In this document: piece after piece, positions 1 through 64,000 of the stretch
Position numbering within the stretch: position 1 is the first letter of the stretch
Layout of the letters: every line of letters begins with the position of its first letter
Program-made: the position numbers and the translations under genes
The notes under the pieces: generated by a model
Seen by the model: the letters and a program-made list of their open reading frames with translations, nothing else
The model's database searches: none
What the model was told of the DNA's origin: nothing
Origin: Candidatus Lutibacillus vidarii
GTDB taxonomy: Bacteria > Actinomycetota > Actinomycetes > Actinomycetales > Dermatophilaceae
Reading direction: 5' to 3'
Assembly: GCA_016717165.1 (NCBI GenBank)
Contig: JADKGA010000001.1
Coordinates: 188,592 to 252,591 of the forward strand
DNA length: 64,000 nucleotides

Positions 1-312
1 GAAGACCATGCCGATGTCACGGCGTTGGGCGGCGATCTCCTTGTCCTTGAGGCGGTGCAGGACCCCGCCCTTGTCGGCATACCCCATGAGCTCGCCGTCG
101 ACGAAGATCCGGCCGCCGTCGATTGTCTCGAGCTGGTTGATGCACCGGATGAAGGTCGTCTTGCCGGACCCGGACGGCCCGAGGAGGACGACGACCTGGC
201 CGGGGTAGACATCGAGGTCGATGCCGCGCAGGACGTGGTTGTCGTGGAAGGACTTGCTGACGTTGACCGCGTGGACGAGCGGCTCGCCGGTGCGCAGGGT
301 GGGGGTGCTCAT
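1..312 (-). CDS. amino-acid ABC transporter ATP-binding protein, N-terminal part (gene continues past the left edge)
   Basis: My translation of the reverse strand from ATG 312..310 gives MSTPTLRTGEPLVHAVNVSKSFHDNHVLRGIDLDVYPGQVVVLLGPSGSGKTTFIRCINQLE, with Walker A GPSGSGKT. There is an ATGA start/stop overlap with the permease. It is absent from the ORF track because it is truncated. Confidence 0.85.
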   Translation of the reverse strand, partial: MSTPTLRTGEPLVHAVNVSKSFHDNHVLRGIDLDVYPGQVVVLLGPSGSGKTTFIRCINQLETIDGGRIFVDGELMGYADKGGVLHRLKDKEIAAQRRDIGMVF

Positions 313-1268
313 CAGTGGTCCGCTCCCGCCGCGATGATCTTCTGTTCGGCCTTCTTGCGCTTCTTTCCGGTGGGTGCGCCGAAGCCGCGGCCGTAGTACT
401 TCTCGAGGTAGGACTGCCCGACCATGAGGATCGAGCAGACGATGAGGTACCACAGCGTCGCGGCGACGAATCCGGGCATGATCTTGAACGCCTTCGACCC
501 GAACAGCGTCGACTGGTAGTAGAGCTCGGTGATGACATTCGCTGCGATGAACAGCGAGGTGTCCTTGACCATGGCGATCGTCTCGTTGCCGGTCGGCGGC
601 ACGATGACGCGCATGGCCTGGGGCAGGACGATCCGGGTCATCGTCATCCCCGGGGACATCCCGAGCGCCTGGGCGGCCTCCGCCTGGCCCTTGTCGACCG
701 AGAGGATGCCGGCTCGGGCGATCTCGGCCATATAGGCCGCCTCGGACAGACCCAGGCCGAGAATGCCGATCCATACCGTGCTCGAGTAGTCGTTCCAGTT
801 GAACTGGAAGAACGTCAGGTCACTGCTCAGACCCAGCGACTTCGCGATCTGCTGTCCAAAGGGCACACCGATATCGAACTTGTTGTAGAGGTACCCGACA
901 CCGCTGGCCATGATCGCGAGCAGGACGTATCGGGGCATGGCGCGGAAGAACCACGTGTAGACGAAGGCGACCCCGCGCAGGACGAAGTTGTCGGACAGCC
1001 GCATGACGGCGAGGATCACGCCGAGCACGACACCGAGGATCATCGAGCCGACCGTGCCGAGGATCGTGCCCATCCACAGCCCGTTGATGACCGAGGACTG
1101 CTGCATGATCTGGAAGGCGTAGCCGAAGTCCCACTTGGGGTTCGTCACCAAGGAGCTGATCATCATCGCGGCGACGATCGCGATGATGGCAACGGCCACC
1201 CACCGTCCGGGGTGTCGGACCGGCCGGGCGTTGATCTCGCCCGGCCGGTCCATCGTCTGGGTTGTCAT
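312..1268 (-). CDS. polar amino-acid ABC transporter permease
   Basis: 318-aa ORF with several hydrophobic segments. The EAA-loop-like stretch SEAAYMAEIARAGILSVDKGQAEAAQALGMS is typical of His/Glu/Gln-type permeases. It lies between the SBP and ATPase genes. Confidence 0.9.
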   Translation of the reverse strand: MTTQTMDRPGEINARPVRHPGRWVAVAIIAIVAAMMISSLVTNPKWDFGYAFQIMQQSSVINGLWMGTILGTVGSMILGVVLGVILAVMRLSDNFVLRGVAFVYTWFFRAMPRYVLLAIMASGVGYLYNKFDIGVPFGQQIAKSLGLSSDLTFFQFNWNDYSSTVWIGILGLGLSEAAYMAEIARAGILSVDKGQAEAAQALGMSPGMTMTRIVLPQAMRVIVPPTGNETIAMVKDTSLFIAANVITELYYQSTLFGSKAFKIMPGFVAATLWYLIVCSILMVGQSYLEKYYGRGFGAPTGKKRKKAEQKIIAAGADH

Positions 1269-1271
1269 CCC

Positions 1272-2180
1272 TTAGCTAACCGTGTTGACGCCGAAGTCGG
1301 TGATGGCGCCACCCTCGCACTTCCACTTCGTGAGGATGGCCTTGTAGGTGCCGTCCTTCTCCAGTGCCTTGAGGGCGTCAACGATCGCGTTCGCGAACTC
1401 GGTCTGGTCCTTGGGCACGGCGTAGCCATACGGGGCCGAGTCGTACTGTGTGCCGAGCAGCTCGACCGTCCCCCCGGTGAGGTCGACCGCCGCGATGGCC
1501 GGCGGGAGGTCGACCATCATGGCGTCGGCCTTGCCGGACTGGACCATCGCGGTGACCTTGGCCTGGTCGGCGTCGATGAGCGGCTCGATTGCGGCCTTGC
1601 CCGCGTCGGTGCACTTCTTGCTCCGGGCGTTGAGGTCGTCGACCTGGACGGTGGCCTTCTGGACCGCGATCTTCAGGCCGCAGGCGTTCTCGGGATCGAT
1701 CTTCTTCGGGTTGCCCTTGGCGACGACCCACTGGGTGCCGGCCTTGAAGTAGCTCACCATGTTGACCTGCTTCTCTCGGTCGGGGTTGACCGTGAAGCTG
1801 GAGACGCCGACGTCGAACTTGCCGCTCTGAACGCCGAGGATGATCGAGTCGAAGCCGCTCGGCGACCACTCGGTCTTGACGCCGAACTTCGCCATGACCG
1901 CGTTGAACAGGTCGACGTCCATGCCGATGACGGTCTTGCCGTCATTGTCGAGGTACTCGTTCGGCTGGTAGGTCGCGTCGGTGCCGATGACGATCTTCCC
2001 GGCGGCCTTGATCTTGGCCGGCAGCTTGGCGGCCAGCGCCGGGTCGACCGTCGCGGTCGTCGTCGCGCCGGCGGGCGCGGTGGACTTGTTGTCGGTGGAC
2101 AGCGAGTTCGAGCCACAGGCACTCAGGGCGAGTCCGGCGGCGACGAGGCTGGTCAAGACCAGTGAGGAGCGGCGGTTCAT
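1272..2180 (-). CDS. amino-acid ABC transporter substrate-binding lipoprotein
   Basis: ORF 1272..2303. The likely start is the internal ATG at 2180 (MNRRSSLVLTSLVAAGLALSACGS, signal peptide plus lipobox LSAC). The body resembles family-3 solute-binding proteins. Confidence 0.85.
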   Translation of the reverse strand: MNRRSSLVLTSLVAAGLALSACGSNSLSTDNKSTAPAGATTTATVDPALAAKLPAKIKAAGKIVIGTDATYQPNEYLDNDGKTVIGMDVDLFNAVMAKFGVKTEWSPSGFDSIILGVQSGKFDVGVSSFTVNPDREKQVNMVSYFKAGTQWVVAKGNPKKIDPENACGLKIAVQKATVQVDDLNARSKKCTDAGKAAIEPLIDADQAKVTAMVQSGKADAMMVDLPPAIAAVDLTGGTVELLGTQYDSAPYGYAVPKDQTEFANAIVDALKALEKDGTYKAILTKWKCEGGAITDFGVNTVS

Positions 2181-2480
2181 CAGGTGGTGTCCTTCCCGTT
2201 TCGTGGGGTCGATGCCGCCGCAGCACCTGTGCAGCGGGCCCGTTCGGAAGGGTGCCCCATCAGAGTGGTCGGTGTCCACGACTTCGGCCGGATCGGAGTG
2301 CACCTGTAACCGATTGGCGGGGTGAATCGGGCTGAACGTGAGGGGAAACGTCGTTATGGCCCGGATGTCGCCGTCGATCGCTGGGCCGAACGCGCGCTCG
2401 GGCTGCGGAATCGATGGCGTGGCGGGGTTCTGACGACGAGGTACGCCGTCGGTCAGCGCGAGCGGGTGGGACGGCCGCGG

Positions 2481-2900
2481 TCAGCCGCGGGGCGGGATGG
2501 ACCGTGATCGTCCACGCAGCTCGGCGATGAGCGCGCCGTCGCCCTCCCGGGTCACCCGCACGTCGGTCAGCCCGCTGCGCCCGTAGGCCGCCCGCACCCG
2601 CGCCTCGGCCACGAGGACGTCCCCGAGCCGGGCCGGGGCGACGAAGGTGATATCGCCGCCGGCCGCCACGGTCGTCTGCCCGCGGGAGTTACAGGCCAGC
2701 GCGAAGGCCGAGTCGGCGAGGGTGAAGACATACCCGCCATGACAGATGTCGTGGCCGTTGACCATCGTCGCCGTCACCGGCATCCGCACCACCGCGTGGT
2801 CGACCTCGACGACCTCTGCGTCCATCCCGAGGGTGGCTGAGGCGAGGTCGTTAGCCCACATCCGCCGGACGTGGGTGAGGTCGGGGTCGGGGTCGGTCAC
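2481..2900 (-). CDS. paaI: PaaI-family hotdog thioesterase (hydroxyphenylacetyl-CoA thioesterase)
   Basis: 139 aa. The motif NGHDICHGGYVFTLADSAFALACNS is characteristic of PaaI. It sits next to paaH-like and paaN-like genes. Confidence 0.8.
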   Translation of the reverse strand: MTDPDPDLTHVRRMWANDLASATLGMDAEVVEVDHAVVRMPVTATMVNGHDICHGGYVFTLADSAFALACNSRGQTTVAAGGDITFVAPARLGDVLVAEARVRAAYGRSGLTDVRVTREGDGALIAELRGRSRSIPPRG

Positions 2901-2995
2901 GGGGGGGCTCCTGAGGTCGTGGTCAGCTGGTGTGCGGATCGGTGGGTCGGCCGGTCAGGGGTGGGCGGGTTTGGCGGGTTTGGTGGGTTTGGCTG

Positions 2996-4165
2996 TCAGC
3001 GCGCGTTGAGCCCGGGGCTGGGTCGGTAGCGACCACCGGGGTATGCCGCAGCCAGCTCGGCGAGCTGGGCGGCGATAACGTCGTACCCGATCTCGGCGCC
3101 CCAGGCGATCGGACCCTTGGGATACCTCGTGCCGAGGACCATCGCGATATCCACATCCCCCGCGCTCGCCGTCCCACTGTCCACAAGATCGACGGCCTCG
3201 TTGACGAGCATCGCCACGGTGCGCGCCAATGGGTTAGTCCGCAGTGGGCCGGTCAGGAGGGCGGCCACCTGCTTAGGGTCGGCGCTCGCGCCCTCCGGGG
3301 AGCCTGCGGCGTCATACCGGTAGACGCCGTGACGACTCTTGCGCCCGAGCCGACCCTGCCCGACGAGGTCCTGCTGGAAGGAGGTTGGTGCATATCGCGG
3401 ATCGTGACCGGTCTGTTCCCACACCGAGGTGCCGACGGCGAGGTTGACGTCCTGGCCGATGAAGTCGGTGAGCTCGAAGGGTCCCATGGGGAAGCCGCCG
3501 GAGCGGATCGCCGCGTCGATGGTCGGCGCGTCGGCGAGACTCTCCTGGAGCATCCGCTGCGCCTCGCCGTAGAACGGTCGGGCGACCCGGTTGACGATGA
3601 AGCCGGGCGTCGAGGCGCAGACGACCGGTGTCTTCCCCCAGGCCCGCATGAGCGAGGTGCAGCGCTCGACCAGGGCGGGGTCGGTGGCGCGGCCCCGGAC
3701 GACCTCGACGAGCCGCATTGCCGGCGGTGGGTTGAAGAAGTGCAGCCCGAGGACCCGCTCCGGGCTGGTCACCGCCTTGGCGATCGCGCCGATGTCGAGG
3801 CTGGAGGTATTCGACGCGAGGATCGTCGTCGCGCCCTGCCGACCGGCGACCTCGGCGAAGAGGGTCTGCTTCACGGCGAGGTCCTCGACGACCGCCTCGA
3901 TGACGAGGTCGCACGCGGGCAGCGCGTCGAGGGTCTCGGCGACGTGGACGCGGGCCTGCGCCGCGGCGACCTGGTCCGCGGTGAGCGTCCCGCGGTCGCC
4001 GGCGCGGGCGAGTCCGGAGCGGACCCGCGCGGCGCCCGCCTCGGCTGCACCGGCACACGCGTCATAGAGGTGGACGTCCTCGCCCGCCGCCGCGGCGACC
4101 TGGGCGATCCCCGATCCCATGGCGCCAGCTCCGAGGACGGCGACGGTGAGGTCCATGGCCCCCAT
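2996..4165 (-). CDS. 3-hydroxyacyl-CoA dehydrogenase family protein (PaaH/FadB-like)
   Basis: 389 aa with an N-terminal Rossmann motif VAVLGAGAMGSGIAQV and HFFNPPPAMRLVEV. An alternative start is at 4156 (MDLTV). Confidence 0.85.
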   Translation of the reverse strand: MGAMDLTVAVLGAGAMGSGIAQVAAAAGEDVHLYDACAGAAEAGAARVRSGLARAGDRGTLTADQVAAAQARVHVAETLDALPACDLVIEAVVEDLAVKQTLFAEVAGRQGATTILASNTSSLDIGAIAKAVTSPERVLGLHFFNPPPAMRLVEVVRGRATDPALVERCTSLMRAWGKTPVVCASTPGFIVNRVARPFYGEAQRMLQESLADAPTIDAAIRSGGFPMGPFELTDFIGQDVNLAVGTSVWEQTGHDPRYAPTSFQQDLVGQGRLGRKSRHGVYRYDAAGSPEGASADPKQVAALLTGPLRTNPLARTVAMLVNEAVDLVDSGTASAGDVDIAMVLGTRYPKGPIAWGAEIGYDVIAAQLAELAAAYPGGRYRPSPGLNAR

Positions 4166-4246
4166 CGTGGCACCCGCATCGCGCTCGCGGGGTGGGTGGG
4201 TCCGAGGTCACCTCGCCCGTGCGGGTCGCGTGGCTACCATCGACGT

Positions 4247-5962
4247 ATGTCGGCACCGGCGCCCCTCTCCCCGTCCGCCCACGAGCTCCTCGACCGCCAC
4301 GCGGCAACCCTGGCCGCGGCCACCGAGGCCTTGGCCGCGCGGAGCTACTACTCGAAGTACCCCGAGTCCCCGTCACCGCGGGTGTATGGCGAGACCGCGG
4401 CCGCGGACGGGGTGGCGGCATACGAGGCTCACCTCGGCCACCGGTATGACGCCCTCGCCGACCAACCCGGGGACGGCACCTGGGTGGGCGCCGAGGTCTC
4501 GCCCTACGGGCCGACGCTCGGGACGACCTACCCGCACCTGGACGTCGACGCCGCGGTCGCCGCTGCACAGGCCGCGCTGCCCGCCTGGCGCGACGCCGGG
4601 GCGCGGGTCCGGGCGGCGGTCTGCGTCGAGATCGTCGACCGCATCAACGCCCGGTCGTTCGAGATTGCCAATGCGGTCATGCACACCTCCGGCCAGCCCT
4701 TCGTCATGGCCTTCCAGGCCGCCGGCCCGCACGCCCAGGACCGGGCGCTGGAGTCGGTCGTCGCCGCGCTCGTCGAGCAGGAGCGCGTGCCTGCCTCGGT
4801 CGTCTGGGAGAAGCCGGGCCGGGACGCGCCGCTGCGGATGCAGAAGGACTACCGGGTCGTCCCGCGCGGCCTGGCGCTGGTCGTCTGCTGCAACACCTTC
4901 CCGACGTGGAACACCTACCCCGGGCTGTTCGCCTCGCTCGCCTGCGGCAACCCGGTGCTCGTCAAGCCGCACCCGCGGGCGGTGCTTCCGCTGGCCATCT
5001 CGGTCGAGATCGCCCGTGCGGTCCTCCGCGACGCGGGCTTCGACCCGGCCGCGGTCCAGCTCCTCCCCGAGGCCGAGGGGGAGGGCCTGGCCAAGACCTT
5101 GGCCGAGCGGCCCGAGGTCGCCATCGTCGACTACACCGGCGGCCCGGCCTTCGGACGTTGGCTCGAGCAGGCCGGGGCAGCCCGGGGCGCGCTGGTCTTC
5201 ACCGAGAAGGCCGGCATCAACTCGGTCGTCGTCGACTCCACCGACAACCTCCGCGGCGTCCTGGGCAATCTTGCCTTCTCGTTCACGCTCTACACCGGCC
5301 AGATGTGCACCACCCCGCAAAATGTCTACATCCCCGCGACCGGGGTCGACACCGACGAGGGCCACCTGTCCTTCGACGAGTTCGCCGACCGGTTGGCGGC
5401 TGCGGTGACGCGGCTGACCAGCGACGACGCCAAGGCGGTCGAGCTGCTTGGGGCAACGGTCAACGACGGCGTCCGGGCCAATATCGAGGGCCTCGACGAG
5501 CTCGCCGCCGAGGCCGGCGGCCGGGTGGTCCTCGCCTCGCGGGAGGTGACCCATCCGGCATACCCGGAGGCGGTGGTTCGCACCCCCGGACTGGTCGCCG
5601 TCGACGTGACCCGCGAGGACGTCTACACCCAGGAGTACTTCGGCCCGGTGAGCCTGCTGGTCCGCACCGCCTCGACGGCACAGTCGATCGCCCAGCTGCG
5701 CGACACCGTCCGCGAGCACGGCGCGATGACCGCGGCGGTCTACTCCACGTCGGAGCAGACCCTCGACGCCGCGCGGGACGCCGCGGCCGACGCCGGCGTG
5801 GCCCTGTCGGAGAATCTCACCGGTGCGGTCTTCGTCAACCAGACCGCGGCCTTCTCGGACTTCCACGGGACCGGCGCCAACCCCGCGGCGAACGCCGCGT
5901 ACACCGACGCCGCGTTCGTCGCGAACCGGTTCCGGATCGTCACCAGCCGTCGGCACGTATGA
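4247..5962 (+). CDS. paaN: phenylacetic acid degradation protein PaaN-like aldehyde dehydrogenase
   Basis: This is the 3' part of the long 2930..5962 ORF. ATG 4247 gives MSAPAPLSPSAHELLDRH. Aldehyde-dehydrogenase-like segments are present (FTEKAGINSVVVD, LYTGQMCTTPQNVYIP). The portion upstream of 4247 is antisense to the dehydrogenase gene. Confidence 0.8.
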   Translation: MSAPAPLSPSAHELLDRHAATLAAATEALAARSYYSKYPESPSPRVYGETAAADGVAAYEAHLGHRYDALADQPGDGTWVGAEVSPYGPTLGTTYPHLDVDAAVAAAQAALPAWRDAGARVRAAVCVEIVDRINARSFEIANAVMHTSGQPFVMAFQAAGPHAQDRALESVVAALVEQERVPASVVWEKPGRDAPLRMQKDYRVVPRGLALVVCCNTFPTWNTYPGLFASLACGNPVLVKPHPRAVLPLAISVEIARAVLRDAGFDPAAVQLLPEAEGEGLAKTLAERPEVAIVDYTGGPAFGRWLEQAGAARGALVFTEKAGINSVVVDSTDNLRGVLGNLAFSFTLYTGQMCTTPQNVYIPATGVDTDEGHLSFDEFADRLAAAVTRLTSDDAKAVELLGATVNDGVRANIEGLDELAAEAGGRVVLASREVTHPAYPEAVVRTPGLVAVDVTREDVYTQEYFGPVSLLVRTASTAQSIAQLRDTVREHGAMTAAVYSTSEQTLDAARDAAADAGVALSENLTGAVFVNQTAAFSDFHGTGANPAANAAYTDAAFVANRFRIVTSRRHV

Positions 5963-6747
5963 CGCCCCGGCCGTCCGACGGCGCGACCTCGGCGTCCGGG
6001 CCCGAGCCGGAGGTGTGGTTCTCGGCCGTCGAGCCGGGGGTGCTCGCGGTTTCCTGGGCCGCGGATGTCATTGCCACGGACGTCCGGCAGGCCGTCGGTG
6101 CGGTACTGGCCGATGGGCAGGCCGAGCGGGTCGTCGCCCGGGTTCCGGTGGCCGACCGACGCGGGGTGAGCATCGCCGGGCGGGCCGGGCTGCGCAAGGA
6201 GGGCGTCGAGCGCGGCGTGCCCGGGCTCGGTGACGTCGTCCGCCTGGCCCGGCTGGCCGCCGACCCCGAGCCGACGACCGCCGAGGGCTTCCGCGGCGTC
6301 CTCAACGCCGGGCTCAACCGCACCCGGGTCATCGCCCAGGTGCTCGTCACCGACGAGGTGGGCCGGGTGCTGCTCTGCGAGCTGACCTACAAGACGTACT
6401 GGGACCTGCCCGGTGGTGTCGTCGACCCGCACGAGTCACCGGCGGCCGGCGCGGCCCGCGAGGTGCTCGAGGAGCTCGGCGTCGAGATCACCGTCGAGGA
6501 CCTGCTCGTCGTGTCCTGGCTGCCACCCTGGCAGGGCTGGGATGACGCCTGCCTCTTCCTCTTCCGAGCCGTCGCGCCCTCGGATGTCGTCGAGGCGGCC
6601 ATGCTCGAGCACCGCGAGATCGCCGCCCTGCACTGGTGCCCGCCGGAGGACCTGGACGAGCACGTCGCCGACTACACCGCACGGCTGGTGCGGGCTGCGC
6701 TGGGGGCGACCGAGCCGCTCTACCTCGAGGACGCCCGCCCCCGCTGA
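5959..6747 (+). CDS. NUDIX hydrolase with an N-terminal extension of about 130 aa
   Basis: ATG 5959 overlaps the paaN-like stop (ATGA). The Nudix box is GGVVDPHESPAAGAAREVLEELGVE. The N-terminal half ends in GLRKEGVERG, reminiscent of the end of a GNAT fold. Confidence 0.75.
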   Translation: MTPRPSDGATSASGPEPEVWFSAVEPGVLAVSWAADVIATDVRQAVGAVLADGQAERVVARVPVADRRGVSIAGRAGLRKEGVERGVPGLGDVVRLARLAADPEPTTAEGFRGVLNAGLNRTRVIAQVLVTDEVGRVLLCELTYKTYWDLPGGVVDPHESPAAGAAREVLEELGVEITVEDLLVVSWLPPWQGWDDACLFLFRAVAPSDVVEAAMLEHREIAALHWCPPEDLDEHVADYTARLVRAALGATEPLYLEDARPR

Positions 6748-6763
6748 GCAGGCCCTGCGACGG

Positions 6764-7150
6764 TCAGGAGTTGTCGCCCGGCAGGATGATGCTGAGGAAC
6801 CACGAGACCGCGGTGATGACGACCGCGCCCATCACGGCGGACCAGAAGAACTCGGAGATCGAGAACGCCAGGCCGAGCTTGCCGGCGATATACGAGGTCA
6901 GCACGAGCATCAGGGCGTTGATGACGAAGATGAACAGCCCGAGGGTGAGGACGAGCGCCGGCAGCGCGAAGAGCTTGGCGATCGGCCGGACGATGGCGTT
7001 GACCAGCCCGAAGATCAGCGCCACGAGCAGCACGGTGATGAGGTTGGACCCGAGGTCCTTGCTCTCGCCGAGCGCGATGCCGGGGACGACCGTGGCGGCG
7101 ACCCAGAGGGCGACGGCGTTGATCCCGATCTTGATGAGGAAGGTCTTCAC
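6764..7150 (-). CDS. small membrane protein, phage-holin-family (DUF360-type)
   Basis: 128 aa with four hydrophobic segments. The N-terminus [25 protein letters not shown] is typical of this family. No phage genes lie nearby. Confidence 0.7.
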
Positions 7151-7254
7151 GGACCGAATCCTCGCACGGCGGACTGTACTGCGCGATGACCGCGCAACGG
7201 CTGCGCCTCGGCGCCCGAGGCGTCAGGGTCCGCAGTCGTCATACAGTGGCCGAC

Positions 7255-8352
7255 ATGACCGACGTGGCCCCTGACGACCCGCGCGAGCCCTGTCCGCGGG
7301 CAGTACTCGACGCGATGCCGTCATACAAGCCGGGCAAGCCGGCCACCCCGACAGGTGGTCTGGCGGCATACAAGATGAGCTCGAACGAGAACCCGTACCC
7401 GCCGCTGCCGTCCGTGCTGGCCGTCGTTCAGGCCGCCGCAGGCACGATCAACCGCTACCCCGACATGGCCGTGACCGCGCTGACCGAGGCGCTGGCGGAG
7501 AGCCTCGAGGTGCCCGCGGAGTGCATCGCCACCGGCACCGGGTCGGTCGGTGTGCTCGGCCAGGTCGTCCAGGCGATGTGCGAGGCCGGTGACGAGGTCG
7601 TCTATGCGTGGCGGTCCTTCGAGGCCTACCCCATCGTCTGCGCCGTGGCGGGGGCGGCCTCCGTGCCGGTGCCGCTCGCGCCGGGCCAGCGGCACGACCT
7701 GCCGGCGATGGCCGCCGCGGTGACCGAGCGCACCCGCGTGCTCATCGTCTGCACCCCGAACAACCCGACCGGGACGGTGGTCCGCGCGGACGAGCTCGAG
7801 GACCTCCTGGCCGCCGTCCCGCCGTCGGTCCTCGTCGTCATCGACGAGGCCTACTGCGAGTTCGTCACCGACGACTCGGGGCCCGACGCGATGGCGCTCT
7901 GGCGCCGGCACGAGAACGTCATGGTGTTGCGGACCTTCTCCAAGGCCTACGGGCTCGCCGGGCTGCGGGTCGGCTATGCCGTCGCCCACCCGCGCGTCGC
8001 GGCCGCGCTGCGCAAGACCGCGGTCCCCTTCGGGGTCAACTCGCTCGCCCAGGCGGCCGGGGTCGCCTCACTGGCGGCGTATGACGAGCTCGAGGTGCGG
8101 GTCAAGGCGCTCGTGGCGGAGCGGGAGCGGGTCGAGGCCGAGCTGGCCGACCAGGGCTGGCAGCTGGAGCCGAGCTCGGCGAACTTCGTCTGGTTCCCGC
8201 TCGGAGCCCGCTCGACCGAGTTCGCGGCCGCCTGCGAGGAGGTGGGCCTGATGGTGCGTCAGTACGGCGACGACGGGGTGCGCGTGACGATCTCCGAACC
8301 CGAGGCCAACGACCGGCTGCTCTCGGTCACCGAGCGGTTCCGCACCCGCTGA
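7255..8352 (+). CDS. class I/II aminotransferase (histidinol-phosphate / aromatic aminotransferase type)
   Basis: ORF 7186..8352. The likely start is ATG 7255 (MTDVAPDD). The motifs [17 protein letters not shown] and [16 protein letters not shown] (PLP lysine) are typical. Confidence 0.85.
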
Positions 8353-8366
8353 GCGCCTCGACAACG

Positions 8367-8422
8367 CCAGGGTTGTTCGGTTCTGCCACCCCTGCAGGTG
8401 TGGCAAACCCGAACAACCCTGG
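8367..8422. terminator. long imperfect hairpin between convergent genes (bidirectional terminator candidate)
   Basis: ccagggttgttcggttctgccac ... gtggcaaacccgaacaaccctgg forms a 23-bp stem with 2 mismatches. It lies between the aminotransferase stop and the SulP stop. Confidence 0.6.
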
Positions 8423-8440
8423 CGGAGTCGGGCGCGCGGG

Positions 8441-10219
8441 TCAGGTCGTCGGCCAGGGGGTCGGCGTGCCCAGGTGCGGTGGGGTGCCGGCCGGCGGCTC
8501 GCCATACCGGTCCTCGTACCAGGACACGTATGCCGCAACCGCGGTCGGCAAGGTGGCGTAGACGTGGTGCTCGCCGATCCGGTCGAGGAAGCCGGTGCGG
8601 CGCAGATCGTCGGCGACCTCGAACTTCACCCGGGCGAAGGCGAGGGTGACCCCGCGCCGGTCGAGCTCGGTGCGCAGCTCGTCGAGGACGTCGACCGAGG
8701 TGAGGTCGACATGGGTGTTCGCCTCGGCGTTGACGAGCAGCCACTCGGTGGGTGTCGACACCCGGTCCAGTGACTCCAGAGCCCGGCGCCGGAAGTTCTC
8801 GACATTGGCGAAGTAGAGCGGGGAGTCGTACCGGTAGACGAGCAGGCCGGCGACCTGGGTGGCCTCGGGGTAGTCGTCGACATCGTGCATGCCGGCGCGC
8901 CCGGGGACGTACCCGAGGATGCCGTCGTGCGGGCGCGACACCCGACGCAGCAGGTCGAGCACCGACAGCCCGACCGCGACGAGGACCCCGTAGAGGATGT
9001 CGACGGTGAGCACGCCGAGCATCGTGACGATCGCCAGCCCGAACTCGGAGCGCCGGAACTCCCATAGCCGCCGGAACTCCGGGATGTCCACCAGCCGCGA
9101 GGCGGCCCAGATGACGAGGGCGCCGAGCGCGGCCCGGGGGAAGGACGCCAGCACCCCGCGCCCGCAGAGCAGGGTGACGATGACGGCGAGCAGCGCGACG
9201 AGCGAGTAGACCTGGGTGCGCGAGCCGAGCGAGTCCCCGATCGTCGTCCGGGACCCGCTGGAGGAGACCGGGAAGCCCTGCATGGTCGCCGAGGCGACAT
9301 TGGCCGCACCCAGCGCAAGGAGCTCCTGGTTCGCGTCGACCGAGTAGCCATTGCGGGTCGAGAAGGTCCGCGCGGTGAGGATGTTGTCGGTGTAGCCCAC
9401 GACGGCGACCCCGAGCGCGGGCAGGACGAGTGAGGACAGGTCGCTCAGCTGGAACTGCGGCAGCCGCGGCACGGGCACACCGGCCGGCACCTCGCCGATG
9501 ACGGCGATCCCGCGCGCTCTCAAGCCGAAGACCGCAACGGCGCCCGCGGCGAGGAGCATGACGATGAGCGGGACGGGCAGCTTGGGGAAGATCCGGCGGC
9601 CGAGGACGAGCAGGGTGACGACGATGACCGAGAGGGTGACCGTCGTGAGGTTGGCGTCGCCGAGGTGGCTGATGGTGTCGCCGAACTGCCCGAAGACCGA
9701 GTCGGCCTTGACCTTAATGCCGGTGACCTTGCCGAGCTGGCCGGCCACCATGATGACGGCGACGCCGGCCATGTACCCGACGAGCACCGGCTTGGAGAGC
9801 AGCTCGGCGAGGAAGCCGAGCCGGGCGACATATCCGACGAGGCACATCACCCCGACCATGAGCGCGAGGATCGCCGCAAGGCCGGCATACCGACCGGCGT
9901 CACCGAGCGCGAGCGGAGCGACGGCGGTCGCCGTCATCAGGGCGGTCGTCGACTCCGGACCGACCGAGAGCTGGCGGGACGAGCCGAAGAAGGCGTAGAC
10001 CGCCATCGACCCCATGATCGCCCACAGGCCCACGACCGGCTGGAGGCCGGCCACCTCGGCATACGCCATGACCTGCGGGATGAGGTATGCCGCGACCGTG
10101 ATCCCCGCGACGAGGTCACCGCGGAGCCAGGGCCGTTCATAGGCCGTCATCGAGGCCAGCCCGGGCAACAGGGCGCCTCGTGTCGGGCGGCGTCGGGCAG
10201 CAGCCATGGTGGGCAGCAT
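8441..10219 (-). CDS. SulP-family anion (sulfate) permease with C-terminal STAS domain
   Basis: 592 aa with many TM segments. AYLIPQVMAYAEVAGL is a SulP signature region. The soluble C-terminal part (LLVNAEANTHVDLTSVDVLDEL) is STAS-like. Start codon uncertain. Confidence 0.85.
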   Translation of the reverse strand: MLPTMAAARRRPTRGALLPGLASMTAYERPWLRGDLVAGITVAAYLIPQVMAYAEVAGLQPVVGLWAIMGSMAVYAFFGSSRQLSVGPESTTALMTATAVAPLALGDAGRYAGLAAILALMVGVMCLVGYVARLGFLAELLSKPVLVGYMAGVAVIMVAGQLGKVTGIKVKADSVFGQFGDTISHLGDANLTTVTLSVIVVTLLVLGRRIFPKLPVPLIVMLLAAGAVAVFGLRARGIAVIGEVPAGVPVPRLPQFQLSDLSSLVLPALGVAVVGYTDNILTARTFSTRNGYSVDANQELLALGAANVASATMQGFPVSSSGSRTTIGDSLGSRTQVYSLVALLAVIVTLLCGRGVLASFPRAALGALVIWAASRLVDIPEFRRLWEFRRSEFGLAIVTMLGVLTVDILYGVLVAVGLSVLDLLRRVSRPHDGILGYVPGRAGMHDVDDYPEATQVAGLLVYRYDSPLYFANVENFRRRALESLDRVSTPTEWLLVNAEANTHVDLTSVDVLDELRTELDRRGVTLAFARVKFEVADDLRRTGFLDRIGEHHVYATLPTAVAAYVSWYEDRYGEPPAGTPPHLGTPTPWPTT

Positions 10220-10408
10220 AGGAGCAAGGCTGCTGGGAATGTGAGGGGGCGCGTCGGTGGAGTACGTTGGGCCCTGCCCTCACTGTGAGCGCTGACACAC
10301 CCAGCGCCGCGGGACCCCTCGCCAGCGGCGCCGCGGAAGACCCCGCGTCGACCCACGGCCCGAGCCGGGCGGGACGTCGCGGTCCCGACCGGGGAGTAGG
10401 AGAGCCAC

Positions 10409-11551
10409 GTGACACCGACCGCGCCTCGCCCCGCGACCGAGGGGGGCCCGGACATGATCCAGCTGCTCACCCCTGAGGGACAGCGGATGCATCGCCGGGA
10501 GGACCAGCAGTATGCCGATATCGCCGCCGAGCTGAGCGACGAGGACCTGCGCGGGATGTACCGCGACCTCGTCCTCATCCGGCGCATCGACGCCGAGGCG
10601 AACGCCCTCCAGCGTCAGGGCGAGCTCGGCATCTGGGTCAGCCTGCTCGGCCAGGAGGCGGCCCAGGTGGGCTGCGGCCGGGCGCTGCGACCCCAGGACT
10701 ACGCCTTCCCCACCTACCGCGAGCACGGCGTCGCGTGGTGCCGGGGCGTCGACCCGCTCAACCTGCTCGGTCTCTTCCGCGGGGTCAACCACGGGGGCTG
10801 GGACCCGAACGAGAAGAACTTCCACCTCTACACCATCGTCATCGGCGCGCAGGCGCTGCACGCGACCGGCTACGCGATGGGGGTGAACCTCGACGGCGCC
10901 GTCGCCACTGGCGACCCCGAGCGCGACACCGCCGTCATCGCCTTCTTCGGCGACGGCGCGACCAGCCAGGGCGACGTCAACGAGTCCTTCGTCTTCGCCG
11001 CGGTCCACAACGCCCCGGTCGTCTTCTTCTGCCAGAACAACCAGTGGGCGATCTCCGAGCCGAACGACCGGCAGACCCGCATCCCGCTCTACCAGCGGGC
11101 CCGAGGCTTCGGCTTCCCGGGTCTGCGGGTCGACGGCAACGACGTCCTCGCGTCATACGCCGTCTCGAAGGCGATGCTCGACCGGGCGCGGGACGGGCAG
11201 GGCCCCTCCTTCATCGAGGCGTTCACCTACCGGATGGCTGCGCACACCACCTCCGACGACCCGTCGAAGTACCGCGTCTCGGCCGAGGTCGAGACGTGGA
11301 AGCTGCGCGACCCGATCCTGCGCTTCAAGGCCTATCTTGCCCACGAGGGGAAGGCCGACGCGGCATACTTCGCGACGATCGATGCCGAGGCCGACGAGAT
11401 GGCGACCTACGTGCGCTCCGGCTGCCTGTCCATGCCCGACCCACCGGGAACGCTGATGTTCGACCATGTGTATGCCGAGCAGCACGCCCAGCTCGCGGCG
11501 CAGCGGGCCGAGTTCGTCGCCTACCAGGCCGGCTTCGAGGGGGCACACTGA
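10409..11551 (+). CDS. 2-oxoacid (branched-chain/pyruvate) dehydrogenase E1 alpha subunit
   Basis: GTG start preceded by ggagag. TPP motif FFGDGATSQGDVNE. It is first of three tightly packed E1a/E1b/E2 genes. Confidence 0.9.
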   Translation: MTPTAPRPATEGGPDMIQLLTPEGQRMHRREDQQYADIAAELSDEDLRGMYRDLVLIRRIDAEANALQRQGELGIWVSLLGQEAAQVGCGRALRPQDYAFPTYREHGVAWCRGVDPLNLLGLFRGVNHGGWDPNEKNFHLYTIVIGAQALHATGYAMGVNLDGAVATGDPERDTAVIAFFGDGATSQGDVNESFVFAAVHNAPVVFFCQNNQWAISEPNDRQTRIPLYQRARGFGFPGLRVDGNDVLASYAVSKAMLDRARDGQGPSFIEAFTYRMAAHTTSDDPSKYRVSAEVETWKLRDPILRFKAYLAHEGKADAAYFATIDAEADEMATYVRSGCLSMPDPPGTLMFDHVYAEQHAQLAAQRAEFVAYQAGFEGAH

Positions 11552-11552
11552 C

Positions 11553-12530
11553 ATGGCGACGACGACGATTGCCAAGGCGCTCAACGCCGGCCTGCGCCGG
11601 GCCATGGAGGCCGACGCCAAGGTCATCCTCTGCGGTGAGGACATCGGCAAGCTCGGCGGGGTCTTCCGGATCACCGAGGGGCTGCAGAAGGACTTCGGCG
11701 AGGAGCGGGTCATGGACTCACCGCTCGCCGAGTCCGGGATCGTGGGAACGGCCATCGGTATGGCGCTGCGCGGGTACCGGCCCGTCGTGGAGATCCAGTT
11801 CGACGGCTTCGTCTACCCGGCCTTCGACCACATCGTCAGCCAGGTGGCGAAGATGCGCTCGCGGGCGCTGGGGCACGTCCAGCTGCCCATGGTCATCCGG
11901 ATCCCCGTCGGTGGCGGGATCGGGGCGGTCGAGCACCACAGCGAGTCGAACGAGGCGTACTTCGCGCACACCGCGGGCCTTCGGGTCGTCGCGATCTCCA
12001 ACCCGGCCGATGCCTACTGGCTCATCCAGGAGGCCATCGCGGCCGACGATCCGGTGGTCTTCTACGAGCCGAAGCGGCGCTACTGGGACAAGGGCGAGCT
12101 GGACGAGACCCACCGCGGCGTCCCGCCGATGTCGCAGGCCAGCGTCGTGCGGACCGGGTCGGATGTCACGGTCGCCTGCTATGGCCCGATGGTGAAGACC
12201 TGCCTCCAGGCCGCCCAGGCCGCCGCGGAGGAGGGCACCAGCCTCGAGGTCATCGACCTGCGTTCGCTCTCCCCGCTCGACCTCGACACCGTGGCCGCCT
12301 CGGTGGAGCGGACCGGCCGGCTCGTCACCGTGCACGAGGCCTCCGGCTTCCTCGGCATCGGCGCCGAGGTGGCCGCCCAGGTGCAGCAGCGCTGCTTCTA
12401 CAGCCTCGAGGCGCCGGTCATCCGGGTCACCGGGTACGACGTGCCCTACCCCCCGAGCCGGATCGAGGAGGATTTCCTCCCCGACCTCGACCGGGTGCTC
12501 GACGCCGTCGACCGGTCATTGACCTACTGA
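11553..12530 (+). CDS. 2-oxoacid dehydrogenase E1 beta subunit
   Basis: ATG 11553 lies 2 nt after the E1 alpha stop (MATTTIAKALNAGLRRAME). EDIGKLGGVFRITEGL is typical of E1 beta. Confidence 0.9.
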   Translation: MATTTIAKALNAGLRRAMEADAKVILCGEDIGKLGGVFRITEGLQKDFGEERVMDSPLAESGIVGTAIGMALRGYRPVVEIQFDGFVYPAFDHIVSQVAKMRSRALGHVQLPMVIRIPVGGGIGAVEHHSESNEAYFAHTAGLRVVAISNPADAYWLIQEAIAADDPVVFYEPKRRYWDKGELDETHRGVPPMSQASVVRTGSDVTVACYGPMVKTCLQAAQAAAEEGTSLEVIDLRSLSPLDLDTVAASVERTGRLVTVHEASGFLGIGAEVAAQVQQRCFYSLEAPVIRVTGYDVPYPPSRIEEDFLPDLDRVLDAVDRSLTY

Positions 12531-12559
12531 CCTCGCCCTGGAGGAAGGACTGATCCGCT

Positions 12560-14065
12560 GTGTCCATCGAAGAGTTCCGTCTCCCCGACCCGGGCGAGGG
12601 CCTGACCGAGGCCGAGATCGTCACCTGGAAGGTCAAGGTCGGCGACACGGTCAAGGTCAACGACATCGTCGTCGAGATCGAGACGGCCAAGTCGCTGGTC
12701 GAGCTGCCGATCCCGTATGCCGGTACGGTCTCGGCGCTGCACGTCGCCGAGGGCCAGGTCGTCGAGGTCGGTACGCCGATCATCGCGGTCGAGACCGGGG
12801 TGGCTGGGGCGTCGGCTCTGGCCGCCGGGGCGTCGGCTCCGTCGGCCGAAGCGGCTCAGGCGCCGGCGACGACCTCTGCTGCGGCCCCGGAGGAGGAGGC
12901 CATCGAGGAGGGCAAGATCGGCGGGACCACCTCGACCGGTCGCACCGCCGTCCTCGTCGGCTATGGCGTCAAGCAGACCGAGGCGGTGCGTCGGCCCCGC
13001 CGCAAGGACGCCATCGTCCGCGATATCGCCGCCCCTCCGGGCGAGCACATCGACACCCCCGCGAACGCCCGGATCGCCACGCTCGTCGCGGCGCATGCGC
13101 CCGAGATCCGCCGGGACAACCGCACCCTCGCCGAGCTCGCTGAGCACCCGGCCGAGGCGGGCCACGGGGCGCCCGCGCTGGCCAAGCCCCCGGTCCGCAA
13201 GTACGCCAAGGACCGCGGCGTCGACCTCGCCTCGGTACGAGGGACCGGACCGGGCGGTTCGGTCACCCGGGAGGATATCGACGCGGCCCTCGCGCCAGCA
13301 GATTCCGGTGCGGCATACGGGATCTCCGGAGGAGCGGCCTCGGTGAGCCGCGGGGAGACCCGCATCCCGATCAAGGGGGTGCGGAAGATGACCGCGGCCG
13401 CCATGGTCGGCTCGGCGTTCACCGCCCCGCATGTCACCGAGTGGATCACCGTCGATGTGACCAAGACCGTCGAGCTCGTCGAGGCGCTGCGCGCCGACCG
13501 GGAGTTCGCCGACGTCAAGGTCACGCCGCTGACCGTGCTCGCCAAGGCGATGTGCCTGGCGATCCGGCGCCATCCCGGCATCAACGCGTCCTGGGACGAG
13601 GCGGCCCAGGAGATCGTCGTCAAGGGCTATGTCAACCTCGGCATCGCGGCGGCGACCCCGCGCGGACTCATCGTGCCCAATGTCAAGGACGCCGACTTGA
13701 TGACCCTGCACGATCTCGCCGGCGCGATCGGCGCGCTGACGGCCACGGCGCGTGAGGGCCGCACCCAGCCGGCCGAGATGTCCGGTGGCACGATCACCAT
13801 CACCAATGTCGGGGTCTTCGGCGTCGACACCGGCACGCCGATCCTCAACCCCGGCGAGGCCGCGATCATGGCGCTGGGCGTCATCCGCAAGCAGCCGTGG
13901 GTGGTGACGGCGGCCGACGGCTCGGACGAGCTGGCAATCCGCCAGGTCACCTACCTCGGGATGTCCTTCGACCACCGGCTCGTCGACGGCGAGCTCGGGT
14001 CGCGCTATCTCGCCGACGTCGCGGCGATCCTCGCGGACCCGGCGCGGGCCTTCGTCTGGGGCTGA
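12560..14065 (+). CDS. dihydrolipoamide acyltransferase E2 component
   Basis: Lipoyl domain VEIETAKSLVELP, an Ala/Pro linker, and a catalytic domain with SFDHRLVDGELG. Confidence 0.9.
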   Translation: MSIEEFRLPDPGEGLTEAEIVTWKVKVGDTVKVNDIVVEIETAKSLVELPIPYAGTVSALHVAEGQVVEVGTPIIAVETGVAGASALAAGASAPSAEAAQAPATTSAAAPEEEAIEEGKIGGTTSTGRTAVLVGYGVKQTEAVRRPRRKDAIVRDIAAPPGEHIDTPANARIATLVAAHAPEIRRDNRTLAELAEHPAEAGHGAPALAKPPVRKYAKDRGVDLASVRGTGPGGSVTREDIDAALAPADSGAAYGISGGAASVSRGETRIPIKGVRKMTAAAMVGSAFTAPHVTEWITVDVTKTVELVEALRADREFADVKVTPLTVLAKAMCLAIRRHPGINASWDEAAQEIVVKGYVNLGIAAATPRGLIVPNVKDADLMTLHDLAGAIGALTATAREGRTQPAEMSGGTITITNVGVFGVDTGTPILNPGEAAIMALGVIRKQPWVVTAADGSDELAIRQVTYLGMSFDHRLVDGELGSRYLADVAAILADPARAFVWG

Positions 14066-14116
14066 CCGGAGCTCAGCGGCGGCTGAACGTGGTCCGCGGT
14101 ACGGCAGACTAGGTCG

Positions 14117-14770
14117 GTGCCCACCGCTCACCTGCTCGCCTTCGTCGCCGCCTCGGTCGTCGTTGTCGCGGTGCCCGGGCCGAGCGTGCTCTTCACGATC
14201 GGCCGGGCGCTCACTGCCGGGGTGCGCGTGGCGCTGCTGACCGTCCTCGGCAATGGCATCGGGCTCGCTGCACAGGTCCTTCTCGTCGCGGCTGGGCTCG
14301 GCGGCCTGGTCGCCGCGTCCTCGACGGCGTATGCCGCGGTCAAGTATGTCGGTGCGGCATACCTGATCTGGCTGGGACTCGACGCGATCCGGCATCGCCG
14401 CGACGGGCTGACCGGGGCCGACGAGCTGGTTCCAACCGCAGACGCCGGACGGACCACAGGTGACCTCGACGCGCTGCGGACCGGGGTCCTTGTCGGCGTG
14501 ACCAACCCGAAGAGCATCGTCTTCTTCGCCGCATTGCTGCCGCAGTTCGTCGACCCCGGCGCGGCGGCGCCGCAGTGGGCCCAGCTCGTCATACTCGGCA
14601 TGGTCTTCGTCCTTATCGCGCTGCTCGGCGACTCGCTCTGGGCGGTGGCCGCGGGCTCGGCACGGGGCTGGTTCGCGAGCTCGCCGCAGCGGTTGGCTCG
14701 GCTGCGCGGCATCGGTGGGCTGCTCATCTGCGGGCTGGGCATCGGCGTGGCAGCGAGGTCCGCCCCCTGA
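14117..14770 (+). CDS. LysE/RhtB-family amino-acid exporter
   Basis: 217 aa with six hydrophobic segments. The N-terminus FVAASVVVVAVPGPSVLFTIGRAL and TNPKSIVFFAALLPQF are typical. Confidence 0.8.
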   Translation: MPTAHLLAFVAASVVVVAVPGPSVLFTIGRALTAGVRVALLTVLGNGIGLAAQVLLVAAGLGGLVAASSTAYAAVKYVGAAYLIWLGLDAIRHRRDGLTGADELVPTADAGRTTGDLDALRTGVLVGVTNPKSIVFFAALLPQFVDPGAAAPQWAQLVILGMVFVLIALLGDSLWAVAAGSARGWFASSPQRLARLRGIGGLLICGLGIGVAARSAP

Positions 14771-15966
14771 TGCTCGCGGCCTACGTTCCGCTGTTCCGCA
14801 TCCCCGGCGCCCCGGCGTTCATGGCCGGGGGCCTCCTCGCGCGTGTCGGCGGCGCGATGTTCGGCGTCTCGATGGTCGTGATGATCTCCTCGCGCCGCGG
14901 CTCGTACGCCATGGCCGGCGCGATCACCGCCGTTGCCGTCCTCGTTCTCGCCGTCGCCGGGCCGGTGCTCGGTCGGCTCATCGACCGCCACGGCCAACGC
15001 CGGATCGCCATGCCGTTCATCCTCGTCACCGGGGTGTTCGGGGTGGCGACGACGGTGCTGTCCTTCCTCGGCGCGCCGATCTGGACGATCTTCCTCACGT
15101 ATGCTGCCTCGGCCTTCCTGCCCGAGCTCGGCCCGATGTCCCGCGCCCGCTGGGTGCACATCTTCCGCGACGACCCGGAGAAGCTGCACACGGCGCTGTC
15201 CCTGGAACAGATCCTCGACGAGGGCGCCTTCGTCGTCGGCCCGATCCTCGGCGTCATGCTCGGCACGACGTGGTTCCCCGAGGCCGGAGTGCTCCTGGCC
15301 CAGCTCTTCTACACCGGGGGCGTCTTCATCTTCCTCGCTGCGCGCGCGACCGAGCCGCCCGTGGTCGCCCGCGCGGACCGACCGCGCGGGCTCGCGGTCG
15401 GCCGACCCGGCCTGTTCGTCGTCGCGGGCATCCTCACTATGGTCGGGGTCGTCTTCGGTGCGAACGAGGTGACCATCGTCGCGGTGTGCGAGGCGGCCGG
15501 TGACAAGCAGTTCTCGTCGGTGATCCTCGGTCTGCTCGCCCTCGGCTCCACGCTTGCCGGCCTGGTGTATGGCGCCCGGCAGTTCGGCTCCGCGCTGAGC
15601 AGCCGGCTGGCCCTGGCCGCCTCGGGGATGTTCCTGCTTGAGGCCCCCGCGCTCGTCGTCACCGACCTGCGCTGGCTCGGGATCGTCATGTTCGTCGCCG
15701 GGTCGGCCACGGCCCCGATGCTCATCACCGCGATGACCCTGGCGCAGCGGCTCGTCCCGTCCGCGATGGTGACCGAGGCGATCGCCGTGGCGACGACCGG
15801 CATCCTCATCGGCATCTCGATCGGGGCATCCGTCGGCGGCTGGGCGGTCGAGCACCTCGGACCGCATCAGTCCTTCGTCGTCCCGGTCGCGGCGGGAGCT
15901 CTGGCCGCCGCGTTGGCGCTGGCCCGCTCCCGCCCGCTCAACCGCGCCGAGCTCGCCGCCGCGTAG
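14770..15966 (+). CDS. MFS transporter
   Basis: ATG 14770 overlaps the LysE stop (TGATG). About 12 hydrophobic segments. The 5' part of track ORF 14575..15966 overlaps LysE and was discarded. Confidence 0.8.
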   Translation: MLAAYVPLFRIPGAPAFMAGGLLARVGGAMFGVSMVVMISSRRGSYAMAGAITAVAVLVLAVAGPVLGRLIDRHGQRRIAMPFILVTGVFGVATTVLSFLGAPIWTIFLTYAASAFLPELGPMSRARWVHIFRDDPEKLHTALSLEQILDEGAFVVGPILGVMLGTTWFPEAGVLLAQLFYTGGVFIFLAARATEPPVVARADRPRGLAVGRPGLFVVAGILTMVGVVFGANEVTIVAVCEAAGDKQFSSVILGLLALGSTLAGLVYGARQFGSALSSRLALAASGMFLLEAPALVVTDLRWLGIVMFVAGSATAPMLITAMTLAQRLVPSAMVTEAIAVATTGILIGISIGASVGGWAVEHLGPHQSFVVPVAAGALAAALALARSRPLNRAELAAA

Positions 15967-16151
15967 CGGTCCCGCAGCTTCTTTGGCTCTAGGTCTCAGC
16001 GCCGCAGCGAGGAGCTGTGCCCCAGCCGCGAGGCGCATTGCGTTCAGGTGGGGGCGATGCTCCGGCAGTGGTCCCCTGGCCTTTGAGTCGAGGCGTGTGT
16101 TCAGGCCGCAGGGCAGGCGACGTCGGGGAGTGGTTTGGCTCCTTATGCCGT

Positions 16152-16310
16152 GCTCCGTATCTGGGCGCAGCGGCCCTTTGCTCCGCATCTGGGCGCAGCG
16201 GCCCTTTGCTCCGCATGTGGACGCAGCGGCCCTTTGCTCCGCATGTGGGCGCAGCGGCCCTTTGCTCCGCATGTGGACGCAGCGGCCCTTTGCTCCGTAT
16301 CTCGGTGCGG
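16152..16310. repeat. 28-bp tandem repeat, about 5.5 head-to-tail copies (minisatellite)
   Basis: The unit gctccgcatgtgg(g/a)cgcagcggcccttt starts at 16152, 16180, 16208, 16236, 16264 and 16292. There are no spacers. More degenerate copies flank it. Confidence 0.9.
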
Positions 16311-16472
16311 CGCCTGGAAAGCCCGGACCGTGGTGGGGTTGGGCGTGACGGTGCGGCGCCTTGCTCCTGTACCGAGCCCTCTGCGTCGCCCTGAAGGGCA
16401 ACGAGGAGTTGCGTCGAATGTGGAGCACGGCATAGGGCGACTGCAGGGGTCCTCGGCGTGGCGTTGGTGCCC

Positions 16473-16545
16473 CGGGACCAGCTGCGGGTTCCACTGCGGG
16501 TTCTGCCGCGGGACCAGCTGCGGGACCAGCTGCGGGTTCAGCGAG
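16473..16545. repeat. 12-bp periodic repeat (gggaccagctgc / gggttccactgc variants, about 6 units)
   Basis: Read directly from gggaccagctgcgggttccactgcgggttctgccgcgggaccagctgcgggaccagctgcgggttc. Confidence 0.75.
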
Positions 16546-16666
16546 AGCAGCCCGATGTCACCAGACGCCGGACCTGGCCCTAGGGCGGCGCACTCCCCTC
16601 AGTGGGACCCATCCATGCGAGCCGCACCGCGGGCCGTGCTGGCTGACGTCATGACAGCGCCCGGAC

Positions 16667-17464
16667 TCAGGGCTCGACTGTGGGCTCCGCCCCCGCCGCT
16701 TGCGCCTGCAGCCAGGTCGACCACCTCTCGCCGACCTCTGCGGCGAGGCGCGCCGCATCGTCGCCATAGAGATAGCACCACGTGGAGACCCCGAGGACCG
16801 GCCCATGCGCCTCGGCCAGCAGCATCGCCGTGCCGGGTGCGGGCTCCTCGAGCAGGACCGCGACGCCCACCGACAACCGGTCAGTGACCGTGCCGACAAG
16901 GCGAGGTGTGCCAGGCACTGAGACGACGATGCGGTCGCCGGGCGCGGCATCGGGATCGAGGCCGAGGGCCGCAGCGAGCCTGGGCCACCCGGCGCCCGAC
17001 GCCGGCGGCCACATCGCCATCGGCATGGCCGACCGGGCCTGTCGACCGGCGAAGTGGGTGAGGTGCAGCCGCAGGTTGACGAAGAACGCCCGCCAGCCCT
17101 CGGTCATCGCGTCATACTGCGCGTCCCATTCCTCGCCCGACCCGAACCCGGTGTTGACCAGGCGGACGATGCTCATCCCGCCGTCCCGGCCCTCGACATG
17201 CCACTCGAAGGCCAGACCGGCGGCGCCCTCCCCTCCGTCGAAGACCACCCTCGTCGGGGGCTCCCAGGCGGCGACCCGCCCGTTGACCTGCATCTCCGGC
17301 CCGGGGCCGAAGCTCGCGGTCATCGCTCCGCCCGCTCGGGGCTCGACCTCGTGTGGGACGTACCACGAGGTGATCCCCGGCCCGGTCGCGATGGCCTCCC
17401 ATACCTGCTCGGGGGTGCCGGGGACCTCGAGCTGCATGTCGATGCTGCGCTGGTCGTCGGTCAT
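16667..17464 (-). CDS. SRPBCC/AHSA1-family protein (two START-like halves)
   Basis: 265 aa. LEVPGTPEQVWEAIATGPGITSWYV is typical of Aha1/BPI-like SRPBCC proteins commonly paired with ArsR regulators. Confidence 0.75.
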   Translation of the reverse strand: MTDDQRSIDMQLEVPGTPEQVWEAIATGPGITSWYVPHEVEPRAGGAMTASFGPGPEMQVNGRVAAWEPPTRVVFDGGEGAAGLAFEWHVEGRDGGMSIVRLVNTGFGSGEEWDAQYDAMTEGWRAFFVNLRLHLTHFAGRQARSAMPMAMWPPASGAGWPRLAAALGLDPDAAPGDRIVVSVPGTPRLVGTVTDRLSVGVAVLLEEPAPGTAMLLAEAHGPVLGVSTWCYLYGDDAARLAAEVGERWSTWLQAQAAGAEPTVEP

Positions 17465-18096
17465 GTCGGGATCTCCTCAGTCGGGTGTGCCAGGCTCACC
17501 GCAGCGGACGGCGGAGCGGGGATGGGGTGGGACGCGACGACGAGCCGGTGCAGTCGACCGCCCGGGGCCTGCCCGGCGTGGTAGCGCCCGACCAGACGGG
17601 TGACCGCGTCGGCGAGCTCGGCGGTGAAGGCGGCGCGATCGGCCGCCGAGGCGAAGCACACTTCGGTGTCGATCGTCAGCGTCGGCAGCGGTTTGGCCGC
17701 CCGGTCGGCCCGGTGGGCGAGCTCGCCCACCTCGCGCAGCAGCCGCGCGGCCACCGCAACGAGGTATGCCCTGGACAGCCGATCGGTGCGTGCGGGTTCA
17801 GGGGTGCTCGGGCCCAGAACGGCCGGCGAGACCACGTAGGAACGTGCCGAGGACTCAAGGAGTCGCTCGGTCAGCCCCCGGCGCTGTCTCGACGTGACCT
17901 GGCGGACCAGGCCGACGTTCTCCAGGGCTCGCAGGTGGTAGTTGACCTTCTGGCGCGGCAGGTCCAGCGCAGCGGCCACGGTGGTCGCCGAGCCGGGCAC
18001 GGTGAGCTCGGCCAGCAACCGGGCCCGTAACGGGTCGAGGATCACCGCCGCAATGTCGGGCTCGTCGATGACGTGGACGTCGCGCATGTCGAGCAT
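17461..18096 (-). CDS. ArsR-family (winged-helix) transcriptional regulator
   Basis: LRARLLAELTVPGSATTVAAALDLPRQKVNYHLRALENVGLV is an ArsR-type HTH. There is a 4-nt overlap with the SRPBCC gene. I prefer ATG 18096 over the TTG at 18111 used by the track. Confidence 0.8.
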   Translation of the reverse strand: MLDMRDVHVIDEPDIAAVILDPLRARLLAELTVPGSATTVAAALDLPRQKVNYHLRALENVGLVRQVTSRQRRGLTERLLESSARSYVVSPAVLGPSTPEPARTDRLSRAYLVAVAARLLREVGELAHRADRAAKPLPTLTIDTEVCFASAADRAAFTAELADAVTRLVGRYHAGQAPGGRLHRLVVASHPIPAPPSAAVSLAHPTEEIPT

Positions 18097-18132
18097 CGTC
18101 CCTATTGACAAATAGTTTTGTCAATAGGGACG
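18097..18132. promoter_or_regulatory. perfect 16-bp inverted repeat, AT-rich (operator or terminator candidate)
   Basis: cgtccctattgacaaa tagt tttgtcaatagggacg. It abuts the ArsR-type gene start and lies 13 nt after the upstream MFS stop. Confidence 0.6.
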
Positions 18133-18144
18133 GTCTGGCCAGAC

Positions 18145-19845
18145 TCAGTGCGCGATCGGTGGCGCCGCATCCCCGCCCGAGGCGGCGTGCTCGGCGCGGC
18201 TCTTCGCGAAGGCGGCGTTCGAGCGCAGCTCGACGTGGGGAAGGAACCACGAGGCGATGAGCGCGAAGACAAGGACGGCCGAGGCGGTGAGGAAGACCGC
18301 GGACATTGCCTCGGCGAAGCCGACGAGGTACGGATGGGACAGGGCGGGGTCGATGAGCTTGACGAACGAGGAGTCGCTCAGCGCCGAGGAGAAGCCTGCC
18401 CCTGACCCGGTCTGGGCGGCCTTGAGCTGGCTGAGGAACTGCGCGTTCGCCGTCGGGTCGCCCGAGGGGGAGCGCACCGCGGCCTGGAAGGCAGGCGTGG
18501 CGAAGGCCTCCTGGTAGCGGGCCGGGATGTTCTCGGCCGCCTTGGAGAACAGGATCGAGAGGAAGACGGCGGTGCCGATGGTGCCGCCGATCTGCCGGGT
18601 GAAGGTGGCCGATGAGGTCGCCACCCCGATGTCCTTGGGCGAGACCGCGTTCTGCACCGCGAGGGTCAGCGGCTGGAAGTTGAACCCGAGCCCGACGCCG
18701 AAGAAGACCATGATGATCATCGACGTCCACAGCGGGGTGTCCGCCCCGACGTAGTGGAAGGCGAACATCGCCGCGACGAGCAGCGCCGCGCCGATGATCG
18801 GGTACTGCCGGTAGGTCCCCCTCTTGGAGATGAGCAGCCCGGACAGGATCGAGCCGAACATGATCCCGAGCGTCATCGGCAGCAGCTGCAGGCCGGCCTC
18901 GGTGGCCGAGGCGCCCTTGACGATCTGGAGGTAGAGCGGCAGCGCGGCGAGTCCGCCGAACATCCCCATCCCGACGAAGACCGAGGTGATCGAGGAGGTC
19001 GCGACGGTCCGGTTGGTGAACAGGCGCAACGGGATGAGGGCCTCGTCGCCCATCGCCCGCTCGATGAACCACCCCGCGACGAAGCCGGCCGCGCCGACGG
19101 CATAGCACAGCACCGAGATCCCGGAGAGCCACCCCCACTCGCGGCCCTGTTCGGCGACGATGAGCAGCGGGACCAGCGCCACCGTGAGCGCGAGCGCTCC
19201 CCAGTAGTCGATCCGGTGGTCCAGCCGGGTGTGGTGCAGGTGCAGGGTGCGGGTCACGACGACCAGGGCAGCCGCCGCGATCGGCACGTTGACGAGGAAG
19301 ACCCAGCGCCACCCGGTGACCCCGAGGATCGAGTCCTGTCCGGCGAAGAAGCCGCCGATGACCGGCCCGAGCACCGACGACGTCCCGAAGACCGCGAGGA
19401 AGTAGCCCTGGTACTTGGCCCGCTCCCGCGGCGGCACGATGTCGCCGATGATCGCCAGCGCCAGCGAGAACAGCCCGCCGGCCCCGAGCCCTTGCACCGC
19501 CCGGTACAAGGCAAGCGTCCCGATGGAGGTGGCCAGCGTGCAGAGCATCGACCCGACCGTGAAGATCGAGATCGCCGCGATGAAGAAGGGCTTGCGCCCG
19601 TAGATATCGGACAGCTTGCCGTACAGCGGTGTGACGACGGTCGAGGTGATGAGGTAGGCCGTCGTCACCCAAGCCTGCGACGACAGCCCCTTGAGGTCGT
19701 CGGCGATGACCCGCATCGCCGACGCGACGATCGTCTGGTCGAGCGCGGCGAGGAACATCCCCATCATCAGCCCGACGAGGATGGTGACGATCTGCCGGTG
19801 CGACAGCGCTCCTGGGACTGGCTGGGGTTCCGGATGAGCGGTCAT
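18145..19845 (-). CDS. DHA2-family (14-TMS, EmrB/QacA-type) MFS efflux transporter
   Basis: ORF 18145..19869. The likely start is ATG 19845 (MTAHPEPQ). LAALDQTIVASAM and LYGKLSDIYGRKP are DHA2 signatures. Confidence 0.85.
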   Translation of the reverse strand: MTAHPEPQPVPGALSHRQIVTILVGLMMGMFLAALDQTIVASAMRVIADDLKGLSSQAWVTTAYLITSTVVTPLYGKLSDIYGRKPFFIAAISIFTVGSMLCTLATSIGTLALYRAVQGLGAGGLFSLALAIIGDIVPPRERAKYQGYFLAVFGTSSVLGPVIGGFFAGQDSILGVTGWRWVFLVNVPIAAAALVVVTRTLHLHHTRLDHRIDYWGALALTVALVPLLIVAEQGREWGWLSGISVLCYAVGAAGFVAGWFIERAMGDEALIPLRLFTNRTVATSSITSVFVGMGMFGGLAALPLYLQIVKGASATEAGLQLLPMTLGIMFGSILSGLLISKRGTYRQYPIIGAALLVAAMFAFHYVGADTPLWTSMIIMVFFGVGLGFNFQPLTLAVQNAVSPKDIGVATSSATFTRQIGGTIGTAVFLSILFSKAAENIPARYQEAFATPAFQAAVRSPSGDPTANAQFLSQLKAAQTGSGAGFSSALSDSSFVKLIDPALSHPYLVGFAEAMSAVFLTASAVLVFALIASWFLPHVELRSNAAFAKSRAEHAASGGDAAPPIAH

Positions 19846-20071
19846 GAGCGGCCTCCGTCGAAGGGCCACTGCCCCCGGTTGTCTGTGGTCCGGGTCAGCC
19901 TACAAGCCGGCCCGTGGCGGCGAGGCGCCATACCTCCGGCTCGTCATGGGGACGATGCGGGGCGAGCCGCGGCAGCGGACCTGTTGAACCCGCGCCCCGG
20001 ACAGGACAGTCTGGTCCCTACTGACCGCCGGTCCGCGGTCGTGATGGGCACGTCGAGTCGAGGGGTTCTTC

Positions 20072-21973
20072 ATGGCGGATGCAGGTCGGTGGGATGTCGG
20101 CCGGGTCGGTCGGTCGCTGCGCGGGCTCGCCCTCGGCGCGACCGAGGACGACCCCGGTGTCGCGGACGTCCTCGCCTCGCGCTCGCTCCAGACCGCACTG
20201 CAGCGGTATGCCGACGAGCACCATGTGCCCATCACCGACGTCGAGGCCGAGGCGAAACGCCACCTCCAGGACATGGTCGCCTCGCACGCCGACCGGGCCA
20301 CCGCCTCCTGGGCCCGCTTCGGGGCCTGGCTCATGCGGGCCCACGACGTCCTCGTCGACGAGGAGCAGATGGTCCGGCTCCGCGAGCTCGACCGGGGCCA
20401 CAGCCTCGCCCTGGTCTTCTCGCACCGTTCGTACCTCGACGGCTGGGTCCTCCCGCACGTCCTCGCGACCCGCCGGTTCTCCCCGACCTTCACCTTCGGC
20501 GGTGCGAACCTCGACCTGCCGGTCGTCGGCCCGCTCGCCAGCCACACCGGGGTCATCTTCATCAAGCGGGCCACGAAGGAGCTGCCGGTCTACCGGCTGT
20601 CGCTGCGGGGGTATGTCGCCCACCTCATCGCGCGTCGGGCCAATCTCGCCTGGTCGATCGAGGGTGGCCGGACCCGCACCGGCAAGCTGCGCCCGCCGGT
20701 CCACGGCATCCTGCGCTATCTCGCCGACGCCGTCGAGGCCGAGCCCGGACCGGACGTCTACGTCGTCCCGATCGCCATCGTCTACGACCAGCTCCACGAG
20801 GTCGCCGGCATGACCGCGGAGGCGCGGGGGAGCCGCAAGACTCCCGAGGACCTCACCTGGCTGGTCAAGTTCGCCCGCTCGCAGCGCAACCGGCTCGGCC
20901 GCGCCTATGTCTCGGTCGGTGAGGTGATCCCGCTGCGGGACCGGATGAGCCAGCTGCGGGCCGAGGGCTGCGACACCATGGCCGCCGTCGAGCGGGTCGC
21001 CATCGACGCCAGCCACCGGATCAACCGGGCCACCCCGGTCACCCCGACCGGCGTGGTCTGCCTCGCCCTTCTCGGCGCCGACCGGGCGCTGACCTTCGAC
21101 CGGGTCCTCGACACCGTCGAGCCGCTCGCGTCCTATATCGCCTCGCGGAACTGGCCGGTCGCGGGGGCGGCGACCCTGACCGACCGCTCGACGATCCGCC
21201 GCAGCCTTCAAGAGCTCGTGGCGTCGGGCGTGCTGTCGGCATACGAGGCAGGGACCGAACCGGTGTGGCGGATCGCCGGCGACCAGCACCTCGTCGCCGC
21301 CTTCTACCGCAACACGGTCATCCACATCCTCGTCGAGCGGGCCATCGCCGAGGTGGCGCTGCTCGCGGCGGCCGACGGCGAGGAGTCCGGGGCCGGTGAC
21401 GTCCAACGGACCGCGTGGGAGCGGTCCAAGGCGATCCGCGACCTGCTGAAGTTCGAGTTCTTCTTTCCCGGCCGCGACGAGTTCGAGAGCGAGCTGCGCG
21501 CCGAGCTGGCCCTCATGGACCGGCGGGCCGCGGAGCGGGTCGGGTCGATCACCCCGGACGAGGTCCGTGAGGTGCTCGAAGGGCTCGACCTCATCGTCGC
21601 CCACCTGGTGCTGCGGCCCTTCGTCGACGCCTACCTCGTCCTCGCCGACCGCCTCGACGCCCTCGGTGACGCCCCGGTGGTCGAGGAGGACCTGCTCGAC
21701 GAGGCGCTACGGGTGGGTCAGCAGTGGGTCCTCCAGCGGCGCATCGGCAGTGCCGAGTCAGTCTCCCTCGAGCTTTTCCGTACCGCCCTACGACTGGCCC
21801 GGCACCGTGGTCTCGACGGAGCACGCCTCTCCGAGGACGGCGGCGCAGCTCCCGACGGCTCCCTGCGGGCCCGGCGGGCCGCCTTCCGCGCCGAGCTGGA
21901 GGCGCTGGCCTCCGACCTCGCCCGCCTCGCCGAGTATGCCGACCAGGTGCGTGGACGCCGTGCAGCTCACTGA
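20072..21973 (+). CDS. glycerol-3-phosphate acyltransferase-like protein (PlsB2-type)
   Basis: 633 aa with the HX4D acyltransferase motif FSHRSYLDGW, then IEGGRTRTGK. It is followed by plsC-like and WS/DGAT genes. Confidence 0.8.
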   Translation: MADAGRWDVGRVGRSLRGLALGATEDDPGVADVLASRSLQTALQRYADEHHVPITDVEAEAKRHLQDMVASHADRATASWARFGAWLMRAHDVLVDEEQMVRLRELDRGHSLALVFSHRSYLDGWVLPHVLATRRFSPTFTFGGANLDLPVVGPLASHTGVIFIKRATKELPVYRLSLRGYVAHLIARRANLAWSIEGGRTRTGKLRPPVHGILRYLADAVEAEPGPDVYVVPIAIVYDQLHEVAGMTAEARGSRKTPEDLTWLVKFARSQRNRLGRAYVSVGEVIPLRDRMSQLRAEGCDTMAAVERVAIDASHRINRATPVTPTGVVCLALLGADRALTFDRVLDTVEPLASYIASRNWPVAGAATLTDRSTIRRSLQELVASGVLSAYEAGTEPVWRIAGDQHLVAAFYRNTVIHILVERAIAEVALLAAADGEESGAGDVQRTAWERSKAIRDLLKFEFFFPGRDEFESELRAELALMDRRAAERVGSITPDEVREVLEGLDLIVAHLVLRPFVDAYLVLADRLDALGDAPVVEEDLLDEALRVGQQWVLQRRIGSAESVSLELFRTALRLARHRGLDGARLSEDGGAAPDGSLRARRAAFRAELEALASDLARLAEYADQVRGRRAAH

Positions 21974-23378
21974 GCAGCTGGCCCGGATCGCGGACGGGCC
22001 CGCCGGACCGCAGGTCGGCGCCTTTTTCGACCTCGACGGCACCCTCGTCGCCGGGTACACCGCGAGCACCTTCTTCACCGACCGGCTCCGGCACCGCGAG
22101 GTCTCCCTGGGCACCGCCTCCCGGACCATCGCTCGGGCCCTCGACGGCGCGTACTTCGGTGGCGAACCGACGGCCGGGGCGGTCGGCGGGTACGGCGCTC
22201 TGCGCGGGCAGACCGAGGACCGGCTCGTCGACCTCGGTGAGCGGCTCTTCGCCCAGCAGATCGCCCGGACGATCCGGCCGCAGGCCCGAGCCCTGGTCCA
22301 CGCCCACAAGCAGGCCGGGCACACCGTCGTCGTCGCCTCGGCGGCCAGCCACTTCCAGATCGACCCGGTCGCCGCAGACCTCGGCATCGAGCATGTCGTG
22401 TGCACCGAGCTCGAGGCCGTCGACGGGGTCCTCACCGGCGAGATCCGCGGCAAGCTTCTCTGGGGACCGCAGAAGGCGGCCGGCGTGCGGGCCTTCGCGA
22501 AGTCGCACCACGTCGACCTGCGAGCCAGCTATGCCTACGGAAATGGCGACGAGGATGTCGCCTTCCTCGCCGCGGTCGGCAACCCGGTTGCCCTCAATGC
22601 CGCCACCGGGCTGCGCCAGGCGGCCGGGCGGTTCGGCTGGCCGGTGCTCGACCTGGAGAACCCGGCCGACAGCGGCCCAGTCGAGCTCGGCCGCACCCTG
22701 CTGGCCCTCGGCGGGCTCAACGCGGGCGCGGCGACCGGCATGGCGTGGGGGCTACTGCGCCGCGACCGGCAGGCGGGTCTGTCGCTCGGCGTCGCGATGG
22801 CGAAGGAGAGCCTCGGGCTCGCCGGAGTCTCGATCCGGGTCACCGGCGAGGAGCGGCTCCCCGACGGCCCCGCCGTGTATGTCGCCAACCACCAGAGCTC
22901 GCTCGACCCGGTCGTCGCGGCAGCCGTCATCCCGGGGGAGTTCACCATCATCGCGAAGAAGGAGGCCCGCTTCGACCCGCGCAGCGTCGCGGCGAGCCTG
23001 CTCGTCGACCCGGCCTATATCGACCGCAGCGACTCGGCCCAGGCCCGGGCCACCCTCGACGCGCTCGTCGAGCGGATCCACGGTGGCACGTCTCTGCTCA
23101 TCTTCCCCGAGGGCACCCGATCGGCGACCCCGACCCTCGGCAGGTTCCGGAAGGGCGGTTTCCACGTGGCCATCCAGGCCCAGGTCCCGGTCGTCCCGCT
23201 CGTCCTGCGCAACACCGGCGAGATCCTTCCCCGGCACGGTCGGGTGCTCCGCCCCGGGGTCGTCGACGTGGCGGTCCTCGACCCGGTCGAGAACCTCCGC
23301 GCCGAGGATCTCGACGGTGAGGTCGCCGCGCTGCGGGACCGGTTCACTGCCGCGCTCAACGACTGGCCGGGTGCCTGA
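21936..23378 (+). CDS. bifunctional HAD-IB phosphatase / 1-acyl-sn-glycerol-3-phosphate acyltransferase (PlsC-type)
   Basis: HAD motif I FFDLDGTLV. Acyltransferase motifs ANHQSSLDP and FPEGTRS. The start is ambiguous (ATG 21936, GTG 21951 or GTG 21960) and overlaps the end of the upstream gene. Confidence 0.8.
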   Translation: MPTRCVDAVQLTEQLARIADGPAGPQVGAFFDLDGTLVAGYTASTFFTDRLRHREVSLGTASRTIARALDGAYFGGEPTAGAVGGYGALRGQTEDRLVDLGERLFAQQIARTIRPQARALVHAHKQAGHTVVVASAASHFQIDPVAADLGIEHVVCTELEAVDGVLTGEIRGKLLWGPQKAAGVRAFAKSHHVDLRASYAYGNGDEDVAFLAAVGNPVALNAATGLRQAAGRFGWPVLDLENPADSGPVELGRTLLALGGLNAGAATGMAWGLLRRDRQAGLSLGVAMAKESLGLAGVSIRVTGEERLPDGPAVYVANHQSSLDPVVAAAVIPGEFTIIAKKEARFDPRSVAASLLVDPAYIDRSDSAQARATLDALVERIHGGTSLLIFPEGTRSATPTLGRFRKGGFHVAIQAQVPVVPLVLRNTGEILPRHGRVLRPGVVDVAVLDPVENLRAEDLDGEVAALRDRFTAALNDWPGA

Positions 23379-24799
23379 TGGCCGGCCCGGTGCTCGGAGC
23401 CGGCGCGGACCGGTGGGCCGCCGACGACTCGATGAACGAGCTGGAGACCGCGATGTGGCGCGCTGAGCGTCACCCGCAGCGGTCCTCGACGCTGTGCAGC
23501 CTGCTCATCCTCGACCAGGCCCCCGACTGGGACCGGCTCGTCGCCGCCCACGAGTGGGCGACGAGCCTGATCGGCCGGGCTCGGCAGCGCGTTGTGGAGC
23601 CCCTCCTCCCGGTCGGAACCCCGGTATGGCGTGCCGACCCTCACTTCAAGCTCGACTACCACCTGCGCCGGCTCCATCTCGGACCGCGCAAGTCCATGGC
23701 CGACCTGCTCACCCTCGCGCAGACCATCGCCCAGGTGCCCTTCGACCGGACCCGGCCGCTGTGGGAGGCGACCCTGATCGAGGGACTGGAGGGCGGCCGG
23801 GCGGCATACCTGCTCAAGCTGCACCACAGCCTCACCGACGGGCTGGGCGCGGTCCAGCTGCTCGCCCTCGTGCAGAGCCCGACCCGGGAGCACACCGCCG
23901 ACAAGCCGACCCGAGCCACGGCAGCGACCGAGGAGCCGGCCGACCCGGTCGAGGTGACCCTCGACGCGGCCCGACGCACCCTCGCCCACGGCACCGGGCT
24001 GCTCGGCGCGGCCGTCGACACCGCCCGGCACTGGCTGGCCAACCCCGGCGATGTCACGTCCGAGACCCTGCGCTTCGGGGCCTCGCTGCGTCGGGTGCTC
24101 TCGCCGCCGCCGGCTCCCCCATCGCCGCTGCTGCGGCCCCGGGATGGCCGCGCGTGGGTCTTCAGGACCCTGGAGTGCCAGCTGGCCGACCTGCGTCGGG
24201 CGGGACGGGCCGCTGGCGGGTCGGTCAACGACGCCTACCTGGCCGCTCTGCTGGGCGGGCTGCGGCGCTACCACGAGGTCCACGGGGTGCCGGTCGACGA
24301 GCTGCCCGTCACGGTGCCGGTCTCGCTTCGGCGGGCCGACGACCCGATGGGCGGCAACGCCTTCGCGGGGGCGATGTTCGCGGCGCCGGTCGGCATCGTC
24401 GACCCGGCGGACCGGATCGCGGCGATGCGGGGCATCGTCATGTCCTCGCTGACCGAGCCCGCCCTGGACGCCCTGTCCATCGTCACGCCGGTCGTCAACC
24501 GGCTCCCCTCGGCCGTGGGCGCGACGGTGGTCGAGTTCGCCGCCAACACCGACCTGTCCGCCTCGAATGTCCCCGGGCTGACCGAGGACGCCTACATGGC
24601 CGGGGCGCGGATCGAGCGGATCTTCCCGTTCGGACCCTTGCCCGGGGTGGCGGTCATGGCCGCGATGGTCACCCATGTCGGCACCTGCTGCATCGGGCTC
24701 AATATCGACGGGTCAGGGGTCAAGGACGTCCCGGTGCTCGCCGAGTGCTTCGAGGCCGGGCTGGCCGAGGTGCTCGCGCTGGGTCGGCCGCGCTCCTGA
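23378..24799 (+). CDS. wax ester synthase / diacylglycerol acyltransferase (WS/DGAT)
   Basis: The ATG overlaps the upstream stop (TGATG). Catalytic motif HHSLTDGLG, and the C-terminal NVPG motif (SASNVPGL). Confidence 0.85.
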   Translation: MAGPVLGAGADRWAADDSMNELETAMWRAERHPQRSSTLCSLLILDQAPDWDRLVAAHEWATSLIGRARQRVVEPLLPVGTPVWRADPHFKLDYHLRRLHLGPRKSMADLLTLAQTIAQVPFDRTRPLWEATLIEGLEGGRAAYLLKLHHSLTDGLGAVQLLALVQSPTREHTADKPTRATAATEEPADPVEVTLDAARRTLAHGTGLLGAAVDTARHWLANPGDVTSETLRFGASLRRVLSPPPAPPSPLLRPRDGRAWVFRTLECQLADLRRAGRAAGGSVNDAYLAALLGGLRRYHEVHGVPVDELPVTVPVSLRRADDPMGGNAFAGAMFAAPVGIVDPADRIAAMRGIVMSSLTEPALDALSIVTPVVNRLPSAVGATVVEFAANTDLSASNVPGLTEDAYMAGARIERIFPFGPLPGVAVMAAMVTHVGTCCIGLNIDGSGVKDVPVLAECFEAGLAEVLALGRPRS

Positions 24800-24863
24800 G
24801 TCCGGGCGTTCGCCGGGTTCGGTGCTGGTCGCCGGTGCGGGTCGCCGGTGCGGTCCGGCAGGG

Positions 24864-25787
24864 TCAGCGGCCGCTGGGCTCCTGGCCCGGGTCGAGGTCG
24901 CTCGTCGGCGGGAGCAACCGGGTGCGGATCGCGTCTTCGCGGGCCAGGCGCTGCTGGTCGCGGTTGCGACGTTCCGCCACCAATGCGGCCAGCACGGTCT
25001 CGGCATGGAACCCGGGTGGGGGGGCCGGGGCGACATACGGGAGCATCTCGCCGAGGAGGCGGGCACCGACGGTGAGCCGGGCGTGGGGGGTGAGCTCGGC
25101 GCGCCCGGCGAGGAAGGTCCGGACGCCGGCCTGCAGCCCCTCCGGGGCGGTGCCGAGGTCCGCGGCGGCGGCCCAGGCGGCGAGCTCGCGCGGCATGGCG
25201 ACCGGCGGCGGGATGCGGACTGCCACCCGTTCCCGGATGACATAGGTGCCGGCCGCGATATCACCGAGCCGCTTGCTCTTGAGGGTCACGAGCGCGGCGA
25301 TAAGGGCCGGGATGCCTTGGAAGAGGTAGATCTCGACGACCCCGACCAGGCCGCGGGCCATGGCGTGACGGAAGGTGATCGGACCGGCGTCGTCGCGGAC
25401 GGTGCGCAGGCCGACGAGCTTCTTGCCGAGGGTGCGCCCGCGGGTGAGCGTCTCGCTGGTGACCGGTATGCCGATGAGGACGAGGACGGCGACCAGCACG
25501 CTGACGGCACGCAGCAGCGCGACATCGGTTCCCGCACCGATCCGGCTCAGGCCCGCGGTCCAGACCGCCCAGAGGAGCAGGAGAGCGATGGCACCGACGA
25601 GCAGGTCGATCAGGCCCGAGCCGACCCGGGAGCCGATCGAGGCGGGGGGCAGCTCAAGGGCGACCGCTTCGCCGGTGACGAGGTCGTCGGTGTGGACCCA
25701 GGTGGCGTCGTTGGTGGGGCCGGTAGCCGCGCCCGCACCGCTGGCCGCACCAGTGGCTGCCCCCGGCTGCGTCCCCGTGTCCGCCAT
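24864..25787 (-). CDS. RDD-family membrane protein
   Basis: This is the 3' part of track ORF 24864..26462. ATG 25787 gives MADTGTQPGAATG. TM segments are followed by LVGLRTVRDDAGP (the RDD motif). It is divergent from the SpoIIM-like gene. Confidence 0.75.
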   Translation of the reverse strand: MADTGTQPGAATGAASGAGAATGPTNDATWVHTDDLVTGEAVALELPPASIGSRVGSGLIDLLVGAIALLLLWAVWTAGLSRIGAGTDVALLRAVSVLVAVLVLIGIPVTSETLTRGRTLGKKLVGLRTVRDDAGPITFRHAMARGLVGVVEIYLFQGIPALIAALVTLKSKRLGDIAAGTYVIRERVAVRIPPPVAMPRELAAWAAAADLGTAPEGLQAGVRTFLAGRAELTPHARLTVGARLLGEMLPYVAPAPPPGFHAETVLAALVAERRNRDQQRLAREDAIRTRLLPPTSDLDPGQEPSGR

Positions 25788-25817
25788 ACCGGCAGGGTAG
25801 TCGGTTAGGTTGAGCAG

Positions 25818-26822
25818 GTGGATGTCGACGCATATGTCGCCGCGCACCGCCACCAGTGGGAGCGGCTCGAGACGCTCAACGGGCGGCGGCGCCTCAGCGG
25901 TGCCGAGTCGGACGAGATCCTCGACCTGTACCAACGCGTGTCCACCCATCTGTCCCGGCTGCGCTCCAGCGCGCCGGACCCCTCCCTGGTCGCCCACCTG
26001 TCGGTGCTCCTGGCCCGGGCTCGCACCAGGACGGTCGGGAGCCGGACGTCGTCCTGGCGCGACGTCAGCGCCTTCTTCACCGCGACCTTCCCGGCGATGC
26101 TCTACCGGTCGAGGTGGTGGTGGCTCGGGACGATGGCGGTCAATCTCGGTGCGGCATACGTGATGACCTGGTGGTTCCTGCGCAACCCGGCCGTGGAGTC
26201 CACCCTGCTGACGCCGGAGGAGGTCGACCAGCTGGTCAACTCGGACTTCGCCGGGTACTACTCCGAGCACGCGGCGACCAGCTTCGCCGCCTCGGTGTGG
26301 ACGAACAACGCCCTGGTGGCGGCGCTGTGCATCGCCTTCGGGGTGCTCGGGTTTCCGGTGCTCTCGGTGTTGTACTCGAACATCCTCAACCTCGCGATCA
26401 TCGCGTCGATCATGATCCGGCACGGGCGGGCGGACGTCTTTTTCGGGCTGATCCTGCCGCACGGCATGCTCGAGCTGACGGCGGTCTTCGTCGCCGCGGG
26501 GGTGGGGCTGCGGGTCTTCTGGGCGTGGATCGAGCCCGGCAACCGATCTCGACCGCAGGCGGTTGCGGTGGCCTTCCGGTCCTCGGTGGTCGTGGCGCTC
26601 GGGCTGGTGGTCGTGCTGCTCGTGAGCGGGGCGATCGAGGCATTCGTCACGCCCTCGCCGCTGCCGACCTGGGCCCGGGTCGGCGTCGGGGCGCTCGCCG
26701 AGGTGGTCTTCTTCGCGTACGTCTTCGTCGTGGGTCGGCGCGCTGCGCTCGCGGGGGTGACCGGCGATCTCAGCGAGGCCGAGCGTGGCGACGACCTCCC
26801 GACAACGTCAACCCCCGCCTGA
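25818..26822 (+). CDS. stage II sporulation protein M-like (DUF95) membrane protein
   Basis: MDVDAYVAAHRHQWERLETL is followed by six hydrophobic segments and LPHGMLELTAVFVAAG, typical of actinobacterial SpoIIM-like proteins. Confidence 0.8.
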   Translation: MDVDAYVAAHRHQWERLETLNGRRRLSGAESDEILDLYQRVSTHLSRLRSSAPDPSLVAHLSVLLARARTRTVGSRTSSWRDVSAFFTATFPAMLYRSRWWWLGTMAVNLGAAYVMTWWFLRNPAVESTLLTPEEVDQLVNSDFAGYYSEHAATSFAASVWTNNALVAALCIAFGVLGFPVLSVLYSNILNLAIIASIMIRHGRADVFFGLILPHGMLELTAVFVAAGVGLRVFWAWIEPGNRSRPQAVAVAFRSSVVVALGLVVVLLVSGAIEAFVTPSPLPTWARVGVGALAEVVFFAYVFVVGRRAALAGVTGDLSEAERGDDLPTTSTPA

Positions 26823-26825
26823 CCC

Positions 26826-26908
26826 CCCTGTGGATAACCCGCAAAGACACACCTTTAGAAGCGTTCTAAAGGTGTGTCTTTGCGGGGCGGGGGAGGTTAT
26901 CCACAGGG
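26826..26908. repeat. palindromic intergenic element, copy 1
   Basis: The outer inverted repeat is ccctgtggataacc (26826-26839) / ggttatccacaggg (26895-26908). The core is a perfect 20-bp hairpin: gcaaagacacacctttagaa gcg ttctaaaggtgtgtctttgc (26841-26883). It lies between convergent genes. Confidence 0.9.
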
Positions 26909-26924
26909 TTGGGGTGCTGTGGGG

Positions 26925-28217
26925 CTAGAGGAGGCCGCGGCTCTTGAGCATGAGGTAGTGGTCCGCGAGCGCCGGCGGGAGCTGCTCGGGGGGCGCGTCG
27001 ACCACCGTCACCCCGAGGCGGCCCAGGGCCTCGACAACTCTGTCCTTGCTTGCCTGGGAACGCTCGGCCGCCGCCGCGTCGTAGACCTCCCGGGTGCTCG
27101 ACCGCGTCGCCGCCATCGCCGCGACGGTCGGATCCGCCACGGAGGCGATGACCACCCGGTGGTGCCGGGTCAGGGCCGCCAGCGTGGGCAGCAGGGTCTC
27201 CTCGACCACCACCGGCTCGACCGTCGTCAGCAGGACGACCAGCGCCCGCCGCCTGGTCACCTGGGCGACTCCGGCGGCCAGCCGGGTCCAGTCCGCCTCG
27301 ACGAGGGTGGGCTCAAGCGGGGCCATCGCCGTGACCAGTTCGGCGAGCAGCCGGGTCCGGTCCACGCCGCTCACCCGGGCCCGGACCCGCCGGTCGCCGG
27401 CGACGAGGTCGACCCGGTCGCCGGCCCGGGACGCGAGAGCCGCGAGCAGCAGCGCCGCATCCATCGACGCGTCGAGCCTGGGCATGTCGAGAACGCGCCC
27501 CGCCGAGAGCCGCGAGGTGTCGAGGACCAGCACCACCCGGCGGTCCCGTTCTGGCTGCCAGGTGCGCACCACCGGCGCGCGCCGCCGAGCCGTCGCCCGC
27601 CAGTCGATCGACCGGACGTCGTCGCCGTCGACATAGTCGCGCAGCGAGTCGAACTCGGTCCCGGCGCCCCGGATCCGGACCGCGCTGCGCCCGTCGATCT
27701 GGCGCAGCACCGCCAGCCGCGACGGCAGGTGCTTGCGCGAGTGGAAGGGCGGCAGCGCCCGCACCACCCCCGGCACCGGGACCGACCGCTGCCGCGCCGC
27801 GACCCCCAGCGGCCCGAACGCGCGCAGCGTGACATGGTCGGCCGGCCGGTCACCGCGCCGCACCGGTCGTAGCCCCGTCGTCAGTGCCCGCCGCTCACCC
27901 ACCGGCACATCGACGGTATGCCGCTCCCCGCTCGACCCCGCCGAGGGCAGCCAGGCGTCGCGGACCACCCCGCGCAGGTGCCGCCTCGAGCCGTTGGTGA
28001 CGTACAGGGTCGTCGACGCCGCCTCCCCCAGCCGCACCTGGCTGCCCGGCCCCCGCGCGAAGGACACCCCCCGTGGGTCGGCGCTCAGCAGCATGTCGAC
28101 GCCCGCGACGACGACGCAGAGCCCCACCCACGCCCAGGCGGTCGCAGCCGAGGGCGCCGCGAGCACGGCGAACACCCCGGCCAGGACCAGCACGGGGAAG
28201 CGACGGCTGAGCGCCAT
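26925..28217 (-). CDS. DUF58 (VWA-like) protein
   Basis: 430 aa with two N-terminal TM segments. FDSLRDYVDGDDVRSIDWRATAR is the DUF58 hallmark. It lies immediately downstream of MoxR. Confidence 0.85.
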   Translation of the reverse strand: MALSRRFPVLVLAGVFAVLAAPSAATAWAWVGLCVVVAGVDMLLSADPRGVSFARGPGSQVRLGEAASTTLYVTNGSRRHLRGVVRDAWLPSAGSSGERHTVDVPVGERRALTTGLRPVRRGDRPADHVTLRAFGPLGVAARQRSVPVPGVVRALPPFHSRKHLPSRLAVLRQIDGRSAVRIRGAGTEFDSLRDYVDGDDVRSIDWRATARRRAPVVRTWQPERDRRVVLVLDTSRLSAGRVLDMPRLDASMDAALLLAALASRAGDRVDLVAGDRRVRARVSGVDRTRLLAELVTAMAPLEPTLVEADWTRLAAGVAQVTRRRALVVLLTTVEPVVVEETLLPTLAALTRHHRVVIASVADPTVAAMAATRSSTREVYDAAAAERSQASKDRVVEALGRLGVTVVDAPPEQLPPALADHYLMLKSRGLL

Positions 28218-28223
28218 ACCGAC

Positions 28224-29266
<1,043 letters not shown>

Positions 29267-29270
<4 letters not shown>

Positions 29271-30532
29271 GACGGGCCTTCCGTTCGGGGCGGGGAGGAG
29301 AGGAGGTCCTCGAGGGCGGTCAGGTCTCGGGCCAGTGCGCCGAGGGCGGCCTCGTCGGCCGGGAGCGGGCCGGTGAGCACAGCAGCCACGGCGTCCTGCG
29401 AGCGCCCGGTCACCGCGGCCAGCCGCTCGGCGACGACATCCGCAGGCGCGTGAGAGGGCAGGCCGAGCCGGCGACGGAGCCGGGCCAACGTGGCAGAGCG
29501 CAGGATCGCGCCGGCCCGCCGGGTGTCCCGGGACCGGCGGTACAGCGCTCCGCGGGCTCGGGTGGTCTCGATCGCGCGGACCACGACCGGGAGGGGCTCG
29601 CGGACCAGCCGGCCCAGACGGCGCCCACGCACCAGTGCGAGCCCGGCCAGAGCGGCGGCGGCGAGCCACAGGCTGGGGGTGAACCAGCGCGGCAGCGCGG
29701 CCCGGATCACCCGCGCCCCCGATCCCTGGAGGTCGTCGAGCGTCGGGACATACCAGACCACTCGACTCGTGTGCCCCATCGCCCGCAGCGCCAGTGCGCC
29801 GGTGTCCCCGTCGAGGATCCGCTCGTTCGTCCAGGCCGGCGGGTCGGCGAAGACGGCCAGCGTCGGCTCCCCGCTGCGTTCGGTCACGACATAGGCCGCC
29901 ACCCCGTCGCTAACAAAGCAGGGAAGGACTGTCGGCGAGGCCGAGACGAGGAAGCCCCGGTCCATCACCCCGAGGCGCTCGCCCGCCCGGACGTCGGTGG
30001 TCCCGCAGTCCACTGCGACCGGGTCAGCCGAGGCGGGGTAGCCGACGACCGGCCAGTCGAGCCCGAACAGGTCGAGCGCCACGGGGTCGTCGGTCGTGAC
30101 GACGACCCGGGCTGCCGAGGAGATCGCGTCGTCAATGTCAGGCATGAGGAGTGGGTCGAGGAACCGGGTCGCCGTGACGACGACCGTGGTGTCCGCGTCG
30201 ACCCCGGCATCGGCGAGGGCGTCGACTCCCCTCGCGATGTCGACGCTCACGCCGTGGTCGGCGAGCACCCGAGCCAGCGCCCGGGACCCGGTGGGTCCGG
30301 CACTGTCCGGGTCGAGGGCGTCGGTCGTCGTGGACGTGAGCAGCGCGGCGACGAGCACGAAGCCGAGAGCGGCCAGGGCGAGGGTCCCGACGAGGACGGC
30401 CACGAGCCGGCGCCGGCGTCGGCGCCGCCCGGGCCCGCCCGCCGGTGCCTCCTGGCCGGCGTCGGTGGCCGGCTCCGCGGGGCCGTCGCCAGGGGTGCGG
30501 ACCACCTCGGTCGTCTCCGGTATGACGCTCAC
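29267..30532 (-). CDS. DUF4350-domain protein
   Basis: 421 aa with an N-terminal TM segment and a later TM segment. The position between DUF4129 and MoxR is the usual one. The family call is from memory of this gene order plus general sequence character. Confidence 0.65.
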
Positions 30533-31182
30533 GACGCCACCCCGACAAGGTCGGGCAGCGACCGAGGTCGAGCTGAACGCAGGGCGGCGTCGAGGTCCCG
30601 GACCTCCTCGGCCTCGGCGCGCCCGACCTGGAGCTTGCCGTAGAGGACCACGTCGAAGACGTCACCCGATCGGGCCAGCGCGGCGGCGTGGTCCGGGAAG
30701 AGCGGCGCCAGGCGCAGGGCCACCTCATGGGCGGTGAGGCCAGCCGAGGGGCCGAGCAGGGTTCGGTCGGCGGCCTCGCGGGCCAGGGCGCGGAACCACG
30801 CGACCACTGCGTCCCCGTAGCGTGCTTCGGCATACGCCTCGTCGGCGATGGTGCGCCACTGCGCGGGCGTGACCTCACCCTGGGGAAGCACCCCAGGGCG
30901 GGTTCGCCCGACCCGCACGCGGTCACCACGGACCCGCAGCAGCATGGCGAGGACCGCCACGACGAGAGCCACGGCGAGGACGGCCCCGAGGATCGACATC
31001 GACCCCCCGGAACCCCCTCCCACCGTCCCGAAGAGCGAGCCCAACCGGTCCGCGAGCCAACCCAGTACTGCCTGGAGTGGGTTGGGACCCTGGTGGTACT
31101 CCGGCCGGGCGAGCTCGTCGGTGAGCCACTGGTGCGCCGTCGCCCCGTCCGGGTCGAGGTCGCGCAGGAGCAGTGGGAGCAC
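30529..31182 (-). CDS. DUF4129-domain protein
   Basis: 217 aa. A TM segment is followed by a C-terminal region TAHEVALRLAPLFPDHAAALARSGDVFDVVLYG, typical of DUF4129. There is a 4-nt overlap with the downstream gene. Confidence 0.7.
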   Translation of the reverse strand: MLPLLLRDLDPDGATAHQWLTDELARPEYHQGPNPLQAVLGWLADRLGSLFGTVGGGSGGSMSILGAVLAVALVVAVLAMLLRVRGDRVRVGRTRPGVLPQGEVTPAQWRTIADEAYAEARYGDAVVAWFRALAREAADRTLLGPSAGLTAHEVALRLAPLFPDHAAALARSGDVFDVVLYGKLQVGRAEAEEVRDLDAALRSARPRSLPDLVGVAS

Positions 31183-31183
31183 G

Positions 31184-32443
31184 TCAGTGCCAGCCGGGGT
31201 TGGTCGCGCGAAGCAGCACCTGGTCGAAGCCCTCGCTGCGGATTCGCGCGTCGATATAGAGCAGCGAGATGACCCCCGAGACGAAGGGGGCAGTCACCGC
31301 GGACGCGAGCAGTGCGGCCAGGACCTCGGCGACCAGGGTGGCCGTGGGGCTGCTCGCGGGCATGGTGAGGCCGATGACCACACCTGAAGCGAAGCCCAGG
31401 CCGACCTCGAGCACCTGGTTGATGATGGAGATGACGATCCCGCTCAGCAGGAGGACGCCGAGGGTGCGCCACCACCGGCCCTTCGTCAAGGTCATGCTCC
31501 GACGGATCGCCGCCATGACCCGCAGGTCCTCGAGGACGAGCGCGGGCGTGGCGAAGGTCAGCCTGACGTACACCCAGACTCCGACGACGAACAAGACGAG
31601 GATGAGCAGGACCGCGAGCCCCTCGAGCTGCTTCACGCTCGCGATCAGCGCGATGACGACCATGGCCACCAGCCAGGAAGCGGCGAGAAGCAGCACCAGG
31701 AGGATCGCTCGCCCCAGCTTCCCCCTCGCCGCCGCCCAGATCTGGCTGAGGGTCACGGTGCGCCCGAGCACTGCTTCCCCCACGGCGTGGGACACGAAGA
31801 CCGGCAAGGTGACGCTGACCAGGAGGGAGACGATGGCGACCCCGCCCAGGGCGAGTGCCCCGACGGCCCAGTCTTTGCCCAGAGTGACCTCGTCGCCGTC
31901 GATGACAAGCAACCGGGACGTCCCGATGAGGGCGAGGATCGTCGTCGGGATCGCGGCGATGAGGTTGACGATGAGCGAGATGGCGAGGAGGGAGCCCTGG
32001 CTGCGGCGGAAGGCCCGGAAGGCGCCATCGAGGATCTCCCCGACGCCGAGCGGGCGCAGCGGCACGATCCCGGGCTTGGTCGTGTACCCCGGTCGGTCAC
32101 CGACCTGGGCTGCGGCCGGTGGTGGCGGGACCGCGACCGGCGGGGTCGGCAGCGCCGCAGTCGGCGTGGGGACCGGAACCGGCGCGGTCGGTGCGTCAGT
32201 GATCGGCCCCTGGTGGCTGGGTCCGGGACCGGGGTACGCGGGAGTCGGTGGCGGGTTGCCCTGCCCAGGAGCCGGGTATGCCGGTCCGGGAGCCGGGTAG
32301 CCCGGCCCAGGTGCCGGGTAGTCCCGCCCAGGAGCCGGGTATGCCGAACCCGGGTATGCCGGACCGGAGTCTGCCGGACCCGGGTCTGCCGGACCGGAGT
32401 CAGCAGCCGGACCCACCGGTCCGCTCTGGTCTGCGTCGCTCAC
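31184..32443 (-). CDS. membrane protein with a Pro/Ala/Tyr/Gly-rich N-terminus
   Basis: 419 aa. The N-terminal ~110 aa consist of PAYPG-like repeats, followed by about 6 TM segments. It is first gene of the MoxR-containing operon. Confidence 0.7.
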   Translation of the reverse strand: MSDADQSGPVGPAADSGPADPGPADSGPAYPGSAYPAPGRDYPAPGPGYPAPGPAYPAPGQGNPPPTPAYPGPGPSHQGPITDAPTAPVPVPTPTAALPTPPVAVPPPPAAAQVGDRPGYTTKPGIVPLRPLGVGEILDGAFRAFRRSQGSLLAISLIVNLIAAIPTTILALIGTSRLLVIDGDEVTLGKDWAVGALALGGVAIVSLLVSVTLPVFVSHAVGEAVLGRTVTLSQIWAAARGKLGRAILLVLLLAASWLVAMVVIALIASVKQLEGLAVLLILVLFVVGVWVYVRLTFATPALVLEDLRVMAAIRRSMTLTKGRWWRTLGVLLLSGIVISIINQVLEVGLGFASGVVIGLTMPASSPTATLVAEVLAALLASAVTAPFVSGVISLLYIDARIRSEGFDQVLLRATNPGWH

Positions 32444-32509
32444 GGCCCCCCCTGCGAAGGTGTGTTCTCGGACGTCTGAACGCTACCAAGGGCGGGGCCT
32501 TGGCGGGGT

Positions 32510-33361
32510 CTACGGCGTGACCGGGAGCGCCTCGACAACTCGACGCGCCACCTGCGGATCGCCGGAGACGGCATACCGACAGTCCTGCGCGCTGACCCGA
32601 CCGGCCCCGCGACGGGTGAACGAGCGGGTGTCCATGACCAGGCGAGTTGCCGCGGCGTCGGCGGTGGGGTCGACGACGACCCCCGTCGGGCGACCGTCGG
32701 CGCCGACCTCGACCCGCACCGCGCGCACCGCGTGGACCGGCCCGGTGACCTCGACGACCACCGTGGTCCCCGGGTCGATGCCGGCGCCGCGGGAGACGAT
32801 CCTCGGCAGCGAGTCGAGCACGACATGGACGAAGCCGGCCGATCCGACCGAGTCGAGCCCACCGGGCCGCCCGAGCGCCTCGCGGACATCCTGCTCATGG
32901 CACCACACGTCGGTCAGGCGCATCCGCATGACGTCCTTGGCCGGGGCCGGCGTGCCAAGCAGGCCGGTGATCACGGCGTCATCGTCGAGGGCCCGCAGCG
33001 CCGCCACACGCCGGGGGAGCACCGCCTCGAGCTCATCGAGCACCTCGTCAGCGGTGCGCCCACGGCGTGCCTCGACGCCCTGTTCGATGAAGGCGCCCAC
33101 CGGCGAGCGCAGCCAGGGATGGTCCGGGACGTCGACCTGAGGCTGCGGGTCTCCGGCGAGGAGGGACTCCACCGCCGCGACATGCGCGAGCTGGTCCTGG
33201 ACGGTCCAGCCCGGGCACGCGGTCGCTCGGCCCAGCTCGTCCGGGGTCGCGGCCCGCCCCAGCGCGAGGAGAGCCCGGACCGAGGCCTCGAAGCCGTCAA
33301 CTCGCTCGGCCATGGTGGTCGGTGGGTGGACGTCTGGCAGGTCACCTTGTGCCACGGTCAT
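32510..33361 (-). CDS. mycothiol-dependent maleylpyruvate isomerase-family (DinB-like) protein
   Basis: The N-terminal metal-binding region GWTVQDQLAHVAAVE plus overall length are typical of the TIGR03083-type family. Confidence 0.7.
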   Translation of the reverse strand: MTVAQGDLPDVHPPTTMAERVDGFEASVRALLALGRAATPDELGRATACPGWTVQDQLAHVAAVESLLAGDPQPQVDVPDHPWLRSPVGAFIEQGVEARRGRTADEVLDELEAVLPRRVAALRALDDDAVITGLLGTPAPAKDVMRMRLTDVWCHEQDVREALGRPGGLDSVGSAGFVHVVLDSLPRIVSRGAGIDPGTTVVVEVTGPVHAVRAVRVEVGADGRPTGVVVDPTADAAATRLVMDTRSFTRRGAGRVSAQDCRYAVSGDPQVARRVVEALPVTP

Positions 33362-33386
33362 GGGCCACTGTACCTAGGCTGGTCCT

Positions 33387-35576
33387 GTGGTCACCCGCCT
33401 CGAGTCCAACCCCCGTCCAGGTCGCGGTTCCGCGACACCGCTTGCCCTCGTCCCCGCCGCGCTCGCTGCGGCGACCGCGCTCCTGGCCGTTCTCCTCGCG
33501 ACACGCACGACCGGCCAGCTGGTGCCACCACCACCGGGCCTGACCGACCCCGGCGACCTGGTCCGCTACGGCCAACCGGTCGTCCGCGTGGTCCATGACC
33601 TCGCGGCCGCCATGACCCTCGGCCTGATCCTCCTCGCGGTAGGGATCGTCCCCGGGACCAGCTTCGGGCGTCGTTTGCACCGGATCCGTCGGCTGGCCGT
33701 CTGGTCCGGGTCGGTCTGGGCGCTCGCGGGGCTGGTCGGGGTCGTCCTCACCTTCTCGGACATCTCCGGAACCGCCGTGGGGGGCCCCGGCTTCCTGTCG
33801 CAGCTCCAGACCTTCGTGTGGTCGGTCGACGTCACCCGGATCGGCCTGGTCAGCGTCGCCCTCGTCTGGGTCGCGGTGACCTTCCTCGTCATCGCGACGT
33901 CCCGGGTCGGTGTGACCGCTGCGGGCGTCTTTGCCGCCCTGGGTCTGCTCGAGCTCGCCCTCGCCGGGCACTCCTCAGGGGCGGTCGACCATGAGACGGC
34001 AGTCAACACGATCGGCTTCCACCTCCTCGGCGCGGCGGTCTGGGTCGGCGGGCTGATGGCGCTGGCCGTCATACGCCCGATGGTGGGCAAGGACCTGCCT
34101 GTCGCCGTCCGGCGGTACTCCGTCGTGGCCGGGTGGTGCTTCCTCACCGTCCTGCTCTCGGGGGCGGTCAACGGCTGGGTGCGGCTGGGCTCGCTGGCCG
34201 GCTTCTCGACCACGTATGGCGCCGTCCTGCTCACCAAGGTGGTCGCGCTCGGTCTGCTGGGGCTCGCCGGGTTCGCGATGCGGGCCCGGGTGGTCCACGC
34301 GCTCGGCCTGTCGCCGGCCTCGGGGCGGCTGTTCGCCCGGCTTGCCCTGGTCGAGATGGCCCTGATGGGGGTCGCCTTCGGCGCGGCCGTGGCGCTGACC
34401 CGGGCGGCCCCGCCGGTCCCCGACACCCCGCAGGCGCAGCCGACCATCGTCGACGCCTTCACCGGCTTCGCGGCCCCGCCGGCACCGGAGTCACTGACCT
34501 GGCTGACCGCCTGGCGGTGGGACTGGCTCTGGGGAACCGCCGGGGTCGTCGCGGCCCTGCTCTACCTCGGCGCGGTCGTCCGGCTCTGGCGCCGCGGTGA
34601 CCGCTGGCCGATCGGGCGGACCATCTCCTGGCTCCTCGGCTGCCTCGTCTTCGTCTGGGCCTCGAGCGGGTCGCCGGGCATCTACGGCCGGGTCTCCTTC
34701 GCCTGGCACATGATCGAGCACATGTTCATGGCGATGGTCTCGCCGATCCTGCTCGTGCTGGGGACCCCGATCCTCCTGGTCATCCGGGTGCTGCACCCGC
34801 GGACGGATGGCACGCTCGGTCCGCGCGAGATCCTCCTCGGGTTCGTCCATTCGCGCTATATGACCATCCTCGCCAACCCCATCGTCGCCAGCTGTCTGTT
34901 CTTCTTCAGCATGGTCGTCTTCTACTACACGCCGCTGTTCGAGCTGGCGCTGCGCGCGCACGTGGGGCACGTCGCGATGGTCATCCACTTCGTCATGAGC
35001 GGCTACCTCTTCGCCTGGGTCCTCATCGGGGCGGACCCCGGCCCGCCGAAGTGGCCGGCGTCATACCGGCTGTTGATGCTCTTCGCGACGATCGGCTTCC
35101 ACGCCTTCTTCGGAGTGGCGCTGACCGGGTCGTCGACCCTGCTCGTGCCCTCCTTCTTCGAGCCGCTGAACATCCCGTGGATCCCCAACCCGCTCGACGA
35201 CCAGCATCAGGCCGGCGCGATCGCGTGGGGCGTCGGGGAGGTGCCCTCGCTCTTCCTCGCCCTGCTCGTCACGCTGTCGTGGATGCGCAGCGACGAGGCA
35301 GAGGCGCGACGGCACGACCGTCAGGCCGACCGGGACGGCGATGCGGACCTGGCCGCCTATAACGCCGAGCTGGCGCGGCTGGCCGCAGAGGATGCCCGGG
35401 TGGCGGCCTACGAGGCCGAGCAGGCCCAGGCGGTGCGGGATGCTCGGGACGCCCGGATGTCGGGGTCGCGGACCTCCTCGGGTGAGAGCTCGGGTTCCGG
35501 GGGTGCCGGCGGCGGCGTGGGTGGCCGTGGCGGTGGCGGCGGCGTGGGTGGCCGTGGCGGCGGTGCGTCGTCGTGA
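33387..35576 (+). CDS. fused CopD-like / cytochrome c oxidase assembly (CtaG, caa3-type) membrane protein with a Gly-rich tail
   Basis: 729 aa with about 14 TM segments. The second half contains WHMIEHMFMAMVSPILLVLG and GHVAMVIHFVMSGYLF, typical of CtaG. The C-terminus is SGSGGAGGGVGGRGGGGGVGGRGGGASS. Confidence 0.75.
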   Translation: MVTRLESNPRPGRGSATPLALVPAALAAATALLAVLLATRTTGQLVPPPPGLTDPGDLVRYGQPVVRVVHDLAAAMTLGLILLAVGIVPGTSFGRRLHRIRRLAVWSGSVWALAGLVGVVLTFSDISGTAVGGPGFLSQLQTFVWSVDVTRIGLVSVALVWVAVTFLVIATSRVGVTAAGVFAALGLLELALAGHSSGAVDHETAVNTIGFHLLGAAVWVGGLMALAVIRPMVGKDLPVAVRRYSVVAGWCFLTVLLSGAVNGWVRLGSLAGFSTTYGAVLLTKVVALGLLGLAGFAMRARVVHALGLSPASGRLFARLALVEMALMGVAFGAAVALTRAAPPVPDTPQAQPTIVDAFTGFAAPPAPESLTWLTAWRWDWLWGTAGVVAALLYLGAVVRLWRRGDRWPIGRTISWLLGCLVFVWASSGSPGIYGRVSFAWHMIEHMFMAMVSPILLVLGTPILLVIRVLHPRTDGTLGPREILLGFVHSRYMTILANPIVASCLFFFSMVVFYYTPLFELALRAHVGHVAMVIHFVMSGYLFAWVLIGADPGPPKWPASYRLLMLFATIGFHAFFGVALTGSSTLLVPSFFEPLNIPWIPNPLDDQHQAGAIAWGVGEVPSLFLALLVTLSWMRSDEAEARRHDRQADRDGDADLAAYNAELARLAAEDARVAAYEAEQAQAVRDARDARMSGSRTSSGESSGSGGAGGGVGGRGGGGGVGGRGGGASS

Positions 35577-36415
35577 GGGTTGCGCTGATCCAACTCGGGT
35601 ATGACGACGCCGAGCCGGTCGCAGAACGGGTCGAGCGGGCGGGTGCCCTGGTGCGCGACCAGGCCGGCGCCGATGTCGTCGTGTTGCCGGAGCTGTGGGC
35701 GCCAGGCGGCTTCGCGTACCCGAGCTGGCTGGACCGCGCCGAGCCGGTCGACGGACCGACCATGTCCGCCATGGCGGCGGCGGCCCGGTCGGCCGGGGTC
35801 TTCCTCCACGCCGGGTCGATCGTCGAGCGGCCGGCCTCCGGTGAGCTCGGCCTCGAGGGCCGCGGGCTGTGGAACACCTCGGTGCTCTTCGCCGCGGACG
35901 GGAGCCCGGCAGCGACATACCGCAAGATCCACCGGTTCGGGTTCGGCGCGGGGGAGCCCGCGCTGATGGACGCCGGGACCGACCTGGTGACCGTGGACCT
36001 GCCGGATCGAGGCGCGGGGGTGTCGATGCGGGCTGGGGTCTCGACGTGTTATGACCTGCGCTTCCCCGAGCTCTACCGGGCCCAGCTCGACCTTGGGGTC
36101 TCGGCCTTCCTGCTGTGCTCGTGCTGGCCGGCGGCTAGGGTCGCGCACTGGTCGCTGCTCGGGCGGGCCCGGGCGGTCGAGAACCAGTGTTTCGTCATCG
36201 CGTGCAACACCGCCGGCGAGCACGCCGGGGGGCGCATGGGCGGTCGCTCGCAGGTCGTTGCGCCGGACGGCACGGTGCTCGGTGAGGCCGGCGAGGCCGA
36301 GGAGGTTCTCGTCGTCGACCTCGACGTCGCCCAGGTCGCCGCCTGGCGAGCGGCCTTCCCCGTCCTCGCCGACCGCCGGTTATCCACACCCCCTCCTGCA
36401 AAGACACACCTTTAG
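35573..36415 (+). CDS. carbon-nitrogen hydrolase (nitrilase/omega-amidase family)
   Basis: The GTG overlaps the upstream stop (GTGA). MRVALIQLGYDD, with catalytic Cys in VSTCYDLRFPE. The last ~11 codons and the stop lie inside repeat copy 2. Confidence 0.85.
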   Translation: MRVALIQLGYDDAEPVAERVERAGALVRDQAGADVVVLPELWAPGGFAYPSWLDRAEPVDGPTMSAMAAAARSAGVFLHAGSIVERPASGELGLEGRGLWNTSVLFAADGSPAATYRKIHRFGFGAGEPALMDAGTDLVTVDLPDRGAGVSMRAGVSTCYDLRFPELYRAQLDLGVSAFLLCSCWPAARVAHWSLLGRARAVENQCFVIACNTAGEHAGGRMGGRSQVVAPDGTVLGEAGEAEEVLVVDLDVAQVAAWRAAFPVLADRRLSTPPPAKTHL

Positions 36416-36465
36416 AACGGTTCTAAAGGTGTGTCTTTGCAGAAAGGTGGGGGGTTATCCACAGG
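36378..36465. repeat. palindromic intergenic element, copy 2
   Basis: ggttatccaca (36378-36388). The core is a 21-bp perfect hairpin tgcaaagacacacctttagaa cgg ttctaaaggtgtgtctttgca (36397-36441). It is followed by ggttatccacagg (36453-36465). Confidence 0.9.
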
Positions 36466-36479
36466 AGGAGGGTTGACCC

Positions 36480-37529
36480 TTGCGCGCAGTGATCTACTCG
36501 GAGTACGGCGCCCTGCCGACCCTGCAGGAGGTCCCCGAACCGCGCTGTCCGGCTGACGGCGTCGTCGTCGCCGTCGAGGCGACCGGGGTCTGCCGCAGCG
36601 ACTGGCACGCCTGGATGGGCCACGACCCGGTCGCCCTCCCGCACGTCCCCGGTCATGAGCTGGCCGGCTCGATCGCCGAGGTCGGCCCCGATGTCACCAG
36701 GTGGCGGGTCGGCGACCGGGTCACCGTCCCCTTCGCCTGTGGTTGCGGCACCTGCCTCGTATGCCGCGCCGGGAACTCCCAGGTCTGCCCGAACCAGACA
36801 CAGCCCGGGTTCACCCACTGGGGCTCCTTCGCTGACCGGGTGGCCCTGCACGCCGCGGACTCGAACCTCATCGCCCTCCCGGGCACGGTCACCGCGGTCG
36901 ACGCGGCCGCGCTCGGCTGCCGGTTCGCCACCGCCTTCGGCGCCCTCGTCGGGCGGGGACGCCTGACCAGCGGAGAGTGGCTCGTCGTCCACGGCGCGGG
37001 CGGCGTAGGTCTGTCGGCGGTGATGATCGGTATGGCGCTCGGCGCTCGAGTTGTTGCCGTCGACGTCTCCCAAGCCGCCCTCGACCAGGCCGGCGACCTC
37101 GGCGCGGAGGTCATCATACGGACAACCGATAAAGACGACCCGACCCTGGTCGCACGCCGGGTCATCGACGCAACCGAGGGCGGCGCCCACGTCAGCATCG
37201 ACGCCTTCGGGTCCACCGCCACAGCGCTCGCCTCGATCGGCGGACTCCGACAGCGCGGTCGGCACGTCCAGGTCGGCCTGCTCCTCGCCGCCGACGCGGT
37301 CCTGCCGGTCGCCATGGGGCCGGTGGTGGCGCGTGAGCTCGAGATCCTCGGATCGCACGGCCTCGCGGCCGCCGGCTACCCCCCGATGATGGACCTGCTC
37401 GCCTCCGGCGCACTCGACCCCGGCCGGCTCGTCGGCCGTGTCATCAGTCTCGACGAGGCGGGCCGGGCGCTGGCCGAGCTCGGCTCACGCGGTGGCGCGC
37501 CTGGCCTTCACGTGGTCCGACTGCGCTAG
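36480..37529 (+). CDS. zinc-dependent alcohol dehydrogenase family protein
   Basis: 349 aa with a TTG start per the ORF track. Catalytic-zinc region GVCRSDWH ... GHELAG, structural-zinc cluster CGCGTCLVCRAGNSQVC, and Rossmann motif VHGAGGVG. Confidence 0.85.
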   Translation: MRAVIYSEYGALPTLQEVPEPRCPADGVVVAVEATGVCRSDWHAWMGHDPVALPHVPGHELAGSIAEVGPDVTRWRVGDRVTVPFACGCGTCLVCRAGNSQVCPNQTQPGFTHWGSFADRVALHAADSNLIALPGTVTAVDAAALGCRFATAFGALVGRGRLTSGEWLVVHGAGGVGLSAVMIGMALGARVVAVDVSQAALDQAGDLGAEVIIRTTDKDDPTLVARRVIDATEGGAHVSIDAFGSTATALASIGGLRQRGRHVQVGLLLAADAVLPVAMGPVVARELEILGSHGLAAAGYPPMMDLLASGALDPGRLVGRVISLDEAGRALAELGSRGGAPGLHVVRLR

Positions 37530-37577
37530 CCCGTATCAAGCGGGCCAGCGCAGCCGGACGACCACGGCGTCGAGTCC

Positions 37578-38885
37578 TCAGAGCCCGTTGAGGCCCTTCG
37601 GCGAGCCCAGACCCGAGGGGGCGTCATACCCCTTGAGGCCGGTGCAGAGGTAGTCGCCCCCGCAGAAGCCGTTCGAGCCACCGATGACGTCGTAGAACGC
37701 CCACGGCTTCTTGTACGCCTGGCCCGGCCGGTACGTCGAGCCATTGCCCTTGGACCCGATCATGCCGGCGATCAGGGGCGCCGAGGCGCTCGTCCCACCG
37801 AGGACCAGCCAGCCCGGCGGGATGCCGAAGGGGTTGGGGTAGCTGTCGTAGACCGCGACGCCAGTGGCGGGGTCGGCAACGGCAGACAGGTCCGAGACAG
37901 TGCGCATCTGACAGTTCGGGTCGGTCTGGTGGGCAGGTTTGGCGACATAAGCCGAGCAGGAGCTGCCTGCCCCGGACCACACGTCCTCGGTCCAGCCCCG
38001 CACGTTCGGGGCACGGAACAAGCTGGTTCCGCCGACCCCGAGGACGCCGGGCAGGACGGCCGGAGCCAAGGCCGCGGTGAAACCGTAGTCGCCGGAGGAC
38101 GCCACCGAGATGGCGCCGGGCTGGTTATAGACCGACGCGAAGGACCACATGCCGCCCCACTCATTGCCGCCATAGCTGTGCGAGATGACGGTGGCGCCCA
38201 GCCGGGTCGCGGTGCGGGTGGCCGCGGCGAGATCGACGAAGTTGTTGGTCTGCGCGGTGACGAGCAGGATCGTGCAGGACGGGCATCCGGCGGAGACCAT
38301 CTGCAGGTCCAAGGATCCTTCCAGGGCCCAGCCACCGTCGGGGGCCGGATAGGGGCCGGGGTCGCCGTTCTGGTTGACCTTGCGGAAGCAGCCGTTCGCT
38401 GAGGTGCACGCGGGCAGGCCAAAGGTCGAGCGGTAGGTCGCGAGGTCGGCTTCGGCGTTGGGGACGTCGAAGGCGATGACGACCGCGACCAGCGATCTCG
38501 CGCCTACTGCCGGGAGCTTGTATGCCGCGCGAAGTTCGGCCGGGCCATAGCCGCTCGGCGTGGTCAGGGTCCCCGCGGCCGTGCGGATCTGGCGTGGTGC
38601 GGCGGCAGCGTCGGTACGGACCTTGGCCAGGCACCGGGCCTTCCCGATCGTGGTGGCCCCGCACACGTCCTGAGTCCTCGGGCCAGCCGTGGTCGGGGCG
38701 GCGGAGACCGGCTGGGCCGCGGTGAGCGCGGGTGAGCCGCTAGCCCTCGATGTCTCCGCGGCGACCGCGGGTCCGGGCAGCAGTGGTGTGACCGCGAGCG
38801 CGATCAGCGTGAACAGGCTGAGTGTGGTCCGGCGAACGGACAGTGCCATGAGCGCGTTCCCTTTCGGAGCAGATGAGTGCGCCAT
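37578..38885 (-). CDS. secreted S53 (sedolisin-type) serine peptidase
   Basis: Signal peptide present (alternative start ATG 38849, MALSVRRTTLSLFTLIALAV). GYGPAELRAAYKLP, WALEGSLDLQM (Glu/Asp region) and GGTSASAPLIAGM (Ser nucleophile). Confidence 0.75.
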   Translation of the reverse strand: MAHSSAPKGNALMALSVRRTTLSLFTLIALAVTPLLPGPAVAAETSRASGSPALTAAQPVSAAPTTAGPRTQDVCGATTIGKARCLAKVRTDAAAAPRQIRTAAGTLTTPSGYGPAELRAAYKLPAVGARSLVAVVIAFDVPNAEADLATYRSTFGLPACTSANGCFRKVNQNGDPGPYPAPDGGWALEGSLDLQMVSAGCPSCTILLVTAQTNNFVDLAAATRTATRLGATVISHSYGGNEWGGMWSFASVYNQPGAISVASSGDYGFTAALAPAVLPGVLGVGGTSLFRAPNVRGWTEDVWSGAGSSCSAYVAKPAHQTDPNCQMRTVSDLSAVADPATGVAVYDSYPNPFGIPPGWLVLGGTSASAPLIAGMIGSKGNGSTYRPGQAYKKPWAFYDVIGGSNGFCGGDYLCTGLKGYDAPSGLGSPKGLNGL

Positions 38886-38888
38886 CGG

Positions 38889-41132
38889 TCAGCGGACCGT
38901 GAAGGCGGCGGTGACGAGTTCGGTGAAGTGCCCACCGACAGCGTCGCTGATGGAGACCTTGAACCTCGCCGGTTTCGTCGTCGGTGAGGCTGGTGGGGTC
39001 GTGAACGTGACAGTGAAGTTGCCCGACCCTTCGGAGATGACGCCGGTCCGCTGCCAGGTTCCACCGCCGTCGAAGGAGACGAACATCGCGGGGGTGGAGA
39101 CCGTGATCGGTTGGGCGGCGTTGACATGGCTGACGAGCAGCCGAGCACGGGTCGTCCCAGCAGCGAGCCGCCCGGAGAGGTCGGTCGGTATCTGGTAGCG
39201 GACTGTCATCAGGGGAAGTACCCGGCACCCGGCAGGATCTGCGCCCATCTGTGCCGCGCACTGCCAGTCGAACGGGGCGGGCTTGGTGGCCGCGGTGAGC
39301 GGGGTATCCCAGTGGGTCACGGTGTGGCTAGGAGTCTTGGCGCCGCTGACCCGCCCATCGGTCGTGTAGTCGATCGACACCGTGGATGCCGTGGAGGCCC
39401 CACCCATGGTCGCGGCGAGCTGCCCATCCCCGGACCCGACAACGAACCCGTCGAAGGCCACCTTCCAGGACGCGACCGCACGCGGACTGTCGTTGATTGG
39501 GTCTGGTGCGCCGATATGGGTGGGTTCGGCGTCGCTGAACGGGTGGGCCACCACGGTGAGCTCGTCGCCGACGACGCACGCTGGGCACAGAGTCGGGCCG
39601 AACACCGAGGCCACCTCCGAGAGCCGGGGTGTCAGAGGTGCCTTGTTCCACGTCTGGGCCCTGCTGGTCCCAGGCTGTGGTGTCCACGGCCCAGCGCTGA
39701 GGTAGCCGTAGAACGCGAAGGTGTCGGGATCGATCTCGGCGAAGTAGTCGTCGGCGACCACGGTGCCCGGAGGGGCGGCGACATACTCGGTTCGCTCCAG
39801 CGGTACGGGCACCGACATCGCGAACCCGCCCCCGCCGTAGCTCCCGATGAACGCGCGACCTGGCATGCCAAGGGCGGGTGCCGGCGAGGAGTACGACGCT
39901 CTCACTGCCGTGAGGTCCGCAGCGCGGGTGAGGAAGGTCAGTGAGCCGGGGATCCCCCCGGTGCCGATTCGCGCCACGTCATAGGTGTAGGGCGCAGCGC
40001 CGGTGGGTGAGTCCAGATGGGCCAGCGCAGACCAGTCCAGGCTTCCGACCCGCGGCGGAGCGACTGGGCTGACGCGCAAGTCGATATCGCCGAAGCCGAA
40101 GACCGTGGCACCGAAGGTGTCGAGCTGAGCGGCGTCGGTCAGGGTCGCGCTATAGGCGAGGGCACCGAGCGTCGCGGGTCGGGGCGTGGAAAGACGCACC
40201 GGGACGGTCGCGGTCCTCGCGTCGACGGTGGCCGAGGTGGCTCCCGCGACCGGGACGTCGGTGCGAACGGCCAGTTGCACGCGGTTGGGTGTGACCGGAT
40301 CCGGGGCACTGGCCACCAGGGCATAGGTGCCGGCCGGGACACTCACCCTGGCGACGCCCCTGGAGACGAAGGCTATGCCGACATACCTCGCCATCTCCTC
40401 CATGTTGACGACGGCGACGATGCCGTTGTTCATGGCCTTACCGTTGGCGGCGGTGGCGTTGACGGTGAGAGTGAACATCGGGAACTGGGGCTGCACGCCA
40501 CCGCTCGACGCTGCGGTGATCTTGGCGACCGAGCCGAAAAGGGTGGTGGCCGACGCCGTCCGCAGTGCCACCCCGAGCGCGGCACTGCTGGACGGCGTGA
40601 CCCGACCCGTGGCGATGAGCCCCGAGCGGCTGAGGATCTCCACACCGGGTACGGCCGTGGGTGCGGAGGTGCTGGTGTAGGTCACCGTGACGGGAAGGCC
40701 GGACGGCCCGGCGGAGGTCAGCGCAAACACGTCGAACAGCGAGGGGTCGAGCCGCACGCCGAGGACCGTGGTCAGCGCCAGGGGGAAGGCGAAGGTCGTC
40801 GTCGGGGTGGTGATGACGGTCACGGCCGACCCGCTGATGCTGCTGACCCGGGGGGCCGCCCGCCCGGTGGGGGTTCGCACGACCGAGACGACATCTCCGC
40901 CGAGGATGCGGACCCGTTGCGGGCCGGTCGCGGCGTCGGCTCGGGACGTGGGGTCTGCGGCGACCGCGAGTGCGGCGGGCTGTGCGACGGCGCGCCCCAG
41001 GGTCGAGGGACCCGGTGAAGCGGCTCGAGGGGCGGTCAGAGCGGGGGCGGCGACAGCGGGGGCAGTGAGCCCGGCGAGGGCTAGGGCGAGGGACAAGGCA
41101 GACAGAGGGGCGACGACATGACGTCGAGACAC
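38889..41132 (-). CDS. large secreted protein of unknown function (beta-rich, no catalytic motif recognised)
   Basis: 747 aa with signal peptide MSRRHVVAPLSALSLALALAGLTAPAVAAP. The composition is Thr/Ala/Val/Pro-rich. The stop lies 3 nt before the S53 peptidase start. Confidence 0.7.
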   Translation of the reverse strand: MSRRHVVAPLSALSLALALAGLTAPAVAAPALTAPRAASPGPSTLGRAVAQPAALAVAADPTSRADAATGPQRVRILGGDVVSVVRTPTGRAAPRVSSISGSAVTVITTPTTTFAFPLALTTVLGVRLDPSLFDVFALTSAGPSGLPVTVTYTSTSAPTAVPGVEILSRSGLIATGRVTPSSSAALGVALRTASATTLFGSVAKITAASSGGVQPQFPMFTLTVNATAANGKAMNNGIVAVVNMEEMARYVGIAFVSRGVARVSVPAGTYALVASAPDPVTPNRVQLAVRTDVPVAGATSATVDARTATVPVRLSTPRPATLGALAYSATLTDAAQLDTFGATVFGFGDIDLRVSPVAPPRVGSLDWSALAHLDSPTGAAPYTYDVARIGTGGIPGSLTFLTRAADLTAVRASYSSPAPALGMPGRAFIGSYGGGGFAMSVPVPLERTEYVAAPPGTVVADDYFAEIDPDTFAFYGYLSAGPWTPQPGTSRAQTWNKAPLTPRLSEVASVFGPTLCPACVVGDELTVVAHPFSDAEPTHIGAPDPINDSPRAVASWKVAFDGFVVGSGDGQLAATMGGASTASTVSIDYTTDGRVSGAKTPSHTVTHWDTPLTAATKPAPFDWQCAAQMGADPAGCRVLPLMTVRYQIPTDLSGRLAAGTTRARLLVSHVNAAQPITVSTPAMFVSFDGGGTWQRTGVISEGSGNFTVTFTTPPASPTTKPARFKVSISDAVGGHFTELVTAAFTVR

Positions 41133-41265
41133 GACTCAACCTTCCGGCCGGTCAAGCAAGCGCGGGTGGGGAGGGGCCACCCGAGGGGCAGCCGAGACGT
41201 CCCCTACCGACCATGACGCCGTTCGCGGCCAAATGGTTGCTTCGCCGGATCCAAGACTTCGTCAA

Positions 41266-41348
41266 CAGTTATCCCCACCCTGTGGATAAACCGCAAAGAC
41301 ACACCTTTACAAGGGTTCTAAAGGTGTGTCTTTGCAGGTTTTCCACAG
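41266..41348. repeat. palindromic intergenic element, copy 3 (slightly degenerate)
   Basis: Degenerate box ttatcccca (41268-41276) precedes ccctgtggataaacc. The core is gcaaagacacaccttta caagggttc taaaggtgtgtctttgc (41292-41334), followed by aggttttccacagg. It ends 2 nt before the fadE-like stop. Confidence 0.85.
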
Positions 41349-41349
41349 G

Positions 41350-43227
41350 TTAGAAGGCGTCCTCCGGCACAACCATGAGGGCGTTGTCGGTCGCCTCGGC
41401 GATCGCGCGGTCGGCGGTGATCCGCGGCAGCACGGTCCGGCAGAAGAACGAGGCCGCGGCCACCTTGCCGGTGTAGAAGCTCGTGTCGGCCGCGGACATC
41501 GACTCGCCGCGGGTGTCCAGCGCCGCCTGGGCGATCTCGGCCTGCCGCATGAGCAGCCACCCGATGATGACGTCACCGGCGGCCAGCAGCAGCCGGCTGG
41601 TGTTCTGCCCGACTTTGTAGAGGTTGGTCACCTCGCCGCCCATCCGCGGGTCGGACTGCATCAGCGTCCCGACCATGAAGCCGAGCATGCCCTGGACGTC
41701 CTCGAGGCCCTGCCCGAGCAGCTCACGCTCGCGCTGCAAGGACGACGGCGAGCCGTCGCCGCCCTTGACGAACTCGGTGATCTGGCCCGCGATATAGGTC
41801 AGCGCAGCGCCCTTGTCCTTGACGATCTTGCGGAAGAAGAAGTCCAGGCCCTGGATCGCCGTCGTGCCCTCGTAGAGCGTGTCGATCTTCGCGTCCCGGA
41901 CGTACTGCTCGATCGGGTAGTCCCGGAGGAATCCGGACCCGCCGAAGGTCTGCAGCGACTCGGTGCCCAGCAGCGTCCAGGCCCGCTCGGACCCGAAGCC
42001 CTTGACGATCGGCAGCAGCAGGTCGTTGACCTTCTCGGCCATCGCCGCCGGCGAGGACGGGTCGAGGTGCGCCCACCCGTTCGCGGCCTGGGCCATCGCG
42101 ACGGCGTCCTGCTGGGTCGCGGTGTAGCAGACCAGCGCGCGCAGGCCCTCGGCATACGCCTTCTGGAGCATGAGCGAGCGGCGCACGTCCGGGTGGTGGG
42201 TGATCGTCACGCGCGGCGCGTCCTTGGCCGGGGTCGTGAGGTCGGCGCCCTGGACCCGCTCTTTGGCGTACGCGAGCGCGTTGAGGTAGCCGGTCGAGAG
42301 GGTCGCCATGGCCTTGGTGCCGACCATCATCCGGGCGCCCTCGATGATGTGGAACATCTGGGCGATGCCGTCGTGGACGTCGCCGAGCAGGGTGCCGACG
42401 GCTGGGTGCTTCTCGCCGAAGCGGACCTCGCAGGTCGTCGAGACCTTGATGCCCATCTTGTCCTCGACATTGGTGACATAGGCACCGTTGCGCTCGCCGA
42501 GCTCACCGGTGGCGAGGTCGACGTGGTATTTCGGTACGACAAAGAGCGACAGTCCCTTGGTGCCGGGGCCGGCGCCCTCGGGACGGGCCAACACCATGTG
42601 GATGACGTTCTCGACCATGTCCGACTCGGCCGAGGTGATGAACCGTTTGACGCCGGTGATGTGCCACGTCCCGTCGGGCTGCTGCACTGCCTTGGTGCGC
42701 CCCGAGCCGACGTCCGAGCCCGCGTCGGGCTCGGTCAGCACCATCGTCGCGCCCCAGTTCTTCTCGGCGAGGTATGCCGCCATCGTCTTCTGGTCGGCGT
42801 TGCCGAGCCGGTAGAGCACCTGGCCCATGGCGAAGGACGAGCCGTAAAGGTGGATCGCCGGGTTCGCGCCGAGGATCATCTCGAGCAGCGCCCACCTCAG
42901 CGACATCGGGGCGGCGATGCCACCGATCTCGGTCGGGATGTCGATGCGCCAGACCTCGGAGTCGAGGAAGGCCTTGTAGGACTTCTTGAAGGCCGCCGGG
43001 ATGACCACGGTGTTGGTCTCCGGGTCGAACTTCGGCGGCTGGCGGTCGGCCTCGACGAAGGAGTCGGCCAGCGGCCCCTCGGCGAGCTCCTTGATCTGGT
43101 GGAGCATGTCCCGCGCGGCCTCTTCGTCGAGGTCCTCGTAGATGCCCTTGCCGAGGATCTCCTGGCGGTTGAAGACCTCGAAGAGGTTGAACTCGAGGTC
43201 ACGGACGTTGCTCTTGTAGTGGCCCAT
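41350..43227 (-). CDS. large acyl-CoA dehydrogenase (FadE5-type)
   Basis: 625 aa. [19 protein letters not shown] is almost the same N-terminus I recall for mycobacterial FadE5. The central ACAD fold carries a C-terminal extension. Confidence 0.85.
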
Positions 43228-43418
43228 GAGTGCCCCTTCAGTCGTCTGCCGGGCAGGCGTCGTCGCCTGCGTTACTCGCCGGTAACTTCCATGGTCCTAC
43301 CCGCGAGTAGCCAAATGCAACCGGCGAACGTCCCGCCGAGGTATGCCGTGCCTCTCGTCCGCCCATCCAGGTGGCTCTGACTCCCGGGTCGACGCCCGCC
43401 GACCCGCCGTGGCATGAG

Positions 43419-43441
43419 TTATCCACAGGGGCTGTGGATAG
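43419..43441. repeat. solo inverted pair of the TTATCCACA box, without the hairpin core
   Basis: ttatccaca gggg c tgtggatag. These are the same boxes that flank the three full elements. Confidence 0.8.
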
Positions 43442-43508
43442 CGAGTTGAGCGCGGCCCGCCGCGGTGCGATGCTCGGCGCGACGACGCTCGGGAGGAGGG
43501 CAAGGCCC

Positions 43509-43811
43509 ATGTATGCCGTGGACATCGACACCGCTGGGGTCCGTTCGGTGGGACGCAGTGTCGCCGCGCTGTCGGCGGCGGCCCGTGAGGTGGACCGCCA
43601 GCTCGACCCGGTCCGGCTGCCACGTACGGCGATCACCGTGGCGCCGGCCCTGGAGCAGTTCGTCGCCCTCTGGCACGACACCGCGCGCTCCCTGGCCGCC
43701 GAGCTGGTCTCGCTCGGGGGGGCCTTGGACGCCTCCGCCGAGGCGATGGACCGGGCCGACGAGCTCGCCGAGCAGCGGGCCCGCCGAGGGCTCGGGGCGG
43801 GGACGATCTGA
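43509..43811 (+). CDS. small helical protein (EspC/WXG-like candidate secretion partner)
   Basis: 100 aa from ATG 43509 (MYAVDIDTAGVRSVGRSV...). The composition is helix-rich and Ala/Leu-rich. The stop overlaps the hydrolase start (TGATG). The family assignment is tentative. Confidence 0.55.
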   Translation: MYAVDIDTAGVRSVGRSVAALSAAAREVDRQLDPVRLPRTAITVAPALEQFVALWHDTARSLAAELVSLGGALDASAEAMDRADELAEQRARRGLGAGTI

Positions 43812-45679
43812 TGCCGGGCCATTACCGGTTCACCGCCGACCAGCCCGGCTCGGTCCTGGCGCTGTGCACCGAGCTGGCCGCCGTGGGCCGCACCGCCGAC
43901 GGACTCGCCCGCGACGTCGGCCGCTTGCTGCCCACGCTCCGCTCGGCCTGGTCGCGCGGCGGTGCGGGCGACGCCGCGAGCACCGACGCGGCGAAGGTCC
44001 ACGCCGCTGTCGCGACGATCGACCCGTCGCTGACCCGCGCCTCAGGGGCGTTCGACACCTACGCCCAGCGGCTGCGCGCCGCCTCGGCCCAGATCGACGA
44101 CCTCAACGACGCCTATGACGCGCTGTCCTCGGCGCTGGCCGCGGTTCGCGAGTATGCCGAACCCGACACCCCACGGATGGCGATCGCCTACGACCGGGCG
44201 TACTCCCAGTACCGCAGCGTCGCGGCCCGGGTCGGGTTCACCTCGCTGCGGGATATCGACGCGGCATACACGATGGTGATCCGGCGGCTCTGCAACGACG
44301 CCGACCACTGCTCCACCGCGCTGCGGGCCATCGTCGCGCCCTATCTGGTCGCGTCCGACGCCCGCCCGGGCGACACCCTCTTCGGCGCCTCGGTCCTCGG
44401 TGCGAGCCTGGCCCTGCTGCCGCCCGCCGGGCTCACCGCGGCCCTGGCCCGCCTCGGGTACTCGTCGATGCCGACCGACCCGGCGGCCGTGGCGCGGCTG
44501 TGGGCCGGGCTGTCCGCGGCCGAGCGGGCTGCGCTGCTGCGCCAGGACCCTGCCCGCTTCGGGAGCCTCGGCGGCATACCGGCCGGGGACCGGGACACGG
44601 CGAACCGCGAGCTGCTCGGCCGCGACCTCGCCGCCTGGCGGGCGTACTGCATTGGCCACGGCGTCATCCCGCCGCCGACCGACTACCGCTCGCTGACGCT
44701 GGACCAGAAGATCTCCCTGGGCATCTACACCGTCGACGACAGTGCCGGGCTCGTGTTCAACCCGACGGTCGACAAGGACCTCGAGGTGTACGCCGATGCG
44801 CTGTCCGTCGCGGCCACTCTCGACCTGCACCGCGACGACAGCTACCTGCTCGCCTACGACGCCACGGCATACGGGCACGAGGGGCGCGCCGCGATCTCCT
44901 TCGGCAACCCCGACCTGGCCGACAATGTCGCCATCTGTGTCCCGGGGCTGGAGTCGCGCGTGTCGAAGATGGACCAGATCGGTGCCGACGCGTCGAACCT
45001 CTACTCCAGCGCCGGCGCACTCGACCCGAATGCGCGCACCGCGGTCATCGCCTGGCAGGGGTATGACGCCCCCGAGTGGCTCACCGTGCCCTTCCAGATC
45101 AAGGCCGAGGCCGGGGCGCAGCTGCTGACCGGCGATGTCGCCGCGCTGCGGGCCACCTCGGTGACCGACTCCGGCGCCCGCCTGACCGTCGTCGCCCACT
45201 CGTACGGCTCGACGACCGCCGGCCTGGCGCTGCAGGACAAGGGCCTGGCCCCCCTCGTCGACCAGGTCATCCTCCTCGGCTCACCCGGCGTGGGTGGCGG
45301 GGCCGTCACCTATGCGGACCTCCACCTGCGTGAGAACCAGGTGTATGTCGGCAGCGCCAGCGGCGACCTCGTCGCGACCGAGTTCGACACGCTGGGGACC
45401 AACCCGGCCGAGGAGGGCTTCGGCGGCACGCGCTTCCACGCTGAGCACCCGGACCGGGCCTGGCGCAGTGCCGACGACCACTCCCGGTACTACAGCACCG
45501 ACCCTGGCGCCGAGTCGTTGGGCAATATCGCGACGATCGTCGTCGGGGACGGCGGCTCGCTTCAGGGGAGCGGTCAGGTCGCTGCCCCGAAGCATGTCGT
45601 CCATCTGCCCGGTCTGGTGCGCGGGAACACGCTGATCCTCAACGACCCGGAGACCAGCCGACCCGTCCCGACCGCGTGA
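43811..45679 (+). CDS. DUF1023-type alpha/beta hydrolase with a WXG-like helical N-terminal domain
   Basis: 622 aa. The N-terminus has LRSAWSRGGAGDAAS (W-x-G-like). The middle has IPAGDRDTANRELL. The nucleophile elbow is VVAHSYGSTT, followed by LLGSPGVG. Confidence 0.75.
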   Translation: MPGHYRFTADQPGSVLALCTELAAVGRTADGLARDVGRLLPTLRSAWSRGGAGDAASTDAAKVHAAVATIDPSLTRASGAFDTYAQRLRAASAQIDDLNDAYDALSSALAAVREYAEPDTPRMAIAYDRAYSQYRSVAARVGFTSLRDIDAAYTMVIRRLCNDADHCSTALRAIVAPYLVASDARPGDTLFGASVLGASLALLPPAGLTAALARLGYSSMPTDPAAVARLWAGLSAAERAALLRQDPARFGSLGGIPAGDRDTANRELLGRDLAAWRAYCIGHGVIPPPTDYRSLTLDQKISLGIYTVDDSAGLVFNPTVDKDLEVYADALSVAATLDLHRDDSYLLAYDATAYGHEGRAAISFGNPDLADNVAICVPGLESRVSKMDQIGADASNLYSSAGALDPNARTAVIAWQGYDAPEWLTVPFQIKAEAGAQLLTGDVAALRATSVTDSGARLTVVAHSYGSTTAGLALQDKGLAPLVDQVILLGSPGVGGGAVTYADLHLRENQVYVGSASGDLVATEFDTLGTNPAEEGFGGTRFHAEHPDRAWRSADDHSRYYSTDPGAESLGNIATIVVGDGGSLQGSGQVAAPKHVVHLPGLVRGNTLILNDPETSRPVPTA

Positions 45680-45765
45680 CGCGACGCGGCACGGTCCGAC
45701 GATCGTGACGGGGTGTACACGGTGTGTACGCAGGCCAGGCGCCGCGACGTCTGCGCAGGTCAGGG

Positions 45766-45839
45766 TGGAGCGGGTGACGAGAATCGAACTCGCACTGTCA
45801 GCTTGGGAAGCTGATGTTCTGCCATTGAACTACACCCGC
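45766..45839 (-). tRNA. tRNA-Gly (anticodon CCC)
   Basis: The reverse complement gcgggtgtagttcaatggcagaacatcagcttcccaagctgacagtgcgagttcgattctcgtcacccgctcca folds as a cloverleaf. The anticodon loop is ttCCCaa and CCA is encoded. Confidence 0.9.
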
Positions 45840-45917
45840 GTGCGCCTCACGGCGCGCAGACGAGTCTAGCCGAATCCGGTCCGTGCATCGCACTCCAGCG
45901 CCATCCGCCGCTCACGC

Positions 45918-47183
45918 TCATTGCGCTGACGGACGGCTCGCTACAGGTTCTGGTGCGGCAGCCGCAGTGACGGCGCGTCGGTCGGCGCGGATCTGGCCGC
46001 TCAGCGTTGCCGTGATGTAGGAGGCGCTCGCGACCGCGGCGACCGCCATGATGAGGAAGATCACCCGGTAGCTGACGATCGCCACCAGAGCCGCCCCGAT
46101 GGCCATCGAGAGGGCCTGAGGCGTGCTCATGACGACCTCGACAGCCATCGACGCTCGGCCCATGACCTCCTGCGGGGTGCGCTTCTGGAGCAAGGTGGTG
46201 AACCCGACGAAGAGCGGGGGCAGGGCCAGGCCGATGACCGCGCAGCCGGCGAGCATGACCCACAATGCCCCGGTCGCGGCGACGACACCGAGCCCGGCGG
46301 CGAGGACGACAAAGCCGACGACCATGGTGGCGACCTCGCCGATCGCCCCGATGATGCGGCTCGACAGCAGACCCGCGGCGACGGCCCCGACACCCTGGAT
46401 CGTCGAGACCACGGCAACGAAGGTCGGCGGCTTGCCATAGGCGTCGAGGACGGCATACAGGGAGGTCTCGGCGAAGCCGATGACGACCAAGGTGAGGACG
46501 AAGCCGACGAGCACGTGGCGCATCACCAGGTCCTGGGCCAGCGAGCGGACCCCGGCGGTGAGCTCGTGCCAGAGGTGGCTGGCCCCGCGGACCGGCGCGG
46601 CTTCGGTGACCCGAACTCCCGCGATGAGCGCAGCCCCGACGACGAAGGAGACGATGTCGATGAGGACCACCGGCCACGCGCCGAGCCAGGCGAACAGGAT
46701 CGCCCCGAGCAGCGGCCCGCCGAGACGGAAGCTCTCTCGGGTCGCCTGCATGGCGCCGTTCGCCTCGGCGAGCAGGTCCTCCGGCAGCAGCTCCTTGAGC
46801 AGCCCGTTGAGCGCCGCCGGCAAGACGATGAAGGACACCCCGTAGAGGAAGGCGACCGCCCAGATCAGCCAGACGTGCGAGGCGTCGGTGACGAAGAACA
46901 GCGGCACGACGATGAGCGCGGAGGCCACGTGCCCCCAGACGAGCATCGGGCGGCGGCGGACCCGGTCCACCCAGACGCCAAGCGCCGGGGCGAAGAGCGA
47001 GGCGGCGAGCATGAAGAAGAAGGTGATGCCGGCCGCGGCGTTCGACCCGGTCAGTGTCTTCACCCAGATGCTGAGGACGAGCAGCATGACCGAGTCGCCG
47101 AAGGCGGACACGGTGATGCCGACGAAGAGCCGGGTGAAGCCGGGGTAGCCGAATGCCTTACGCACGGTCCCCCCTCGGCGCAT
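45918..47183 (-). CDS. MFS transporter
   Basis: ORF 45918..47231 with about 12 TM segments. The start is ATG 47183 or GTG 47165, either of which overlaps the end of the DUF4097 gene. Confidence 0.8.
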   Translation of the reverse strand: MRRGGTVRKAFGYPGFTRLFVGITVSAFGDSVMLLVLSIWVKTLTGSNAAAGITFFFMLAASLFAPALGVWVDRVRRRPMLVWGHVASALIVVPLFFVTDASHVWLIWAVAFLYGVSFIVLPAALNGLLKELLPEDLLAEANGAMQATRESFRLGGPLLGAILFAWLGAWPVVLIDIVSFVVGAALIAGVRVTEAAPVRGASHLWHELTAGVRSLAQDLVMRHVLVGFVLTLVVIGFAETSLYAVLDAYGKPPTFVAVVSTIQGVGAVAAGLLSSRIIGAIGEVATMVVGFVVLAAGLGVVAATGALWVMLAGCAVIGLALPPLFVGFTTLLQKRTPQEVMGRASMAVEVVMSTPQALSMAIGAALVAIVSYRVIFLIMAVAAVASASYITATLSGQIRADRRAVTAAAAPEPVASRPSAQ

Positions 47184-47940
47184 CGGCCAACGTGACGTCA
47201 CCGCTGCCGACCTGGGCGCGCAGCTCGACATGACCTTGCCCGTCTTGTGGCGTCCCGCGCGGGGTGAGCCGGTTGGTCACGTCACCGAGCGCGCTCACCT
47301 GCGTCCATACCGGTATGCCGTCCTGGACCGCGACGCGCAGGTCGCCCGAGCCGGCGCGGACCCGGACCCGGCCGCCGGCCACGCTGGCCAGGGTCACATC
47401 GCCAGAGCCGGTCCCCACGTCGAGGTCCGCGGCCGAGCCGTGGACGAGGACGTCGCCGGAGCCCGCTTTGACCTGGCATGGCTGGTCGGCGCTGGCGATC
47501 GTGACGTCGCCGGAGCCGGTCGTCGCCGAGAGCGAGACGGTGTACGCCTCGATCGAGAGGTCGCCGGACCCGGAGAGGAGGGTGAGCGCGCCGGGGCGAC
47601 CGGTCGTGACGATATCGCCCGAGGCGCTGCGGACGTCGATGGACCGCAGGTCTCCAGCCAGGGTGCAGTCGGCGGACGCGGTACGGATGACGGCGCTGCT
47701 GGTCGCCGGGACGGTCGCCCGGATGGTGGCACCGACAGTGCGGCGGAAGAAGCCGAGGCCGCTGACCTTCGGGCCGATGACGCGGACAGCGGACCCATCG
47801 TGCTCGACCCGGATGTCGGTCTCGTCGCCGACCACCTCGATCGTGGTGGTGCGGGTGTCGGACGCCCGGACGGTGATGTCGCCGTTGTGGATCTCGACGA
47901 ACAGGTCGACCGGCTCGGGGGTGTCGAAGGTGCGGATCAT
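47158..47940 (-). CDS. DUF4097-family beta-strand repeat protein
   Basis: ATG 47940 (MIRTFDTPEPV). Repeated GSGD(V/L/I) strands are present: SGSGDLSI, TGSGDVTI, AGSGDVLV, TGSGDVTL, AGSGDLRV, VGSGDVTL. Confidence 0.8.
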   Translation of the reverse strand: MIRTFDTPEPVDLFVEIHNGDITVRASDTRTTTIEVVGDETDIRVEHDGSAVRVIGPKVSGLGFFRRTVGATIRATVPATSSAVIRTASADCTLAGDLRSIDVRSASGDIVTTGRPGALTLLSGSGDLSIEAYTVSLSATTGSGDVTIASADQPCQVKAGSGDVLVHGSAADLDVGTGSGDVTLASVAGGRVRVRAGSGDLRVAVQDGIPVWTQVSALGDVTNRLTPRGTPQDGQGHVELRAQVGSGDVTLADAPRGDRA

Positions 47941-47965
47941 GGCTGCCTCCTCGGGCATGGCGCGA

Positions 47966-47973
47966 TGACGTCA
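47966..47973. promoter_or_regulatory. TGACGTCA palindromic box
   Basis: An exact 8-bp palindrome between the RHH-protein stop and the DUF4097 start. The same box occurs three times at 48567-48608. Confidence 0.45.
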
Positions 47974-48006
47974 CCTGGCAGTGACGGTGGGGTGGTGACG
48001 TGTGGG

Positions 48007-48555
48007 TCAGAGCCAGCCGGAGAGCTGGCGGCCGGTGGCGCGGCCTTGGTCGGTGGTGCGCCCGAACCGGCCGAGGTCGATGTCGAACTCGAAGTGTGGC
48101 CCACTGCGCTCGCGGGTCGCGGCGCGCAGGGCCGTGACGATCCAGGCGTTGAGGCTGCGGCCGCTCTTCGCGGCGAGCTCCTCCGCCCGAACCTTGACCG
48201 ACTCAGGTATCCGGACGGTGATCCGAACGACGTCGCTGTCTGTCTCGCCCTCTGGCAGGTCGGACGCGTCGACGGCGTCCTCCGGGCCGGGAGTGCTGAA
48301 CTGCGCCGTCGGCGGTGGGACGTCGACGACGAACTCGGCGTCGCGGCCCCGGAGCCGGACGTCGACCGAGCCGCTCGGGACCAGGGTGGTGATCTCGGCA
48401 GCGGCCTGGGAGAGCAGCTCGAGCATCGTCATGCGAACCGCCGGGTCGAGGGCCATCGTGACCCGTTCGGCGGCAGCTCGGACCTCGGGTGCCGCGGCGT
48501 CGGTGACCGCCATGAGCTCTTGGCGAAGCCGGTCGACATACGGGGTGAGGTCCAT
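48007..48555 (-). CDS. ribbon-helix-helix (Arc/HicB-like) domain protein
   Basis: ORF 48007..48564 with the likely start at ATG 48555 (MDLTPYVDRL). The RHH segment is RITVRIPESVKVRAEELAAKSGRSLNAWIVTAL. No HicA-like partner is seen. Confidence 0.7.
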   Translation of the reverse strand: MDLTPYVDRLRQELMAVTDAAAPEVRAAAERVTMALDPAVRMTMLELLSQAAAEITTLVPSGSVDVRLRGRDAEFVVDVPPPTAQFSTPGPEDAVDASDLPEGETDSDVVRITVRIPESVKVRAEELAAKSGRSLNAWIVTALRAATRERSGPHFEFDIDLGRFGRTTDQGRATGRQLSGWL

Positions 48556-48566
48556 GCGCACCACTA

Positions 48567-48608
48567 TGACGTCAAAGTGACGTCACTGTCAACACCAGTA
48601 TGACGTCA
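48567..48608. promoter_or_regulatory. three TGACGTCA boxes in the divergent RHH-protein / dcd intergenic region
   Basis: Exact TGACGTCA at 48567-48574, 48578-48585 and 48601-48608, directly upstream of the RHH gene start. Confidence 0.55.
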
Positions 48609-48672
48609 CGAGTGTCTCAGCCGCCGGCGGCGGCCGTCCCGCCGCGGTCCTGCCGGGCGCTAACCTGAGTCC

Positions 48673-49251
48673 GTGCTGCTCTCCGACAGGGACATCCGAG
48701 CCGAGATCGCCTCAGGACGGGTCGTCCTCGACCCCTGGGACGCCTCGATGGTGCAGCCGTCGAGCATCGACGTCCGGCTGGACAAGTACTTCCGGCTCTT
48801 CGACAACCACCGGTATCCCTATATCGACCCGGCCCAGGAGCAGCCGGACCTCACCCGTCTGGTCGAGGTGGGCAGCGACGACGAGGGCTTCGTCCTGCAC
48901 CCGGGGGAGTTCGTCCTCGGCTCGACCCTCGAGGCGGTCAGCCTGCCGGACGACCTCGCCGCTCGGGTCGAAGGGAAGTCGAGCCTGGGCCGGCTCGGGC
49001 TGCTCACCCACGCGACGGCCGGCTTCGTCGACCCCGGGTTCTCGGGGCATGTCACCTTAGAGCTGTCCAATGTCGCGACGCTGCCGATCATGCTCTACCC
49101 CGGGATGAAGATCGGGCAGCTGTGCTTCTTCCGCCTCTCCTCGGCGGCGGAGAACCCCTACGGGTCGAAGGCCTACGGATCCCATTACCAGGGCCAGCGC
49201 GGACCGACCGCCAGCAGGTCGTTCCAGAACTTCCACAAGACCCCGCTCTAA
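48673..49251 (+). CDS. dcd: dCTP deaminase
   Basis: 192 aa with a GTG start. [42 protein letters not shown] and [12 protein letters not shown] are classical Dcd motifs. Confidence 0.95.
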
Positions 49252-49317
49252 GGGGTTCCGGGCCACTCGTGCCCTCGCGCGGCTCGGCCCGAGGGGGCCC
49301 CGAACCGCAACCAGTCA

Positions 49318-50757
49318 TCAGGCGGCCCGCGTCATGACGTAGTGCGTGGTGTGCTGGTCGCTCGGGTCGAAGAACTCAGCCATGGACTCCCGCCACCGGA
49401 GCACGCTGCGGTCCGTGGACCCGTCCACGAGGGTGGCGGTGTCGGCATATGTCGCGGCGTCGTGAGCGACGAGGAAGTCACCTGAGCCGCCGACCGAACC
49501 GTCCCCGCCCGCAAGGTCACGGCGCACGGTGACCCAGGCCGCCGAGTCCTCGTTGCGCCGCCCGTCGAGCATCGGCACGACATCCTGTTCGTGCTCCAGC
49601 GAGAGCACCGTGACCGAGGCCGGGACGTCGATCCGCGCGATCGGGGAGCCGGCCGTCACCACGCTCGTCACGTGGAACCTCGAGGTGAACCCGGTGTCGG
49701 CGGCCAGGCTGGCCGCGGCGATGCCGCCCAGGCTGTGCCCGGTGAGCATGACGTCCTCCGCCGGCCCCGCGCCGGCCGCCTCCAGGGCCGCCGCGACGCA
49801 GTCGAGCAGCTGGGAGTGGTCGTGCGCCATGAGCCGCGCCGAGCTGGTGAGGTCGAGCGCGGAGGTGCCGCGGACCGGTGACCAGTCCTGGGTGCCTGGG
49901 ATCTGGACGACCCACGAGCGAGTGCCATCCGGATGGCGCACCTCACGAACTGTGAGCAGTCCGTCGTGCCCGTCCGAGCCGAGGTAGACCTGCTCCCCGA
50001 GCAGCTCAGCGAGCGTGTCGACGGGACCGTCCCCGGTCTCAGATCTGGCGCGCCCCTCCCGCACCGGGCGGACGACGAACCGCCCGCTGTCGACCAAGAG
50101 CCCGCCGACCGAGGCCAGCCCCAGCAGGGCGTCGAGGAAGCCGTCGAAACCGTCCGAGGGCCAACCCGCCGGCCCGAGCAGATCGGAACCGTGGGGGCCA
50201 AAGACGCCGGTCAGCATCCCGTCGAGCACCGCGGGGGTGGCGCCGACGAGCTGCTCGGTCACCCACGGATGGTCGTAGAGCTGCGTCAGCAGCCCCTCGT
50301 GGACGGCGCCGTCGGTGAGCAGGTCGGCGGCGCCCAAACCGAGCCCGACGCTGACGACGATCGGGAAACCCTCCGTGGTCACCCACACCCCCACGGCCCG
50401 GCCAGCGGTCCACCGGACCGACTCGACGGCCTGCGTGGCGAGCCGGTCCGCCTCCCGATAGGTCGCCACGGACTCGCGGACCACCAGCCCGATGGCCTCG
50501 GTCCCGAGCGCGACGACACCGGCACCGGATGGGCCGAGCGCGCTCGCGCCTACAGCCGTCTCGGCTCGAAACGCCTCGACCGGGCAGATCAGTGCCGCCT
50601 GGGCCACCTCGGGCCGTACCGCGAAAGCGGCGGTCCGACCGGCGACCGCGCGCAGGTCGTCGCCCACCCGGTCCAGCAGGGCCGCCGCGGCGACCAGGTC
50701 GTCGAGGGCGGCCGCGACCGAGCCGGCGCCGCCGCTGATGCTCAGCCCGTCAGCCAT
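49318..50757 (-). CDS. class-3-lipase-like alpha/beta hydrolase with a helical N-terminal domain
   Basis: This is the 3' part of track ORF 49318..50970. ATG 50757 gives MADGLSISGGAGSV. The nucleophile elbow is VMLTGHSLGGIAAASLA. There is an 8-nt overlap with the upstream small gene. Confidence 0.7.
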   Translation of the reverse strand: MADGLSISGGAGSVAAALDDLVAAAALLDRVGDDLRAVAGRTAAFAVRPEVAQAALICPVEAFRAETAVGASALGPSGAGVVALGTEAIGLVVRESVATYREADRLATQAVESVRWTAGRAVGVWVTTEGFPIVVSVGLGLGAADLLTDGAVHEGLLTQLYDHPWVTEQLVGATPAVLDGMLTGVFGPHGSDLLGPAGWPSDGFDGFLDALLGLASVGGLLVDSGRFVVRPVREGRARSETGDGPVDTLAELLGEQVYLGSDGHDGLLTVREVRHPDGTRSWVVQIPGTQDWSPVRGTSALDLTSSARLMAHDHSQLLDCVAAALEAAGAGPAEDVMLTGHSLGGIAAASLAADTGFTSRFHVTSVVTAGSPIARIDVPASVTVLSLEHEQDVVPMLDGRRNEDSAAWVTVRRDLAGGDGSVGGSGDFLVAHDAATYADTATLVDGSTDRSVLRWRESMAEFFDPSDQHTTHYVMTRAA

Positions 50758-51223
50758 GGTGGCCTCGGACGTGCACCGAGGCGGCCACGTCGAGCCACTC
50801 GGGTGACCCCCGGAGCGGCGGACGCCCGACCCGGTCGACGACCTCGTGCGCCGTCGCGAGGCGGTGACGGTCGGCCTCGGAGAGCTCCTCATGCGAGATC
50901 CCCACGAGGGACTCGATGGTGTCCCGAGCATGGGCGAGCAGGCCCAGGACTGCGTGCTCGGCTGCCGCAATGGCCGCCTGCCGCTGGCGCAGCGCGTCCG
51001 CCAAGGCCGCGAAGGCGGCGGCCGCGTCGAGCACCTCGTCCCGGCAGCTCAGCACCCAGCGCCCGTGGGACCTCAGCCGGTCGCGGAAGCTCTCGGCCGC
51101 GGTGCTCGCCCAGGCGACGCCCTCGCCCGTGGCAATGCGCTCAGCCGCCTGGGCCACCTCCGCGCCGAGGGCGCGCAGCTGCCGGGCCAGGTCGTCCAGG
51201 TGGGTGGGGTCGCCGCCGATCAT
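50750..51223 (-). CDS. small helical protein (WXG100-like candidate)
   Basis: ORF 50750..51250 with the likely start at ATG 51223 (MIGGDPTHLDDLARQLRALG). GVAWASTAAESFR resembles the W-x-G region of WXG100-type proteins. Tentative. Confidence 0.55.
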   Translation of the reverse strand: MIGGDPTHLDDLARQLRALGAEVAQAAERIATGEGVAWASTAAESFRDRLRSHGRWVLSCRDEVLDAAAAFAALADALRQRQAAIAAAEHAVLGLLAHARDTIESLVGISHEELSEADRHRLATAHEVVDRVGRPPLRGSPEWLDVAASVHVRGHHG

Positions 51224-51377
51224 GCCCGCGACGGTATGCCGAACCGGCATACGGAATCATGTCGGCGACCCGGCCCTGTGGAGGACGGGACGACGCGCGC
51301 GAACCCTGTGGACGACCCGGGGGAGACGAGGCTGCGACCGACCGCCTCAACCGACGATGGGGACGGCCGTGCCGGGG

Positions 51378-53660
51378 TTACTCCGCGGCAGCGCCCACCG
51401 GAGCGGCGTCGGCTTCGGGCCGGACTGCGGCGAGCAGCATCTGGGCGATGTCGACGACCTCGACCGCACCCTCGACCGCGGCGCCCTCCTGGACCTTGGC
51501 GTTGACGCCGTCGGTCAGCATGACCTTGCAGAACGGGCAGCCCACGGCGATCCGCTGGGCGCCGGTGGCGAGGGCCTCCTCGGTGCGGTTGATATTGATC
51601 CGCGTCCCGAGCTTCTCCTCCATCCACATCCGTGCCCCGCCGGCGCCGCAGCAGAACGAGCGGATGCCGGAGCGGTCCATCTCCTTGTACGCCACCCCGG
51701 GCAGTGAGCCGAGCAGCTCACGCGGCGGGGCGTACACGTGGTTGTGCCGGCCGAGATAGCACGGGTCGTGGTAGGTCACCGAGGCGGCCATCGACGCGGC
51801 GTCCTTCGTCGTCGACACCTGGTCGGGGCGCCGGACCGGGACGAGCTTGCCGGCCTTGACGAGGGAGTTGAGCAGCTCGGTGTGGTGGACGACCTCGTAG
51901 TGGCCGCCGAGCTGGGGGTACTCGTTGCGCAAGGTGTTGAAGCAGTGCGCGCAGGTGACGACGATCTTCGTCGCGCCGATCTCGTTGAGCATCTCGACAT
52001 TGCCCTGCGCGAGCATCTGGAAGAGCATCTCGTTGCCTGAGCGGCGGGCCGAGTCACCCGTGCACGCCTCGGAGTCGCCGAGCACGGCGAAAGTGACCCC
52101 CGCCGTGTGAAGCAGCTCGGCGACCGCCCGGGAGGTCTTTTTCGCGCGGTCCTCGAAGGCCCCGGCACAGCCGACCCAGAAGAGGTAGTCGACCTCGGCC
52201 ATGTCCTCGACGTCGGCGCCGAAGACCGGGACCTCGAAGGGCAGGCCCTTGGCCCAGTCCATCCGGGCGCGCGGCGCCATACCCCAGGGGTTCTGCTTCT
52301 GCTCGAGGTTGCGGAACAGGCCGTTGAGCTCGCTGGGGAAGGCCGACTCGAGGAGCACCTGGTAGCGGCGCATGTCGACGATGTGGTCGACGTGCTCGAT
52401 GTCGACCGGGCACTGTTCGACACAGGCGCCGCAGGTGGTGCAGGACCACAGGACGTCGGCGTCGATGACCGCCTCGGGCCCCATCGCGTCGTACGCCCGC
52501 AGCGGGTGGTCGTGGTCGTAGCCGGTGTCACCGATGAGCGGGATGTCGGCGAGCTTGACGACGTGCGCGGGCAGGTCCTCGCGCTCCTCCGCGGTCGCCA
52601 TGAGGTATGGCGCCTTGGCGTGCGCGTGGTCGCGCAGCGTCATCATGAGCAGCTTCGGGGACAGCGGCTTGTCGGTGTTCCAGGCCGGGCATTGGCTCTG
52701 GCAGCGACCGCACTCGGTGCAGGTCGTGACGTCGAGGAGGTCCTTCCAGGAGAAATGCTCGGCCTTGCCCACGCCGAGGGCGGCGCTCTCGTCGAGCTCG
52801 TCGAGCTTTTCGAAGTCGAGCGGCTCGCCACCGATGGTCATCGGCTTGAGCGCGCCGAGCGCGGTGCGGCCGTCCGCGTTGCGCTTGAACCAGATGTTGA
52901 CGAAGGCGAGGAAGCGGTGCCACGCGACGCCCATCGTCGGCTGGAGCGAGACGGTGATCATCCAGGCGAACGAGGTGAGGATCTTCACCGCGGCGACGAC
53001 ATAGATCGACTCGCGCAGCCACTGCTCCGACAGCCCGCCCCAGATGCCCCGGGCCCAGCCGGTCAGCGGGAAGTGCAGCCCGATATTCGTCCCTGGCTCG
53101 ATCCGCTGGATGAGCGCGGCCTCCTGGGTGCGCAACGAGATGATGCAGATCATGACGACGAGGATGGTGAACTCGACGTAGTACGCCTGCCACCAGGTCG
53201 ACCCGTAGAACCGGCTGCGCCGCCCGCGGGCACCCTCCGCGCTGCGGGGGTGGTTGAGCTGGCGGACGATGATGAGCACGACGATGCCGATGAACCCCAT
53301 CACGGCGAAGAGCTCGATGAGCCACTCGAAGGGCGCGAAGTGCCCGATGACCGGGAGTCGGAAGTCGGCCCAGATCAGCTGGAAGAAGGCGTTGACCAAG
53401 GTGGCGAAGAGCAGGAAGAAGCCCAGGGCCGTGAACCAGTGGGCGACCGCCACCAGCGGAAGCCGGGCCATCCGGGTGTGCCCGAGGAACTCCCGCACCA
53501 CCGTCCAGGTGCGCGTGCCGGGGTCGTTGGACCGGCTGGGGTCGGGCTGGCCGACCCGGAAGACCTTCGAGAATCGGACCACCTGGCGGGCCAAGAGCGC
53601 CCAGCCGAGGAGGGGGATGGTGAAGCACAGGGCGATCGCAGTGATCTGCAGTGCCGACAT
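51378..53660 (-). CDS. membrane-anchored (Fe-S)-binding reductase (heterodisulfide-reductase/GlpC-like, Rv0338c-type)
   Basis: 760 aa with N-terminal TM segments. There are two 4Fe-4S motifs, CTECGRCQSQCP and CTTCGACVEQCP, plus Cys-rich CCG domains (CCGAGG). Confidence 0.85.
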   Translation of the reverse strand: MSALQITAIALCFTIPLLGWALLARQVVRFSKVFRVGQPDPSRSNDPGTRTWTVVREFLGHTRMARLPLVAVAHWFTALGFFLLFATLVNAFFQLIWADFRLPVIGHFAPFEWLIELFAVMGFIGIVVLIIVRQLNHPRSAEGARGRRSRFYGSTWWQAYYVEFTILVVMICIISLRTQEAALIQRIEPGTNIGLHFPLTGWARGIWGGLSEQWLRESIYVVAAVKILTSFAWMITVSLQPTMGVAWHRFLAFVNIWFKRNADGRTALGALKPMTIGGEPLDFEKLDELDESAALGVGKAEHFSWKDLLDVTTCTECGRCQSQCPAWNTDKPLSPKLLMMTLRDHAHAKAPYLMATAEEREDLPAHVVKLADIPLIGDTGYDHDHPLRAYDAMGPEAVIDADVLWSCTTCGACVEQCPVDIEHVDHIVDMRRYQVLLESAFPSELNGLFRNLEQKQNPWGMAPRARMDWAKGLPFEVPVFGADVEDMAEVDYLFWVGCAGAFEDRAKKTSRAVAELLHTAGVTFAVLGDSEACTGDSARRSGNEMLFQMLAQGNVEMLNEIGATKIVVTCAHCFNTLRNEYPQLGGHYEVVHHTELLNSLVKAGKLVPVRRPDQVSTTKDAASMAASVTYHDPCYLGRHNHVYAPPRELLGSLPGVAYKEMDRSGIRSFCCGAGGARMWMEEKLGTRININRTEEALATGAQRIAVGCPFCKVMLTDGVNAKVQEGAAVEGAVEVVDIAQMLLAAVRPEADAAPVGAAAE

Positions 53661-53859
53661 ACGCCGATCTTAGGGCTGGGGGGTGACCCGCAGCAGGGGC
53701 CGTGGTGGGCGAGGGGGTGTGACGCGGGTCGCCCGAGACGAGCGCCGACGATGTCCGATTCGGCTCCGGGCGGGCCCGACATATAACGTTGCGTTGGAAT
53801 ACGCATAAGGCGAGGAGGGTTGTCGCCCTCACGAGCCCACGATCGGGAAAGGTCCCCCA

Positions 53860-54789
53860 GTGCCCATCTACGACGACGTCACCACGCTCATCGGCAACAC
53901 CCCGCTGGTGCGGATCAACCGGATCATCGACAGCGGCGCCACGGTGGCGGCCAAGCTTGAGTTCTACAACCCGGCCAACTCCGTCAAGGACCGGATCGGC
54001 GTCTCGATCGTCGACGCCGCCGAGGCCTCGGGCGCGTTGTCGGCCGGGGGGACGATCGTCGAAGCCACCTCGGGCAACACCGGGATCGCCTTGGCCATGG
54101 TCGGGGCGGCCCGGGGTTACCACGTCGTGCTCACCATGCCGGCCTCGATGTCCAAGGAGCGCCGCGCGCTGCTGCGGGCCTTCGGTGCCGAGCTCGTCCT
54201 CACCGATGCCTCCACCGGCATGAAGGGCGCCGTCGAGGCCGCCGAGCAGATCGCCGCCGAGCGGCCCGGCGCGGTCCTGGCCCGCCAGTTCGCCAACGCC
54301 GCCAACCCGGAGATCCACCGCCGCACCACCGCCGAGGAGATCTGGCGGGACACCGACGGCGCCGTCGACATCGTCATCGCGGGCATCGGCACCGGCGGGA
54401 CGATCACCGGCGTCGGGCAGGTGCTCAAGTCGCGCAAGCCGTCGGTCCAGATCATCGCCGTCGAGCCGCAGGAGTCGGCGATCCTCAACGGCGGCCAGCC
54501 CGGCCCGCACAAGATCCAGGGGATCGGCGCGAACTTCGTGCCCGAGATCCTCGACACGACGATCTACGACGAGGTGCTCGACATCTCCGCCGACCAGGCC
54601 GTGGAGTGGGCCCGCAAGGCGGCCACCCAGGAGGGCCTGCTCGTGGGGCTCTCCTCCGGCGCCGCCCTGGCCGCCGCCGATATCGTCGCCCGCCGGCCGG
54701 AGAACGCCGGCAAGACCATCGTCGTCATCATCCCCTCGTTCGGCGAGCGGTACCTCTCGACGGTCCTCTTCGAGGGCCTGGTGGACTGA
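53860..54789 (+). CDS. cysK: cysteine synthase A (O-acetylserine sulfhydrylase)
   Basis: 309 aa with a GTG start. [23 protein letters not shown] (PLP lysine) and [10 protein letters not shown]. Confidence 0.95.
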
Positions 54790-55472
54790 TGGCGATGGTC
54801 AACCTCGTCTCGCCCGAGTCAGCGTCACGACGCGGTATGACGGCCGTCCCCTCCAGCGCCGCCGCCTCCGGACGCGGGGCGATCGATGCGCTGCGGGCGG
54901 CATACCGGGTCATGCGTGAGGACGTGGAGGCGGCCATGGGCCGCGACCCGGCCGCCCACTCGCGGCTGGAGATGTTCCTCGCCAGCTCGGGGCTGCACGC
55001 GATCTGGGCGTACCGCGTCGCGCACCTCATCTGGCAGCGGCCCTCGGGGAAGCTCCTCGGCCGGGTCATCTCCCAGGTCGTCCGCGCCGCGACCGGCGTG
55101 GAGATCCACCCCGGAGCGACCATCGGGCGGCGCTTCTTCATCGACCACGGGATGGGTGTGGTCATCGGCGAGACCGCCGAGATCGGCGACGACGTCATGC
55201 TCTACCACGGGGTGACCCTGGGTGGGCGGTCCATGGCGAAGACGAAGCGGCACCCCACGCTCGGCGACCGGGTCACCGTCGGCGCCGGGGCGAAGATCCT
55301 CGGGCCGGTGCTCATCGGCTCGGACGCGCAGATCGGCGCCAACTCCGTCGTCGTCAAGGACGTGCCGGCGGGCGCCGTCGCCACCGGCATCCCCGCGGTC
55401 GTACGGATGCCCAGGACCCCGGGTGAGGACCCCTATGAGGCGCTCTTCCGGGAGCCGGCCCTCTTCATCTGA
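54789..55472 (+). CDS. cysE: serine O-acetyltransferase
   Basis: ATG 54789 overlaps the cysK stop (TGATG). The hexapeptide-repeat region is [41 protein letters not shown]. Confidence 0.9.
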
Positions 55473-55827
55473 ATCCGGGTATATCGGACAACAGATTTTT
55501 TCTCTAGGGTGGCGTATCACAGACCTCGCTCACTCCTCTGCATGGGTGTCAGACCTTCGCGCCTGGTTGAACCGGCCGAGGCGCCCACGCAGGGGGTGGG
55601 CGCGCCGGGGTTCCGTGGGGAGCAGGGTTGGTGAACGCCGCCGACGTGGATCAGGGCCCACGTCGGTCGGGGATGGTGGTTCGGCCACCATCGCGGCCGG
55701 GGTGTTTTCTGACCCCGGTTGAGTCGGCCCGCCCCGCCCTCCGTCCTCCCTTGGGCCACGACGTCCCCGCCCCGCAAACTAGGATGGGCCTGCTGTCGGC
55801 CCGGCTCCCACGAGCCGTATGCCGCCG

Positions 55828-55912
55828 GGAGGGCTCGCATAGTGGACTAGTGCGGCGGTCTTGAAAACCGCTAAGGCGAAAGCCTTCGTGGGTTCGAATC
55901 CCACGCCCTCCG
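55828..55912 (+). tRNA. tRNA-Ser (anticodon TGA)
   Basis: ggagggctcgcatagtggactagtgcggcggtcttgaaaaccgctaaggcgaaagccttcgtgggttcgaatcccacgccctccg. The anticodon loop is ctTGAaa and there is a long variable arm. CCA is not encoded. Confidence 0.9.
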
Positions 55913-55969
55913 CTCGCTGACGCTCGCGGTGGCCGTAGGACCCACCACGCCCTCCGCTCGCTGACGCTC
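55901..55969. repeat. 25-bp perfect direct repeat duplicating the tRNA-Ser 3' end
   Basis: ccacgccctccgctcgctgacgctc occurs at 55901-55925 (last 12 nt of the tRNA plus 13 nt) and again at 55945-55969. Confidence 0.9.
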
Positions 55970-55984
55970 AGGTCTTCCGGGTCG

Positions 55985-56024
55985 GGTGAGCGGGATCGAC
56001 GTCAGGGTGTCGATTCCGCTCACC
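55985..56024. terminator. hairpin downstream of the VOC gene and the tRNA-Ser
   Basis: ggtgagcgggatcgac gtcagggt gtcgattccgctcacc forms a 16-bp stem with one mismatch. Confidence 0.55.
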
Positions 56025-56072
56025 TGAGCAACGGCTGACGTGTCGACGCGGTCGCGGCGCCGGTCGAGCGCC

Positions 56073-56549
56073 CTACGAACCAGCGGCGGCGCGTTCGAGC
56101 GCGGCGATGTCGAGCTTGACCATGGCGAGCATCGCCGTCATACAGCGCTGCGAAGCAGCAGGGTCCGGCGAGCCGAGCAGCTCACCCAGCCGGGTCGGGA
56201 CCACCTGCCAGGACACCCCGAACCGGTCCTTGAGCCAGCCGCACTGCACCGGCTGACCGCCATCGGCCAGGAGGGCGTCCCAGTAGTAGTCGACCTCGGC
56301 CTGGTTGGCGCACGAGATCGAGAAGGACACCGCGTCGTTGAAGGTGTGGTGTGGGCCGCCGTTCAACATCTGGTATGGCCGGCCGAGAAGTTCCATCGTG
56401 GCCATGAGCAGCGAGCCGGCCGGGAGCGGCGCGCCCTCCCCGTAGCGCGACTCGTCGAGCACACGCGAGCCCTCGAAGACGGACAGGTAGAAGGGCACCG
56501 CCTCGTCGAGCCCGGACTCGAACCACAGGCAGGGGGTGATCGTTGGCAT
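56073..56549 (-). CDS. VOC/glyoxalase-fold protein (PhnB / 3-demethylubiquinone-9 methyltransferase-domain type)
   Basis: ATG 56549 gives MPTITPCLWFESGLDEAVPFYLSVFEGSRV and later DRFGVSWQV, both typical of this family. Confidence 0.8.
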   Translation of the reverse strand: MPTITPCLWFESGLDEAVPFYLSVFEGSRVLDESRYGEGAPLPAGSLLMATMELLGRPYQMLNGGPHHTFNDAVSFSISCANQAEVDYYWDALLADGGQPVQCGWLKDRFGVSWQVVPTRLGELLGSPDPAASQRCMTAMLAMVKLDIAALERAAAGS

Positions 56550-56622
56550 GGCGGCCTCCTCGTCGGGTGAAGGGGCCACGGTAACCGATGCTCTCCGGGC
56601 AGCAGCCCGCTCCCTTGGGCCA

Positions 56623-56689
56623 CCAAGGGTGGGAAAAGCACGCTAAGGCCCGGATTCCTGGGCCCATACGGTGCTTCTCCCACCTTTGG
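56623..56689. repeat. long imperfect hairpin related to the two hairpins downstream of cspA
   Basis: ccaagggtgggaaaagcac ... 29-nt loop ... gtgcttctcccacctttgg. The right arm catacggtgcttctcccacc resembles cataccgtgcttttgccatc at 62974 and 63242. Confidence 0.6.
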
Positions 56690-56726
56690 TTCTCGGACCA
56701 GCGGCCGGGGGAGGTGGAGGAGGCGT

Positions 56727-56783
56727 CTGCGGTGGCGCGGCTGCGGTGGCGCGGCTGCGGTGGCGCGGCTGCGGCGGCGGCGG
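56727..56783. repeat. 14-bp tandem repeat (ctgcggtggcgcgg, 3 copies plus a degenerate one)
   Basis: Units start at 56727, 56741, 56755 and 56769. The repeat is intergenic. Confidence 0.8.
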
Positions 56784-56864
56784 CAGAGGCGGGCTGTGGG
56801 AGGCGGCGGAGGCGCAGCGGGGGTGGCACTGCCGAAGGGCGCGGAGGATCGGGGTCTCGCGAGG

Positions 56865-57602
56865 TCAGTGCAGCGCGCGGGTCAACCGCCGCAGGGTGGC
56901 GATCTGCGCGACGACATACGACAGCGCCAGAACCACGACGACGACCCCCACCCATGGGGTGCCGCTGTTCTGCGTACAGGTCGTCTCGGCCACCCCGCCG
57001 CCGGGCACGCTCGTCGACGTGCAGACGGAGGAAACCATCGTGGCCAGCAGCCCGGCACCGACGAGGCTGCCCAAGAACACGGGTAGCCCCGTCGCCACGA
57101 AGGCCCAGGCGAGCACCCGGTCGCGGCCCTGCCAGGCCGTGGCCAACGCCAGACAGACCAGCCCAGCGACCCACAGCGGCGCCGACAACGGCAGGAACAG
57201 GGCGATGAGCTCAGCGGCAACGAGGAGGATCAGCGCGGCCTGCTCGATCCGGTGGGTCGGCCTAGCCGGCTGGGTTGGCTGGGTTGGCGGGGCCAACGGG
57301 CCCGCCGGGGCCAGTAGCCCACCTGACGTGCCCGGTCCGGCATACGACATCGGTGGTATGCCGACCCCACCCGAGGCCGAGCCGAGGGCTGCGGCGACCA
57401 CCTCGTCCGGCGAGCCGAGCCGGTCGATCGCGCTGCGGACCGTCGCCTCGTCGGCCGTCCCGCCGTCCGTGGCCGTGTCGAGGTGCTCGGTGATATCGGC
57501 GAGGAGGTCCTCGGCCTGACCCTTCGGCAGCGCGGCGACCGCCGTGGCGTGCAGGCGACTGAGGTACTCGTGGACGAGGGGGTGTGACGACACGGTCATC
57601 AT
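56865..57602 (-). CDS. membrane protein with a DUF1700/HAAS-like N-terminal domain
   Basis: ATG 57602 overlaps the PadR stop. MMTVSSHPLVHEYLSRLHATAVAALPKGQAEDLLADITEHL is typical of PadR-associated sensor-like proteins. The C-terminal half has TM segments. Confidence 0.7.
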   Translation of the reverse strand: MMTVSSHPLVHEYLSRLHATAVAALPKGQAEDLLADITEHLDTATDGGTADEATVRSAIDRLGSPDEVVAAALGSASGGVGIPPMSYAGPGTSGGLLAPAGPLAPPTQPTQPARPTHRIEQAALILLVAAELIALFLPLSAPLWVAGLVCLALATAWQGRDRVLAWAFVATGLPVFLGSLVGAGLLATMVSSVCTSTSVPGGGVAETTCTQNSGTPWVGVVVVVLALSYVVAQIATLRRLTRALH

Positions 57603-57940
57603 GACCTGGCCTTTCCATCGACGATGTGGTCGACGCTCTCCCGGAAGCCGCGCCAGGACTGGCGGAAGGCCTCGAGTGACGCGCGCCCTTGGGGGGTGAG
57701 CGTGTAGTAGCGCCGCGGCGGACCGGACGGCGACTCGCGCCATACGGTGTCCACGAGCCCGTCCCGACGCAGCCGGCTGAGCAGGGGGTAGACCGTCCCC
57801 TCACTCGCAACCAGGCCTGCTGCGGCGAGGTCGTTGACGAGGTCGTAGGCGTAGCGAGCCTCATGCTCGGTCAGCGCCAGGACGCAGTGCTCCAGCACGC
57901 CGCGTCGCAGCTGGGCGACGACATTGCTCGAGCTGTCCAT
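57599..57940 (-). CDS. PadR-family transcriptional regulator
   Basis: 113 aa. LRRGVLEHCVLALTEHEARYAYDLVNDLAAAGLVASEGTVYPLLSRLRRDGLV is a textbook PadR winged helix. Confidence 0.9.
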   Translation of the reverse strand: MDSSSNVVAQLRRGVLEHCVLALTEHEARYAYDLVNDLAAAGLVASEGTVYPLLSRLRRDGLVDTVWRESPSGPPRRYYTLTPQGRASLEAFRQSWRGFRESVDHIVDGKARS

Positions 57941-58110
57941 GACTCGAAGGTACCGCCGGGTACCTTGCTACGCAAGATACCCGGCGGAGAAAGGCAGTGG
58001 CGCACTTCACCCGCCTCGGTGCCACCTGGCGGAAGGAAGGACTTGCGGCGGGAGTTATGGTCTGTGTCAACGGCTTGCGGCACAGGCGCCGCATCGCAAG
58101 GGAGGCCCTC

Positions 58111-58329
58111 ATGGCACGGTACGACGCCGACACGACCACGCTCGGCACGCTTCTCGACGACCCGGATGTCGTCGCCATCCTCGACAAGCACGCCCCGGGT
58201 CTGTCGACCAACCCGATGATCGGGATGGCGAAGGCGATGCCGGCCAGCCAGGCCATCGGCATGGCCAGCGGCATGATCGGCGCCGACAAGGCCGAGGCCA
58301 TCCGCGCCGAGGTCGAAGCCCTGGAGTGA
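58111..58329 (+). CDS. small hypothetical protein (72 aa)
   Basis: ATG 58111 is preceded by aagggagg. The sequence is MARYDADTTTLGTLLDDPDVVAILDKHAPGL... No family recognised. Confidence 0.55.
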   Translation: MARYDADTTTLGTLLDDPDVVAILDKHAPGLSTNPMIGMAKAMPASQAIGMASGMIGADKAEAIRAEVEALE

Positions 58330-58372
58330 CCGCTCCGGCCGACGGTGTGCCGTCGGACCGCTTGTAGCTCAC

Positions 58373-58404
58373 CTTGTGGGGGCCGCCGACGCGGCCCCCA
58401 CAAG
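58373..58404. terminator. perfect 14-bp GC-rich hairpin between convergent genes
   Basis: cttgtgggggccgc cgac gcggcccccacaag. Confidence 0.7.
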
Positions 58405-58527
58405 CATGTCCGGTTCCCTCAAGACCTCGAGGTATGCCGGCCCCGTCGCTCAGGGTTCGCCGCACCCGGATAGCGGCGGGCGCCGCTCAGGGTCCGCCAC
58501 TCCGGTATGCCGGTGCCGTCTTCGGCG

Positions 58528-59865
58528 TCAGCCGATCCGCTCGGTGGTGACGGTGAAGCCCTGACCCCGCAGCCGCTCCGCCAGCACCGCCCCGATGCCG
58601 GTGGCGGGGGTCAGCACGCCGGCCCGGTCCGGGAGCAGGCTGGGGTCGCCCGCCAGCGCCAGCGCCGACTGGCCGAACATCACCGCGGTGCCGTCATACC
58701 CAGGGTCGAGGTGAGCGCCGACGACGGTGCGGTACCTCGCTCCGGTGACCGTCGACGCGAGGAGCTCGACGAGGAAGCGTCCGCTGCGCCGGGTCTGCTC
58801 GGACGGGCCCTCGCCAGGGGCGGGCAGCCATCGGTCGACCACGGGGCGCAGCAGGTCGCTGCCCATTGCTGTGAAGACGCCGCCCATCGCCGCAGCCATG
58901 CCGGTGCCGATCAACGGGGCGGTGGGGGAGCTGCCGAGGTCGAGGACCTCACGATATGAGAGGTCGCGGCCGTACGACCATCCGGTGAGGGAGTTGCTGC
59001 GGCGGACCAGCCGGGTGTTGAAGGGGGCCATGACGAAGGGGCCGTACCAGTGCCCGTCGGAGGCGTCCCGGCTGACCGGCACCATCGACCGGGCCACCTT
59101 GGCCGACCGGGTGAGCACCCCGAGTACTGCGCCGACCGAGGAACCGCTCGCCGCTCCGGACCCGGACCCAGAACCCGACCGCGTCCTGCGCCTCGGCTCG
59201 TGATCGCGGTCGGCGCTGAGCGCGTACGGGTCGGTGAGCACCTTCTTCGCCCACGGGTCCTCGGCCATGGCGATGGCCTGTTGGCGGGCCGAGTCGACGG
59301 TGCCGCCGCTGAAGCCCGCCCGGAGCTTGCGGACGTAGAGCGTCGCGTCGGTCAGGCCGCCGTCATGCGCCTCCAGCGCCGCGGTCGCGGTGAGGAGGAC
59401 CGCGAGGTCGGAGGGGACCGAGTCGAAGCCGCACGAGTTGACGATCCGCGCTCCGGAGCGTCGGGCCTCCTCGTGGAGCATGTCCGCGCAGCGCCGGACG
59501 AAGAGCACCTCGCCGGTGAGGTCCGCATAGTGCGTCCCGCGCAGCGCACACGCGGCCGCGAGCGGCATACCGAGCTTGTGGTACGGCCCTACCGTCGTCG
59601 CGACGACGCGGGTGCGTGCGGCGAGCGCCCGCAGCCCATCGCTGTCGTGCGCGTCGACCTCGATGATCGGCCAGTCGGCGGCCGCTGCGCCGAGCTCGTC
59701 GCGGACGGCGGTGAGCCGGGCCGTCGAGCGCCCGGCCAGGGCGATCCTGGCCGACCCTGCCTCCGCGGCGAGGTGGGCGGCGGTGAGCTGACCGACGAAG
59801 CCGCTGGCCCCGACGAGGACGACGTCAAGCTCCCGATCGGTTCGCGCCGGGGGGGTCGTGCTCAT
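58528..59865 (-). CDS. saccharopine dehydrogenase-family (trans-acting enoyl reductase-like) protein
   Basis: 445 aa. The Rossmann motif is VVLVGASGFVGQLTAAHL. Length and the middle region YADLTGEVLFVRR are typical. Confidence 0.75.
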   Translation of the reverse strand: MSTTPPARTDRELDVVLVGASGFVGQLTAAHLAAEAGSARIALAGRSTARLTAVRDELGAAAADWPIIEVDAHDSDGLRALAARTRVVATTVGPYHKLGMPLAAACALRGTHYADLTGEVLFVRRCADMLHEEARRSGARIVNSCGFDSVPSDLAVLLTATAALEAHDGGLTDATLYVRKLRAGFSGGTVDSARQQAIAMAEDPWAKKVLTDPYALSADRDHEPRRRTRSGSGSGSGAASGSSVGAVLGVLTRSAKVARSMVPVSRDASDGHWYGPFVMAPFNTRLVRRSNSLTGWSYGRDLSYREVLDLGSSPTAPLIGTGMAAAMGGVFTAMGSDLLRPVVDRWLPAPGEGPSEQTRRSGRFLVELLASTVTGARYRTVVGAHLDPGYDGTAVMFGQSALALAGDPSLLPDRAGVLTPATGIGAVLAERLRGQGFTVTTERIG

Positions 59866-61109
59866 GGTGTCGCCTCCAAGGTCGGGTCGAGCATGCGGGC
59901 CAGGGCTGGGACGACTCCCCAGCTGGTGGACAGGGCGTCATCGGCGGCGACCTGCGCGGGATCGGGGGTGGCGCCGGTGCGCCGGGCGCGGATCATCGCA
60001 TTTCGCGGGGTATGCCGTGAGTCGACGAACTCGACCACATCGACACGGTAGCCGTGCCGACGCAGGACGGCAGCCCGCAGGGCGTCGGTGAGGACGTCGG
60101 CGAAGCGTTCCCGCAGGATCGGGTGGGTGGTGATGCTGCGGTACTCGGGAGGCCCAGGTGGCCCGGGCGGCCCAGGTCGCCCGGCCGTGGCGGGCGAGGT
60201 GGTGAGCTGGCGCTGGATGTCGTGATGGCAGCACGGCGCCGCGAGGACGACTGGGGCCTGCCAGCGGACCGCCCGGGCCAGCGCCTCGTCGGTGGCGGTG
60301 TCGCACGCGTGCAGGGCGAGGACGACGTCGACTCCGTCAAGCCCGGCGTCAGCGGCTGCGATGGTCCCGGAGACGAAGGTCAGCCCGTCCAGCCCTGCGT
60401 GGTCCGCGCGTGCAGCGGACCGGTCGACGAGGTCGCCGCGCAGCTCGACCCCGACGGTGACGGTGCCCGGGCGCTGGGCGCACAGGTACCGGTGGGCCGC
60501 CATCGTCAGATAGGCGTTGCCGCACCCGAGGTCGACGACCCGCAGCGGCCGACCCGCCGGGAAGGCCTTGTCGACGACCGGGGCCATGAGCCGCAGGAAG
60601 GCGTCGACCTGGCGCCTCTTGTCCGCATCGGCGCCCGCGCCGAGGACGTCGTAGAGCGGATCGTCCGGGTCGATGAGCCGCGCCTTGACCCGGTCGTGGC
60701 TGCGGCTGGCGACACCGCGTCGGCTGGTGGCGGCTTCATGCACCTGTGCTTGGCCGCGCTTGGTCACCCGCAGCTGGACGGTTGTCGACTCGGTTTCGAC
60801 ATGCCAGCTCCGCAGCGGCAGCGCGACCAGCCCGGCGACGAGATCGGCCCACCCAGCGGTGTCGCCGAGGGCGACATTGCGGGTGTCGACCCGAGGGCCG
60901 GTGCGCCATACACACTGCACGTGTGGCCCGGACTTGAGGTCAACGACCCGCAGCTCCACCCGATCCACCCGCTCTGCCGGCGGCGGCTCCGTGCCGCGGA
61001 CCGGTCGCGAACCGGCGGTGCCGACCGCCCGGACCAGCGCGGCGGGGTCGAGCAGCAGCGCCCGGACCCGGGCCAGCCCCTGCTCGAGCGGTTCCGGCAT
61101 ACCGCTCAT
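59862..61109 (-). CDS. class I SAM-dependent methyltransferase
   Basis: This is the 3' 415 codons of track ORF 59862..61973, from ATG 61109 (MSGMPEPLEQ). SAM motif I is VVDLGCGNAYLT. There is a 4-nt overlap with the downstream gene. Confidence 0.7.
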   Translation of the reverse strand: MSGMPEPLEQGLARVRALLLDPAALVRAVGTAGSRPVRGTEPPPAERVDRVELRVVDLKSGPHVQCVWRTGPRVDTRNVALGDTAGWADLVAGLVALPLRSWHVETESTTVQLRVTKRGQAQVHEAATSRRGVASRSHDRVKARLIDPDDPLYDVLGAGADADKRRQVDAFLRLMAPVVDKAFPAGRPLRVVDLGCGNAYLTMAAHRYLCAQRPGTVTVGVELRGDLVDRSAARADHAGLDGLTFVSGTIAAADAGLDGVDVVLALHACDTATDEALARAVRWQAPVVLAAPCCHHDIQRQLTTSPATAGRPGPPGPPGPPEYRSITTHPILRERFADVLTDALRAAVLRRHGYRVDVVEFVDSRHTPRNAMIRARRTGATPDPAQVAADDALSTSWGVVPALARMLDPTLEATP

Positions 61110-61133
61110 CTTGGCACCGCGTACGCTGCGGAG

Positions 61134-62246
61134 GTGACCAGCGTCCCTGTCAGCGAGCCGAGCCCGCCGGTCCTGCCCGCGCCCGCCGCGCTCGTCCTGC
61201 GCGGTCGGCGGTATGACGCGGCCCGCCCCGCGGTGATGGCGATCATCAACCGCACCCGCGACTCGTTCTGGCCGGGCAACCGGCATGCCGACGACGACTC
61301 GGCCCGGGCCGCACTGGCCCGCGCTGTCGAGCTCGGCGCGGATATCGTCGACGTCGGCGGGGTCCGGGCCGGCCAGGAGGGTGAGTGGGTCGACGCGGCC
61401 GAGGAGATCCGCCGGGTCATCCCCTTCCTCACGTATGCGCGGGAGACCTACCCCGACCTGCTCATCAGCCTCGACACCTGGCGCGCCGAGGTGGCTGCAG
61501 CGGCGCCGGACGGGGTCGTCGACATCGTCAACGACACCTGGGCCGGCGCCGACCCCGAGCTGGTCCACTGCGCCGCCGAGCGCGGCGCGGCGATCGTCTG
61601 CTCGCACAGCGGCGGCCTTCCGCCGCGCACCGACCCCATCGCTATCACGTATGGCGACGACCCGCTCGACGTCGTCCGGCACGTCCTGCGGACCCTCGCC
61701 GACGGGGCAGAGCGTGCGTTGGCGGCCGGCATCCCGCCGGAGCGGATCCTCGTCGACCCGACCCTCGACTTCGGCAAGACGACTCGGCACTCGCTGACCG
61801 TGCTGCGGCATACCGCCGATGTCACCGCGCTGGGGTTTCCGGTGCTCCAGGCTCTTTCGCGCAAGGACTTCATCGGCGAGTCGCTCGACCTGCCCGCGGA
61901 CGACCGGCTCGAGGGCACCCTGGCCGCGACCGCGGTGGCGGCGTGGCTCGGCGCCACCGTCTTCCGGGCGCACGACGTCCGAGCGACGCGACGGGTCATC
62001 GACATGGTGGCCGTGATCCGCGGCGACCGCCCGCCGGCCCTGTCGGTGCGCGGGGTCCCGACCGGGGCGGCGACCCAGGGGCCGGGTGCGTCCGCTGCTG
62101 TCTTGGCGGGTGCGCCGGCGGGTGGGGGTGCGGGTGCGGTGGCGGGCGGGGGTGCAGCCGGGGGCGCGGCCAGGGGTGCGGCCGGGGGTGCAGCCGGGGG
62201 TGCGTCCTCGTCGGGCGCGCGAGATCCGGAGGTGAGGCGAACCTGA
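61134..62246 (+). CDS. dihydropteroate synthase-like (pterin-binding, FolP2-type) protein with a Gly/Ala-rich tail
   Basis: GTG 61134. AIINRTRDSFWPG, ADIVDVGG, DIVNDTWAG and FRAHDV are DHPS-fold motifs. The last ~70 aa are low-complexity G/A. Confidence 0.75.
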   Translation: MTSVPVSEPSPPVLPAPAALVLRGRRYDAARPAVMAIINRTRDSFWPGNRHADDDSARAALARAVELGADIVDVGGVRAGQEGEWVDAAEEIRRVIPFLTYARETYPDLLISLDTWRAEVAAAAPDGVVDIVNDTWAGADPELVHCAAERGAAIVCSHSGGLPPRTDPIAITYGDDPLDVVRHVLRTLADGAERALAAGIPPERILVDPTLDFGKTTRHSLTVLRHTADVTALGFPVLQALSRKDFIGESLDLPADDRLEGTLAATAVAAWLGATVFRAHDVRATRRVIDMVAVIRGDRPPALSVRGVPTGAATQGPGASAAVLAGAPAGGGAGAVAGGGAAGGAARGAAGGAAGGASSSGARDPEVRRT

Positions 62247-62458
62247 CCGTTCACCGCTCCAAAGGCGACATTGGTGCCGGTACCTGGTAGCGTCATACCT
62301 GGTTGCAATTGCAGTTCCCGCAGTCGCTATGCGCTCGCTGTGGTACTACGCAGCGGGCGCTTCGCTCTATCGGGGCCTCCTCGGTGGTGTGGGGTGTGCG
62401 GCAGCTAGGGAGTCATGACGTGTGTCTCCCTTCGCTTAGACAGACAAGGAAAAACCCC

Positions 62459-62662
62459 ATGGCACAGGGAACCGTGAAGTGGTTCAACGCGGAGAAGGGC
62501 TTCGGCTTCATCGCCCAGGATGGCGGCGGGCCGGACGTGTTCGTCCACTACTCGGCCATCCAGATGAATGGGTACCGGGTTCTCGAAGAGGCGCAGCGCG
62601 TCGAGTTCGAGATCGTCCAGGGCCCTAAGGGTGCACAGGCCGACGCTGTTCGCCCGATCTGA
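62459..62662 (+). CDS. cspA: cold-shock protein (CspA family)
   Basis: 67 aa. [34 protein letters not shown] contains the RNP1/RNP2 motifs. A leader of about 200 nt lies upstream. Confidence 0.95.
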
Positions 62663-62676
62663 CTAGACGTCGTTCA

Positions 62677-62710
62677 ACGACCCCCGAGCCTGCAGGCTCG
62701 GGGGTCGTTG
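62677..62710 (+). terminator. intrinsic terminator after cspA
   Basis: aacgacccccgagcc tgca ggctcgggggtcgtt forms a perfect 15-bp stem followed by gtcgtt. Confidence 0.75.
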
Positions 62711-62765
62711 TCGTTCAAGGGGCTACGGTGGGGTGAGCGCGGCGCGGCGGCGCCGGTTCACTCGT

Positions 62766-63266
62766 GCTCGACGCCCGTCTCCCTCCTGCTCGCCGCCAGT
62801 CCACTCCCGCTCGACGATCGTCTCCCTCCCTCGCCTCGCCGCCTGTCTCCCTGGGGCTCGACGCCTGTACCACTCCTGCTTGACGCCCGTCTCCCTCCGG
62901 CCCGCCGCAGGCCTCCCTCCTGCCCGCTGCCGAGAGATGGGAAATGGCTGGTATGGCGGGGGTGTTGGGGCGGCATACCGTGCTTTTGCCATCTCTCGAT
63001 GAGGGGGTGGGGAGGTCCCGCGGGGCCGCCGCCGGTCGGTCCTGCACGCCACCGGTCAGGCTCGTTGGCCTCGGTCGACCAGGGCTCGCCGCCGGTCCAC
63101 TCTGGCTCGACGCCCGTCTCCCTCCTGCTCGCCGCCAGTCCAGTCCTGTTGGCCGCCGGTTCACTCCGGCCCGCCGCATGTCTCCCTCCTGCCCGCTGCC
63201 GAGAGATGGGAAATGGCTGGTATGACGGGGTGTTGGGGCGGCATACCGTGCTTTTACCATCTCTCG
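62766..63266. repeat. composite non-coding repeat region with two copies of a long hairpin module
   Basis: A 38-nt block gctcgacgcccgtctccctcctgctcgccgccagtcca occurs at 62766 and 63105. Hairpin modules lie at 62931-62998 and 63200-63266 (25-nt arms cgagagatgggaaatggctggtatg / cataccgtgcttttgccatctctcg). gtctccctcc sub-repeats lie between them. Confidence 0.85.
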
Positions 63267-63387
63267 ATGGGATCAGGGCAGGGCGCGCGTGAGCTAACGG
63301 CGATGTAAGGCAGCCGGGGGCCCGCGCCTGTCCCCGGGGGCGGCCCGCCGGGGGCTGAGCGTGCTGGTGGTCGCTCAGACGGAGTCG

Positions 63388-64000
63388 TCAGCAGGCGGCG
63401 CCGAGGTCGACCGCAGTGCCGGGGTCGACCGAGGTGGACGGCGACGACGTCGGCTTGGAGGTCGCCGTCCCCGACGGAGTGTTTGATGGGGACGTCGTGG
63501 TCCCGGTCGGGGTTGACGTCGGAGCGGCGAGGGCGTCGGCGACCATCCGTCTGATGGCGGCGAAGTCGGGGCGGACGACGGAGATATTGTCCGGGGTCAA
63601 CGCGAGCGAGCGCACCGAGGCCTTCTGCACCTTCAACACCAGATCCGCCCAGTCCGACAGGGCACCCACGGGGATGTCGGTGCTGACGTTCTCCTTCACC
63701 GCGCCGGCGATCTCGGGGTAACGGCGCAGCAGGTTGCCGGGGTTGGCCTGCTTGAGGAAGGCGTTGACGACGCACCGCTGGCGCTTCATCCGGTCGAAGT
63801 CAGAGCCTTTCGAGTAGACGCGGGACCGCGCGTACCAGAGAGCGTGGTAGCCGTCGAGAGTCTGCCGTCCGGCACGGATCCACGAGGTGATCGGGTAGTT
63901 CGGCGGCGGGCCGTAGATCGCGATGTCCTCGACCACGTTGATCTCGACGCCACCCATCGCGTCGACGAGCTGGCGGAAGCCGGCGAGGTCGGCGATGACG
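63388..64000 (-). CDS. LCP-family (LytR-CpsA-Psr) protein, C-terminal part (gene continues past the right edge)
   Basis: LDGYHALWYARSR and DFDRMKRQRCV are LCP catalytic-domain motifs. There is a Thr/Ser/Pro-rich C-terminal tail. The reverse-strand frame stays open to the end of the window. Confidence 0.8.
   Translation of the reverse strand, partial: VIADLAGFRQLVDAMGGVEINVVEDIAIYGPPPNYPITSWIRAGRQTLDGYHALWYARSRVYSKGSDFDRMKRQRCVVNAFLKQANPGNLLRRYPEIAGAVKENVSTDIPVGALSDWADLVLKVQKASVRSLALTPDNISVVRPDFAAIRRMVADALAAPTSTPTGTTTSPSNTPSGTATSKPTSSPSTSVDPGTAVDLGAAC

Follow-up and report, generated by a model that had tools for sequence, protein, structure and literature searches.

The three palindromic hairpins described here from Candidatus Lutibacillus vidarii are members of a dispersed family of elements, about 70–100 bp long, which behave like REP or REPIN sequences. 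The family is found in this organism and in related Dermatophilaceae of activated sludge. Once present, the core of an element stays unchanged while its surroundings diverge, and close relatives differ in which elements they carry, these appearing at stop codons or a few nucleotides away. We give roughly even odds to the reading developed below, namely that this is a REPIN-like repeat family with a candidate RAYT-like partner of a non-HUH type, the association between the two being one of position.

The window (the whole 64-kb stretch of DNA that was analysed) had been described in a first-pass annotation as containing three copies, at 26826–26908, 36378–36465 and 41266–41348, built on a common core GCAAAGACACACCTTTAGAA-N3-TTCTAAAGGTGTGTCTTTGC. 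The sequences at these positions are as described, with a perfect core in copies 1 and 2 and one mismatch (TTTACAA) in copy 3. A search of the window with the 20-nt arm, allowing up to three mismatches, finds six matches, which make up the three inverted pairs, while shuffled sequences give 0.00. The description of the core as AT-rich is also correct, the arm being 40% G+C in a window of approximately 71% G+C. The predicted folds of the window elements range from −48 to −66 kcal/mol (z = −6.7 to −9.7). The features are listed in Table 1.

Table 1. Coordinates of the hairpin elements and associated boxes in the window.
Feature	Position	Strand	Remarks
Copy 1, whole spacer	26823–26924		102 nt between convergent genes; element proper 26826–26908; fold −66 kcal/mol
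Copy 1 core hairpin	26841–26883		20+3+20, perfect, loop GCG
Copy 1 box TGTGGATAA	26829–26837	−	3 nt from core
Copy 1 box TTATCCACA	26897–26905	+	13 nt from core, G-rich spacer between
Copy 2	36378–36465		starts at last (conserved) codon of CN-hydrolase gene
Copy 2 core hairpin	36398–36440		perfect, loop CGG
Copy 2 box TTATCCACA	36380–36388	+	distal arrangement, C-rich spacer
Copy 2 box TTATCCACA	36455–36463	+	followed by AGGAGG ribosome-binding site of ADH gene
Copy 3	41266–41349		abuts TAA stop of acyl-CoA dehydrogenase gene (41350–41352, minus strand)
Copy 3 core hairpin	41293–41335		one mismatch, loop GGG
Box palindrome TTATCCCCA-ccc-TGTGGATAA	41269–41289		left of core 3
Copy 3 box variant TTTTCCACA	41339–41347	+	
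Coreless box palindrome TTATCCACA-ggggc-TGTGGATAg	43419–43441		divergent promoter region upstream of acyl-CoA dehydrogenase gene

A scan of metagenome contigs identified 105 cores in 96 contig stretches, representing about 41 distinct loci. There were no core matches in collections of phage, plasmid and viral sequences. The annotation had recognized no known REP or MITE family, and no described family matches, Rfam included. Its suggestion of a non-autonomous, REP-like dispersed element holds, given the further copies, the lack of a described family and the empty sites found in relatives. All elements have the same anatomy, with an invariant 20+3+20 core and variable flanks that lengthen the stem, the 5′ flank being rich in C and the 3′ flank in G.

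Pairs 2–19 of the stem are constant across 55 distinct copies, while the 3-nt G/C loop and the C-rich and G-rich flanks vary freely. Between orthologous pairs of elements the arms differ at 6 of 920 positions (0.7%), compared with 19.7% in the flanks, although ascertainment overstates the conservation of the arms, since an exact match to one arm was how each locus was found. Some of the loop differences between near-identical contigs may be assembly artefacts. No decayed copies or solitary arms were found in 828 kb using nhmmer with its filters off. The flanking stem shows weak covariation, at a level that 12 of 500 shuffles also reach, and the strand test gave counts of 44 for G·U versus 28 for A·C.

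The boxes that accompany the cores have the form (CC)TGTGGAYAA. In the window, TTATCCACA occurs 12 times with up to one mismatch (1.5 expected), and seven of these occurrences flank cores; over all TGTGGAYAA boxes, 131 of 141 (93%) are no more than 45 nt from a core. They are not the fixed termini that the annotation had pictured. There are between zero and three per element, in either orientation and at several spacings, and several loci have none at all. The coreless box palindrome at 43419–43441 has a conserved counterpart at the corresponding position in the relative L100.

All three window copies lie at gene ends, as had been noted. Copy 1 is between convergent SpoIIM-like and DUF58 genes, 3 nt past the TGA of one and 16 nt short of the other stop. 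Copy 2 is between tandem genes for a CN-hydrolase and an ADH, and copy 3 between tandem genes on the minus strand. The CN-hydrolase reading frame really stops at a TAG (36413–36415) within the core of copy 2, so that this copy as a whole codes for the final 11 residues of the protein and its stop codon. The same preference is seen across the family: elements are faced by 49 gene 3′ ends and 25 gene 5′ ends, in 13 convergent, 18 tandem and 2 divergent contexts, and in at least 11 cases the stop codon is inside the element.

Such a position fits a role as a bidirectional terminator. A canonical intrinsic terminator, consisting of a GC-rich hairpin and a direct U-tract, was considered and rejected: the stem is 40% G+C, it is followed by G-rich sequence with no U-tract, and the elements were not called in a terminator scan. 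Mycobacterial RNA polymerase reportedly requires a U-tract (PMC3993855).

Close relatives provided the empty sites that the annotation had proposed to look for. At the site of copy 1, the two stop codons are 102 nt apart in the window and only 9 nt apart in the relatives L103 and L104. No target-site duplication is visible at this site, which is the one clean comparison of empty and filled sites. L073 and L088 have kept copy 3, and its position in L099 and L100 is occupied by ordinary GC-rich hairpins of the terminator type, one of them with a T-tract. Where orthologous copies exist, they persist across approximately 14%–20% divergence.

The annotation found no cognate gene in the window and proposed a search for a RAYT-like or other such gene elsewhere. 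A candidate was found outside the window, although it is not a RAYT. No IS200/Y1-like reading frame was detected by phmmer in approximately 0.95 Mb around the elements, although this is a weak test. The only gene found to be bracketed by elements encodes a DUF559/Vsr-like protein of about 300 amino acids, here called P0241 (contigs L095/L112). It lies between ctaB and ctaA, has a full core on each side and carries a box upstream. Its cluster at 90% identity includes MBK9724760.1, which is assigned by name to Ca. L. vidarii and whose accession number is near those of the window proteins. The window proteins are identical to their counterparts in a Ca. L. vidarii MAG.

The bracketing is not peculiar to this locus. 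Six other homologue loci, from other lineages and with roughly 40%–48% identity, were compared, and 6/6 are bracketed by a hairpin specific to their own lineage. As a control, 595 distinct genes were searched for the same palindromic 12-mer in both flanks; six had it, all of which are DUF559/Vsr-like homologues, and none of the remaining 589 or so genes is bracketed. A second hairpin family, X2, brackets a paralogue and also has a solo copy 47 nt past a stop codon. In 8/8 loci the box CTGTGGAT precedes the start by no more than about 80 nt, against a background of about one per 25 kb. The protein family is large and uncharacterized, with about 4,100 clusters at 50% identity (E ≤ 1e-30).

The AlphaFold model of P0241 has a pLDDT of 94.9. 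Searches with Foldseek indicate that its C-terminal domain resembles Vsr and the homing endonuclease I-Bth0305I (1vsr and 3r3p, probability 1.00 each; 3hrl, 0.89). D233, E244, G247 and R263 are invariant and a Y, an H and a D nearly so; acidic and histidine residues are conserved, as in Vsr and I-Bth0305I. P0241 matches PF04480 at 28.5 bits (cut-off 20.6), and its match to PF18741 at 33.7 bits is under the cut-off of 38.2; both families are matched by 19 of 21 homologues. P0241 differs from Vsr and I-Bth0305I in having an uncharacterized N-terminal region of approximately 230 residues, for which Pfam gives no match, and in being free-standing and bracketed by hairpins, outside any intron or intein.

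In the proposed mechanism, the elements would be non-autonomous, and would be recognized and either copied or maintained in trans by this protein of about 300 residues, with its C-terminal Vsr-like PD-(D/E)XK nuclease domain (Pfam DUF559/MTES_1575). Recognition would depend on the invariant arms, the box being a putative binding site common to the elements and to the upstream region of the nuclease gene itself. Transcripts of the gene or genes that read into an element would carry it at their end, and the C-rich tract and hairpin could then act in both directions as a pause, a terminator or a block to 3′ exonucleases. It could also be that the gene targets the hairpins rather than spreading them.

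We consider two other explanations unlikely, and to the same degree. One is that the elements are a host RNA module for 3′ ends, similar to TRIT (discussed below), in which the DUF559 protein is RAP/FASTK-like, binds the transcribed hairpin in a sequence-specific way and processes, terminates or stabilizes mRNA ends; the arms would be invariant as a result of RNA–protein recognition, and the protein would autoregulate through the hairpins that flank its gene. The ordinary terminator hairpins at the position of copy 3 in relatives are in keeping with this, as are weak Foldseek matches of the whole-length P0241 model to FASTK/RAP-type proteins (E = 3e-3 to 0.3) and weak Pfam RAP matches in two family members. 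However, the resemblance to FASTK is weak (TM 0.27), divergent genes flank two of the most perfect copies, the clean 93-nt insertion at copy 1 requires a process at the level of DNA, and the spread of identical 43-nt cores to new loci is left unexplained.

The other is that the DUF559 genes are selfish, like homing endonucleases, and insert in or beside existing repeats as IS1397 and similar elements do in REPs, parasitizing the repeats, which would be dispersed by other means. The resemblance of the catalytic domain to I-Bth0305I suits this idea, and the position between ctaB and ctaA is exactly where a single element between genes would be expected. In addition, in contig L114 the same gene is linked to another element locus, and 13 of the 14 contigs that bear the gene are shorter than 2 kb. 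Against this, L114 may be chimeric (it has 2.3× coverage and is joined via a 53-nt repeat), and short contigs are expected anyway because repeats flank the gene. Moreover, L117 and L118, which are from different species, have the gene at the same chromosomal position with co-diverged hairpins, suggesting vertical inheritance at a single locus and not repeated invasion.

Two further explanations are very improbable. The elements might be protein-binding sites at the DNA level, built on DnaA boxes and serving in DnaA titration or as priming sites, where the boxes form a hairpin stem in single-stranded DNA in the manner of the ‘A site’ of the ABC primosome, reportedly a priming site according to Masai and Arai. 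TTATCCACA, TTGTCCACA, TTATGCACA and TTTTCCACA all fit the DnaA consensus (TTWTNCACA or TTGTCCACA), the box being an exact match and the variants falling at degenerate positions, and the boxes pair together in the predicted hairpin. This likeness was spotted after the fact, and it is the core that is constant, while the boxes are optional and vary in spacing and orientation; the same 8-mer also precedes DUF559 genes in several genera, an indication in favour of that gene family instead. Just as improbable is that the elements are ordinary MITEs derived from an insertion sequence of the DDE-transposase kind, in which the TGTGGATAA boxes would serve as terminal inverted repeats (TG…CA ends), as the annotation's picture of terminal inverted boxes would imply: the commonest box arrangement does end CCTGTGG…CCACAGG, and presence and absence differ among relatives, but the boxes can be multiple, missing or in either orientation, the centre is more conserved than the ends, orthologous copies are kept through approximately 14%–20% divergence, the copy 1 site has no visible target-site duplication, and a search of approximately 0.95 Mb around the copies turned up neither a transposase nor a longer element with the same ends.

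The REPIN-like reading with a nuclease partner draws on a close parallel in behaviour with the REP/REPIN–RAYT systems. There too, short extragenic palindromes fold into long hairpins and occur in tens to hundreds of dispersed copies, most of them at gene 3′ ends and without target duplications; they are inherited vertically and persist at orthologous sites, in line with the lack of plasmid, phage or viral matches here. Their repeats bracket the partner gene, and several pairs of repeat and gene are possible in one genome. There are also clear differences. The bracketed gene here encodes a Vsr-like PD-(D/E)XK nuclease, and a Y1/HUH (RAYT) gene was not found; the unit is a single perfect hairpin with 20-bp arms and optional boxes, in place of a doublet of imperfect REPs; and the host is an actinobacterium, whereas REP/RAYT systems are proteobacterial, with an AT-rich core in a genome of approximately 71% G+C. 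The conserved GT(A/G)G tetranucleotide that lies 5′ of REP hairpins may or may not have a counterpart in the GTGG of the box (cTGTGGATAA), which is optional and variable in its spacing from the hairpin.

Other small repeats are less similar. Correia MITEs of Neisseria and the PATEs of IS200/IS605 are also small, non-autonomous, intergenic hairpins that affect transcript ends, but the present elements have no TA or other target duplication and no fixed terminal inverted repeats, and no parent insertion sequence or TnpA was found at the loci examined. Inverted pairs of DUS or USS uptake sequences act as terminators and resemble the present elements in their invariant arms, free loops and location between convergent genes. 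Uptake sequences are, however, mostly single copies, and also occur within genes, whereas no solitary arm was found here.

The closest described analogue is TRIT, the Tuberculosis Rho-independent terminator motif, compared here by behaviour alone and not by sequence. It is bidirectional, has 147 copies and is reported only from Mycobacterium (Gardner et al., 2011; PMC3152330). TRITs lie around stop codons in a very narrow range, inside the coding sequence at about −8 (PMC3152330). The predictions overlap poorly with mapped 3′ ends, and in Term-seq data the terminator role is doubtful. Like the present family, TRIT is an actinobacterial palindrome of one lineage in which sequence as well as structure is strongly conserved; no partner gene has been described for TRIT.

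RAYT transposases account for the REP-like repeats of Proteobacteria, which have been studied in depth, but the origin and upkeep of the conserved palindromes that hug stop codons in high-G+C Gram-positives, such as TRIT, are unexplained. The family described here is a clean case, with an invariant 43-nt core, clear empty sites and a specific candidate partner. There is also a practical side: the repeats break up metagenome assemblies of the host, which is a phosphate-accumulating organism found in wastewater plants. We suggest, tentatively and with rather less than even confidence, that proteins with a Vsr-like DUF559 domain and an N-terminal domain of approximately 230 residues are the partners of lineage-specific palindromic repeats in Actinobacteria, forming a second, non-HUH type of REPIN–RAYT-like system that is vertically inherited. 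If so, each partner gene would sit between two hairpins of its own, the dispersed copies would mark gene ends, and a partner system of this kind might also account for the mycobacterial TRITs. If the DUF559/Vsr-like protein is indeed the partner, this would give a function to thousands of ‘hypothetical’ actinobacterial proteins, would add a second class of enzyme with the lifestyle of RAYTs, and would make the definition of 3′ ends in bacteria without canonical terminators open to experiment.

All three copies of the palindromic intergenic element described in the first-pass annotation are present (see table). The 20-nt arm GCAAAGACACACCTTTAGAA, searched with up to three mismatches, occurs six times in the window, as three inverted pairs whose members are 3 nt apart, compared with 0.00 matches in dinucleotide-preserving shuffles. 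As claimed, the 43-nt core (two arms and a 3-nt loop) is perfect in copies 1 and 2 and has one mismatch in copy 3, and it is AT-rich, the arm having 40% G+C compared with approximately 71% for the window. Boxes of the TTATCCACA type, the 9-mers that flank the core, number 12 in the window against 1.5 expected, and seven of these adjoin cores. On either strand the elements are predicted to fold with −48 to −66 kcal/mol (z = −6.7 to −9.7). The genes beside them are ordinary chromosomal genes (SpoIIM-like, DUF58, CN-hydrolase, Zn-ADH and acyl-CoA dehydrogenase). The location at gene ends was also correct, with copy 1 between convergent genes and copies 2 and 3 between tandem genes. The CN-hydrolase ORF stops at a TAG within core 2, and copy 3 is touched by the acyl-CoA dehydrogenase stop codon.

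Three of the window's proteins have identical counterparts (MBK9723648, MBK9723654, and MBK9723659) in a MAG of Candidatus Lutibacillus vidarii, a member of the Dermatophilaceae from activated sludge. The family extends beyond the window: a metagenome scan returned 96 stretches, which together with the window give 105 cores at approximately 41 distinct loci, and on several contigs two copies are separated by a few kilobases. A scan for the exact arm in one genome per species found it in just two contigs, one of a Nocardioides MAG and the other of a Dermatophilaceae MAG; the window's own genome was not returned, and the scan therefore gives no copy number. The core had no match in plasmids and phage genomes (blastn) or in viral contigs (pattern scan). 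Rfam gave no family match for the element: at gathering thresholds the window contains only two tRNAs, and in E-value mode the element matched only generic hairpins (miRNA precursors), below threshold. Full-text literature searches found no paper with the core sequence, and nothing on REP/RAYT in Actinobacteria. In the contig binned as Nocardioides (L001), which belongs to a different order, the element lies between divergent genes, with both boxes altered in step (TGTGCATAA...TTATGCACA). This copy represents either horizontal transfer of the core family or a binning error.

Across copies the core is effectively invariant, with stem pairs 2–19 unchanged in 55 distinct sequences. The loop is always 3 nt, nearly always G/C, and otherwise free. 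The flanks are C-rich on the 5′ side and G-rich on the 3′ side, variable in length and usually complementary. In 828 kb, 131 of 141 TGTGGAYAA/TTRTCCACA boxes lie within 45 nt of a core. They are preferentially placed 3 nt from the core and oriented as a palindrome, with 38 on each side; some copies show the opposite orientation (TTATCCACA-cccctcccc-core-ggggagggg-TGTGGATAA), and others have a mixed arrangement or no box. In a profile search using nhmmer, run with its filters off, neither decayed nor half copies were detected, only chance matches in unrelated low-G+C contigs. Integron attC sites, dif/Xer sites, telomere-resolvase sites, uptake sequences, and CRISPR are ruled out by the anatomy, which has an asymmetric 3-nt centre, no arrays and no single arms. 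One coreless box palindrome (TTATCCACAggggcTGTGGATAg) is located where the acyl-CoA dehydrogenase gene and a small ORF diverge, and is kept at the same place in L100, a relative devoid of core elements; this palindrome could represent an operator or a relic.

Genes were called with a codon-position G+C model. The gene ends facing elements are 49 3′ ends and 25 5′ ends, and elements lie between convergent genes in 13 cases, tandem genes in 18, and divergent genes in 2. The TAG of CCTTTAGAA within the core serves as the stop codon seven times and the TAA of TGTGGATAA four times, and many further stop codons lie 0–5 nt from a box.

Empty sites were found in relatives, for copy 1 in L103 and L104 and for copy 3 in L099 and L100. 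The MAG that contains L099 and L103 (GCA_052034115.1) has approximately 85% DNA identity to the window and the same gene order, with no element in 38 kb, and L100 has no element either. At the copy 1 site, 9 nt separate the two convergent stop codons in both L103 and L104, compared with 102 nt in the window. No target-site duplication was seen, including in this comparison of filled and empty sites. At the copy 3 site, L099 has a GC-rich hairpin instead, and L100 has a canonical hairpin and a T-tract; beyond the hairpin position the relatives' sequence realigns with the window, as judged by eye. This one element stands where relatives have an ordinary terminator hairpin. The CN-hydrolase has a conserved C-terminus with the ending ...DRR(L), and copy 2 begins at that Leu codon, adding 10 residues followed by the element's own stop codon. 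These comparisons indicate that elements are acquired or lost whole, at gene ends. Between copies 2 and 3 the gene content (ADH, S8 peptidase and a 747-aa protein) itself varies in a comparison with L099, L100, and L101: L099 has the window's genes and an acyltransferase, without elements, and a DUF6458 gene occupies this place in L100. The Segeticoccus rhizosphaerae genes for acyl-CoA dehydrogenase and CN-hydrolase converge, with 11 nt between them.

Contigs were grouped by their flanks into orthologous loci and compared pairwise. Where distant flanks are 19.7% diverged, the loop differs by 22%, the first 40 nt beside the core by 25%, and the arms by 0.7% (6/920), a conservation that is inflated because every locus was retrieved via one exact arm, the second arm being unselected. 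Where distant flanks are 0.5% diverged, the corresponding values are 20%, 3.7%, and 0%. The loop differences in this second group, which come from near-identical, low-coverage contigs, often hit two or three bases at once. Possible causes are gene conversion between copies, mutation that targets the loop, and assembly errors at the 43-nt repeat. Copy 3 is also present in contig L088, where the acyl-CoA dehydrogenase gene is only 85.8% identical in DNA. Linker and boxes are altered on both sides in step in L088 (ATAAACC...AGGTTTT versus ACAACGT...ACGTTGT); formal covariation across the three linker pairs is weak.

The genes between paired elements are housekeeping genes. No transposase was found among them, in the Pfam domains of a sample, or in an all-against-all clustering of 739 ORFs, and a phmmer search with IS200 and IS608 TnpA, which is a weak test, found no IS200/Y1-like ORF. 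The candidate partner is P0241 (L095/L112), a 302-aa DUF559/MTES_1575 protein. The P0241 gene is located in the interval from ctaB to ctaA, where full elements flank it on both sides, and a TGTGGATAA box precedes its start by 24 nt. Among the members of the 90% cluster of P0241 is MBK9724760.1 from Ca. L. vidarii, an accession near those of the window proteins, which is therefore most likely from the same assembly. In all six of the homologue loci examined, one and the same hairpin occurs both upstream and downstream of the gene, and this hairpin differs between lineages. As a control, the same palindromic 12-mer was found in both 300-nt flanks of only 6 of 595 distinct complete genes from all loci, and all six are of the DUF559 family. 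The sequence CTGTGGAT or its complement is no more than approximately 80 nt upstream of the start in 8/8 loci, against a background of approximately one per 25 kb. In L117 and L118 the gene is at the same chromosomal position in different species, and the hairpins have co-diverged.

A second hairpin family, X2, has arms CCAAGGGTGGGA(G/A)AAGCAC and a loop of approximately 30 nt. Two X2 copies bracket the DUF559 paralogue in L034, and a solo copy in L062 is found 47 nt after a stop codon, before a tRNA-like sequence. The solo copy indicates that there are at least two dispersed hairpin families, each with its own paralogue. L062 has a further ORF whose C-terminal motif (...ELDGALYH...) resembles that of DUF559; it matches nothing in Pfam, and CCTGTGGATAA lies 40 nt upstream of the candidate ATG; its frame seems broken near 13100–13160, and it may be a pseudogene. 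In L116, five tandem 19-nt repeats (ACCTGCCCACGGTGCCAAC) lie between hairpin and gene. In L114, a contig of 2.3x coverage, the left flank of the L037 element is joined to the DUF559 gene via a shared 53 nt, which is either a second genomic context of this gene or a chimeric assembly.

Coordinates of elements, bracketing hairpins and other repeats. For L108, L110, L116, L117 and L118 the listed gene position is about 2500-3450, or in locus-specific coordinates.
Feature	Locus	Coordinates	Sequence or description
Element copy 1	window	26826-26908	
Element copy 2	window	36378-36465	
Element copy 3	window	41266-41348/9	
Variable segment	window	36466-41265	
Coreless box palindrome	window	43419-43441	
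Coreless box palindrome	L100	9789-9809	
Element	L001	2790-2860	
Imperfect palindrome	window	8359-8430	72 nt
Tandem repeat	window	16151-16302	28-nt unit TGCTCCGCATCTGGGCGCAGCGGCCCTT, head to tail 5.4 times, 94% identity, apparently non-coding
C-rich degenerate repeat	window	62750-63230	period ~22/44 nt; 82-nt segment duplicated 269 nt apart, 89% identity
X2 copies, bracketing hairpin	L034	12840-12905, 14030-14100	CCAAGGGTGGGAGAAGCAC
X2 copy, solo	L062	12443-12505	
Further ORF	L062	12995-14079	
Bracketing hairpin	L108		CGCTATAGCCCACGCG-ATCCATCACTCGGCG
Bracketing hairpin	L110		CTACTGCACCCTCGCG
Bracketing hairpin	L116		GCAAATGGTGGGTTCAGC
Bracketing hairpin	L117 (Oryzobacter terrae)		ACGGCAACACGCCGA
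Bracketing hairpin	L118		AGGCAACACGCA
Joined flank	L114	1-160	compared with L037 7640-7726 and L112 2100-2260

The imperfect palindrome in the window has no loop, and its 36-nt arms are 86% complementary; it takes up the space between two convergent genes, which end at 8352 and 8441. It was rejected as a further repeat family, as none of the fetched loci contains another copy.

The AlphaFold model of P0241 has a pLDDT of 94.9. The C-terminal domain gave matches to Vsr (1vsr), the homing endonuclease I-Bth0305I (3r3p), and 3hrl. The whole-length model gave weak matches to FASTK/RAP-type proteins. Residues D233, E244, G247, and R263 are invariant, and Y245, H250, and D260 nearly so. The first ~230 residues, at the N-terminus, have no Pfam match. 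With 4,129 clusters at 50% identity (E ≤ 1e-30) this is a large protein family, and a protein scan of viral contigs found no members. Judging from titles and abstracts, the papers listed as mentioning DUF559 include none on repeats.

The earlier suggestion that the elements are REP-like holds for their behaviour. Like REP/REPIN sequences they are dispersed extragenic hairpins, with no target duplication, vertical persistence and a repeat-bracketed gene, here the candidate partner. Membership in the REP/REPIN family fails, because the defining RAYT enzyme was not found and the bracketed gene here encodes a PD-(D/E)XK nuclease. The nearest described actinobacterial analogue is the Mycobacterium motif TRIT, which is sequence-conserved, palindromic and bidirectional, with 147 copies centred approximately 8 nt inside the stop codon (PMC3152330). 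The terminator function of TRIT was not borne out by Term-seq, and a terminator role for the elements described here is therefore put forward by inference only.

Our preferred reading, to which we give an even chance, is a REPIN-like repeat family that a Vsr-like protein would maintain or disperse, and whose members would serve secondarily as 3′-end hairpins. Two alternatives assign the protein a different role. It could be an RNA-binding factor for the transcribed hairpin, a question on which the sense-strand counts of G.U against A.C (44 vs. 28) bear as a test of RNA versus DNA; we consider this unlikely. Equally doubtful is the proposal that the DUF559 gene is a homing-type parasite of the repeats. 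That the boxes work as DnaA boxes on a hairpin is very improbable, and it is just as hard to believe that the elements are ordinary MITEs. The RNA-binding and homing-parasite alternatives share the central claim of the preferred reading, namely that the protein and the hairpin would recognise each other.
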